Positions 1-64,000 of a stretch of 64,000 nucleotides of DNA are shown in pieces. Under the pieces are notes generated by a model. That model ran no database searches. It was given only the letters and a program-made list of their open reading frames with translations, and had not been told where the DNA came from. Source of the stretch: Paragordius varius (Eukaryota > Animalia > Nematomorpha). The position numbers and the translations under genes were made by a program. Numbering within the stretch: position 1 is the stretch's first letter; the number at the start of each line of letters is the position of its first letter. The DNA is taken from the NCBI GenBank assembly GCA_964247055.1, contig OZ176051.1:11284001-11348000 (forward strand), written 5' to 3'.

Positions 1-1
1 T

Positions 2-469
2 GAATTAGAGGATACGCTAGTCAACAAAACATTAGCAATCCCCCAAAACACAATTTGGTTCTCCTATCCCATACATACTGGCTTTGTCACGTTTTGTTTT
101 GGTATGAGTGATGATATAAAAGCCATAGCCTCGAGATCTTTAAATAACACCCTATATTTGCATTATTTAAATGGACATCAACTCAGGTTAGAGGATGAAA
201 AATGTAAAAATTGCTCTCTTTGGTATGTTCGATTGTTTCCTCTTTGTGTTACATCTACGCAATCCTTTATCCATACGCAATATATTGTGGCTGATATTTT
301 AGGCGATACGTATTCTTCCATCCATGAGATAAGAAAAAAATATAAAAAACTTTATGGTGAAAAAATCACATTCATATCCATGCACGATATATGTTCCAAC
401 AGAACATCGATAGGAGATATGATTTTGGCTTATAGGGATGATTTGAAGCAAAGGATCAGAAATAATTGA
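2..469 (+). CDS. 3' part (probable terminal exon) of an unidentified protein-coding gene entering from outside the window
   Basis: The frame of ORF 104-469 is open from base 2 (ELEDTLVNKTLAIPQNTIWFSYPIHTGFVTFCFGMSDD...KQRIRNN*): 155 codons, GC-richer than flanks, followed by AT-rich sequence with AATAAA near 535. No family recognised. Confidence 0.55.
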   Translation, partial: ELEDTLVNKTLAIPQNTIWFSYPIHTGFVTFCFGMSDDIKAIASRSLNNTLYLHYLNGHQLRLEDEKCKNCSLWYVRLFPLCVTSTQSFIHTQYIVADILGDTYSSIHEIRKKYKKLYGEKITFISMHDICSNRTSIGDMILAYRDDLKQRIRNN

Positions 470-1392
470 TCTACATCATTATTACAATATGAATCATGCA
501 AATGTGTATTTTAATATATTGAATGACTTTTTAAATAAAAATAAATTTTTATAGATTTTTTATATTTTCATCTGGGGTCAACACAAATCCCTCTGTAGGC
601 CCCGGTAGTATTATAAATGGCCTGTTACATAAATTGTAACAAATGTACATAAATGAATATTTTCATAAAGTTTAAACAGAATGAAAACAGGAAGTGATTT
701 ATCGAAATCTTAAAACAATCGGTATAGTTGGAAAAGATATTTTCATAATATATTTAGATTGTAAGAAAATTATTGTTAGAATCTCCCATAATTATCTTAA
801 TTTTGGTAATTATTTCATTGCATTGGTAGATAAGATTTGCCCCTATTTCAAAATCAATAAAAAATGAGATCTAGTTTACTTTCCGGTTTTGATTAATTTT
901 GAAACAAGCTTAAAATGATAATTCTTAAAATATAGAAATAATTGTTACCGAACAATAAAGGCTGTTATAACAAAAATTTAGAATTCTACATGAATTAAAC
1001 AGTGGTAACAAAATATTTTAAGTAAAACAATAAAAATTAGATTTGTAAAAAGCACATCAAATTATAAAAGTTAGAATTATTTTTTGCAGCTGTACTAAAT
1101 ATTTTAGAGGGCCCTGTGCCCGCTGGTTACATGTTGGACATACCCCAAATGAGATTTTACATTGTCTCTATTTTGGGTATTTATTTGGTTTTTGGTCATA
1201 AATTAATCGTTTGAAAAAAATAATCAATATTACAATATGGATTAATAAGGTGTGATTGATATTGCCTTAAACAGATTTGGTATAATCAAAGATACATAGT
1301 TTTATTGAACCCAGCTATGTATGATAGATAACTATTCTTTGAAGGAATGTGTAATGCATAATATTTATGATTATTTAATAATCTTTCAAAAT

Positions 1393-2857
1393 TTACGAAC
1401 AATATTCGTAAACTCCTTTAATTTGCAATTTTCCTTGTCTTGATTTATAAAAAATGGAAGCCATCGGTCCATTGTTGCCACAGTGCAAATCGACCAAAAA
1501 ACCGTTAGGTACGAATCGATCAAAATTTGGGTGAAATAGTGATGTAATATTAATTTGAACTCCTGATACGTTTTGTACGATGCCGACCTAATAAGAACAT
1601 ATATGTGCAAAACAGAGTTTAAATATTGTAGTATGCATATTTATGTTTGCCAATTCACATGATTACGCAATTTTTATCCTTTCTTATAATAATATTAATT
1701 ATGTTTATTCTATGGACAAAGTTATATATAAAATACATATTATATATGCTACTGTATTATCAATTGGCCAAAATAAATGTCTATACTGTATTTTATATTT
1801 TAACTCTTTCCAGTAGCGTATGGCATAAAACATTATTAGTCCATAAAAGAATAAAAAATGTTTTTTAAAAAAAACAACCCTAGTTGTGTATACACATATC
1901 CATAATATCCCCTTGTTTTTTAAAAACATTTTTTTATTCTTTTATGGACTAATATCGTTTTATGCCATACGCTTCTGTATACCTTTTTACCCTGGCATAA
2001 ATTTTCAACCGATAATGAAATTTTAAAATGGATAAAGTTATTTGAAAATATTTTTATATATTAAATTAAACTGTTACGAATATTTATGGACGGATTTTGC
2101 ATATAATTTTAGTAATATTTGTTTACTTTTAAATTTAATTTTTTTTGGTAATAATAGAAAAGCTAATTACCATCTAATTTTTATATTTAATAAATTTTAT
2201 ATGACTGATTTTATAAAAAAAAATTAACTGAATAGATAATATTTTTGTAAATTGAGCTCTCTGCCAAAAATATAAATTAGAGATAATTGCTGTTACCCTT
2301 TCATGCGGCAAAACGCTAAATTTAGTGATTTCGGCTGTTAAATCCATGATTGTAATATTGCATATTCCATGTGATACATATCGTTTCATTTGAAATGCAA
2401 ACTAAACAAATTTTTTATGAAAATACATGATATTAAAATAGTTGATATGCATAATTCGAAATTATTTCTATAGACCCTTTTTATATATTTCTACAGCAAT
2501 CAACCAATATAATGAATATCTAATAAAAAAATTTATGAATTTTATAATCCAAATCTCTAGACATTATCTTAATAAATTATTAAATTCATTCAAGAAGTTT
2601 TCTAAATCGAAAACCAATAGTACATATAATTTTTTAACTAAATCATTTTGATATTTATATAAGCCTAACTTACGTAAGTGTCATTAGAGATGTAAAAAGG
2701 AACTCTCATTGGAAGTTCCAATATGCTTTTTAACTCAATGAATTCCTCAAACAAATCATAATACTCAAAATCCTCATCTTCTCTTTCTTCCAAGTTCCCA
2801 TTTATGATTATTGCTATTTCCCGAGGCGTATTAGGGATTGGATGTAACGGAATTTTT
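1393..2857 (-). CDS. Last three exons of an unidentified spliced gene (2857-2674, 2401-2297, 1587-1393)
   Basis: Canonical AG/GT boundaries with consistent phases (2/0/0) join into KIPLHPIPNTPREIAIIINGNLEEREDEDFEYYDLFEEF...NDTY-FAFQMKRYVSHG...LPHER-VGIVQNVSG...GVYEYCS*. No family recognised. Confidence 0.62.
1811..1977. mobile_element. Small palindromic MITE-like element (CAGT...CTG ends, about 65-bp arms), in an intron of the minus-strand gene
   Basis: cagtagcgtatggcataaaac..ttagtccataaaagaataaaaaatg is mirrored by catttttttattcttttatggactaa..gttttatgccatacgcttctg. TA follows on the right side only. Confidence 0.6.
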
Positions 2858-3064
2858 CTAAACACACACGATAACATTTACAATGAATTGAGAAAGTTTT
2901 TAATAAATTATTTAAACTACTAATCAACTGAAAACATTGATGATGCTATTAGACATAAAAATCAATTCATATATTAGTAGTCAGTATATATTTTGGTATC
3001 GATAAATAATGACTCTAACTATTTCCGAATTGTAATGAGAAATATAAATCAAACTCATTTAACG

Positions 3065-3480
3065 CTTACACTAGACAACAAATTTTTTATAAGTTCCATT
3101 AAATTTAAAATTTATTTCATGAAAATAAAGATAGCTGAAAAATGGATTACACTTGAGAATTTTTTTTAGTATTAATCAAATATTTTTATCCATTTAAAAA
3201 CTCGAAATTTTCTTTTATATATATATAATATTTTATATCATTTGAAGCGCAAAAGAGTTATGAATGGTAGATAGTCATTAAAATCAATATAATGTAAAAA
3301 AATTGGCTTTATATGGTCACAGTAAAACATACATTCGAATAAAATTAAACTTTGAAAAGCTTTTGGTTCAATAAAAATCATTATTAAAATTTATTTATAT
3401 AGTGGATACTGAAATGCATGTAACTGTAACTTTTGGTTAAAAAAGATCAAGAATGCATTAATTTTATATCTAACTTTTAA
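3065..3480 (+). repeat. Dispersed repeat family, copy 1 (starts CACTAGACAACAAATTTT)
   Basis: Collinear diverged direct copy at about 12620-13120 (shared cactagacaacaaatttt, aactcgaaatt, tatatcatt.gaa..gcgcaaaa, aaagctttt.ggt). Opposite terminus not found, so superfamily unassigned. Confidence 0.55.
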
Positions 3481-4509
3481 ATATTGATAAGATGGTGATT
3501 AAAAAAATAAAAAATTAAAATGGCTATTTTAAAAGACAATAAGCAATAAATTACACTTTTAATCAAAAAAAATTTTTCTGTTGCCATCTCAAAGTTTGCA
3601 TTTAAAAAATATATTTATTTACAAAAACGCTCTCGCTTCGCGGGTTTGCCGCTTTCTATCTCCAATATAACATTTCATGACCTTTTGGGGTAGTTTTATA
3701 TAGCAGAGTGCAAGATTTAAATATTTAAAAAGCTTTAGGTTTTAGGTCAAATAAATATGCTTTCTCTAGCCCATGCATGATACAAATCTTTTTTTTAAAA
3801 AAATCGTAAAACCTCATCTTAAACTTTTTCGCCGCCATTTTTTTTAAATCGCTAATAATAGGCAAAATGCATATAATGGTTAGAAAATGTAAATAATTAA
3901 CTTTACTAACTTTTTTGCATTTTACCAGCAATAACTTTTATTGATTTGTTTTCAATCGTATTTGAAACTGTCTCAATTTTAAACTCTAAGTCATAAAAAA
4001 TAAGTTTGAATTTTAATTTAACTTTCATAGTTTATTTACAAAACTTATCTCCAGTCTATAAAGATATTCCAATATGTCATCGTGGACAAAGTAAAAAGGT
4101 CATAAAGTGTCAAATATAGATGTAAAACAATATGAATTTTAGAATTTTATGACTTTTTTTATTATGATTTGTTGTATATTTTCGAGGAAAAATTTTATTT
4201 TTGAAATTTAGATAATGAGGATGCATAATTATAAAAAATTAAACTATAAATTCTTGGGTAAAATAATAATTTTTATTATTTACTTTAAAAATGATAGTAA
4301 ATATCAGAAAATGCACAAAACTCGAGTGGCAGAAAATTTTTTTGTGTTATGTGCTCAAAGCGGGCAGTGATGATGAGTGAATGTACATTTCAGATTAAAT
4401 TCGAAATGGCATTTTATAAAATGTCCCCAAATATTATCTAATTTTACTAGGTATAAAAGGTGTAAAAATGTCTTGAGATTTAAATAAAAATGATAAAAGT
4501 ATAAATTGC

Positions 4510-7500
4510 CTGATATAATGGAAATATGTGGGCGATAAACGTATTACCATATTGTAAAAGCCAGCATTTTCAATCATTTGACAAAGATAGCGTTCATACA
4601 TATATACAACTATAAAAATAAATAATATATAATATTGGCGAATTCGGGATTCCATTTATTTAAAAACACAGCATAGAGAGTTTAAAATCTCTTAAATGGA
4701 GCAAAGAAAACGATACAAACTAAAAAGGCTAATACTGGCCATCGCTAGTTCAATTATTAAAAATATCCCCCCACAAGCTATATAATTTCTTAAAAAGTGT
4801 TGGTTTATTTTTCAGATAAAATATTTATTAATATAAAATTGTGATGCCGAGCAAACTATTCCAAACGATCTCCATTCGACTAATAGAAAACTATATTTAT
4901 TATATGAAACAAAGCTTGTGCGGATATTACAGATCATAATTTGGCTAGTCTCTAAAAATGCTTTATGTGAAGACTTAAGAATGAGTATTTAAATACATTA
5001 ATGCCTTTTACTCAATATGTCAATAAGTTTAACCAAAATATTTACAATCAATTTGTTTAGACTTTTTCGTTGATTACTCTTCTGCATTTCGGCAAAAAAA
5101 ATATTTGACTTCTGAAATCCCATGTTTATTTGAAAAATTTAGCCAACGAAATAGACCTCTAAATTTGAGACATTATATAAATTTGTTAGTGGGATTTGTT
5201 TACCTTTTAAAATATTTTTATTCTATATTTTATAAAACAAACATTCAAATTGTTTCATTGTGATTATTGTGTATTTATATTTATTTGGTTTTGATAAATT
5301 ATATCTTTATTATTTAACATGGCGATTAGAAGCAGAACTTCCGCCATGAATAAGTCGACTAGGGATTTTAGAAATATTATGTTTGGAACACCACTTTAAC
5401 AAAAAATTCGGAGGTTGAAAAAGAAGTTAGTAAATTAATTTGGCGATCGGTATAAATCATATGGCAAAACTCAAAGTTTTAATAAATTTGTTGAGTAGTA
5501 TATCTTTAAAAGAATTGATAACTGCTGGAAAAAACTTTTCACTAGAAATAAAAGATTCCACAACAATTGGATAGAATGTATTCATGCTAAGCGGCTGTTG
5601 GCGGATGAAACTATAGTTAATTTAGCACGTCTCATAAAATTGGCATTGTTAGCTGATGTAAATGATGAAAATAAAATTTTTAAAAAATTCGAGACCGAAT
5701 GTTAATATGAAGGAACTTGGCCGTCATTAAAAGTAATTTAGCGATGGAGAATAACCAACGAAAACTTAACTTTCAAAATTGTTGAAAACCTGGTAATATG
5801 TTTGGATTAAAGCCACGAAAATATTAATCATATGTGATAGATGAAGTAAGAAATATTTATAATCTTCCGAAAGAAAATAATAATGACTTTTCTAAAAGTA
5901 ATAGAAAATATGAAAATACATATGGAGGTCTTATTTTTTTAAAAACAAAGTTTGGCGGTCTGTTATTTACCCATGCAGTGTTTGCGGCTGTTTTTCATAA
6001 TTTTTTTAGTCGAGGACATTTTAAATCAAAATTTAAGAACCTTCAGGGATTGTCATAAAAATTTTATACTAAATGATAATGTATATAGCGCTACTATAAA
6101 TATATATAATTAATTTAGTACAGGGCTATCTTTGATTAACCAGAAGATCTATTATCAAATAGGAAGCCGAAAATTATTTGAATCTGTAGAGTCTACCGAT
6201 TATTATAATAATTAACGTATTGGTAAAACTTATGTAAATGTCAAAATAAATTAACTAGAAATCTATGTTGGTTGCGGATGATTTACAGTCAGCACTTGTA
6301 TTTAGTCTCCCTTGGATTAAAGCATTCAAACTGAAATTACCGAAAAATGTAAGAGTTAATCACATTTAAGTATTTAATATCAAAAAAGTTAAAAGTTTGT
6401 TCCCTAAATTATTTTCTAATAATTTGCCTTGCATCAAAAGCGAACCTATATCTTTGCACAAAAATGGGAGTGTTGCTCCAAAATGATATCCAGTCAGGAA
6501 TACCTCTACTTTATAATCTACTAAAAAAGGATTGAGATTTGAACAACTGGATTTTAAAGTTGATCATTCAGTTGAAATAGAATGGGCTACAAACAAGACG
6601 GTTGGGTACGCTTTGTGGCAAATTTAGGTTCTCAATTGAGTATAGAGAAGGTTTGAACTATATCTTAGATTAGCGGTGGAAATTTTCTCACTATTATTGT
6701 TCGGGATTAACGAATAATATTGAATATGAGTATTAATGTAAGCAGTTCTTGAGTCAGTTAACCAAATCAGAGTTTGGCTTTCGGATTCAAATGCCCCCGG
6801 AAAGTGATATCCTAAAGCTACTTTAGAGAAGGTCAATATATTAAAAATTTGATGTATTTTAACGTATATATATTATAATCTCGCACTATGAGACTTTAAA
6901 ACAAGTTTAGACTTAATAACTTATGTTTTAAGCTTAAAGATAAGGTTAATTTGCAAAGGCCTCTGTTGCATATTTGGGATTTGGAATTGATAAAATAATT
7001 CTATCGAACATATCACAAAATGGCTATAAATTCGGGAATTCCTCGAAGTAACTGAAAATTTTTCAGGAATGGTAGTATTTTCATTGAAATTTTCCTATCC
7101 GCAATCATCTTCAATTATTGAGTCAATTAGGGAAATCAAGAATAACAAATTTAAAAAATAAATAGATTACTACAAAAATGTGTTCAACAATAATAAGAAT
7201 ACAATTATTTATGGTATTGAAGCTGTTAATTAATTAATGAGAAATAATTTCCTATTGGTTATATATCTCTCACATTGTCTACAACTGAGCAAGCCTATTC
7301 CTTTATATATAAAGAAGCCTTGTCCATAGTATGGCTGTTAATAAATTTTATATCTATTTATATCGTAAATATTTTACCAATAGAACAGATCATAAACCTA
7401 TAGAAAGAATTTTCAGTAAAAAAGAGACTTGTCAAAAGTCACTACTGGACCTTCATTGAATACGATTTTAATATAAAATATCGACCGAGAATCCAAAACT

Positions 7501-9337
7501 GTATCGCATTTATCTAGGATAACCATTCCGGAAGAAGTTCGAGCGCCCGATACTGAAAAAATTATTTGAAATATCATTTTGTTATCTGAATTGGTCGAAA
7601 TCGAGATGGAAATGAGAACATACCCTAGCTTAAGTCAATTTCTTAAATTCTTTGCTTCAAAGAGGGAGGTCATTATCCTCAATATAGTAATTCCTAAAAG
7701 AATAAAGAAAGAGGTTTTAAGTATTTCCATAAGGGCCACCCGGGAATAAGTATGAAGCCTTTAACAAAAAATTTAGTCTGGTTAATTCAATAAATTATGA
7801 CATTGTAGAAAAAGCGAAATCCTGTGTAGTTTGCCAAATGAATTGTGATAGTAGATAGCTTGCGATAATTATTCGGAAATCTCTCCTTGAAATTAAATTT
7901 ATATCGAGATAACAGGTCTAATGGCCGGAGCTAATGGCTATTTTGTGTAGACCTTTTCTCAAAATGGCGTTAATTGTTTTTCTTAGCAAGGTTACATCCT
8001 CAACTGTTATAAATAGTTACAATATTATTGGTCGGTTAGAAACTATCTATTTCATTAGTTTCTAATGATTTACAATCTTCTTTGTAAAGAGTTTGTTTAA
8101 AACTAAACATTAAGCATATTTTTACGACTTCTTACCACACTCAAGCTCACGGGGTAAGGGAAAACACAATTCGGAACACAATAAAGAAAGAAAATCGGCC
8201 TGAAAGAACAGCTGGAAACCCTAAAAACCTAGCAATATTAAACGTTTAATCGGCCCATCGCCAGACGTATAATTTGTCGGACAAGGAATGCGAAAGTTTT
8301 TTTGGGCTGGGAGCTCAGAGGTATAATGAATTTAAATCATTTTTTGATCCGGAAGAGATCTGTAGATTTCGTTAAAAAATATCATCCGAAGCAAGCTCAA
8401 TAGATTCGGAATGAAAAGACCAGAGGTTGGCGAAAATAAGTATTTGTTCGCCAGACATCGCCCCTTGGGTTTTCGATGGTCGCAAAAAATATGACCATCG
8501 CTGAGCGATCTGTTTTGAAACGTTTAGTGGGATTGTGTTTGGTTAATAATATTTTTATTCGATATTTTTGAAATAGAACAAAATTCGAATTCTTTTATTG
8601 TTTATATTGTGAACAATAATAAATAAATATTATGTAATTACGTTTGTTTCCAGTGTATAGATAATCTATGAAATAAATATACATATTATATTCAAATATA
8701 TCATGTTGTGTAAGTGTTAAAAATAAGAATATTTAGGGATGGTTAAGATAAAAAGGCAAAAAATCAATTGAATAAAATGGATTTAAGTAAATACTATGCC
8801 ATTAAATGACTAGTATTGCTTAGCAAAACTACCTAGTAATTATTTACCTAATAAATGAGTAAAAAATGTTTAAATATAGAAATTAATGGGATAATTTGTG
8901 AGATTTTATAGGAATGGAAAAAATAATTTTTTGAGTTTAATAAAATATAAACAGCTCTGAAACAAGAAACCTATCTAAATCATAATACCGGTTCAAAAAT
9001 TATACTTTTGTAACCGCTTTTATCTAAAAATGAAGCCAGATGACGTTTTGTTTAGTATTTTGTGGTAATCAAGAATATATTTTTTATTCGTTGAGATACG
9101 GACCTTTGGATAACCTATATGGGTGAAATTAGCAATTTTTGCAAAAAATTACTTATAGATAGATCTTTTTGAAAAAATTATGCAAATATTGATTAATTTG
9201 GAATTGGTGATTAGTGGTGTTTTTTATGCATATTAAAGGCATGTTACAGGATAGGATTAATTGTTCATTAAATTGCATCCTAATTTTCAATAATTAATAT
9301 TGAATACTCATCAGCATTTGATAAAATATATCCACCG

Positions 9338-9368
<31 letters not shown>

Positions 9369-12300
9369 TATATATACTAGCGTAAATCTCGTGCTGCGCA
9401 GCAGCACGAGGAAGTCCTTCGGAATACTGAGGGGGAGGGGCTATTCGAAATAAGGGACAATAAAATGATCCACATATGTGGATTATTTCGAAACATTATT
9501 TAAATATGATTTTATAGGAATTTTAAAACGGTGCATTCATACTAATATACTGTTTATTTGGGGGGGAAATAGATTTAAAAAATTATTTTTGTGGATTTTG
9601 GTTTTTGAAAATAATGGCATTTTACGGGGGGAGCGGGTAAAAGAGGGCCTAAATTAAAAAAGGGAAACGACTATGTTCGGCGCAATCGAATATAAGTAAA
9701 CAAAAATCATATTGAAAATAATGATCCAATACGTTCTCCAGAAAATTGTCTCAAAGACACGATTTTTGTGGACTTCTTTTTTCAAAAAAAACGTTTTCAC
9801 ACGGGGTGGGCCCGAACTGGGGGCCTATTTCAAAAAAAGGGCGAAGCTATTGTCGGGGCATTCATTAATGATTATATTTTTTCGAAGTTTGGATTTGAAT
9901 GGGTGTACCGGTTTTCCGGAAACAGATCACAAAGTTACATGATGAATCAGTTTTTTAGCGGGTAGCTCCTTACCCAGCAGCTATCATCAAAGAAACGCTT
10001 GACTAAAATTTTGACTTTTAACAGGGAATACGTGGAATCCATATTGAATTTTTACAGTTTCATAACTTGGGCAAATAAATACAATCAAAAAATTATTTTT
10101 GTAGACTTTGTTTTTTAAAAAAATAGGATTTTACGGGGGGAGCGGGTAAAAAGAGGGCCTAAATCAAAAAAGCGAGACGACTATGTTCGGCGCAATCGAA
10201 AATAAGTAAACAAATATCATATTTAAAATTAAATGGTCCAACACGTTCTCCAGAAAATTGTTTCAAAGACATGATTTTTGTGGACTTCTGTTTTCAAAAA
10301 AACCCGTGGGTAGCGGGTAAAAAGGGGGTTTAAATTGCAAAAGTGCTATGTTCTGCGTGATCAAAAATAAGTAAATAAAAATCATATTTGAAATTTAATG
10401 GTCCAACACGTTCTCCGGAAAATTGAACCCGTTTTTCACACGGGGTGGGCCCGAACTGGGGGCCTATTTCAAAAAAAGGGCGAAGCTATTGTCGGGGCAT
10501 TCATTAATGATTATATTTTTTCGATATTTGCATTTGATTGGGTTCACCGGTTTTCCGGAAACAGATCACAAAGTTACAGAATCAGTTTTTAGCGGGTAGC
10601 TCCTTACCCAGCAGCTATTATCAAAGAAACGCTTGACTAAAATTTTGACATATCAGGGAATACGTGGAATCCATATTAAATTTTTACGGTCTCATACCTA
10701 GGGCGAAAAATAGATTAAAAAAATTATTTTTGTAGACTTTGTTTTTTGAAAAAAATCGCATTTTACGGGGGGAGCGGGTAAAAAGAGGGCCCAAATTAAA
10801 AAAGCGAAACGACTATGTTCGGCGCAATCGAATATAAGTAAACAAAAATCATATTTGAAAATGAATGATCCAATACATTCTCCAGAAAATTGTCTCAAAG
10901 ACACGATTTTTGTGGATTTTTTTTAAAAAAAACGCGTTTTTAACACGGGGTGGGTTCGAACTGGGGGCCTTTTTCAAAAAAAGGGCGAAGCTATTGTCGG
11001 GGCATTAATTAATGATTATATTTTTTCGATGTTTGGATTTAAATGGGTCTACCGGTTTCCTGTACCAGATCACAAAGCCAGCATTTTACATTTCTATAAA
11101 AATATAGATATCAGTCTTGGATTGCTAAAATATGCCATTAAGGTAAAGTTATTACGGCTATTTTACATCGGTAGTAGTTCCACCGCGGCAATTTCATTAT
11201 TTAAAATTCAATTCTCTCTATTAAATCTAATCATTTTTCCAATTATTTAGGTTTAAATTAGGTTTGACTATGGCGATAGTTATCTTAACATCTCAAATAT
11301 ATCCAATTTTAAACTTTGTATTAATTACATTATCTTCTTTTGTCGCTTGGTTTTATTAAATCAATTTAAATATAGAAATCCGAAGTTTTCCATCCTAATA
11401 ATTGTAAAAAACTACTAATTAATTATTTTTGTTTTATTTTTTTCATTTTTAGCATTAAATACATACAAATAAAGATTCAAAAGGTCATTTTTTGGGGTCT
11501 GTATTTAAGTTCTTTTAACATATATTAATAAAAAAAATTTCAAAAAAGTACATGAAAATTTGGTAGAAACAAAGTAGCTTTACTATATAGTAACCTTGAA
11601 CAGTATATAGGTAGGTTGAATAATTTTATTCAAATTCTATTTCTAGTAAATACTTTCCACGTAAGTAGTAACTACTGTTAGCTAAAATATTTTAGTTAAT
11701 TGATATCAATAGTAAATACTTATTATGGTAAATCTAGGTAGTAAATGCATAAGTATTTTATGTAATCGAAACCAAGTAAATACTACCTGGTTTTAACATT
11801 GACTTGGTTTTATTCAACCCCGACCCTTTATATCTTAATTAAAAGAATTAACCCTGTTGAGACATTATTCAACTACTATGTAATCTTGAAATATTGTCTT
11901 ACTTGGATTGGGTGAGCAATCCTTTAATATCAAATACACGGGGTTAATTTCTGACATGTTTATAGCCATTAGGTTGTTGGTATGATATAAGATGCCACTT
12001 AAATACTTGATTCTTAAGTCTGGTATAATGGTAGCAAATATCCTGTCATCATAAAATTCCAACACTTTTAACCGCTGTTCCGGATTTTGAATTAGTCGTA
12101 TCTAGTTTAAATAGAATTATATAAATATTCAACAGTAATTCATAGTAGTATAAAATGGTGTTGTGATAATAAAAAAATCCATACTTATAAAATCAGTAAT
12201 TATGGTTATAAATTTTACTATCTTCATGACCATGTAATCGCTTTCGCTTACTCTTGGAGAAATAATTTTTTAATTTAAAAATAAAATTGTATTTGAACTA

Positions 12301-14422
12301 GAAATTCATGTGATTTTTTTCAAAGTCAAGCGTTACAGAATCAAACTATATAAAAAATATAATTAAGAAATTTTATAAGTGCAACAGGCAAAGTCATTTT
12401 TGTAGGAACAATTTCAAATGAATGCCCGTCTCACTTAGTACCTATCAAGCCTTATTTTCTAAAAAAGCAAACTTTTAACACTTCATTATCTTTTTTTATT
12501 TAAAGACGGTTACAATCATGGGTATTTTTATGTGCCAGACGTGAAAATTATTATGCTTAAATTTAAATATTTAATAATAGAAAAAAAGGTGTATTGTTTA
12601 CAATTTTCTAACTTCTTTAATAACACTAGACAACAAATTTTAACTTTTTTTAACTGCCATTCTTGTAAATTTATTTATTTCATTAAAGTACATTATTAGT
12701 ATATCTGAAAAGAAAATAGGTCTAGCATTCAAGAATTTTTTAATATTAAAGTTTATCAATAATTTTTGGCCCCGATTTAACATTAAACTCGAAATTGAAA
12801 ATTAAAAGTTTTCGATATGAAGCCATGTATTTTATATCATTCGAAAGAGCGCAAAAAACTGCATCTTTTAAATGGTAGTAAGACATTTAAATCAATCGGA
12901 TGTAAAAGTTATTTGGATTCAAATGGTTGAAATTTATCCTTAAATAAGTCAAGAATTTTCACAGACATAATTTGAGAATCATATAATTTATTTTAATATA
13001 TATATTAGGGTTACATTAGTATTTAATTTAAAAAAATGTTTGAAAAAGCTTTTGGTCTTTATGTTAAATGTGCTTTTGTGTTAGAATAAACCCGCTATTT
13101 TGTAAAAATGCTTAAAACGCGGGTCGAAGCAGATTGATATATGGAACTTTTTTTCTAATACTATAATGAAATATTTTGACTTATATAAACAATTTTTATT
13201 TTACGATAGAAGAATTCAAATGTCACTTTCAGCAGTTTTAAGGTCAAGGGTCGCTAGTTATCTCAATTTAAATCAGCGTGTTATTAAAAAATTGGGATAG
13301 CTCCAAAACCCGATATGAGCAAACAGCTGATTAAAAAATAATATTGAATCTTAAAATTAAATTAAATTGTCACATTTTAACCATAATATATACCATTCTT
13401 CAAAACCCTGAAACAAATCAAATTTACCCTTGACAATTCGAATTCACCCTCAAATAAAATATATCTTTTTTAAGATTAATATTTATATATTTTCAAAAAA
13501 TAAAATGTTTTATAATTAAAATACTGAAAAAATAATAAACTATGCCATAAAGATATACAGTATGCATTTTAATGTATGTTAAGTATTATTGCCAGTCAAA
13601 TAACATAAATGGTTAATCAAATGCGTAAAATACTGCTCCACAATTATTTAATAGTACACATTGGAATTAACATAAGCTTAATTTAATGGATATTTTGTAT
13701 AAATTTTGAGAATATTATAGGAATATATGTTAACATTTGAATTTATTGTTGATACGTATCTAGATGCGGAATTTTGTGGGTTTATCTTTAATAAATTAAT
13801 ATATATTAGAATAGGTTTAAGATTATTTATGTAATTATTCCTATTATATTTAATAATTAATATTTTTCACCATGATAAATTGTAATTATCAAAATTATTA
13901 TTATTTTATATGGTTGTTATTACTAATTAAAAAAACACAGGTAAATATATATTGGTTTGAAAATTGAAGTAGATTTTAGAGTGTATTTGTTTTTTAGGTT
14001 ATGCATTGTTAATTAATTAGATACTTTTGTTTTTTATGTTTTGCATTGTTAATTATTAATAATTTTTAAGTATTTCATCTAAATTTCTTAAAAACATCAT
14101 AATTACGCCACAAAAGGCAATGATGAATGCGTTAAATTATTTGCCTTAGAATTTAATCAAATGTGTTGGATGGATATTCCTTTTAATATAAACAATTTAT
14201 TTTTCCAAATTTTATTAGCCATTATCAAGCTTTATTATATATTTCCCATTATTTATTTTGGTAAAATTTGAGCTAACCATTCTGATTTCATCTCCATTCG
14301 ATGTTGGGGAACCATACATTGAATAGTTAAAACAATAATGATGATTTAGAAATTGAGATATATTGTTGAGTCCATATTGAAGGCCCGTTTCGAATGTTGA
14401 AGTCCCACATATTAGATTCATG
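4510..14422 (-). CDS. Candidate upstream exons of the same minus-strand gene (14422-14278, 12101-11903, 4609-4510)
   Basis: Each is an open, GC-richer block bounded by AG and GT, or by AG|GC at 4510. Phases chain correctly into the 2857 exon. Rests on phase consistency only. Confidence 0.35.
6400..8500 (+). mobile_element. Heavily decayed Ty3/Gypsy pol remnant (RT-RNase H-integrase)
   Basis: Frameshifted motifs: EWAT near 6580, TDHKP near 7385 (RNase H), HKGHPGISMK...W...I..KAKSCVVCQ at 7730-7840 (integrase zinc finger), VD.FSKW near 7950. Confidence 0.8.
9377..11108 (-). mobile_element. Non-autonomous Helitron with internal tandem duplications
   Basis: On the minus strand it starts A|TCTATATTTTTATAGAAATG (11108). 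It ends with a perfect 10-bp-stem hairpin (9388-9410), 7 nt, then CTAG|T (9377-9380). No TSD. Internal blocks recur, e.g. about 630 bp apart at 9955 and 10585. Confidence 0.85.
12620..13120 (+). repeat. Dispersed repeat family, copy 2 (CACTAGACAAC start)
   Basis: Homologous to 3065-3480. Confidence 0.55.
13391..13570 (+). mobile_element. Partial TACC-family MITE (left arm only)
   Basis: TA|TACCATT start, degenerate ttcaaattcaccc 21-mers and an interior shared with 30199 and 31289. Right terminus not seen. Confidence 0.6.
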
Positions 14423-17400
14423 CTGATGTACGGTAGTACGTCTATTACTAACTATATGTATATATTAATGTATATATACAGTAATTACTGAAAATTAATA
14501 TCAAATAATTTAAAATAAATCTTGATGACATGATTGAAGCTATTTTCTAACAAAAAGGTCCCCTGGATTTATTTTGAAATACTTAATATTAATTAATGAT
14601 TTACTATATATATATATATATCATAATATTAATTTAAATATTTTGAAAAAAAATATATCATATATATAAATATATTATTTGCAATTTAGGAAAATCCGGA
14701 TATATAACTAGGGTTGTGCATTTGACTGCTTTTTCAAAAAAGTCCGGTGTCATGACCACTTTTTACTTAATAAGTATCATGCGATATTGGATTGTGAAAA
14801 TAAATAGTCGAATTCGTTTCACTAATAATTTCAAGTTTTTTCTTAAAAGTTTGTATTATACATTTTTTTGATGTTCATTATTTACATATATTTTAAATCA
14901 AATTTAATCTAGAAAATTGTTTTCAAATGAATTTTGCCATATGTTTGTGGCCTTCTCAATCTTCAAATACATGGCTTTACATACTGGATAATTAAAATAA
15001 AATTTTAACTAGTTTGTTTTATATTTTCTCATAATTAAAATATCTAATTATAGGACGTTTTCCATTTTATTAATTCACATATATGGAATTGCATATTTTG
15101 CAAAGTGCTTGATTGTTTTGTTTTACGAAATACCTGGAATATGCTTAAATGCTAATGTTATAAGGATGGATGTTTAACAATTTTTAATATATTGTTAAAT
15201 AAGCATATTTAAATATTTAATTTTTATTTTATAAAAAATCACTAAAAAACAATAAAATGTTACTATCTCTCTTCCAAATATACTAACAATTTTTCAAAAA
15301 ACAGCTGTTTTTTTAAATGACCATGGTCAAAAAATAAATAAACACTGACTTGGTCAGCACAACCCTATATATAACACAAAGGAGGTGCACCAAGCAGTCA
15401 CGTTGGACGATTGCCCCTAAATTTAAAAGTTCCAGTTTTGGTGTATGAGAATTTCATTAAATACTTTGAATACATATTTAAAGAATTTCAAGCTGCATAT
15501 AATGTTAATAATTGGCGTGAACTTTTTTATCATAGCGATTTTGAAGGGTATCCAGATATGACTTAAAAAACAAATAATATGTCTCTTCCTTTCCAAGATA
15601 ATAATATATTGATATTAATTATTTTTTAGAGTTATATTAGTACCGATATTTTTTTGGAAAAAAACTTTTATTCACCGAATGGTAAAGACGTTTTAATCCT
15701 AAAAACTTGCTTGTACACATATATATATTTATTTATTATACTAGATACCGTAGAACCCAGCTGATATGCTTTTGTAATTTCATCACGTTGAGATTTTATA
15801 AATGGGCTATGAGCATATTGGTTATTAGGTAAGAGAGTTTTTTTGGGGGAAAGTCTCCATGCTAGATAATTTAGGTCGAAGCGGCTCACATAAATTCTTG
15901 AATTAAATCTGTCATGATATGTGTATTTATAGTTGATAAAAGGAAAATTAAATTTTACCATTAATCTTATACATCATAAAACTTTTGAGCATAATATGTA
16001 TATTATCATATACAGTGTATTTATTTAGTAGTTAACGGTAAAATGTCGTTTCAAATGTTTATAATAGTATAAATTTCGCCTTAAACACTTGTCTGCATTG
16101 TGGGACATGTTAGAAAAATTTGGCTAATACGTATTTTTAATGAATACAGTAAATAATAAAAATTGGTACATAATAATTTTAAATAAATCCTGATGGCATG
16201 ATATTATTGAAGCATTTTATCTGGATTTATTAAATACTGATATTAATTTTAACGATTTAAAGTCTATTTTTTAAATATCACTTAAATTACCATCCTTTAT
16301 GCAAATTTAAGCTTATGATGCTGTCCATTTTTTTGTAAAATTCGAAACACATCTTAGGGTAAGAAAATAGACGCTGAATAGATAAACTATTTAGTATAGC
16401 AGTATAAAAAATTAAGCAGCATTAATTTTCTGTATAAAACGAAGTATAGCGGGTCGCCCAACACGTTTTTGATACGCAAAAGCGCTATAAAAAATGGTAT
16501 AAAAATGTCCTAGATTACAATCTATAAGTTATATAAATATTGACTCAATATAATTTTTTTTAAAAAAAAATATCAAAGCAGCTGTGAACTATTTGTGTTG
16601 GACATGCCTGATTAAAGCCTCGTTTTATATCTCCAAATTTATATATATAAAAGTTTAAGCAATGAAATAATTTTCCAAGAATTCAAGTTTACTAAGATGC
16701 TATTTCGTATGTAGTTTTTAGTTAATAATTGTTCAAAACTACTTAAAAAACGCATTCTATTTGCATTTTTAAAAATGTTTTAAGGAACATAATAATTCCA
16801 ATTTGATTAAACTTATTATTACACAACAAGTGTTCCATATTGTGCGATATCATTACGTTTTTTGAATTGGTTATTATAAAATTTAAACAATACAAAATTC
16901 CCAACATTATAGCGCTATCAAATGATATATTATCATATTTAAACATCTGCTCATTGCATAATTAAAGTTAAGTGTGAAACATATGTTATTTTAATAAAAA
17001 ACTATACGGAGATCTTTGACGAACACTCTCTGGTAAAAAAACATTGAGATCAATATGTGTAATCATCGTTATTTCACACATACCTGTAAATATTCAAATT
17101 AATTTTCGAAATTCAAAATTATATAACTTACTAGGCTTCAGATGTATCCGTGGTTTATCAACATACAGTGCTATACAAGTGATGTAAAAATTATATTATA
17201 TTATAAAAAATCAAGATTTACACCAATTTACCTTTATATAAGAGATTGAAATAGCAGTTTTTTGGTAAAGAAAAAGCCGTTAAGAGTCTATTGCTCCGCT
17301 TATAAATATTAAATCAATTGAGTTAACCCATGTTTTATTTGAAACTAATTATTGTAAAAAATTAACAAATAAATGATAAAAATTAGATTTTGGAAATACA

Positions 17401-18033
17401 AAAAAATGAAGTAACAAATATGACATATGGAGTAATTAAATCAAAATTAAAATGGAAAAGATACTTTTCCGATAACCGTTCCGGTTTTAAAATTCCCTAA
17501 AACGATTTTGGTTTTAATTATTGGTTTATATATAATTTGTTTTCGTTTTAATCTTTTTTATGTTTTTGTATTGATGCTTAAAAGTTGTAAAAATTAAATT
17601 ATTTAATAATACAACTTCTAAAATCGGGGGTATAATAAAAATATTCAGATTGATTGGGATGTATCTGGATCATGGTGCTTTTGGCTTTGGCTCTTACGAG
17701 TGTATATAAAATAGATACTATAACTTTTCTAGTAACTGCTCAATATAAAATGGCAATATTTGCCCACTTTTTGTATTTTTTGTGAAAGTTAAATGCTTCC
17801 CACCAAAAAATATCAGTATATATTATAAACTACATATAAAAAGCAAAACAATGTTTTCATATTTTAATTTTTACATAGGGACACCGAAAGTTATTTTGCT
17901 CTTCTAAAACAAGCTAGTCTCTTAAAATAAACGCAAAAATGCCGAGAATGCACAATAAATTTTTAAACATATGTTAAATTTTGATTTCCAAAAATAATTA
18001 TTAAACAATAAATTTGTTGAAGTTTACTTCATA

Positions 18034-18640
18034 TACCATTTTCACTTCAAGAGCGTCCTTCACACTTGATGGTTGAACAATTGTGTCCTTGAATACTTCA
18101 AGTTTACACTTCAAATATGTCTTTGAACATTTTAAGTCGGTCCTTTAACTATTTTGATTTGTTTATAACTTTTATCAAATTAAATCGTATACCATTCAGC
18201 TAATTTATCGTTTTAACCTATTTTCTATATTTAACAAAAATTTAAATCATCTCATTCAGACCGTATATCTTTATTAATTTCTTAAAAATTATTTTAGATA
18301 TTTAAAAGATCTTAAGTTATTTAATATATATAGTTTCCTGGGTCAATATTTACAATTTTTCATTAAAAACATTTAGTCAATAATTTTGTTTAATTAGAAA
18401 AAATTAGTTTAAAACAAAAAAGTGAATTTTGAATAAATTTTTATTTTTAAATAATAAATATATGATCTAAAAGAAAAGTTTGAAATTAAGAGAAAAAATT
18501 ATGGATAATATAAGTTAAAAAATTTAAGGTCCAACTTGAGGTGTTAAAAGACAAACTTGAATTCAAGGACTAACTTAAAGTTTTGAAGGGTAGTGTTCAA
18601 GGACCAACATGAAGTATTCAAGGACTCTCTTGAAGTGCAA
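18034..18640. mobile_element. TACC-family MITE (ttgaacacttcaagttggtcc 21-mer subfamily), right tip lost
   Basis: TA|TACCATTTTCACTTCAAGAG left end, inverted 21-mers at 18530-18640, and an interior collinear with 41111-41722. Confidence 0.85.
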
Positions 18641-18657
18641 AAAATAATAATGTATGG

Positions 18658-19920
18658 CATGATGATGTTGTTGTTGTTTGCTAAAGTCGATTCCGACTAA
18701 CTGCAACATTGAAAATATAGCTTCTCCATTCACTGCGATTACCGGATCTGGTGTTTAGTTCGGATAATGATTGGTTGGTTTCTTTGGGATGTTATCCATC
18801 CAACGAGTTCGTCTTCTCCCTCTTTTTCGGGCACCGCTCACTTTCCCCAGCATCAGTGATTTTTCAAGTGAGTTGGATCTCACAATGTGCCCGAAGAAGG
18901 AGAGTTTTTGCCGTATTAAGCTGCCTAGAAGTGACATTTCTGGGTTAATTTTATTTAAATGGTGGTGTTTGAAACTTTGTCTGTCCATTTTGTTTGAAGA
19001 AGTTTCCTCCAAACCCATAATTCGAAAGAGATTTGACGTTCGTCATATTTTTTCAGTGTCCAGCTTTCCCCCCCATACATGAATGTGGGAAAAACTGTTG
19101 CGCTCATTAATCTGATTTTGGTTTGTAGTTTAATGTCATGCGACATCCAAATCCTGTTATATTTAAAAGTTACTGCTTTAGCAATAGCAATTTTTCGCTT
19201 TATTTCTGGCGTAGAGTTGTTCTCACTATTATAATTCTACCTAAGTACGTGTAGCTGCTAACTGTTTCGATCTGGTTGCCGTCGAGGATTATTGGATTGG
19301 TTTGAGCCGGATTTATTTGCATGACTTTTGTTTTTTTAAAATTGATATTTAATCCAAATTTATTGCATTCAGTTGTAAACACTTGCAAGGCTTGCGATAA
19401 TGTGTCTACACTGTCTGCGAATAAGACTGTATCATCCGCGTATGAACGGATGTAAGTAGGTTCCCACCTACGTTGATGCCGTAAGTTTGTGGGATATTTC
19501 TTATAATGCACTCCAGGTATGCGTTAAAAAGAATTGGTGATAAAACGCATCCTACGGAGGCCGACTTGTACCTTACATGAGTCAGATATACCGTGAGGTG
19601 TAGATATTACAGCCGTGGAATTTGAATAAATTGAAAATATGATGTTGATTAAATGTGTTGACACTCCAAGTTGTTTTAGAGCTTTCCGTAGTTTATTGTG
19701 CTGGATGGAATCAAATGCTTTGGAAAAATCGACAAAGCACATATGCAATTCTTTGTTAAATTCGATGTGTTTCTCGATCATCCACCTCATATTACATATC
19801 ATATCTCGGCATCCTGCCTGAATCGTGGATATCTCGGGGTCAAGAATGGAATTTAGTCGAAATTGTATTATTTTTAGAAAAACTTTGGACACCTGGTTTA
19901 TGAGCGCTAGGGTGCGATAT
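18658..19920 (-). mobile_element. 5'-truncated, frameshifted RTE-clade non-LTR retrotransposon
   Basis: RT motifs CFVDFSKAFDS, YADDTVL and NFKKTKVM. C-terminal SLMLGKVSGARKRGRRRTRWMD is typical of the RTE clade. Ends in a (CAA/CAT)n tail at 18658-18680. Confidence 0.9.
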
Positions 19921-21751
19921 AAACACGATTTAACATAGAAACAGTTTTTCTATATTATTTGATGATACTGATAATTTCTATCTCTTTATTATAATCTATA
20001 GGTTCCTTTGCTTTCAAATTTTGGTATATTTTTGTAAAAAAGACAAATATTTAATCTAAATTTGAAGACGAATCACGGATATTTATCAAAATCATGATGC
20101 GGAAAATATTAGTATTATTAAGTTATATAAGCTAAACTACTTTTATAATATTTTAATGTTTTTTACCGTTTTTCTCATGCCCCAAAATAGTATGAATTAT
20201 GCTTCACAAAAATTTTGCTAAAAATAATATTTTTAAAAAAAGTATATATTTTAAAAAAAGTATATGTTTTTAAAAAATATTTTTAGTTGATATAAAAATT
20301 TGCATATATTTAAATTTTTTTATCCCGTGATCTCGGCATTTTGACATGTTTTTTAAGAGAACTACGTTATTTTAGCAGAGCGAAAAATTTAGGACGTTCG
20401 GAAGCCCACATCAAAAATTATTTTTTAAAAAAAAATTGTTGTGAATTTTATATACAGTTAATGATATATTTTAGTGATATATTTTGGAGGCAAGCATTTA
20501 GCTTTCACCAAAAATTTTTTCCGCAACTTTGCAAAGTGATAATATCTTTATATCCACTCGTAACGGCCAAAACCAAAAGCACCATGATAATTCTACATTT
20601 TTTTATCAGAATTTATGTATTTCATCAGGATATTTTGTTGACACTGTGTTATATATATATATATATATATATATTAATAAATTATATGCACTTAAAGTTT
20701 TAATAAACTCAGCTCCAAAATATATAGTTCCTTGGATTGATTAGCGAATTTGTGATAAAAGTTAAATATATAAAATAAATATATTTTTAATCAAATAATA
20801 TGGATCTATCTGTAAAAATAAAAATATTTGTTCCCTCTAAAATTTGTGGACAGTATCCAAACTTTATAGTACTGAGTGATTCGTAACTAATTTAATTATT
20901 AAAAAATCACACGATACAATTAAAATAGTTGAAGGACGTATTTATAATAAAATGAAATATTACAAAAAGTTCTAATATAATTATAAGGCTTAAATCTGTG
21001 AAAATTCATGCTAGAGCAATTACAGACAACCCAAGCTTTACATTAATTTAAAATATGAATGGCCTTTTAAAAAAATAAAGTAACAAAATCTGCCGTCATG
21101 TTCTTACTCTAATCATTATGTTTTCTTCAATCAAACCAAAAAATATGTAAAAAATGCCATAAACTTACTTTGGCCTATTTGGTTATGGATGATCAATAAT
21201 GTTATTGTGATAAAAATGTGTTTGATTGCGGCAACTAACTTCATTTTTTATTGTTAAAAAATCCAAAAAATAGATTAGGTAGATAATTACCACTTATATA
21301 AGCTACTCATATAATTTGGTATTATTAATTGCACCTTATCTCAAGGTAATACAATATACAAAACTCAATCAGATTTCATATAAAAATAATTAATAATTTT
21401 AATTTTCTAAAAGATAAGATAAGGAAACCTTCATAGATAACAAGTTAATAGTTCAAACTGTTAAAATTTAATTACTTTTTTGGGAAAAGACACTATACCT
21501 TTGATGAAAAAAAATGGTGTTAAGAACCGACTGAAATTGTTATAAAATTGTTGACAAATATTTCCACGCCTCTTTAGTTCCTAATAGGTTGGTTAATTGA
21601 GTTTGTAATGTTTGGATCATGACAACACAGTGACATTTTCTAATGGTTTAAACCTAAATATTGTACAAACACAATAATATATATTTTTCAATTTTGGTGA
21701 CATTTACAGTGTTTTGTTGTAAAATATTGCTTCGTCGCTTAATAATGTATA

Positions 21752-24700
21752 ATGGAAAATAATTTTTTATTGCAAAGCTCTAAAAGTCAAGAAAATTCGA
21801 AAAATCGGTTGGAACCGGACAGAATATCTATCAATACTCAGGCTACTTCATTTAACGATGTATTTTCTACCGATAGACCATTGGATGAGAAGGGGTTAAT
21901 AAATTTAATTTTATTAATATAAAATATTAAAAACGCTATTTTTATTGAAAAATTTCTTTGGTCCGTAGTGAGAATAATTAAGTGTATTGTTTAAAAATAA
22001 TCTTTTAATTATAATAAAGGATCGCAGAGATTTTAATTAATTATATTTCTCTTTGGCGCTTAAAACACTTTTAATTTTATTACTAAATATTGCAAATGCC
22101 GTAAAATAACTATCCAGCCTTCACAAAGTTGCGAAGAAAATTATAAGGTCTAATTTGACTCTAAGAATTAAATGATTACCATTTTCCCACAGCCAAAAAA
22201 TATATTTAAATTAAAATTTAATTTATATTTTATGTTTTAAGATGGCGGGATGAAAGACAAGCTTGGGATATTTTTAAAGTTACAAATTCAGAAACACGGT
22301 ATCAGGAATCTCATGCAATGATTAAGTGTATTCAGCAATTGGTTTTGATCTTAGCTCATGGAATTAGTTTTATCCTGGTTTTGGGATCCTCTTTAATGAG
22401 TTACGCGACATTCATATTTATGACATCCAATATAAAGGTAAAGGTTTAATTGTCAAATATATCCATTTTTGTTGAGTATATGCTAAAAAAATTTTTCTCA
22501 TGAAACTATAAAAATATATGTAAACCATTCTCTTGTATATTAAAAATTAATATGCCATGAATAGTTTATTAAATCGATCCAAATTATAATGTTTAAGCCA
22601 GGGGTGTCCAACATACGACCCTGCGATATACTCCAAAATTTTACAAATTCCATGTAAAATTGATTTTATTTAACAAATTTTCTCAATAAATTTTTCCTAA
22701 TTTCGGCAATGAACTTATAGCAAAAATTGTTAAAATAAATATTTGTTTTACACTTTTATGTTAATCAAATAAAATGTTTTTCCATATATTTTGCGAATGC
22801 GGTCGGGCGGTTCTTTGATTCCAAAATAGGGCATGCTAAGTCATTTGTGCTAGATACCCTTGAATTATGTTAGTAACCCCAGAAGGGAGCCAATAGATTT
22901 CAAGTATAAAAAACAAGAAAATTAATGTTTATTTGCACTTAAAACTTAAATATATTGTCCGTTACCATATACCTTCTTCCAAAAACTATTTAGACTTTTT
23001 TGTGTTAACCTTTAAAAGTGATATTTCTTAAATAAAAAAATAATTTTGAGAGGGGAAAATTAGTATTTACGAATTTTTCACGGCCAAAAATATTTTAATT
23101 TTTTAATTGATAATAATTAAGATTTTTAGTCCCAATCTATTCGCTTAACATCTTTTAATTTATACTTCTATGTAAAAATCAAATATGGTGCTAATGGTGT
23201 AAAACTAAAGTCATAAAATCTAAATTTCCTGACGTCCTAATCCCCAGAGGGGAAGTAACTTTATGAAATCGGTCTACATTTTTATAACTGATTATATGGG
23301 CGTTTATGCAATTATGGAATTTATCAATCACCCCAGTGCTAAAAATCCGAATTTGAATAAATGCAGTCTATATGTATATATATATATATATTCTGAAACA
23401 AAAATATATCAACATCTATGGTGGTTTAGTTTTTATTACTCTAGTGTTCCAAAAAATACATTAAGGGAGATAACCGAAAATCAACCCAAACAGGAGAAGG
23501 AAGCTAAAGGCCTCATAAAATTTTTATATGTTTAAATAAATAATCAATTTAAATATTATTTTTTATATGTGGAGCATTTATGTTCTACTGATAATGGGTT
23601 GAAGCTCCACCCCGATAATAATTATTCGTTTGGATTAAAGAAATTTATAAAATAAATATAATTTTCCTTAATCATGTAAGCCCTACCCCAAAGCATAAAC
23701 ATTTAATACTCTATTTATAAAATAGATATTCAGTATATTTGATATGAACCTATTCTACCACTGGGAATCGCTGTTTAAAGTTTTTTATTGTTTGAAAATA
23801 CTATAATCAAACTCATTTTTGTGCGGAAGATGAGATCGCACATATATTTTTTAAGCCATTTTTTTGATTCAGATATTTTAATTATTATTTAAATAGAAAA
23901 AACACCCCTACAAAATAAAAAAATCATCCGGCTACTTTTTCGCTAATGTCTATACCCTCAAAATTTTATCAAATCAATTTATAAAAAAAGAATTGTGACG
24001 GGGAATGGTTCGATATTATGAAAGGGGTAAAACATGGCTATTCCCCTTGCCAATCAATATTCGCGAAACATTTTATGGCAAATTATTTTATATTTTATGA
24101 AACAAAAATAAGGCCTCTTTACGCTTCTTAATATCTAAAATGCACTCTGTATTCAATCACACAATAGCCTATACTATGTGTGATCTTTCTTGTCATTACG
24201 GTTCTGCAAGTTAAAGTATCGAAAAAATTTAAAAACCATATTTATTGATGCCTTCAACATATGTCATTGGAAATTTTGAACATCCTATAGGATAAGGTCT
24301 TGTACCGACTTCATGAAAAGGATAAGCCAAATATATCCCTATGCAATGTGATATTTCATAATTAAATGGATTTTTTAATCACCTATTAAAAATTAACCGT
24401 TTATATCATCATACTTTTGAAAAAAATTTATAAAAAAATCTTAGAGATATCATCACCTTGACAAGGACAGAAACGCATGGAAAACTTTCCAAATAGCTCC
24501 AATGGTCCAGTACGACTATGTGCCAATGAAAATATTTGTTATTACACATTAAGAAAAACTAGCAGAAAATAATGAGTCGTTATTATTTTAAACATCAAAA
24601 AATGGCATCATAAAGAATTTTGCATAAAAAGAGTAGTAGAATCATTTCTTAAAGGTCCGCCAAAAAAGGTTTGAATGAACTATTTCGCTAAAACATTCCA

Positions 24701-27700
24701 GTCTTGGCTAAGAACTCGATTAGATTAGTAGACTTTTCAGATCACAAATAATATCGAATAAAATGACCATCTAATATCTTTTATTTATATTTTATTGCCC
24801 TTTAGAGTTATGAAATGTACATTTTATGAAAAATTGATTTATATTTTAATTGAATTCGCATAGTTTTTACATATTACAAGCTTAATTAAATTACTATTTT
24901 TTGTTTTTTAATTCATAGATGTATAAATCTTCATTAAATGGAGGGCAATACTCCATGGTTAGAATATCAGGTGGAAGTGTTAAACGAGATCCATTAACAT
25001 CTACAAATAAAACAATCACTAAAATGATTTTACCAAAGTAACTTGTTACTTTCTCTTGATGATTTATACGAATTTAGGTGTTATCAAATATTTAAAATAG
25101 ATGGAAATTTATTTGAAAACGTGTTATATAAAAAATAAATAAAAATTGCTTACGGTTTCGGACACTATAGAGGTCCATCCTTAGCCTAAATATAATAAAT
25201 GGAAGTGGATAAAATGATTCTTTATATAAATATTTTTAAACGCTGGGGACGGACATCCTTTATAGTGTCCGAACCATACGCATTTTTTATTTATTTTTTA
25301 TATAATACGTTTTAAATAAATTTCCATATATTTTATACTATTTACGTGTCGAAAATGAATTTTTTGCTACCATCTTATGTAACGATATTCTTATCAATAG
25401 ATTCCTCATACCATACAGTATAAAAATTCCACAATATCTTTCAACCTAAACTATATGTTACTTTTACCCTAGATTTTATGAAATACAATTGTGTAATAAT
25501 ACAAACATCACCAGCCAGCCATATGAATGGTTTGCGGAACCGGGTCCACGGTGGATTTGGGTACTTTTTACGGCCATTAGCTTGCCACAAGTCTTTACCT
25601 TCATTAAAAGCGCTAAGAAAATTGTGTTAAGAAAGCGGACAAAACCAACGCCTATGATATTTGTTTTGGTATACTTAAAACCATAATTATTGAAAACATT
25701 TACAATAAGTTTGAATTGTTTGAACAAATTAGTCCTAATATACTAATCTGTAAGAGGGTATTTATATTAGTTTGATAAAGAAGATGTAAATGTATCATTT
25801 TTTCAATTGTTTTGCACGCATATAAGAATCTAAGAGTCTTATGGCTCATCATTAAAAATAAAAACATTTATATATATAGACATTCTTGGCCGAAACTTTC
25901 CATTCCATTGCCGTAGGAATTATAACTTTTGACATAATGCCAAACATAGATGCCGTTACAGCTTGTATGCTTGCCCCTTCAATATGTTTGATTCCATCTA
26001 TCCTTCAACCACTTTCACGACCACCGGATTGTAGCCAGTATATTCCAAAACTTTTGTTGGACCTAGCTGGTATGCTATGTCAACTCAGTGCACTCATTTA
26101 TTGGATTGCTTTAAGCTTTGACCCAATATATATAAGTTATGGGAAATCAGATCATTGGAAAATAACAGTTGTATTGTTATTGATTTCTTGGGTTTGGTGG
26201 GATAATTACATGGAGAAAAGTAGTAGATTACCATGCGTTGTAAAGCTTGCTCGGTACAAAGATTTAATACGACGGGCTCGGCCCTCTATGCATCTGTTTT
26301 TGAGTTTGTGGAACATCCTTATATACTTTGTCCTTATGATAATATTATCCACAAACTATTATAGCTTAAAGGAGTTATTCAATTTTCAAAGTGTTTTCTA
26401 CTATGAGACTGAAGAAAAAATACTAATTGATAGCACAGATACGGTACGATATATAAATTTTTATAATAATATTCAATGATTTAAGAATTTTTTAATATTA
26501 TTTAGACATTTTTGCCAGTATCAACCCCTAAAATAAAAAGCAGTCCAAATTTATTCAATTTTTCACCAAATTCAAGCACATCTGCCAGAATTAAAAGACA
26601 ATTAACTAAAACAGTGCTAAACACAACACTTAGTCTAGAAACAACAGATTCCTTAGACTCTATAATAGATTCTTTGGATTCAATGTCTGGTTTATTGCAA
26701 TCGGAATCTTTTTTAATGCGGTACAAGGATTGCTTCGTTGTCATGCTTATCAGTGTGGGATCCGCTTTTATCCTCTATTACGTTAGTGCATTCTCTTGCA
26801 AAACAGTCATGCAAAAATTTAGTTTTGCCTTCCCAATTCTTACATCCAATGTTTTGTTGGTATATATAATGATGTTTCTAACCGAATCTCGACTGCTAAA
26901 TCCCTGTTTCATGACAAGCGTTGTCCCAAGCCATTTGTTTTGGAACTTGATTGATTTCAATCCATTTGCGGTTAGAATAAAACCACGGGGAGTGTTTCAT
27001 TCAGCCAATTCCCTGATGGGCTACGCAAACAATCGTTACGATGCCATGGGCAACACTGGATATCTTTGGTTAGTTTGGACACTTTCAATGTTTTGGATTA
27101 CATCTCATATTTGGTATCCAAAGGGGGAAAGATTGGAACAAACTAGCAAACTTTTTACCCTACCCATGTATTGTCCAGTGTTTACAGCCACAAGTTTGCT
27201 ACTTAGCCGAGCTCGAGAAACTACCGAGGGCGAGGTAAAATTTTTGAAAAATTCCAATCCTTTAGTTTATACAAATTTAAAAATATCATTAATAATAATA
27301 AAAATATGGTAAATTAAACATCATTAAAAACAGGGTGTTCGGTGTGCAAAAGTGCTCAAAAACATTTTTAAAAATAAAAAAAAAGTGTAAATACGATTTT
27401 TTAGAAACTATATCATCCAAAATTGGCTAAAATAAATAAAAAATCCACAAATTATCAAAGCGGCGAAGAAATGTGTGTTGGATACTTCTGATTTAAAACT
27501 ATTTGTGGATATAACCATGAAAACATAAAATGGATGAGTGTTGGTTAAATGATGTTACATTAGTTCCATAAGTGCTATAGAAATCGAAATCTTTATTTAT
27601 CAAACTTTTATTTAAAAAAAGCTGCGTAAAAATTAATTTAACTTATAAATAATTGGCCATTTTATTTTAAAACAATTTATATCGTTTTCAATAAAAAACA

Positions 27701-30700
27701 ACATTTTTTCAAGCAAAGACAACATTTTTCAATTAAACATCTTTTTAAGCTAACACAACATATTTTCAACCAAAGGAAACACTTTTTCAAGCAAAAGCAA
27801 CAATTTTTAAATAAAGACAATTTTATACATGACAACTTATTATTAAGTATTCATTTAAGTTAATAATTAATTAAATATCGCTAAATTTTGATTTTTTTAT
27901 TGTATTACTAGTTGGCCCTGTTTCATAAATTTTCTGTAAATTAGCCCCAAAACAAAGCAATTTCTATATAGTGGCTCAGTTTTTGGCGGCTAGCTCTTAA
28001 CCCGAGGGCAGGTATAAAAAAGCGTTGGGCAAAATTTTTGCCTTTATATGGGAAATATCTGAAATTATCATAAATTCCATGGGTTCCTCTTAGAGTCATA
28101 GATTTTCTGAAATTTGGCTCCAAAGGCTGTATCGATATGGTGACGCAGTTTTATGCGGGTAGCCCCCTAACCTGGAGCGAAACAAAAAAACGCTTGATCA
28201 AAATAATTGCCTTAATTCGGGTAATGCCTAGAATCTGATTGATTTCATATGCTCTCGCGGGATTCCAGATTTTGCCTCAAAACCAAAAAATTTTATGGTG
28301 GCGCATTTTTCAGGGCAAGGGCCCAATTAAGGGGTAATTTAATAAAATGCTTTACTCAAATTTTTGCCAAGGGTAATATTTCGAGCCCTTATTTAATTCA
28401 TATGGCCTGATAAGTTTTCTAAAATTTGGCCCCAAAGTCACGCTGTATGGATATGGTGGTGCAGTTGTTGACGAGTAGCCCCTGAGTCCAATATAAAAAA
28501 GACGTTCGATGATTTTTTTGTCTTTATAGGGGAATACCTGGAATCACAATCATTCCTTATGTTCTTAATATTTTTTGGAAGAATGACTTCAAAACTAAAT
28601 AATAGTTTAATGACAGCGCATTTTTTAGGGCCTGATTAACGGCTAATCTAAAAAACCGATTACTTAAATTTTTGCGTTTTTAGGGAATGCCTGTAGTCCT
28701 TATTGATTTTTTACGGTTTCATACCTTGGGCCAAAAATAAAATCAAACTTGGTTTTGAAAAAAATACCATTTTACGGGAGGGGGGGAGTGGTAAAAAGAG
28801 GGCCTAAATTGAAAAAGCGAGCCGACTATGTTCGGCGTAATCGAAAATAAGTAAAAATTATTGAAATTGAATGGTCAATAATTTCCAGAAAACTAAGACA
28901 CGATTTTTGTGGCCTGGTGTTTCAAAAACCGCTTTTTACACGGGGTGGCCCCGAACTGGGGGCCTAATTAAAAAAAGGGCGGACCTATTGTCCGGGCATT
29001 CATTAATCATTACACTTTTTCGACATTTGGATTCGAATGGGTCTACCGGTTTTCCGGAAACAGATCACAAAGCCAGCATTTTCCATTTTTATAATTATAT
29101 AGATTACTAATATTTAATGGTAAAAGATTTTTAATTTAATTTTGCCCATAACTTAATTCCATTTTATTTATATTAAATACTTTTTTCTTTTTTTCACCTT
29201 TAGTTTTACCTAGAATCAATATATGCCATTTATATTTCAAGAGTTTCTTTGAAAGTTTAAAGTTAATCCCTTAATTAAAGTTAATTCAATGGAGCAATAA
29301 AATATTCATATATCCTATCCTTTTTAATTTATTTTCTTTAACCTGAACTTTTAATTAATACCAACTTTTTTCATTGAAGGACCGTATATTATAAATTTTT
29401 ATAAAAGTATTTTAACTTATAAATAAGGTTTAATTGAAAAAGATCTATGTTTTGTGGCTTATTGATCGAAATATTTTATTTAAAACATTAGTTTGAAATA
29501 TTGTTGAATTAAAGAAGAATAGTTCGAAAAACAAATTAAGAAATGGAAAATGTTATTGTTAATAACACTAATAAATTAAGGTATTAGGTTAAATAAAAAA
29601 AGAGATGATTTGTAAAAATTACGGTTGTATGCAAAAAATATGCAGGAATTTGAAGTATTAAAGGATCAACTAAAGGATTAGCTAATTTTTAAGACTCTTG
29701 AAATGATAGGTAAAAAGTTTATGGGCAAAATTAAAAATTTTGAACATCTAACAACCATCAAATATTGATAAAACAATAAAATCAATATAATTAATTCTTA
29801 AAATTAAATTATTTAAATGAATTATCAATAAATAAAAAAAATTTGTTTTTAAATATTAAAAAATTGTTGCTTTTGCTTGAAAGAATGTGTTTTTGGTTGG
29901 AAAATTATTGCGTTTGCCTGAAAAATGTTGCGCTTGCTTGGAAAAATGTTGCGTTTGACTAAAAAATGGTAAATCAATGTTCATAAAGGTTAAGCACAAC
30001 ATCGAAATAGATGACTCGCTCAATAATTTGGATGATTCAAATGCATCGGAAAATGTCAAAATTCCTGAAACAAACATTACACCTCGTATTTATTTTTGTG
30101 CAACCATGTGGCATGAAAATTTAACTGAAATTACACAGCTTATGAAATCTATTTGCCGGTAATTGATTCGTTAAACAATAAATCGTTAATAATATATATA
30201 CCATTTACAGTTTAAATTCACCCTTGACAATTCATATTCCCGTAATATCAAAAATTACCTTTATTTTATAATATTAAAATATCAAATTCTGTTTAAAATT
30301 AATATAATGCTGAAATAATAATAAACTATGTCGTAAAAATATATTTCATTATATTAATGATGAGTTATATATATTAGCCCGAAAACATATAATTCATTTT
30401 TAGGCTGAACTTGAATTGTTCAGGGGTGAATTTGAAATGTTTGAGGGTGAATTTGAATCGTTAATAATATATATTAAATTAGAATGGATATTGATCAAAA
30501 TAACCGACGGATGAGACGAAACTATATGAAAGTCCAAGATCCTGATTATTACGAATTTGAAGTTGACATCCTTTTTGATGATTCGATGGACAACACCTCC
30601 AAAACCATACAAGTTTCTAACAAACAACCTTCAGTATCTTCCCAGGCAGATTTAACCAAATCTAACACTTCCATAGGTGATATTTCTAATCCCGCACCCG

Positions 30701-33700
30701 TTGTTCCAAAGGAGGAAAAGGTATATATTTACTAACTTATTAGGTCATGATTGTAAGAACAAATCAATTCGTTAAATTACTTATCAGAGCAATTAAAGAG
30801 GCTGGTGAAAGTTCCTATGATTCAACAGTCGTGATTCAACCACCAGTGAAATATTTGACTCCCTATGGCGGTCGATTGGTATGGAAACTGCCAGGGAGGA
30901 ATAAAATCATTGTGCATCTAAAAAATAAAAAGCTGATTAGACATAAAAAACGATGGAGCCAGGTAGGATACTTTTTCTAACAAAAGCTATATTCTTTGAT
31001 TTAATGGCAGAATAATTATATAAATACAAGATGTATTATAAAATGTTAATAAAGGTAATGTACATGTATTATCTGTTGGGATTTCGTCATAACAAACGCA
31101 TTGCAAAATGCGGAGGTGACAAATTGTTTGGTAAGGAAGTTGCTGAAAATACGTTTATTTTAGCCCTTGATGGAGATGTAGATTTTCAACCGATATCTGT
31201 GATTCGGTTAGTGGATCTCATGAAGAAAAATGTTAATGTTGCATCAGCATGCGGAAGAATTCACCCGGCTGGCTCAGGACCATTAGTATACCATTTACAT
31301 TTCAAATTCACCCCTGAACAATTCAAATCACCCTTGAACAATTCAAATTCATCCTCAAACAATTCAAATTCACCCTAAAAATAAAATATAAAATTTTGGT
31401 CTAATATAACTCATCATTAAAATTAAATATATTTTTATGGCATAGTTTATTATTTTTTCAGTTTTATTTTTACATTATAAAAAAATATGTAATCTTAAAA
31501 AACACATTATTTATTTTAGGGTGAATTTGAATTATCCTAGGGTGAATTTGAATTGTTTAAGGGTCAATTTGAACTGCAAATGGTATATTATTAATAATAA
31601 TATTCTTGAATATTGGAAAATTATAAAATTAATTAAGTATTTCCGGTAGGTATTATATCATACTTTGGTCAAAAACGAATCAATCATCCACTTTGAAATT
31701 AATTTTTAGCTTTAAAGTGTTAAAAAATAATGTTTTTATATCATTCCCATATATAGTGTCGCATAAAGATATCCACAAACGATTGTCAACAATAAGAATA
31801 ATCAGTGGCCATATTTTTATATTTATTTATTTAAAATGGATAATCACCTGTGTTTTAAAAATATTTATGCAATTACATAACTACTATTAGGTTTGGTATC
31901 AAAAATTTGAATACGCATTGGGACATTGGTTACAGAAAGCTGCAGAGCACATGATTGGATGTGTATTATGCAGTCCCGGGTGCTTTAGTTTGTTTAGGGG
32001 GTCGGCTCTCATGGCTGATAATGTGGCACGAGCTTATACTAAAATGGCTGAAGAACCCTGGCAAATGGTTCAATACGATCAGGGAGAAGATAGGTAGTGT
32101 CATTTTAGTTAGTGTGTTTGCAAAACTAATTTTGCGTTAAAAAAGTTTAGAGTTCAGAGCATATTTTGACACAGTACCCGCCATCCCAAACCTAAATAAT
32201 ACGTGATTTTAGTGTATTTGCTAAACTAATTTTGCGTTTAAAAAGTTAGTTTAGAACATATTTTGACACAGTACCCGCCATCATACACCCAAATAATACT
32301 GGGTGCATTATCAACATCATGACTCTTTGAAAAACTATAAAAGCAAACTTTGTGAAAAATTGAAATAATCGAATTGACATTATAATCGATTAAAAATACC
32401 TATCAACTGAGTAGTAAGGAAATAGACGCAGGCACCCTAAATAAAAATATATTTTTCTCAAAGTGCATTAAAATAATGACAAGATATAATTATTTTACAA
32501 CAATACTCAGCATAAGGCGACCATCAATAGTCCGTATTTTTCAACATTTAAATTTATCTTAAAAGGTTATATGTATGTCATATCACTATCATATAAATAT
32601 AGGTGTATTTATTTTATAAATATGTGATAGATGGTTATGCACTCTAATTCTACAACAAGGATACCGGATAGAATATAGTGCAGCGTCTGATGCCGTCACC
32701 TATTCACCCGAAGGATTTGATGAATTCTTTAATCAGCGAAGAAGATGGATACCATCCACCATGGCCAATATTTTGGATTTACTTAAAACATATAGAAAAA
32801 CTGTGGCTTTGAATGAAACCATAACATTTTCTTACATTTTATATCAGGTTTTTTATAAAAAATATTTTCATTCATTATAATTTTGTTGTTGTTAATAATG
32901 TATTTGTTATATAGGCTATGATGTTTGTAAGTACATTAATTGGTCCAGCAGTCATTATGTTGCTTCTAGTTGGTTCTATTAGTGCTACGTTTTATTTAAC
33001 GCTCTGGGGTTCAATAGCCTTAAATATGTTTCCAATCGTTGTTTTTATCATTATGTGCTTTAAGGCAAAAATAAAACATCAGGTATATTATATTCTATTA
33101 CACCTACATGTTTCAATCCCTATTATTCCCATACTATATAACACCCTCAATTTTGTTTTTTTTTTCATAATGTTGGGATCTCAATTAAAACCTAATTGTG
33201 ATTTCAATAAATATATAATAAATAGGGAAAATACTTAATTTAATAAATTTGTTAAATTAAGAATGTTAGGTTCAATAAAAATTGATGGCCATATTTTATA
33301 ATTAATATAATAATTATAGGAAATATATAATTTTAAGTTTATCGGTAATAATCCTTCATGTCCGTAAAAACATGGGTCGATAGAAATAAGGAAATTTTTT
33401 TTTGAAAAATACGCATTCAATTATTCATCATTTATTTAATTTGCTTTATGTAAATTTATTTTTATAAAATAAGTATTAAAAGCAAAGAATAAAGTACGAT
33501 ATGGACATGTTTCGGAATCAAAATGAAGGTCCGTTTTCAATAAAAAATTTACATATATTTACAGTAAAGTAATATTGCAAGAAAGAGATTAATTATGTCA
33601 AATATCATATACAGCAAAGAAAATTATTATTGGCTAGTAATAGTAAAAGGTGGAAAATATAACTATAAGCCAATTTTATTTCCAATTAATAACTTTCTAG

Positions 33701-36700
33701 CAATGTACTTACTCATACTATTATAATAAAGAATGTGTATATACGCCTATTTGAAATGTTATTAGTCAAAACACGCTTTTTTAATTGTTTATATTATTTA
33801 ATATTTTCAAATTTTCTATTGACAATATAACATTTTGAGTTTTGAAACATGTCTATTTTATCCTATTTAATTTAGCTTTTGAAAATTATTTTTCAATTTC
33901 TCACTAATAGTTTTTGGTATGTTTAAACTAGTTATTGTTCGCGAAAGTGATGGCAGCCGTTTATGCAATAGCTATGTTATCATTCTGTGTTCGCGCCATG
34001 CTGCAAATCCACGAAGAAGGGATTCAAAGTCCAGCTGCAATATTTATAATAATTTTAGTTTCGGTGATTTTTGCAGCTTCTCTGTTGCATCCTGAGGAGT
34101 TTAAAAATGTAATCTATGGATTCCTCTACCTACTTATAATACCCACCATGTACCTTATGCTAATCATTTATTCAATCTGTAATTTGAATGTCGTATCCTG
34201 GGGTACCCGCGAGGTTTTAGAATATCCTCATTTTAATTGACGTTACATTTAGTTGTTATCAAATTTCAAGAGTAATAAATTGTTTTTGCGTTTAGATTGC
34301 AAAAGTTCAATTAGCTATGACAGATAAGAAGAAAGAAAATTGGGCTCGCAAATTGTGGAAAGATTTTTTGAGTCTCAAGGAATATATTCCGTGCATTGGT
34401 ATTAATTTATGATCCTTTTTAAAAAATTTTTAAAAATCCTTCACATTTCTGGATACCATTGTTCCTATTTTTAGAGGAAAAAACGGAAAGTACATCCCAG
34501 CCCACCCTTCCACCTACAATGTCTATGAATGCATTTCAGCGCAGATTTACTTTGTTGGGAAAGCAAAGAGACGCTCTTAAAGCTGGACTATTTGGAAATG
34601 CCATAAACGATCCGGTTTCAAAAGTAGGGTTAACTGCCAATAATTCAGCCGCCATTCCAGAAATAAAAATTTTACCAGTCAGCCCAACCGAAACGCTAGC
34701 CACTAATCAATCATCAAAAATGCTTAACCCGATAGATATAAAATCTAGCGTGGAATTATGTGATATGTCTTTATCTTCAACATTAGCCCCTAATAATATT
34801 CCTATATCCCAACCACCACTTAATTCTAATTGTTTAAATAGTTTAGACATCAATCCTCCTATTACTGGCACATTCAACAATGGTGTGAATGAATCCGTCA
34901 AAAATATAATTTCAACGGCAGATACTGGTACAGCTACGGGAATTAACAAAGAAGAAAAATCTAAAGGTTGGTATTCGAGAAACAAAAATAAATTATTCAC
35001 TACTATAATTATATAAATGAATTGTTGGTTAGACGTGTATAATTGGTGGAATTCGACTTGGATGGATGATCCAGACCTTCCACATGGGCCCGTAAGTGCT
35101 CTTTCAGCAGATGAGATTCGGTTTTGGGAGGAACTTATAGCTAAATATCTCCAACCCATCGAATATTCGGAAGAAAAGAAAAAAGAAATTGCCGATGGAT
35201 TGTTACAACTTAGAAATAAGGTATATAAAGATTACAATAGGCAGCAGTATTTTATAAAAACATATTATTTACTAAAAATATTACGAGATCCCTCATCATT
35301 ACCAACATAATCATAGTGACAATAGGTATAGTAAAGTATTTAAAATGGAAGATAATATGTTTATAAATATCATAATAAAGTTTAAAATGAATATCCAAAT
35401 TCTAATTGCGGCATTTTAAAAAAATATTTAAATTTAGCAGGTAAATCAAATATGTATTTTATCGCGGGAAAATGCGTCAAAATTTGATTTTAGATAAAGT
35501 TGTTTTAATACCAATAAGAATTAAAGCAATCGCACTTTAACGCGATATTTAAATAAAAAATAGGATTTTGTGGTAAAATATTTTATTTATTAGTCTATCG
35601 CATAACTATTTTTATATAAAAACCAATATATCGCGTTTATAAATGATAAAAACCATATTTAAATAAAAACTTTTAAGTAATTAGTTCCCAAGCGGAGGTG
35701 ACGTTCAAATTTAAGTAAACTTTTAACATATCAATATTAAATATTTTTTCGCAATTCATGCAAAAAATACATTTATTGACTCATTTGTTAGAGTTTTTGT
35801 GCCCAAAATCCGCGATCAAAAGCCAAAACGCCCCCAAATTATTTAACCTAATTATTATTATACGTATAACGTTTCAATATATCCGCTTATGTTTTTAGGC
35901 ATCTTTTGGATTTCTGCTTGTAAATCTTATTTTCATTATCATCATTTTAATGCTCCAAGCCAACCAAGATACCTTGAATGTGAAATGGCACATATCTGGA
36001 AGCAAAAAATATTTGAAACTTGAACCCTTATCGTTGGCCCTTTTGGCATTTTTTGTCATCATACTTGGTATTCAATTTATAGCCATGCTTTTCCATCGAT
36101 GGAATACTCTTTTACACATTTTGGCATCAACGCAACTCTTTTGTTTTAGAAGCAATGAAAAAGGTTTTGACTTTTTTAGTTAGCATAAAAAATGGGATTG
36201 TACTGAGAACATATCAATATTTTATATTTTTTAAAGTAAGTAATTATATTTGGATGCCTAGGAATCAGTTACCCGCGTACAAAGAGAGAGATTATTATGA
36301 TATTTTGCCAGATATACCATAATATTATAAAGCATGTCTATGTTAGAGTGATCATATTAAAAAATATATCTTTACCAAATTTATAATATTTAATGTATTG
36401 ATATATTGCCTATATTTAATTAAAATATACAAAAATAAAATCGGCGTTATTATAAGCGCCTATGCTGCTGGCACCATTATTGATAATTCGTTATATATGA
36501 TGAAAATTGAAACACGATTTAAAACCGTTTCAACAAAAATATGCGTTTTGTTCAATTTAGTTTCAAATCTATATTGGACTCTTTTTAATTTAATAAGGTA
36601 TTTAATTTTAATGATTTATAGATCTGAGATTTTGGAGAAAAGTAGAGATGATAGTATTTTTGTGAAGGATTACCATTTTATTAAATTAATTAGACGGCCA

Positions 36701-37936
36701 AATTAATAGGATAGCTCTAACTCAAAAAAATTTGGCATTAACTTTTTAAGGGGGCTCTTTATATAGGAACAGTTTCTTTTATGCTTACCTATAACTCAAT
36801 TCACTAACATAAGATATATATATATATATATATACATATTATTTATCAGAGATTCCACTGGAAATTCATTCCCCTGAAGCGTTGAAAAAAACTGTTTCAT
36901 TGTTTAATTTTAGCGGTTTTAAAGGAAGTCATTCACATATATCTGGGACTGGTAGCGATAATATATCTCTTTCATCGAAACATTCAATAGATGCTCATTC
37001 TCACAAACTGCTTCAAATTCCTCGGGCGAAAACACCGCGTCACCATAAACTTTCTCCAGACACAGCTGGCGGGTAAGCATAAATCTGTTTTTTTCCAATA
37101 ATTATTTCATTGTAATTTATATATCTTGTGTTGATAAAGGGGTCAAATATTCTCTATATCAAAAGACATACCTCAAAGTACAAAACGAACAAAGTCGGAT
37201 GACGCTCTTTCACTTCCGAGATTTAATGTGACAAGTACACCTCTGAAACTCGCGTCAAAAGAATCTGTTGAAGCTATGCCCAAAGCTTCAAAAGATGAAT
37301 ATAATATCGGATCATCCCCCAACAAGAAAACCAAAGTAATATAATGCGATACATATATATATAATCCGAAACAAATACCGTATCATAAACAGTTTTACAT
37401 GTCTTAAGTTATATAAAAGTATAATAGTATTTGATGTATATACTTATATATAGGCGAAATCGAAATTATATAAAAGCGGGGAACTTTATGTCAATGTAGA
37501 AAACCTAAAACAATCCAATCTGTCGAAAAACATTAATTTAAACACAACAGAAGATGATGATGTCGTTTATATAAATGTGAATGGGGCACACAAGCACAAT
37601 ATTGAAGAAACTAACCCAGCTTTTCCTAACGTTCCTATCGATATTTCACCAATTTATTATAATAACACAGACGAGCGCAATAGTAATTTTAACGAATATC
37701 CTGCGTCTATTAAAAACAAACCTAATCTCAGCGAATATCAGAACTTTGATAGTTTGGTCAGTTTGCAATCACAAACAGGTCCCGTGCGACCTGATAATGA
37801 AGCTAAAAATAATTTAATGCAAGGCTATTATGTTAATTCCCTGGATAGACTTCGTGAAGCTAATGAAACAGATGAAGACGATAAAAATGACGAGAGTGGT
37901 TTACGGACTCGTGCGTCACGAATAACTTTAGCTTAA
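21752..37936 (+). CDS. CHS: Chitin synthase (GT2), about 1863 aa. Exons: 21752-21894, 22242-22437, 24919-25037, 25473-25668, 25880-26443, 26506-27234, 29989-30158, 30483-30720, 30744-30962, 31055-31285, 31891-32093, 32631-32847, 32915-33082, 33932-34213, 34296-34398, 34475-34966, 35033-35220, 35899-36163, 36850-36880, 36914-37072, 37140-37335, 37454-37936
   Basis: Motifs WDIF, CATMWHE, TPYGGRL, RHKKRWSQVMYMYYLLG, LALDGDVDF, WYQKFEYALGHWLQKAAEH, QYDQGEDRWL, QRRRW and NLNVVSWGTRE. All junctions are GT-AG and phase-consistent; the summed 5592 nt is divisible by 3. Junctions from 36163 to 36914 are the least certain. Confidence 0.95.
22599..22862. mobile_element. Degenerate hAT-type MITE in chitin synthase intron 2
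   Basis: Left end CAGGGGTGTCCAAC and right end gctagatacccttg (degenerate inverse). The 8-bp TSD is no longer recognisable. Confidence 0.55.
25101..25329. repeat. Foldback element with about 70-bp arms in chitin synthase intron 3
   Basis: atggaaatttattt..aaacg..ttatataaaaaataaataaaaa..cggacactata is mirrored at 25261-25329. Confidence 0.7.
27655..29971. mobile_element. Older TACC-family foldback (caagcaagcgcaacatttttc-type 21-mers) carrying a Helitron
   Basis: Inverted arrays at about 27695-27810 and 29865-29971. Right end AAAAAATGGTA; left end degenerate (ggccatttt). Fills most of the 27235-29988 intron. Confidence 0.65.
27908..29103 (-). mobile_element. Non-autonomous Helitron (second 3'-end type)
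   Basis: Minus-strand start A|TCTATATAATTATAAAAATGG and end cagggccaaCTAG|T. Body homologous to 9377-11108 and 44417-45662. Hairpin not retained. Confidence 0.75.
30199..30455. mobile_element. TACC-family MITE (tcaaattcacccctgaacaat 21-mer subfamily), right tip replaced by duplicated flank
   Basis: TA|TACCATTTACAG left end, inverted 21-mers at 30400-30455, and an interior like 31289-31585. Confidence 0.8.
31289..31585. mobile_element. Intact 297-bp TACC-family MITE inserted in the 5' splice site of chitin synthase intron 10
   Basis: G-TA|TACCATTTACA...TGCAAATGGTA|TA, with inverted 21-mer arrays. Confidence 0.9.
32108..32299 (+). repeat. Two tandem copies of an about 97-bp unit
   Basis: aactaattttgcgtt..aaaagtt..catattttgacacagtacccgccatc..aaataatac occurs twice. 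Confidence 0.8.
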
Positions 37937-38589
37937 TTTCGTATTTTAATTAAAGCATTTTTGAGTTTTTTTGCGTGCAATTATGTTTATTACTAACTAA
38001 ACTCTGTTATTTATGTTAGGTTGTTAATAAATTATTATATAATTTATTGAATAAATTTATTAAAGTTAATTTTCTTTTACTACAAATAATCATTGTCAAA
38101 CGAAAAAATAAAATTAAAATTTAAAAATATCAAATGATAAATGAAACTAAAAAAATGTTTGTAATGTTATCAAAAAAATTGGTGATGCTATTTAAATTGA
38201 TGATTTTTTTCTTCCTGTTAAATATTTTGTTCTTTGTTTCTTTCCTTTACTCCTATGTATACGCTGTCGGTCAAATCCGTATAATTTATTTCAAAATACA
38301 GAGATTTGGCGGCTTTGGCTTTACATACTATTAACGGTTTGGGAAAATTATTCCGGCTTTGAATTTTGATTTTTCCCATTCGATTTTTCAGGATTCATAT
38401 AAAAATTAATTATTTTGAGACAAATCAACACTTGCAAATATTTAAAATGATAATTGATTTGCTTTGTCTCAAGTTTTCAAAAATAATATATAACTTGTTG
38501 TTGCAGTGTTGTATCATATAACATATCTCAGTAAGCTTTCATTACACCTCGCACTCGGTGCGTATAAAAATATTCAAATATATATTATG

Positions 38590-38880
38590 ATAGAATGGAG
38601 GATTCTCATGCTTTGGGGCTTATAAGAAAGTTTGCACTTTTATGGTGGTTAAATATCGTGATATCGCTAAATTAGCGCATAGTATGCTTAATTAAATTTT
38701 TGGTAAAACATGCGCTCTAAAAAATCATTAAAATACATGTTTTACAATGTTTAAGCAATACAGTATTTCAATATTATAAAATTTAGATCTGGGCTCCTGA
38801 GTCCCAAATTTTTACCCTTCTCTTAATTGGGCTAATTTAAAATAAAAAATGCCGAGATTTCGCGATTTTAAAATATGCTA
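38590..38880 (-). repeat. Single arm of family C repeat
   Basis: Shares aaaaatgccgagat and the adjacent block with 17900-17960 and 50100-50250. Confidence 0.5.
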
Positions 38881-41055
38881 GTGTATGGCATTGTTACGTA
38901 TTCAAATTTGTTAGATTTATATTTTTGTATGTATAATACAAATTGTAGTGATGATATAATATATTCATATTTTTCATTATCATGCAAATAACGTCTCTAT
39001 TAGTTTACTATATTTTAGTATGTATCAGGCAAATACGGTCAATTTTTGTATTAAACATGCACACGTTTTACCTGGGCTTAAACATGTAAATATTATATGC
39101 ACAAAAAGTATATAAACATCGCAAATATTACATAGTTTTTTTTGTGATTTATCTAAACAAATCTTATTGTTTTATGTTACTCGATTCACTACATTTGGCA
39201 CGGTTTTATCTCACTCCATTCGCGCACGGAAAAATTAAGTCTGGGAGCATATGATTTCGCAACTAGCTTTGATGAATATATCGATTATATAAATAGAATG
39301 TTAAAAGTCAAATTAATTGATGGAAAGGATGAAATAAAAAAGTTTGTTATTGGCCTGCATCGGTCTATCCCATATTCCAAAGTTGAAGAGATTCATTTAT
39401 CCCGTACAGTTAGAGGAAGTGGGGTGGGATGCTTTGGTAGCAGCTGGAAAAAAATATTCACTCCGCAATGTGTTTGCAACCAGGTTCCAGTTTACGCAAC
39501 TACGCGGGGAAGCCACGAAATCAGTGATGGATTTTTTGATTCGGGTAAAGGGTGTGGACAGGTGCGATTTTGGGCAAATTGCAATGCTAAGAACCAGAGA
39601 TGGGTTTGTTGGAGGGCTACAACTCAAACGATTAAAAATAGAACTGTTCACGAAATTTCCAGTTGCAATGTTTGATCGGAAACCTGTTATGTTGGAGATG
39701 GTGATAGAAGTGGCAATGGCGTATGAAACGGCGGATAGTTTATTGAAGAGGGCTCTGACAATAGAGTTGATGATAATAAGAAAGAAGTGTGGAAAATGTG
39801 GGTACGATGCGATCAACTGGTGTCCCGGTTCGAACAAAAATGTTACCGATGCAAAGGACGAGGTCATTTTGGCAGGTGTTGCCGGCGTAATATAGTGAAT
39901 GGTAACAATATTAATAAGGAAGCCCGCACGCAAGCAAGTCTGAATGGTCATTGGGTGAGGGTGGTGTACGATACCGGAGATCAAATATCATTGTTTGGGA
40001 AAAGCATGTGGCTGGAGATTGAAAGACCGGCCTTAGCACCCGCGGATCCAATACTTGGTTCAACCATTAAGGTGTGGTGGTGATGGGGCAATGTGTGGTA
40101 GATGTTAAATGAAATGGTATCGTCAAGCAGCTGGAATGTCTGGTTACCATGGAGGATCGGGTAATCTTTTTGGGTTACTATGGACAAGTTTTTAATGTAG
40201 ATTTCCAGATGCTGTCTGTGTAAAAAAGTTAGTGGTGTGGATTTAAATAAATTTAAAGAATTGTTTTGTGAGGGTATTGGGTGCTACACGGGACCACCCA
40301 TCAAGTTGTTACTCAAAAAAGGTAGTATCCCAAAAAATCCCGCTTCCGTCCAAGGTGATAAGGGAATAAAAAAGGCTTGAGAGTCTGGGTATCATTGAGG
40401 CCATAAACCCGTCACAATCACGAATTGACTGGTTAACTCCGTTGGTAATAGTTAAGAAGAATAAAATGATATTATATTTGCATACGTGGTGATTATAGGG
40501 TTACTGTTAACCCAAGTTTTGTTTAAGTCGATCATTTGATTCCAACGTTTGATCACTTAGTGTTAAAAATTAGGGAAATGTTTTTACGACCCTAGATCTA
40601 AAACCTACTGGCAAATGCACCACGAAGAATATCAACATTTACTGACGTTTAGTTCGCATACAGGTCTTTTCAAGAGACTTCCATTTGGAATTTCTAGTGG
40701 CGAAATATGGATGAGTTATTAAAAGATTGTCCAGGTACGGCGGTTTACTTAGATGATGTAATTGTTAGTGAAACTACGGTAATGAAGCATAAGGATAACT
40801 TAGAAAAGGTTTTGAACAAATTAGCTGCTAAATTTGATATTAAAAAGGATAAAATCCAATTAGCTCGTTCTTCAGCATCCTATTTAGGATGTATAATTTC
40901 AGACAAAGGAATTAAACATGATGAAAAGGTAAAAGCAATTTTGAATTTCCTACACCTACCAATATGACATCACTCCGGTGTTTCTTGGTTTTAGATGGGA
41001 CCACAAGTAACGTGAGATGAAGTAAAAAAGGATTAATTTATTGTATATGTTTTTG

Positions 41056-41057
<2 letters not shown>

Positions 41058-41110
<53 letters not shown>
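41058..41110. repeat. (TA)n microsatellite; others near 9340, 20650, 47470 and 50965
   Basis: Directly visible dinucleotide runs. Confidence 0.95.
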
Positions 41111-41114
<4 letters not shown>

Positions 41115-41722
41115 ATTTGCACTTCAAGAGTGTCCTTGAACACTTCAAGTTGGTCCTTGAACACTTCAAGTTGGTCCTTTGACTTTTTTTGTTTTGTTTT
41201 AAACTTTTATCAATTAAATCGTAAATAATTTATCTATTTTATTGTTTTTAATCTATTTGCTATTATTTAACATAAAATTTAAATCGATATCAACTTTTAA
41301 TCTTTGAGAAACCGTATATCTTTATTAATTTCTTAAAATAATTTTGGATATTTATAAGATTTTAACACGAAATGAAAAAATATATAAGTTTCCTGGGTTA
41401 TTAATTTAAATTTTTCATCAAAAACATTTGAAAGTCAATAATTTTGTTTAATTGAAAAAAAAACAGTTTGAAACAAAAAAAGTGGTTTTTCAATAAAATT
41501 TTTTATTTTTAAATGAATAAATATATAATAAATAAAGAAAATTAGGTTAATAAATAATAAAATAAAAAAATAAATGCAAAAATTATGGTAAAATCAAAAT
41601 TTATAAATTTTAAGGACCAACTTGAAATGTTCAAGGACCAACTTGAACTGTTCAAGGACCAACTGGAATTGTTCAAGGACCAACTTGAATTGTTCAAGGA
41701 CACTCTTAAAGTGCAAATGGTA
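41111..41722. mobile_element. Intact 612-bp TACC-family MITE inside the (TA)n tract of the inner 3' LTR
   Basis: TA|TACCATTTGCACTTCAAGAGTGTCC...GGACACTCTTAAAGTGCAAATGGTA|TA. The sister LTR at about 47470-47500 has the (TA)n tract without it. Confidence 0.92.
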
Positions 41723-44218
41723 TATATAATATAATCAGGTAAGAATATATTCACATATACTAAGGTGAAATGCTTGCCTTTCTACAGTTTATTCAAAGGT
41801 ATAATAATAATAGTAAAACGTGGAATACTAAAAACATAAGTTACGAGGTTAATCAAATAGTTTAATATAAGATTCATTCACACTGTCAGTTACCACTATA
41901 ACACCACTACCCCCTTCTTACGAAAGCGGACGGGTTTCTGACGAATTCTTGTCGGGTACCGTCTTTCCTGTATTTTTGTGGGGGAGCTGGTTGTCGCAGG
42001 TTCCTTAGTATTATTATTATTATTTAGACTTTCGACTGTCGGGGTAATCGGTTCGGTTTCGTTACTTGGTTTGATAGTGCTGTTTGGTTGAGATTCGGCA
42101 TTTGTATCATCCCTGACAGTGGTTACGTCCTCATCACTTGTGTTGCGGGAAGTGGTGGTTTGTTGTTGTGGCTGGTGTACTATTTGATCGGCGTGTTTAC
42201 TCACGAGTTTCTCTCGGTCTTTGTCCCACACCTTGTATGAAAATAACCCTGTACGGTCCGTTATCTCTCCGGCGCGTCAGCCTGGACTTAGTTTTTTATT
42301 CATTACTGGGTCATTAATCGCAAACTGCCGTCAGGGGGCTGGTGCATCTAACAATCTCGCTCTATTATTTAACCAGGTTAAGGGGGTATGGGGTGTTCGC
42401 TTTAACATTAATTCGGCCGGGGTTTCTTTAGTTGTCGAGTGTATAGAGTTTCTATACGCCCATAGTCTAGTGTTAAACGCTTCGTGGGTGATTATCGCAT
42501 TATTTTTTATTCATTGTATTTAATTTTTATCGTACTTACTATTTCTACCATCCCATTACTCTTAGGATGGTAGGGGGTAACCTTAACATGTTTCAACCCT
42601 AACGTACTTAGGGTAACGTGAAGTACCCATTGCTAAAATACGAAGCATTATGGCTAACGATCTCTCTTGCATAACCACACCTTGCAAACGTTTCTTCTAC
42701 TTTATGGATTATATTCGCTGCGGTTACTTTTTTAAAATAAACCCTTCTGCCCATTTAGAGGCACTATCAATAATCAACAACCAATAATAACCGTCTCCCG
42801 GTCTGGCTATATCAATATACGCTCCCAGACAGCAACATTATGATCCCACTGATAAGTAGAATTCTGAGTTACATTCGGCCTACTACGTTAGCACGATTCG
42901 CAGTGACTACTAGCTTTTACCAGGTTATTTTCTAATTCTGGCCAATAACACGTAAATCTGGCCATCGCTCGTTTGACCACTGTGTAGGTTTTTCACCACC
43001 TCTTTTTGGAGGAGATGGAATTAGAATCCGATCATTTAAACTTAACAAGCCATATTGATATGCCAACTCGTCTTTACGGTTTACAAACTTTTCTAATTCT
43101 GGAGAACTCCAGTTATGGTTGTTTAACGCTTAAATTATTTTTTGTAATATTGGATCTGATGCGGTTTCTTTTCGAATTTCTTCTCTGCTTAAGAGCACGT
43201 TATGACAATCAAAAATCTCAGGTATCTGGTAACCGCATAATCTTCATCATAGGCATCGATCTCGTCAATCGGCCATCTCGATAAATAATCAGGTCTATTT
43301 TGAGCCCCCTTTTAATGACTTATTTCAAAATCATATTCATTTATTACATTAATCCATCTTAGTGCTTTAGCATTATGTATTTCTTTTAAATTTCGATCTC
43401 TATTTATTAACTTTACTAAGTGTAATTGGTCAGTTAATATTACAAATTTTCTACCATATACGAAACTATGAAACTTTCTTTAACGCAAAAATATTGCTTT
43501 TAATTCCTTCTCGATAGTGGAATAATTCCGTTTGGCGTTGCTACATTTTTGTGAGGCGTACGCGATCGGTATCCTTTCACTATTAACCTCATTTAAAATG
43601 CATCCAAATCCTAAATCTGACGCAGTTTGTATTATCAATTTTATTCGGATTATATGGTGTTAAAAACACTTTTTCCCTTAAAGCTGCTAACCAGCTCTCG
43701 GTCCAAGACCATTTCGTGTTTTTACTAGTTAATTCATGTAAGGGGCCGACTATCATTTAAAATTTTGGTATAAAACGTTCATGAAACGTCCAAAAACCTA
43801 AAAATACTACGTAATGACTTTTTATCTACCGGCCTTTTTAGTTCCTTAATTGATTTTGCTTTTACATGGGTTTATACCCTTTTTAGATATTTCAAACTCT
43901 AAATATTACTGATTCTGCACATATCATTATTTTATATTGTCTTATTTTGAATCAGGTTCTATCGAGACGACTTAATACATTATTTAAATTGTTAATGTGC
44001 CCATTTTCGTCCTACCAGTCACTAGGACGGCATCTAAATATACGCAAGTTCTCGGACTTTCAGCCAGCACCTGTTCCATCACCCGTTGAAAGATGATGGG
44101 TGCCGTGGCCTGTCCAAACGGTATGCGTTTGTATTTAAAAAACCTTTATGTATTGACATAGTTAACAATTCTTGACACTCCTCTGTGACTGGCATCTGGA
44201 GGTAAGCATCTTTTAAAT

Positions 44219-45892
44219 CAGGGCTTCTAGAACTATGGGTCGGTAGCAAAATTATGGGGTCGCGAGCGATAAAAATACAATTCAACAAAAAATGTTTTTT
44301 AACTTGTAAAATTATTGTTATAAAGAAAAATAACATTCATCATATATAAATATATCATAAAATCTTCTGGTTCGGAAAGACTGTTTATACCAGCATTTCT
44401 ATTCCGATCATTATAATCTATATATTTATAAAAATGGAAAATGCTGGCTTTGTGATCTGTTTCCGGAAACCCGGAAGACATAATCCAAATATCGAAACAA
44501 TATAATCATTAATGAATGCCCCGACAATAGCTTCCCTTTTTTGAATTAGGCCCCCAGTTCGGGCCCACCCGTGTAAAAAACGAGTTTTTTTGAAACACAG
44601 TCCACAAAAATCGTGTCTTTGAGACAATTTTCCGGAGAACGTGTTGGACTATTTGATTTCAATGATTTTTTACTTTTTTTCGAATACGCCGTACATAGTC
44701 GGCTGGCTTTTTTAATTTAGGCCCTCTTTTTACCCGTTCTCTCGTAAAATGCCATTTTTTTCAAAAAAAACTAAATATTTTGCCCAGTGTATGAGACCGT
44801 TAAAATTCACTGAGGATTCGAGTTATTCTCTGTTAAAAGGAAAAGATTTTAGTCTTGAGTTTATTTAATTTTGGTTGCTGGGTAAATAGATAGCCGCTAA
44901 AACGTGCTACTATATAGAAATTGCGTTGTTTTGGAGCTAATTTACAGAAAAATTATAAAGCCATATGAGCTCATTAAAAGCTAATATTACCCGTAATTAG
45001 GTAAAAATTAAGGCCGAGTTCTTTCATTAGCCGTTAATTTGGGGCCTTTATGCCCTAAAACGCCATCTTATAACGATTATTTAGTGTTGAGGTATTTTTT
45101 CGAATAACCCATGAGACGATAGTATCAAAGATGATTCCGAATATTTGCCCTATAAAGGCAAAAAATTTAACTCAGCGCTTTTTCCATATAGGTCTATGGG
45201 TAGGGGTCTACCGGTTACTGAGACGCTATACAAAGGCGTAGTTTTGGAGATAATTTTCAAAAAACTTAAGAAGCCATACGAGTTCAGTTATACACATTTC
45301 TGGGGAATTTGTATAATATTATTCTTTCCTTTAAAAAGGGACCACAAATGATTTACTTTTTATATCCCTTGATCCCACTGTATGAACACAATTTCAAATT
45401 AGAGCTTTTAACCATGAAAACGAAAATCTTAAAATAAATCCAATGATAGTTGAATATTAACTTTAATAACAGATTAAATATGGTCAATTTCGAGTAAACA
45501 ATATTTCAGCCTATGCAAAAACCCGTAAAAGAATAAAGACATTCTTTTTATTAAATATGTTTATAATTATTTTTTTATTTCCATTAACTCTATTTATTGC
45601 AAATTATTAAGAATAATTATCGGTGAGACTACGCCACACGGAAGCGTGACAGGGCCAGCTGGTATCTTGTATAAATTTACTATGAACCAGAAAATTTTAT
45701 AGAAATTTATAAAAAATGTAGATTTATTTTTCTCAGTCTCTCAAAACCGAAATAATCCTGATAAATATTATCAACAAAATTTCTAAGTGTTATTTCGAAG
45801 AAACTATTATTTTTCTTTTATATTTGTTAGGGTCTTTAAGAAACTCGCAATCATAAATGGGGTCTGGAACTACAAAAGCTTAAGAAGTCCTG
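44219..45892. mobile_element. Non-autonomous hAT element inserted in the inner Gypsy RT
   Basis: TIRs CAGGGCTTCT / AGAAGTCCTG and a perfect 8-bp TSD TTTTAAAT (44211-44218, 45893-45900). RT sequence resumes on both sides. Confidence 0.88.
44417..45662 (+). mobile_element. Non-autonomous Helitron inside the hAT element
   Basis: A|TCTATATATTTATAAAAATGG start; cacg-gaag-cgtg hairpin, then acagggccagCTGG|T; no TSD. Confidence 0.8.
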
Positions 45893-47465
45893 TTTTAAAT
45901 CAATGTGAGACCTTCGCCTATTTTCGACACCAACTCATCAAACTTTGGGATTATATGCGAGTCTTCTTGCAACACTTATTAATCGTTACCCGAAAATGAC
46001 TGCATATTCTTAATTCGCCATTCGGTTTAAGTTCATTAACCGTAGGCGTGGCCTATTTCACAGTGTAATGCTAGAATCAACCGGTTCTAAGTTGCCTAAC
46101 TTTTGTGGCCTTGTCAGCTCTTTCTCTACCTTTTCTCCTAATGGAAAAGGCACCCTGCGACATGGCCATACATTCGGGATCGCATTCGCTGCAATGCGAA
46201 TTTTTACTGTGTCTTTATAACACCCTAACTTATTTTCGAATAAGTTTTTAAAATTTTCGCAAATCTCATTTAATTTAAGATAATTAATTTTAACCTGTGG
46301 CATCTCAATCGGAACTTAGCCATCCCCATAGTTTTGCTCAGGACACAAACAAATGTCTCCCATCATTTGTTTGCCGTTTATCTCAACGTTAATGCTTGCC
46401 ATCCTCATCATTGGAACCGTTGTGTTGTTGTACGATTTTACCGGCGACGTCGGTCGTATTTTGGGTTTGCCTATTTGTTCCCAAGTTGTAAAATTTATTA
46501 CACTGATATCTGACCCGGTATCATAGATGAAATCTTTTCTCAGACCGTTTATTTTTAATGTTTAAATAAGGTGTTTGAGCTATTCGACATACAGTGACAT
46601 CCTTCAATAGTTGTCTATTGAAGTAAGGTTTTTGACTTTTGGCTACGCACATCCTAACAAAATGGTTCAATTTGCCGCATTTGTTTCACGCTCGTTTCCA
46701 GGCTGGACATTTGTTGGGTGGGTGTGTAGTGCCGCAATGTTTGCATGCAGTAGAGGATTTTATTATTGTTTGTCGGTAGGGTTTATCATGTTATAACCGA
46801 TTGATATTATTATTACTGTTACTATATTATTCTGTAGTCCATCCCTAGCAGCTTCATGTGCTAGTGCGAGATCTAAGATTGTTTCTAATGGGTTATCAAC
46901 GCATCTGGGTACCTGGAATAAATATCCATCTCAAGTTGGGGTTGTCGTAGTCCAATTACGAACGCATCACGTATACGCCGTTCCATGGCTTCAGTGAATT
47001 GGGCTTCTTTTGCGCCTATATTGACACGTTCAAGATGCGTGAAACTTTCACCATCGTTGCGTACCAGCCTAAAAAATTTAAACCGGCTTTGGAATTTCGA
47101 TTTCGTCGGGTTAAATATTTTTTCCCCTTTCCGTAATTTCAGTCCACGTGGCGTCTTTTATTTTTTTAGGGTATGTGCGTTGGTTAATCTTTCTCACAAT
47201 CATGAATCCGCCATATGCTAGTAAATTTGATTTAAGCGTTTTTTCGGTTACCGGAATATCCTTTGCCTCAAGCACCTTGCTAAACTCGAGGTAATCATCG
47301 AATTTATTATTATCATTGTAATTTTCTATGGATAGATTGCGTTAGGAGCTGCTATATTCATTGGTTCGTCTGTCATTGCGTCTTGGCTACCAATTTTAGA
47401 TGGGGCCACAAGTAACGTGAGATACGGTAAAGGATTAATTTTTTGTATATACTTTTGTTATATAA

Positions 47466-47504
<39 letters not shown>

Positions 47505-49959
47505 CAGCTATGAATGTATTCACAGGTGAAATGCTTGCCTTTCTACAGTTTATTCAAGAGTATAATAATAATAGTAAAATGTGGTGATGGTTAATTTAAT
47601 AATAAATACTACGAACATAAGTTACGAGGTTAATCTAATAGTATATATAGTATAAGGTTCATTCACATTAGCCTGTCAGTTACCACTATAACACTTGGTA
47701 AGGTTGAAATTTCACGCTCGTTATATTCCATCTTTGCATGCTACGATCGCGGATTTACAAGCGCTCACAGTGGTCGACAAAAGAAGATATACTTTTTAAT
47801 AAAAAACTGTTAGTGAGTGAGACCTTATGTCTAACAACGTTTAATCCGACCATTGGTGTTGGAAACAGACGCATCGAATGACGGATTCGGAGCAGTCTTA
47901 TCACATATGACAAATAATGGAAAACGGCCGATAGCTTTTACGTCTTGAAAATGTGCGAAAGTAAAACAGCATTTCCCTGTGAATGAAAAAGAAGCAAGAG
48001 CAATTTTATAAGCGCTCGAAAAGTTTAAAATGCTTATGTAAGGCAAAAGGTTCGCATTATTAACCGATCATAAACCACTAATCAAGTTGTTTGGCTAGAG
48101 ATATCTGAGTAATCTTAACAATAGTAGATTATTAAGATGAATACTCAGAACAGCCGATTATAATTTTAATATACAATATATTAATGGTTCATAATATTTG
48201 GCGGATTGTTATTTCGTCTTATGAAGAACCCACTGAGGAGGTTTAGGAGCAAGCAACCAGTAGGCAGATCAACTTTTTAACAACAAACAACTTAAACGTA
48301 GGGGGAATTAAAGAAAATACTTTAAGAGATGAGTTTGGCATTAAAAGCGGCGTTACATCATAATGATTGGTCAGCTACAATTTTAAATTGGTTATTGATT
48401 ATTAGAAACGAAATAATCAAATAAGCTGCTGTATTTGAACGATCGTCCTTTTATTCCCAAACTGTACGCAATGAAAAGGTTAAATTTTTGCATGTTGGAC
48501 ATTCGGGCAAATGCAATGAAAGAGTCTGCCAAGGCTAGAGTTTATTGGCCAGGAATAAACCAAGACACTGGAATTAATGTGAGATCTTCTAAGGAGTGTC
48601 AGTTAAACCGGAGTAACATAAAAAGCAATCGCATTTACAAATGAAATTTCAATACGGGTATCTGGAAACGGATACATCTCATGATTGTCGGTCCTGTAGA
48701 TGGGTTTTATTGGTTAGTGACTATAGATAGTAGCTCCAGATGGGTTGAAATCGAGTTGCCAAGAAATGGTAATTCCACAAACAGTGACATTGGTTAGAAA
48801 TTTGGTGCGTAAGGTATGGGTTTCCGAGAATGAGTTACCGATAATGCATCATATTTTGCATCAAAGGATTTTGAAGATACCTTGCAACGAGCGAATATTC
48901 AACATGTCACCCCTGCCCCTATCATCCACAAACAAATAGGAATGAACGTGTCATTTACACCTTAAAAGCACACTATAAATCGCTAACGGATTCTAAACTG
49001 CTTTCTGACAAAAAAATGAATCAATTGTTATGAGGTCATCGCTCTGCCTTATATAGCGCCACAAAAGGGTGCCCGTATAATTCCTCAAAAGAGATATTAA
49101 TACCCCTTTCTCATGGGTTAGAGAAACACCTTCGGAACAATTAAATGACGACATCCATCAAAACCAAGTTTTCACATGGGACGAATCTATTATGATTTAA
49201 AATCCTGTCCGTCGGACAAGATTTTAACACACATAAAAAAGGAAATCAATACGGGATGGAGAAAAGGTTCAATTTTGGAGAGAACAGAGTTTTTCATGGT
49301 AAAAATGGAAACCAAACCCTTCGCAATCATGCAGATCAATTACAGCCGACGGCGCCGAGAAGAGCGGAGAGGGGGTTGATGGTGGTCTAACGATAAACCA
49401 AACTGATGAATGCAATATAACAACCAATAATTGGAAAGTGGGGAGGAACAATGCAAAGAAAGGAAAACGAGAAAGACCCCCAGGTCGAAATGAAAACAGA
49501 AAAGACAACTGATAAAGAACCAGAAACAAGATATCCGCTTAGGGGAAGAAAAGCGCTAGATCGGCTCGGATTCGGATAAGGAGAGATGTTAGATTTGAAT
49601 ATATCAGTTTTATGCCTTTGAATAGACAAACTTATATGGATTTGAATACATCTTTTATAGACCATCTAGTATTGGGATTACTCTTGTATTAAACATGCCC
49701 ACGTTATTTTACCTTAATGTAAATATTATATACACAAAAAGTATATAAACATCGCAAATTTTATATAGTTTGTTTCTCGAGTCATCACATTTGGCTTATC
49801 TCATTACACTCGCGCATGGAGAATTAAGTCTGTAAGCATATCATCCTGCAACTAGCTTTGATGACTATATTGATTATATAAATAGAATGTTAAAAGTCAA
49901 ATTAATTGAAGGAAATGATGAGAGAAAGAATTGATAGAAATTTATATAATTACGGTGGT

Positions 49960-50960
49960 TTGGTTTGGGTTTACTAATGATTTGAAAGTTATTTAGACTT
50001 TTGTAGTAACTGCTCCAGATCTGAAGGCAAAATTTGTGTACATTAATAAGATTTTTGGTGAGAGCTAAATGCTTTAATCCAAATATCTTTAAAATATAGT
50101 ATAAACTCAATAAAAAGCAATATAATATTTTAATGAATTTTTAATTTTTAAAATGTAGGCCATAAAAATCCCAAATTTTTTCGCAGTTCTAAAACGGGCT
50201 ACTTTTCTTAAAATAAGCGCAACCTAGTTTGCGCGATAAAAAATTTGAAGATATGCTAAATTTTGATCAATAAATATTTTTTGAAATGCATACTTTTTTC
50301 TAATTTTATTATCAGTAAAATTTTGTTGAAGCGTATTTTTTACTATTTTCTTACAGGAAACGGTATAAAACGCCAAAAAATATTAAGAAACACTTTTTTA
50401 TATAATTTGATGATGCTAAATTTTAATTTAAAGATTCTTTGCTTTTAAATTTGAGTGAGTGTTAGTATAAAATTTGAATTAACATAAATTTTAAGAAGCA
50501 CGAATTTAACCAAATAAAGAATTGCTCAGCACATCGAATAAAATAAAGGGGTTTGTATAATATTTTAAAGCGTTTCTATACCGTTTTCGTCATGCTCAAA
50601 TAAAAGTTAAAAATTTAAGCAAAATATCCATTTTTTAAAAAAAAACTTTTTCTAATGTCAAAATTAAGCATTGTTAAAAAATTTTATTGCACAATCTCGA
50701 CACTTTCGTTTCTTCCACATTTTCGCAAAAAAATTTGAGACTTTTATGGCCTAGATCTAAATTTTCATATACAAAAATATTGTTTTGCTTTTTATATATA
50801 TTAAGAAATATAGTTATATTTTTCGTAATGATGCAATAAACTTTCACCAAAAAAATTTATTTAACAATATATGCTCAGATTAGTTATATGAAGCCGTTCC
50901 AAAGTGAAATCGCAAGAGCAAAAACCAAAAGTACTATGATTATCATATATTTTCCTATCA

Positions 50961-50970
<10 letters not shown>
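49960..50970. repeat. Uninterrupted palindromic family C element
   Basis: 49990-50250 and 50660-50960 are diverged inverted arms, homologous to 17640-20650. Confidence 0.6.
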
Positions 50971-50997
<27 letters not shown>

Positions 50998-51599
50998 GCA
51001 GAAGTTTGCTTAACACTTCGATTCAAATTGGGGTATCTAAATCTAGAAGAATTGGTCCCAATTTAAATTTATGCTTCTATCCTAAAAAAATTATATAAAT
51101 ATGCCAAAATATCTAAATAAAATTTTGTAAAAAAAATTCCATGTCAAACTACATCGACGCCATTTTTATGTTACAAAATTTTTGCAAAATATCGTCTTCA
51201 TTTAATTTTAAGAGCAAAAGTGAAGCTTTTTTATTTAAATTACATAATATTGATAGAAATAGAAAAGGCGGTTTATGTTGTTTTATTTTCAATTTAATTA
51301 TTGCACACATGCCTCGTTGACTAAATAACCTTTCGGTTTTAGCTTAAAATAAACAATATCAAATATTTTTGAATAGAATTTTTTATATATTTTGGTTTAT
51401 TAATGTTATTTAAGTGCAAAATTTTGCCATGGTTTTGTTCCTTATATTTTTAAAAAAATTTACTTTTAAACAGGCCTGGGATATTTAACTGCCCCAATTT
51501 GAATTGAAGGACTAAAAAGAATGTGTTGTATCCTAATGTTAAAATACTCGTTTCACATTTTTTTAATATATATTGTGTTTTTACACATTTATTCACAGA

Positions 51600-52120
51600 A
51601 ATATTTAGATAAGCAAACCTTTAAATTGAAATTTTAAGATAGAAATGTTCAGCATCATCGAAATATATACAAGAATAACTTTAAGTGTTTCTATACCGTT
51701 TCCGTCATTGCCTCAAAGTATTCAGAAGTGTGCTTCAACACAATTGTAAATTTTGAATAATGTATGCATTTTTAAAAAAAATATTTAGCTGAATTGAGGA
51801 TGTATTAATAATTATCGGGCAATCTCGGCGTTTTTATATTTATTTTGATATGCCCATTTTAGACAAGAAAAAATATTTAGGACTTGCGGAGCCCACATTT
51901 GAAAATTATTTTCAAAAAATATTGTTTTGCTTTTTATATGGTATTTTTTGAAAGAAAGCAGTTAGTGATCGCCAAAATAATTAGTTTAACAAAAAGTGCT
52001 CGAGGCTATTAAATATGGAGCAGCTATTACAAAAATGATAATTACTTTCAACACTTGAGAGCAAAAATCAAAAGAACCATAATAATCCTGAAATATATCT
52101 TTCTAGCAATATATATAAAT
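51600..52120 (+). repeat. Right half of a family C element
   Basis: Shares gtttctataccgttt.cgtcat, atctcggcgtttt, gagcccacat and gagcaaaaa.caaaag with the other copies. Confidence 0.55.
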
Positions 52121-52612
52121 CAGGATATATTTTATAGCCCCATTTTATTTGATTTAAAGTTTTATGCGTAGACTACAAAATAAAATTTTCGGATCGCCTT
52201 AAAAGGGTTAGTTTTTAACATTAAAAATTCCGTGCGTGATATAATTTTATCCATGATAGGTTATTTTAAAATAAATTTTTTTAGTGCATGCTTTGCATTT
52301 AAATTTTGGCAAATTGTTATTACTCAAGGTATTTTTAGGCTTAGCGGTGGAAAGCGTTTCAAATATATAAAAATCTTTTTCTTTACATATTACTGAACTT
52401 TTATTTGAGTATAAGTTAATTTGCTTTGAATATATGATTTTAAACACCCTACATTTACTCTGAAATTACACAGGTGCCAAAGATGTAATTAAATTGATAT
52501 AGTGATAGTCTAGTCTAGAGTAAATGTAATTATAACACACACACATGAAGAATTATAAACATATAACTCAGTGCAAGATCAACACCTTGGTTCAATACAA
52601 GCACGCAAACAA

Positions 52613-55600
52613 ATGGTAATCAGCAAAAGCGCATTTCGGGATGTTTTGAAAGTTGTTGCATTGTTTGATTTTTTTCCTCAAAATAACGATGAAGTTACAA
52701 TATATTAAATATGCAGCTTAAATTTACTAAGGGTAGTTATATTACAATCGTTCAGGCTCCTTCATTGAAACAAATTGGGACGGATAAATATGAATACGAT
52801 CAAAACGAATGGTGGGAAGGCAACTTAAACGGAGTTGTGGGTTGGTTTCCATGCAATCATGTTGAAATTTTACCAGGAAGTAATAAAAAAATATATTCAG
52901 ACATTTATGCAAATGATTTATCTACGAACCTTGCAACGTGCGAAACCGTAAAATTTTATTTTAACGCTTGTTAGATTTATAAAAATTGTTTGAATCAAGA
53001 ATCCGACATTTTAAATAGACTCCATGAATTATTAAGGAAATATTTGCGTCCATTATACAATGCTCATATTTTAACTCTGCAAGAATATCAATGTTTATTA
53101 TCTAATTTAGAACACATAGCCATTTTTCATGACAAATTTTTCGAATTTGCTAAGGATATTTGCAAGTTTTTTTTTAATTTATTAACAAAGTCAAAATATT
53201 GATGATCGATTAATAGGCTCGTTTTTTCTAAAAGTTTACAATCAGTTATCCACACTTTTGAAAATCTATTGTAAAAATCATCCCAAAGCTCTCAAAATTA
53301 TATCGAATACTAAAACGGATATTGAATTATTTTTGCAAACCATAGAAAAAGGTGAAAACATATATGTTTTATTATGGGTAATATTTAATACATATCTTGT
53401 AATTATTCATGTTTTAGAGATGTCTAACTTGATTTTCGTGAAGAATTATACTTTTTATTGTTGTTTAAACAATTCTAAGCTTTTATTTTATGGCTAAAAA
53501 TGCACATGTTAAAAAGTTTTTACAATATAATATTTATCAAAACACTTAACGCATACAAAAAACAAAACTAGGGGATCTAACAATACAACCAAATGTTTCT
53601 CTAAATTTTCGCTACTTTGTATATAAGAATCATGGATATTTCATTGCATATGATCGAAAAATTAGATTGTTAAATAAAAGCCCACCAAATAGTTAATAAA
53701 AGTTTTACATATCCTAGCATTTAAAACTTTTGATACAATAAAGGGGAGATTGGTGGTATAAAAGGAATTTAGAATACGATTGGTTAAGTGAAATTCTGGT
53801 ATGTGGTGTCTTGCAATAACTTTCTCAAAAGTTATCGGTCTTTACATTATATTGTAATGAGTAACTTCAAGGGACTTTTTATAAACTTATTAAAAGGAAA
53901 TCAATCGTTTTCAACATTTATTATAATCTTCAAGATATATTAGTTTACTCGCGTAAATCTCGTGCTGCTACGCAGCCCGAGAGGGGAGGGGCTATTTGAA
54001 AAGGGACAGTAAATTGATCCACCTATGTGGATTCTTTCGAAACATTATTTAATAGCTGTGATCTTATAGGAATTTTAAAACGGTGCATTCACACTCATAT
54101 ATTGTTCAATTGGAGGAAAAATAGATTCAAAAAATTATTTTTGTGGATTTTGTTATTTTGAAAAAAATGGCGTATTACGGGGGGAGCGGGTAAAAAGAGG
54201 GCCTAAATTAAAAAGAGCCGACTATGTTTGGCGCAATCGAAAATAAGTAAACAAAAATTATATTTTAAATTGAATGGTCCAACACGTTCTCCGGAAAATT
54301 GTCTCATAGACACGATATTTGTGGACTTCTGTTTTCAAAAAAAAACGTTCTTTACACGGGGTAGGCCCGAACTGGGGGCCTAATTCAAAAAAGGTAAGCT
54401 ATTGTCGGGGCATTCATTAATGATTATATTTTTTCGATATTTGGATTTGAATGGGTCTACCGGTTTTCCGGAAACAGATCAAAAAGCCACCTTTTTTATA
54501 ACTATATAGATGTGTTAGAAATTTTTACGTTAGCTTTATACTATTCGATTTCACTTTTTTAAATTATTTTTTTTAATAATATTATAATAATTAAAACAAA
54601 TTTTTGTACACAGCATATGATACAAAGCAATATATTTAAATTCACAGTTTTCGAAAGCATTATATAATCTATGCCCACAGAGTTTAATACTATGTGAATT
54701 AGCCTAAAAGTTAAAGTTTATATGCACCGGTTAAATCGATTTGATTCCTAAGAATTTAAAATACAATCGGGGGGGGGAGTTTCGGTTTTTTTATTTACTA
54801 TTTGAACTGGTTCTATTTTGGTTTCAGCCTTTTCCTACTAATTTTCCTTCATTTTTATTATAATTTGAACCAAATTATCAAAAACAATTGTAAATCAAAA
54901 CATAATTTATTCGAAAAAATAGCCAAATTTACAAAGTAGATTATTAGTGTATGCTATCAAGCTATTCGGTCGTCAGATTACTTCTTAGATCTAAAATATG
55001 AAATTTAGCGTGGTAAAGTTTTTTTCATGTTGTGAGCCGTAAATCTACCGTTAATATAATATTATATGATGAAATTTGAAAATTATAAAGGCAAATATTC
55101 ATGATCTATATATATAAAAAATCTATCAAAATAATTTTGCGGTTTTCTTTAAGTGTTAAAGGTAAATTTAAAAACATTTCAAATGGGTGCATGAAAAATT
55201 TTATCATATTGATCATCTATTTTAATATTTAAACAAAATTAGGATTGATGATTCCAGCCTGATGGGGCATTAGAAAAAAATGTTATTGTGTACAATCAAT
55301 ATTTAATAATAATTTAAACAATAAATTTTATATTTTTATTTAAAATATAACTATATAGGAACCACTTATTGTGGTGGTGAAACACAAAACGACTGACATT
55401 ATACGGTTTCAACAGTAACCGTATATTTAAAAATGAAACCAGGGTAATTCCAGCCCAATGGAACCGGTTTTCGAATTCTCAGGAACCGAATTTCGGTTCT
55501 TTGTATTATATGTGTTTTACTGCATTTACCATAAATTGTATTTAAATATTTTCGCCGGGACAATGATTTTATTATGCTATATATTAGACAAATCCCTTAC

Positions 55601-58600
55601 CTATATTTGGCAAATGTTTTGTTCGGCATTAAGTTTACCATTTAGACACACTGAAAACTATCGGAATACATTGTGGGAATTGAGACGTTTACTACCCGTA
55701 TTATCTTTACAAATTTATTATATTTCATCATTTTATGCCAAATATTTTACACCTTTTTTTGTGAATGTGCAGGAAAATCATAAAGATTGTGGTAACATTC
55801 AAAGAGCATTAGAATTGTATGGGAATCTTATAGTAAAACTTTTTTATTATATACCATTTCCCAGTCTAAATAAACGTTTTCCCAGTCAATCGAAACGTTT
55901 TCCCAATCAATCGAAACGTTTTCCCAGTCAATCGAAACGTTTTCCCAGTCAATCGAAACGTTTTCCCAGTCAATAGAAACATTTTCCCAGTCAATAGAAA
56001 CATTTTCCCAGTCAATAAAAACATTTTCCCAATCAATAAAAACGTTTTCCCAGTCAATAAAAACGGTTTTATTTTTGATGATAAATATCAAAACAAGATA
56101 GAAAAATAACTTTTAACCGTTATTAGCGTAATATTAGGATATTATTTTTTATGAATTAACAATCATTGAATGAAAATATTTTTTTATATTCCAATACTTA
56201 ATCATTAATAATTTATTCTTTAAGAGCTATATTTTATGAACTGGAAGAATATTTTATGGTTTTTAAGTATTTTATGAAAATATTTAATAAGTTTTTTATT
56301 TTATAGTTGGTTCGCATTTATATTCGAGGCTAACTTTTAAAGTCTATAGTTACGGATAATAAAATTTATAAAAATATACCATTTTTATCTCAAATTGGTT
56401 ATTTAACGCTTCATATGGGGTCTCAAACATAAATTTTACCCTATTTTTATATTTATCATATGGTTCATCGGAGGCCTAAGAAAATCTTAGTAAAATTCAT
56501 ATTTCTTACGCTATTATTCTGAATGAGTTTATAAAATTGACAACGAATTAAAAAAATATATTGTGTTTGTACTTTACAGTCTTATGTCTAAGATCGAATA
56601 AATTATTTATGAATGTCCTTATATAATACGAATACGAAACGCCGTGCTTTTTGGGTTAAAAATGCGGCCCGCAAAGCCATTGTGTTAGAATATCCTTTTT
56701 TAAAAAATATTTTTGAATGAAAAACATATTTAAAACCATGTTTTGTTCAGATTTTTTCCGACAGTATACCATTTCCCAGTCTAAATAAACGTTTTCCCAG
56801 TCAATCGAAACATTTTCCCAGTGAATCGAAACGTTTTCCCAGTCAATCGAAACGTTTTCCCAGTCAATCGAAACGTTTTCCCAGTCAATCGAAACGTTTT
56901 CCCAGTCAATCAAAACGTTTTTCCAGTCAATCGAAACATTTTCCCAGTCAATCGAAACAATTTCCCAGTCAATAAAAACATTTTCCCAATCAATAAAAAC
57001 GTTTTCCCAGTCAATAAAAACGGTTTTATTTTTGATGATAAGTATCAAAACAAGATAGAAAAATAACATTTAACCATTATCAGCGTAATATTAGGATATT
57101 ATTTTTTATAAAATCACAATTATTTAATGACAATATTTCCTATATATTCCAATACACAATCATTAATAATTTATTCTTTAAAAGCTATATTTTATTAACT
57201 AGAAGAATATTTTATGGTTTTTAAGTATTTTTAAGAAAATTTTAATAATTTTTTTATTTTATCGATGGTTTGCATTAATATTCGAGGCTAATTTTTAAAG
57301 TCTATAGTTACGGATAATAAAATTTATAAAAATATACCATTTTATCTCAAATTGGTCATTTAACACTTCAAATTGGATCATAAACATGTCTTCGAATTGT
57401 GTAAAAAATACTGTCGGAAAAAAATTTGAACAAAACATGGTTTTATATATGTTTTTCATTTAAAAATATTTTATAAAAAAGGATATTCTAACACAATGGC
57501 TTTGCGGGCCGCATTTTTAACTCAAAAAGCACGGAGTTCCGAATTCGTATTATATAAGGACATTCATAAATAATTTATTCGATCTTAAACATAAGAATTT
57601 TTTTATTCGTTGTCAATTTTATAGACTCATTAGAATAATAGCGTAAGAAATATGAATTTTACTAAGATCTTGTTGGCAAATTTTTGCATTGGATTTCCAA
57701 ATTTTTCGCGGGCCGCAAAAAGATTCGGAAGGCCGCCTTAGGCTGCGATGAACCAAATGATAAATATAAAAAATAGGGTAAAATTTATGTTTAAGATTCA
57801 ATATGAAGTGTTAAATGACCAATTTGAGATAAAAATGGTATATTTTTATAAATTTTATTATCCGTAACTATAGACTTTAAAAGTTAGCCTCGAATATTAA
57901 TGCAAACCATCGATAAAATAAAAAAATTATTAAAATTTTCTTAAAAATACTTAAAAACCATAAAATATTCTTCTAGTTAATAAAATATAGCTTTTAAAGA
58001 ATAAATTATTAATGATTGTGTATTGGAATATATAGGAAATATTGTCATTAAATAATTGTGATTTTATAAAAAATAATATCCTAATATTACGCTGATAATG
58101 GTTAAATGTTATTTTTCTATCTTGTTTTGATACTTATCATCAAAAATAAAACCGTTTTTATTGACTGGGAAAACGTTTTTATTGATTGGGAAAATGTTTT
58201 TATTGACTGGGAAATTGTTTCGATTGACTGGGAAAATGTTTCGATTGACTGGAAAAACGTTTTGATTGACTGGGAAAACGTTTCAATTGACTGGGAAAAC
58301 GTTTCGATTGACTGGGAAAACGTTTCGATTGACTGGGAAAATGTTTCGATTGACTGGGAAAACGTTTATTTAGACTGGGAAATGGTATATTTTATTCGAC
58401 ATGTTTCCAATTTGAAGCGTTAAATAACCAATTTGAGATAAAAATGGTATATTTTTATAAATTTTATTATCCGTAACTATAGACTTTAAAAGTTAGCCTT
58501 GAATATAAATGCGAACCAACGATAAAATAAAAAACTTATTAAATATTTTCATAAAATACTTAAAAACCATAAAATATTCTTCCAGTTCATAAAATATAGC

Positions 58601-61600
58601 TCTTAAAGAATAAATTATTAATGATTAAGTATTGGAATATAAAAAAATATTTTCATTCAATGATTGTTAATTCATAAAAAATAATATCCTAATATTACGC
58701 TAATAACGGTTAAAAGTTATTTTTCTATCTTGTTTTGATATTTATCATCAAAAATAAAACCGTTTTTATTGACTGGGAAAACGTTTTTATTGATTGGGAA
58801 AATGTTTTTATTGACTGGGAAAATGTTTCTATTGACTGGGAAAATGTTTCTATTGACTGGGAAAACGTTTTGATTGACTGGGAAAACGTTTCGATTGACT
58901 GGGAAAACGTTTCGATTGATTGGGAAAATGTTTCGATAGACTGGGAAAACGTTTATTTAGACTGGGAAATGGTATATATTTTCTATATTCATATTATGCC
59001 TTATATACCATATTGTGTGATTCTTAAATTTTTTAGAAAGATTTACAAGAACTAAGGAAACAAAGTGAATTGGAACAAGATATATTGAGTGGACCGATCG
59101 AGGGCTTAAACCAAGAGGTGTGTACATTTACTTTTTCTACGTATCTATCTTAAATAATCACCTTTACAAAATTAATCGTATCATTTTATATAATAAAAAT
59201 AATAAAGGAATTTCAAAATATGGGCACTGAAATTGCATTTATCCTTAAAATAACGATAAGAAGTCGATTTTTACCACCTTCGTTAGATTCGGCTGAGGTA
59301 ATCACATTTTTGGAAAAATTAACTGACAACCTCTATTCTACCACTACCTCACAAATATATCAAAACGCAACAGAACTATCCAAAAAAGATGAAAACTTTG
59401 CGAATTATAATAGCGAACAAGTTATACTAGTTGGTTTCCCTGATATCATTCTTATGTTGTCCTGTAATGCCATGTTAAACGGTTTCGTGTTTAAGGTTAG
59501 TTATAGAATTTTATTTAAAAAAAATTATTGATGCATATCCTGTTCTAAGGATGTGTTAATTTTAAAAATTCTATGAGTAAGATTTTTAAGACAGATATTA
59601 TATTTCTATTATTATATTAGCCACAACATATTTATGTATCTCAAATTTTTTGTTAACAAAAAGTTTTTATGTTTTGGACTGCAAACATGCACAATAATAA
59701 AATTTTATTCTACTATCTGACAATTATATAGTAAATTTTTATAAATTTCTTATGGAAAGATATTATTTTCTTCTTTGAAAATTATTCATAAGTTGTTTTA
59801 ATTTAAAAATGTTTTAAAAATTTTGATGAGGGTAAACAAATTTATGTAAATAGTATTTTATACTTTTTTCTTGCCTAATATAAAATCAAAATTTTTTATT
59901 ACTGACATATATCGAAATAATATATAATTAACAATTATTTATATTTACAATATCATAAGTTTGCACCTTTTTAATAGATTAATTTTATGCAAAATAGGGG
60001 AAAATACCAATGGCATTTCTTTCTGTCGAATCATACAATGTTAAGGACAAAGCTTTTCTTATCATATCAAGTAATTCGTGTAAAATAAAAATTATTAGGC
60101 CAAAATGTATGGATTTGTTTTAATGTCTTATTAGAAATTATAAAGTACACGTAAAACGTAACACAAATGTTAAGGCAACCATACTTGTAAAAATCTTATT
60201 TTTTTAAATTAACTATTGTTTTAATAACGATGAGATGTCAATAACAACACTTTATTAACATTCAATTGCGAATATTTAAGTTTAATATTTAGTTTTTAAA
60301 AATATGGCTGGCTATCTTTATAAAAAATATCTGTCTTATAATTCTAATTTTTGACTGATGTTTTAATTTTAGGTCCCCTGATTGAATCCATTGTGGGTGA
60401 ATGTGAAAACAATCAAGATGCCCAAAAAATCATGGCACATTTCAATGTAAAAATCGAAAATTCACCCAAAAAAGAATTAGGACATGATATTTTACCGAAA
60501 AAAACTGATATTTGTAGTGACGAAGGTGTTTGTCTACGGAAGGTTTTTTTTCATAACATTATATGAAATATTTAGGCTTATAAAATCTATTTTTCACTTG
60601 TGATAAGTTGTAATTAAATATATAAAAATTATTTAATTTAGTGATATTCACTTTATCAGAATATATAAAGCATTTTCAAAATTATATCATACCACACTCA
60701 GTTATAACTTAATATCTTACAGTTAAAATTACTATTTTGATTACAATATTAATTTATTATCTAAGAATTTTAAATACCACCACACAAATATAGGACAATC
60801 GTCCCACAGTTACGGCACACAAGCTTAGCCCAAACATTCAATCCATAAATCAAAGTCATAACGTTAAACTCAGTCCTCCACCCATTAGTTTGGCAAGACG
60901 CAAAAATTTGAGCTTATTTCGCAGCGCTCATCATGCAAAGTAAAATATAATATCTGAAAATGAATTTAAAAATGAAATTTATGCGTTTTTTTAAAGACAA
61001 TAAGTGCTTAATAAATTTTTGCTGAAAAAAAAGAGTTGTGTGGAATCCTTTCCTTATTGTTATATAATATCGTCTCTAACAAGATTCCCAAACAACATTG
61101 TTTTGATAAAATGGGATCACAGTTTATAAACTAACATCCACAACAGGAGGGGTGTCCAACACAAATGACTAGATTTTTCACAAATTCAAAGAGCCACATT
61201 TGAATTAATATCAAGACATAAGTTTCAAATAAATTATTATATAAACTTATATAGATGTGTTAATTTTCATATAAATAACCAGAAAATTTTTTATAATATT
61301 GCTTTGCTGTTAAATATGATATAATTAAAAAATTAAGTTTAATTTATCCATGGATTTCATCAATTTCTTGTTTTTACACATTGATGAAAGCACAAATATA
61401 GATATCACAAGGAATTTTATTCGAGAAAATGTTTTCAAAGAAGACAACTTAAACTTACCCCACTTTAACTGCTGAACTGTGTTTAGCTTGCAATTTTTAA
61501 ATATCTTAAAAAATATTTAAGAAATATATGTATGGGCTACCGAGGAATCTTTTATAATTGTAATAAAATAAAATCCGACGTTTTATATAGATATATTGAA

Positions 61601-64000
61601 ACGATACTGCTTGTTTCACTTAAATTATGTTCCTTTTACAATGACCAATTTGAATAGAAATTTAGTTATTTTTATATAATCATCTGTTTTAAGGCGTAAA
61701 CAATTTAGAGTTCTATTCATATTAATATCAAATTGGACATAAATAATATTAACAAAAACTTTATTAAATAAATTAAATAAATATTTTTCTATTGCATAGT
61801 AATTATAGAGATGATTTGACGAATGAAGTAAGGTTGTCAAATTAATTTCTTTTAATCACTGAGAAAATAAATTAATTGAAGAATTTGATGATATCATAAT
61901 TGCGGACCAAAATCCTATCAGAGCCCTATTTAAATGCCATTTTTACTGCTTATATTTAGCTTTTACTAATTATATTTCAAGTTACTAAGCCAAATATTTT
62001 TAAATATGCGAAAAAACACATTCCAAAGATTTTGAGATTGAAAGGAAATAAATGAAATGAATGTGATGGAAAATAAAAAATATATCAAAAATTTTACATC
62101 GCCACTCAAAAATTTATTTTTGCAAAAAAAAATTTTGAATTTTTTTTAAAGAGCCACTCAAATTTTTTTAAAAGACAAGTTGCTCCGAAACCACCTGTTA
62201 GACACCCCAGATCTACAAGATAGATATTTTCTATTCTTGTTTTCTTTAAGATAAATAGAAAAAGCAAATAATATGGTTAGCAGTCTAGTAAATATCGTTT
62301 ATTTTGTAAACGGTTCCGAAAATCGCTCTTCCAATCAACTTATATTCTAACCCATATAAAATTTTTCAATCGCCTAGAATTTCCCCTTCAAACAAGAATG
62401 ATGTAATTATGAAAGAATCTAAAACGCACGCTTTCAAAGCGCCAACATTCTCACAGAATAACTCTTCTTTGGTGCTTGATCATAGTTTTTTAACCGAAAA
62501 TTTAAAGTCAATTAAGAATAATAATAATAATAATTCACATCTCCTTGGTAATGCATATGACAGCTTATATACTTCTAATTCATCTCCCGGTTCCTCTATT
62601 TATGCCGCCAGTTCAATACCAGATTTTGCTCAAGAGGCCAACGAAAGGTTTATATAATATACTGACTGTGAATAATTCCTTTAAGTATTCATATAGTATA
62701 TGTTTTATATAAATACCATTTAGAGTTCAAGTTCACCCTAAAAATAAATTATGTGTTTTTGAACTAATATAACAAATTATTAATATGAAATATATCTTTA
62801 TAGCATAGTTTATTATTTTTTCAGTATTATTTTATTTTAAACAAAATTTTTATCTTTTAAAAATGTATAAAAATTAGGTATTTAATCCTCAACAACTTAT
62901 ATTTTATTTGAGGTTGAATTTGAATTGTATATGGTATATTAAAAGGTTTCATTTCCCTTTTTAAACATTAGATTTAGCTTTATTTTATCCATTTATTATA
63001 ATAAAAAATTGGTTAATTTAAAAATAATTATTATATAATTACGATATATATTCTGTATCAGTTATTTTACTAATTTTCATACAAAAGCTAAATTTATTCG
63101 TTTTATAATAAATTATTGTAGTATTAAATATTTTTAAACATTTAAATTTTTTAGCACCGAACAAACCAATGGTATGATAGAAAAGGGACATACCGAACCA
63201 TTATATACCGCTGCACGTTTAGAGAGTAATTTTTTAACATTTAATATCTAACAGCTTTATGTTTGAATACATTTTAAATTAAAATTTGCTAAATGATGGC
63301 TTTTAATGTATATTTAATATCATTTCAAAAGAATAAAATTATAATTATTTGTGAATATGCATTCTAATTGAAACAGTAGATTATAATCTAATCATATATT
63401 TGTATGGTTTGAAAATGTACATATTTGTTTTATTTTATCAATGCAATTATTTAATATTATTTATTATTTTTTATAATTTAGATGTTTCCAATTCTAATAC
63501 TCAACAAACGATTAATCCTATAACGACGATAAATAATATTGACAATGGGTCAAATAAATATAATCAAGTTTTATCCGAAGATGAGACCACTCAAAAACAT
63601 GCATTATTAATTAATTATTTGAATGAATTTATACCTGAATCTCTTTGCTTACCTTTACCACCTATGGGTCCAACCTTTTTGGGACATCAAAATCAAACAA
63701 ATGATACATCAAATAGCGATAAAAATTATGGTAAAGTTTTATTAAATATTTTTAACTATCGGTATTCTATTTTATTGTGGTACAAAAGAAGCAAGGAAGT
63801 TTATACCTTATATATAATGCTTCATTAATCTGTTTGAATGATAAACATTTGCATTTTATCTTTCAATTTACTATTCATATCAATATTATATATGTTAAAC
63901 AATATTTTTATTTTTTAATTTGATAATTTTCACAGAGAATGGATATTCATGCATCATTGAAGCTATTTTAAACCATGAACATACAGATATTAATTCAGAA
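52613..64000 (+). CDS. ARHGEF7: PIX-family Rho guanine nucleotide exchange factor (SH3-DH-PH), runs off the window. Exons: 52613-52693, 52717-52947, 52975-53165, 53191-53351, 55588-55697, 55773-55832, 59037-59117, 59208-59495, 59998-60070, 60373-60525, 60642-60700, 60794-60939, 62378-62647, 63155-63171, 63482-63730, 63936-64000
   Basis: SH3 ALFDF...DE-LKFTKG..WWEGNLNGVVGWFPCNHV; DH YCKNHPKAL, LSLPFRH..Y...L.EL, LRKQSELEQDIL; PH FPDIILMLS...GFVFKGKIP..PLIESIV; late IIEA motif resembling the PIX GIT-binding region. Start codon and the exons after 60525 are less certain. Confidence 0.88.
53948..54510 (-). mobile_element. Short non-autonomous Helitron in ARHGEF7 intron 4
   Basis: A|TCTATATAG start at 54510; decayed ctcgtgctgc hairpin and CGAG (from CTAG) end. 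Single-unit relative of 9377-11108. Confidence 0.8.
55852..58974. mobile_element. Outer TACC-family foldback (cgttttcccagtcaatcgaaa 21-mer subfamily)
   Basis: TA|TACCATTTCCCAGTC...GACTGGGAAATGGTA|TA, with arms of about 560 bp that mirror each other. Confidence 0.93.
56767..58387. mobile_element. Inner copy of the same foldback inserted into the outer one
   Basis: Same termini and TA TSD. Its central region is the reverse complement of the interrupted outer centre. Confidence 0.93.
62714..62936. mobile_element. Degenerate TACC-family MITE in an ARHGEF7 intron
   Basis: TACCATTTAGAGTTCAAGTTCACCC...GAGGTTGAATTTGAATTGTATATGGTA|TA; interior like 31289. Confidence 0.75.

What the first reader, a model, noticed from the sequence alone, without database searches (positions are those of the whole stretch)
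52694..52716. 23-nt intron that splits the SH3 domain of ARHGEF7
Seen: GAA|gttacaatatattaaatatgcag|CTT. Unspliced, the frame hits TAA. Removing exactly 23 nt joins ALFDFFPQNNDE to LKFTKG, the standard SH3 DELxF motif. Established: introns this short are far below the size typical of animal spliceosomal introns; they are known mainly from ciliates, a nucleomorph and dicyemids. Inference: this animal has a spliceosome that excises introns of about 23 nt.
Basis: partly seen in the sequence, partly recalled or inferred. Interest (0 to 1): 0.75.

Follow-up and report, generated by a model that had tools for sequence, protein, structure and literature searches.

The report
Real 23-base intron, hairworm PIX gene
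The 23 bases are almost certainly a genuine, very old intron that has shrunk to 23 bases in this horsehair-worm-type genome, which points to a third animal lineage with introns under 30 bases, though no RNA could be examined.

Summary
Observation confirmed. At 52694-52716 a 23-nt GT...AG segment separates two open frames; read through, it hits TAA. The upstream exon starts at ATG 52613 and ends NNDE. The downstream exon starts LKFTKG and matches Pfam SH3_2 from profile position 16.

Decisive evidence is comparative. The closest relative, Gordionus sp. 'ARHGEF7-like', has a 40-nt GT-AG phase-0 intron at exactly this codon boundary. Bombus impatiens ARHGEF7 has a 74-nt one there.

The next two introns of the gene (27 and 25 nt) also sit at Gordionus intron positions with the same phases (39 and 5970 nt there). 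A 75-nt intron matches a 902-nt one.

Tiny introns also occur in the chitin synthase gene of this window (23 nt) and in GMPPB on another chromosome (20 and 25 nt). They coexist with 62-75-nt and kilobase introns.

U1 and U2 snRNAs are canonical. Long zero-loop mitochondrial hairpins and the Gordionus kinship indicate a nematomorph.

A 2026 survey reports sub-30-nt animal introns only in myxobolid myxozoans and Dicyema. The papers I could search say nothing about hairworm intron sizes.

This scan had already noted the same class elsewhere in this genome. No RNA was available for this locus, and I ran no joined-exon search.

The parts
52613..52693 (+). Exon 1 of the PIX (ARHGEF6/7-like) gene: start codon plus the first SH3 strand, ending NNDE.
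   Evidence: Translation. Residues 16-27 align to Gordionus P0154 residues 91-102. The N-terminus MVISK... parallels the MVINK... start of Gordionus RefSeq isoforms X1, X3 and X4.
52694..52716 (+). The finding: a 23-nt GT-AG intron, phase 0, 22% G+C, with an in-frame TAA if retained and a TTAAA branch-like motif 7-9 nt before the AG.
   Evidence: It is orthologous to the 40-nt intron L004:4769-4808 in Gordionus and to the 74-nt intron L043:570-643 in Bombus impatiens.
52717..52947 (+). Exon 2: the rest of the SH3 domain and the linker.
   Evidence: Pfam SH3_2 E=3e-8, profile positions 16-54. PDB SH3 hits include ARHGEF6/7. It aligns to P0154 from residue 103.
52948..52974 (+). Second tiny intron: 27 nt, GT-AG, phase 0, ends in an in-frame TAG if retained, TTTTAAC motif.
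   Evidence: Same position (16 residues before HELLRKYL) and same phase as the 39-nt Gordionus intron.
52975..53165 (+). Exon 3: start of the DH (RhoGEF) domain.
   Evidence: Pfam RhoGEF profile 6-57. The only PDB hit is the PIX DH structure 1BY1. 55% identity to P0154 residues 183-242.
53166..53190 (+). Third tiny intron: 25 nt, GT-AG, phase 2. It is the only GT-AG solution that joins the two frames. TATTAAC motif.
   Evidence: single solution. Same position and phase as the 5970-nt Gordionus intron.
53191..53351 (+). Exon 4: middle of the DH domain. The 3' end is tentative.
   Evidence: Pfam RhoGEF profile 67-123. PDB hit 1BY1. Aligned to P0154. The donor at 53352 is the only GT in the right phase for the acceptor at 55587 (my reading).
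53352..55587 (+). Long intron of about 2.2 kb (boundaries tentative) that carries a dispersed repeat. Gordionus has no intron here.
55588..55697 (+). Exon 5: DH segment ...CSALSLPFRH...RRLLP.
   Evidence: tblastn with P0086; sequence.
55698..55772 (+). Ordinary short intron: 75 nt, GT-AG, phase 0, with no in-frame stop.
   Evidence: Same position as the 902-nt Gordionus intron, with similar first bases.
55773..55832 (+). Exon 6: end of the DH domain.
55833..59036 (+). 3.2-kb intron holding four arrays of a 21-nt tandem repeat, two in each orientation.
59037..59117 (+). Exon 7: linker between DH and PH.
59118..59297 (+). 180-nt intron; the acceptor is tentative.
59298..59495 (+). Exon 8: PH-domain segment. 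Later exons (about 60348-63800) were not resolved.
   Evidence: tblastn to P0086 residues 402-458. The orthologue's PH region hits the ARHGEF6 PH structure 1V61. Pfam itself finds nothing in this exon.

Best explanation
The 23 bases are a genuine U2-type (GT-AG) spliceosomal intron, the first intron of a PIX-type RhoGEF gene (SH3-DH-PH) in a nematomorph-like animal.

It is an ancient intron. It lies in phase 0 between the E and the L of the SH3 motif NNDE|L, and is 74 nt in a bee, 40 nt in the hairworm Gordionus and 23 nt here.

Inferred mechanism: the major spliceosome recognises the GT, an A in the TTAAA stretch 7-9 nt upstream of the AG as branch point, and the AG. There is no polypyrimidine tract, and only about 13-15 nt lie between the 5' splice site and the branch. 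The U1 and U2 snRNAs of this genome have canonical recognition sequences.

If the intron is retained, the frame hits TAA after four codons, so unspliced RNA gives no SH3-DH protein from ATG 52613.

The intron belongs to a class of 20-27-nt introns. These lie at the 5' ends of the two genes mapped from the start codon (PIX, GMPPB), beside 62-75-nt and kilobase introns.

Shown: the sequence, the frames, the homology, the orthologous intron positions and the snRNAs. Inferred: the excision itself, the branch point, and how common the class is.
For: Sequence and frames.

Domain continuity: SH3_2 starts at profile position 16 in exon 2. Exon 1 ends at residue 102 of Gordionus P0154 and exon 2 starts at residue 103.

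Orthologous introns: Gordionus L004:4769-4808, 40 nt, GT-AG, phase 0, after AAT AAT GAC GAA. Bombus L043:570-643, 74 nt, after AAT GAC GAG.

Neighbouring introns of 27 and 25 nt lie at Gordionus intron positions with identical phase.

Other tiny introns: chitin synthase, 23 nt with TACTAAC; GMPPB on chromosome C4, 20 and 25 nt, needed to read the conserved N-terminus.

Canonical U2 GTAGTA and U1 ACTTACCTG.

The locus is single-copy, with no intron-less copy.
Against: No transcript, cDNA or same-species protein spanning the junction was found, so excision is not directly shown.

The 5' splice site GTTACA is weak. The branch motif TTAAA is only a loose fit to yUnAy.

Other in-frame GT-AG pairs exist. 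Donors at 52652 or 52655 give 65- or 62-nt introns, within this genome's usual short-intron size range.

My annotation-free scans of 264 kb showed no excess of 20-30-nt GT-AG junctions over control dinucleotides. I attribute this to lack of power.
Confidence: 0.9

Rival explanations
1. The real intron is larger (62-74 nt). It runs from an upstream donor (52643, 52652 or 52655) to the same acceptor at 52716, so the ALFDFFPQNNDE stretch is intronic and the SH3 lacks its first strand.
For: These pairs are in frame. 62-75 nt is the common short-intron size in this genome.
Against: The skipped stretch is conserved in frame with Gordionus (7 of 12 identical) and with Bombus ALFSFKGKNNDE. It ends exactly at their exon boundary. 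Intronic sequence would not stay conserved at this divergence.
Confidence: 0.04
2. The 23 nt are not removed in the main product. Transcription or translation starts at ATG 52711, inside the segment, giving a protein that begins MQLKFTKG with an N-terminally truncated SH3.
For: An ATG-initiated 87-codon ORF starts at 52711. Gordionus RefSeq isoform X2 likewise starts inside the SH3 (MTNFLKGD...).
Against: It does not explain why exon 1, with its start codon and SH3 first strand, is conserved directly upstream. At most this is an additional isoform.
Confidence: 0.04
3. Assembly indel or decaying pseudogene: the 23 nt are an artefact or a disabling insertion.
For: A 23-nt frame-breaking insertion is what either would look like in isolation.
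Against: The segment has GT and AG ends and lies exactly at an orthologous intron site. Eight exons are stop-free and conserved. The same pattern recurs in other genes.
Confidence: 0.01
4. Non-spliceosomal excision of the IRE1/XBP1 type. That intron is 23-26 nt in animals (from my own knowledge).
For: The length coincides.
Against: There are no twin stem-loops: the fold of 52670-52745 is weaker than its shuffles, z = +1.7. The ends are GT-AG at a conserved spliceosomal intron position.
Confidence: 0.01

Closest known systems
Ultra-short spliceosomal introns of myxobolid myxozoans and Dicyema japonicum (PMC13644364)
   Same: Animal GT-AG introns of 20-27 nt at conserved intron positions between conserved exons. 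Splice signals are reduced to little more than GT and AG. An A-rich stretch lies upstream of the AG. U2 is canonical. The hosts are parasitic.
   Different: The lineage is different (Ecdysozoa: Nematomorpha-like). In those species the median intron is 22-27 nt. In the loci I read, tiny introns sit beside 62-75-nt and kilobase introns in a repeat-rich 110-Mb assembly. In the two genes mapped from their start codon they are the 5'-most introns.
Orthologous intron in Gordionus sp. m RMFG-2023 'ARHGEF7-like' (XP_065313359 etc., GCA_954871325.2) and in Bombus impatiens ARHGEF7
   Same: Identical codon boundary (NNDE|L), phase 0, GT-AG.
   Different: 40 nt and 74 nt instead of 23 nt. The smallest intron of the Gordionus gene is 39 nt.
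Ciliate tiny introns (Paramecium about 25 nt, Stentor 15-16 nt; PMC5014332, and cited in PMC13644364)
   Same: Similar length. Retention gives a premature stop: all three tiny PIX introns do so.
   Different: Those are unicellular lineages in which essentially all introns are tiny.
PIX / ARHGEF6-7 RhoGEF family
   Same: SH3 directly followed by DH and PH. The best structural relatives are the PIX SH3, DH (1BY1) and PH (1V61) domains.
   Different: There is no CH domain. Pfam detects no PIX-specific C-terminal domains in the hairworm orthologue. The SH3 carries an insertion of about 10 residues shared by the two hairworm-type sequences.

Membership tests
U2-type GT-AG spliceosomal intron | GT at the 5' end and AG at the 3' end | tested here: met
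   52694-95 is GT and 52715-16 is AG.
U2-type GT-AG spliceosomal intron | Removal restores a continuous, homologous reading frame | tested here: met
   Exon 1 ends at orthologue residue 102 and exon 2 starts at residue 103. SH3_2 profile continuity.
U2-type GT-AG spliceosomal intron | Position and phase shared with introns of orthologues | tested here: met
   Gordionus 40 nt and Bombus 74 nt, both phase 0 at NNDE|L.
U2-type GT-AG spliceosomal intron | Branch-point motif (yUnAy) upstream of the 3' splice site | tested here: inconclusive
   Only TTAAA lies 7-9 nt before the AG. The sister introns have TTAAC or TACTAAC. The branch site was not mapped.
U2-type GT-AG spliceosomal intron | Absent from the mature mRNA | not testable with these tools
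   No same-species transcript or protein was found.
U2-type GT-AG spliceosomal intron | Canonical U1 and U2 snRNAs in the genome | tested here: met
   U2 at 177.7 bits with GTAGTA; U1 at 124 bits with ACTTACCTG.
Animal ultra-short-intron genomes (Dicyema, Myxobolidae type) | Introns under 30 nt at conserved positions | tested here: met
   Six cases of 20-27 nt in three genes. The chitin synthase case also allows 41- or 44-nt solutions.
Animal ultra-short-intron genomes (Dicyema, Myxobolidae type) | Median intron length under 30 nt genome-wide | tested here: not met
   In the loci read, most introns are 62-75 nt, hundreds of nt, or kilobases long. The sample is small.
PIX / ARHGEF6-7 | SH3-DH-PH order, with PIX domains as the nearest relatives | tested here: met
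   Pfam SH3 and RhoGEF hits. PDB 1BY1 is the only hit for both DH exons. The orthologue hits 1BY1, 1V61 and the PIX SH3 structures. Its relatives are all ARHGEF7/PIX.
PIX / ARHGEF6-7 | PIX-specific C-terminal regions (RhoGEF67_u2, betaPIX_CC) | tested here: not met
   Pfam does not find them in Gordionus P0154, although they are present in mollusc and arthropod relatives. The window's 3' exons were not resolved.
IRE1/XBP1-type unconventional intron | Twin stem-loops at the two cut sites | tested here: not met
   The fold is weaker than shuffles, z = +1.72.
Nematomorpha (source organism) | Long inverted repeats in the mitochondrial genome (PMC10380579), and closest protein relative a hairworm | tested here: met
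   On C44: 131-nt and 97-nt arms with no loop, and repeated 52-nt palindromes. The only full-length relative of exon 2 among 1.84 billion representatives is from Gordionus. The species was not identified.

The most novel reading that the evidence does not exclude
Hairworms, or at least this species, are a third and so far unpublished animal lineage with spliceosomal introns under 30 nt. The 20-28-nt introns form a discrete class, found at the 5' ends of the two genes checked here. They coexist with 60-75-nt and kilobase introns, so one canonical spliceosome would handle two very different size regimes. Standard gene finders would then mis-model many genes, which could inflate reported gene loss in Nematomorpha.
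Probability: 0.5. Interest if true: 0.75.

Novelty: new member of a known kind. Interest (0 to 1): 0.6.

Why it matters
A survey of 51 animal genomes published in September 2026 found introns under 30 nt only in myxobolid myxozoans and Dicyema, and predicted that more lineages would turn up (PMC13644364). This locus gives a clean, homology-anchored case in an ecdysozoan: the same ancient intron measures 74, 40 and 23 nt in a bee, in Gordionus and in this animal.

Here the tiny introns share genes with ordinary and very long introns. That makes the animal a natural test case for how small an intron a canonical U1/U2 spliceosome can handle.

There is also a practical side. Default minimum-intron settings in aligners and gene finders would break such genes. 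BUSCO completeness was only 71.6% for Gordionus (10.1101/2023.06.26.546503). Whether tiny introns contribute to such low scores was not tested here.

Tried and rejected
(1) Annotation-free tests for an excess of 20-30-nt GT-AG junctions between open frames, run on the window and then on 264 kb, with and without a codon-usage score, against control dinucleotide pairs. There was no signal. The hits were dominated by transposon ORFs with overlapping frames, and the thresholds excluded even the verified PIX introns. I read this as lack of power, not as evidence against the class.

(2) Word search with exon 2 found nothing in the permitted length range.

(3) The full HMMER search with exon 2 found no same-species protein, so there is no RNA-derived support.

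(4) A COX1 fragment search to name the species gave only 70-79% identical unnamed hits among the 120 listed.

(6) Look-ups of Gordionus isoforms P0086, P0153 and P0155 and of Mytilus P0302 found no record. Only the longest Gordionus product, P0154, did.

(7) The CCT genes, examined as a further sample, showed only introns of about 70 nt and of hundreds of nt.

(8) The IRE1-type reading was rejected.

Every exon was searched separately by reference.

Full report
**Observation**

The window is AT-rich, 24-37% G+C. At 52694-52716 the + strand reads GAA, then a 23-nt segment that starts GT and ends AG, then CTT.
- The frame that opens at ATG 52613 gives 27 codons ending ALFDFFPQNNDE.
- Read through, it meets TAA after four more codons.
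- The frame from 52717 gives 77 open codons starting LKFTKGSYITIV.

The finding is exactly as described.

**What the exons encode**

I searched the exons one by one, by reference.
- Exon 2 matches Pfam SH3_2 (E = 3e-8), but only from profile position 16 onward. The missing first strand is what exon 1 encodes.
- The next two open frames match Pfam RhoGEF at profile positions 6-57 and 67-123.
- In the PDB, exon 2 hits SH3 domains that include ARHGEF6 and ARHGEF7.
- Each of the two DH exons hits one structure only, the PIX DH domain 1BY1.

**Relatives**

A full HMMER search of 1.84 billion representative proteins with exon 2 returned mostly multi-SH3 proteins. Only one protein aligned over the whole exon, P0086. 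It is from Gordionus sp. m RMFG-2023, and RefSeq names its cluster mates 'rho guanine nucleotide exchange factor 7-like'.

The Gordionus protein has SH3 at residues 89-155 and RhoGEF at 183-372. Its best structural relatives are the PIX DH (1BY1), the ARHGEF6 PH (1V61) and the PIX SH3 domains. Its next relatives are all ARHGEF7/PIX proteins of molluscs and arthropods. So the gene is a PIX-type RhoGEF. Pfam's PIX-specific C-terminal models do not fire on the hairworm protein.

**The decisive comparison**

Exon 1 of the window ends on residue 102 of Gordionus P0154. Exon 2 starts on residue 103.

The Gordionus gene was fetched as L004 and the protein mapped onto it. The exon ending ...KNNDE stops at 4768 and the exon starting LSFLKG begins at 4809. 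Between them lie 40 nt that start GT and end AG, in phase 0, after the codons AAT AAT GAC GAA. The window has AAT AAC GAT GAA before its 23 nt.

In Bombus impatiens ARHGEF7 (L043) the first exon ends ...ALFSFKGKNNDE. A 74-nt GT-AG intron follows at the same boundary.

The 23 nt therefore occupy an old intron position, at least ecdysozoan in age. This rules out an assembly indel or a random insertion.

Gordionus RefSeq isoforms X1, X3 and X4 start MVINKDF...AKALYSFKGKNNDE. This parallels the window's MVISKSAF...VALFDFFPQNNDE, so ATG 52613 is the start codon.

**The rest of the gene**

| Window intron | Length | Phase | Gordionus counterpart |
|---|---|---|---|
| 52694-52716 | 23 nt | 0 | 40 nt, same boundary |
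| 52948-52974 | 27 nt | 0 | 39 nt, 16 residues before HELLRKYL |
| 53166-53190 | 25 nt | 2 | 5970 nt, phase 2 |
| about 53352-55587 | about 2.2 kb | tentative | none |
| 55698-55772 | 75 nt | 0 | 902 nt, similar first bases |
| 55833-59036 | 3.2 kb | 0 | 179 nt, same junction (after ...LM/...LI) |
| 59118-59297 | 180 nt | 0 | 5263 nt, same junction (after ...GE/...QE) |

- The 25-nt intron is the only GT-AG solution that joins its two frames.
- All three tiny introns give a premature stop if retained.
- The 3.2-kb intron is filled with 21-nt tandem arrays.
- The 3' exons were not resolved.

**Alternatives at the site**

Sixteen GT-AG pairs keep the two frames joined. Some give introns of 62-74 nt from upstream donors, the usual short size in this genome. 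All of these delete residues that are conserved with Gordionus and Bombus. Only the 23-nt pair keeps both conserved blocks.

An ATG inside the segment (52711) could start a truncated isoform, much like Gordionus isoform X2. That would be an extra product, not a replacement.

The flanks form no IRE1-type twin hairpins. The locus is single-copy, with no intron-less copy.

**Is it a class?**
- In the chitin synthase gene of this window, a 23-nt GT-AG segment with TACTAAC joins two frames at 30721-30743. Solutions of 41 or 44 nt are also possible there. The other short introns of that gene are 62-68 nt.
- On another chromosome (C4), GMPPB reads MKALILVGGYGTRLRPLT...ALVE, then 20 nt, AGVNHIVLAV...EER, then 25 nt, LKIKI...EPLGTAG. 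Both segments are GT-AG.
- The CCT genes, by contrast, show introns of about 70 nt and of hundreds of nt.

So tiny introns are a subset, the 5'-most introns in PIX and GMPPB, beside ordinary and very long introns. My annotation-free scans of 264 kb could not quantify the class.

**Mechanism**

Five of the six tiny introns carry TTAAC, TACTAAC, TTAAA or TTAAT about 4-10 nt before the AG. The 20-nt GMPPB intron has no such motif. None has a polypyrimidine tract. Their 5' ends share little beyond GT. This resembles the reduced signals described for myxobolids and Dicyema (PMC13644364).

The genome encodes a canonical U2 with the GTAGTA branch-binding box and a canonical U1 5' end.

I infer ordinary U2-type splicing with a spacing of only about 13-19 nt between the 5' splice site and the branch. 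This is inference; no RNA was available.

**Organism**

The assembly is 110.6 Mb in 44 contigs. Its mitochondrial contig has 131-nt and 97-nt zero-loop hairpins, a feature said to be exclusive to Nematomorpha (PMC10380579). The nearest relative of the gene is Gordionus, at 45-55% identity.

Published hairworm genomes are 200-300 Mb (10.1101/2024.06.11.598342), so the species remains unidentified.

**Literature**

PMC13644364 (September 2026) reports sub-30-nt animal introns only in myxobolids and Dicyema among 51 genomes, and does not mention nematomorphs. The Gordionus genome paper and a comparative hairworm preprint never use the word intron. Other searches found nothing on hairworm intron size. 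The Cunha et al. hairworm genome paper is not in the library, so I could not check it.

Earlier agents of this scan reached the same reading on other parts of this genome.

**Verdict**

This is a new member of a known kind. Interest 0.6.

Noticed in passing
window 55857-56070, 56772-57027, 58149-58382, 58757-58969: Four arrays of a 21-nt tandem repeat (10-12 copies each) lie inside the 3.2-kb PIX intron. Two are in one orientation and two are in the reverse complement, so the intron holds a large inverted arrangement of arrays. They give long spurious ORFs in several frames.
   Followed up: partly
window 28700-29110 and 54080-54510: A dispersed repeat occurs in both a chitin synthase intron and a PIX intron. 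Similar pseudo-peptides appear in both (...GPKLK(K)RADYV.RNRK..., ...SGHSLIII.FR.LD.NGSTGFPETD.KA...).
   Followed up: no
window 30721-30743: A 23-nt GT-AG segment with a perfect TACTAAC lies in the chitin synthase gene. In-frame alternatives of 41 and 44 nt exist because the flanking residues are poorly conserved.
   Followed up: partly
window 18700-19900 and 39300-49000: G+C-richer stretches (33-37%) carry retroelement-like ORFs, including an RT-like FVDFSKAFDSI at 19524-19892 (- strand). They produce many overlapping open frames.
   Followed up: no
G000:C3:257000-528000, and C2:11950000-11990000: There are at least 46 U2 snRNA matches. They range from two identical canonical copies (177.7 bits) to clustered, progressively divergent copies (47-125 bits). 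I do not know whether any variant U2 is expressed or linked to tiny-intron splicing.
   Followed up: no
G000:C44 (L033 53-314, 773-1472, 4005-4257): The mitochondrial contig has perfect or near-perfect hairpins (131-nt and 97-nt arms with no loop) and a tandem series of 52-nt palindromes upstream of COX1.
   Followed up: partly
G000:C1:10612280-10612597: A COX1-like fragment with six stop codons sits on a nuclear chromosome. It is probably a nuclear copy of mitochondrial DNA.
   Followed up: no
window 52760-52810 (exon 2) and Gordionus P0154 residues 118-133: Both hairworm-type PIX SH3 domains carry an insertion of about 10 residues (QAPSLKQIGTDKYEYDQNE versus QAPTLVCDKEINIYESDPKD) that is absent from the bee and PDB PIX SH3 domains.
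   Followed up: no
window 53352-55587 versus L004 11304-11621: The window gene has an intron of about 2.2 kb inside a DH segment that is a single exon in Gordionus. This is either an intron gain here or a loss there.
   Followed up: no
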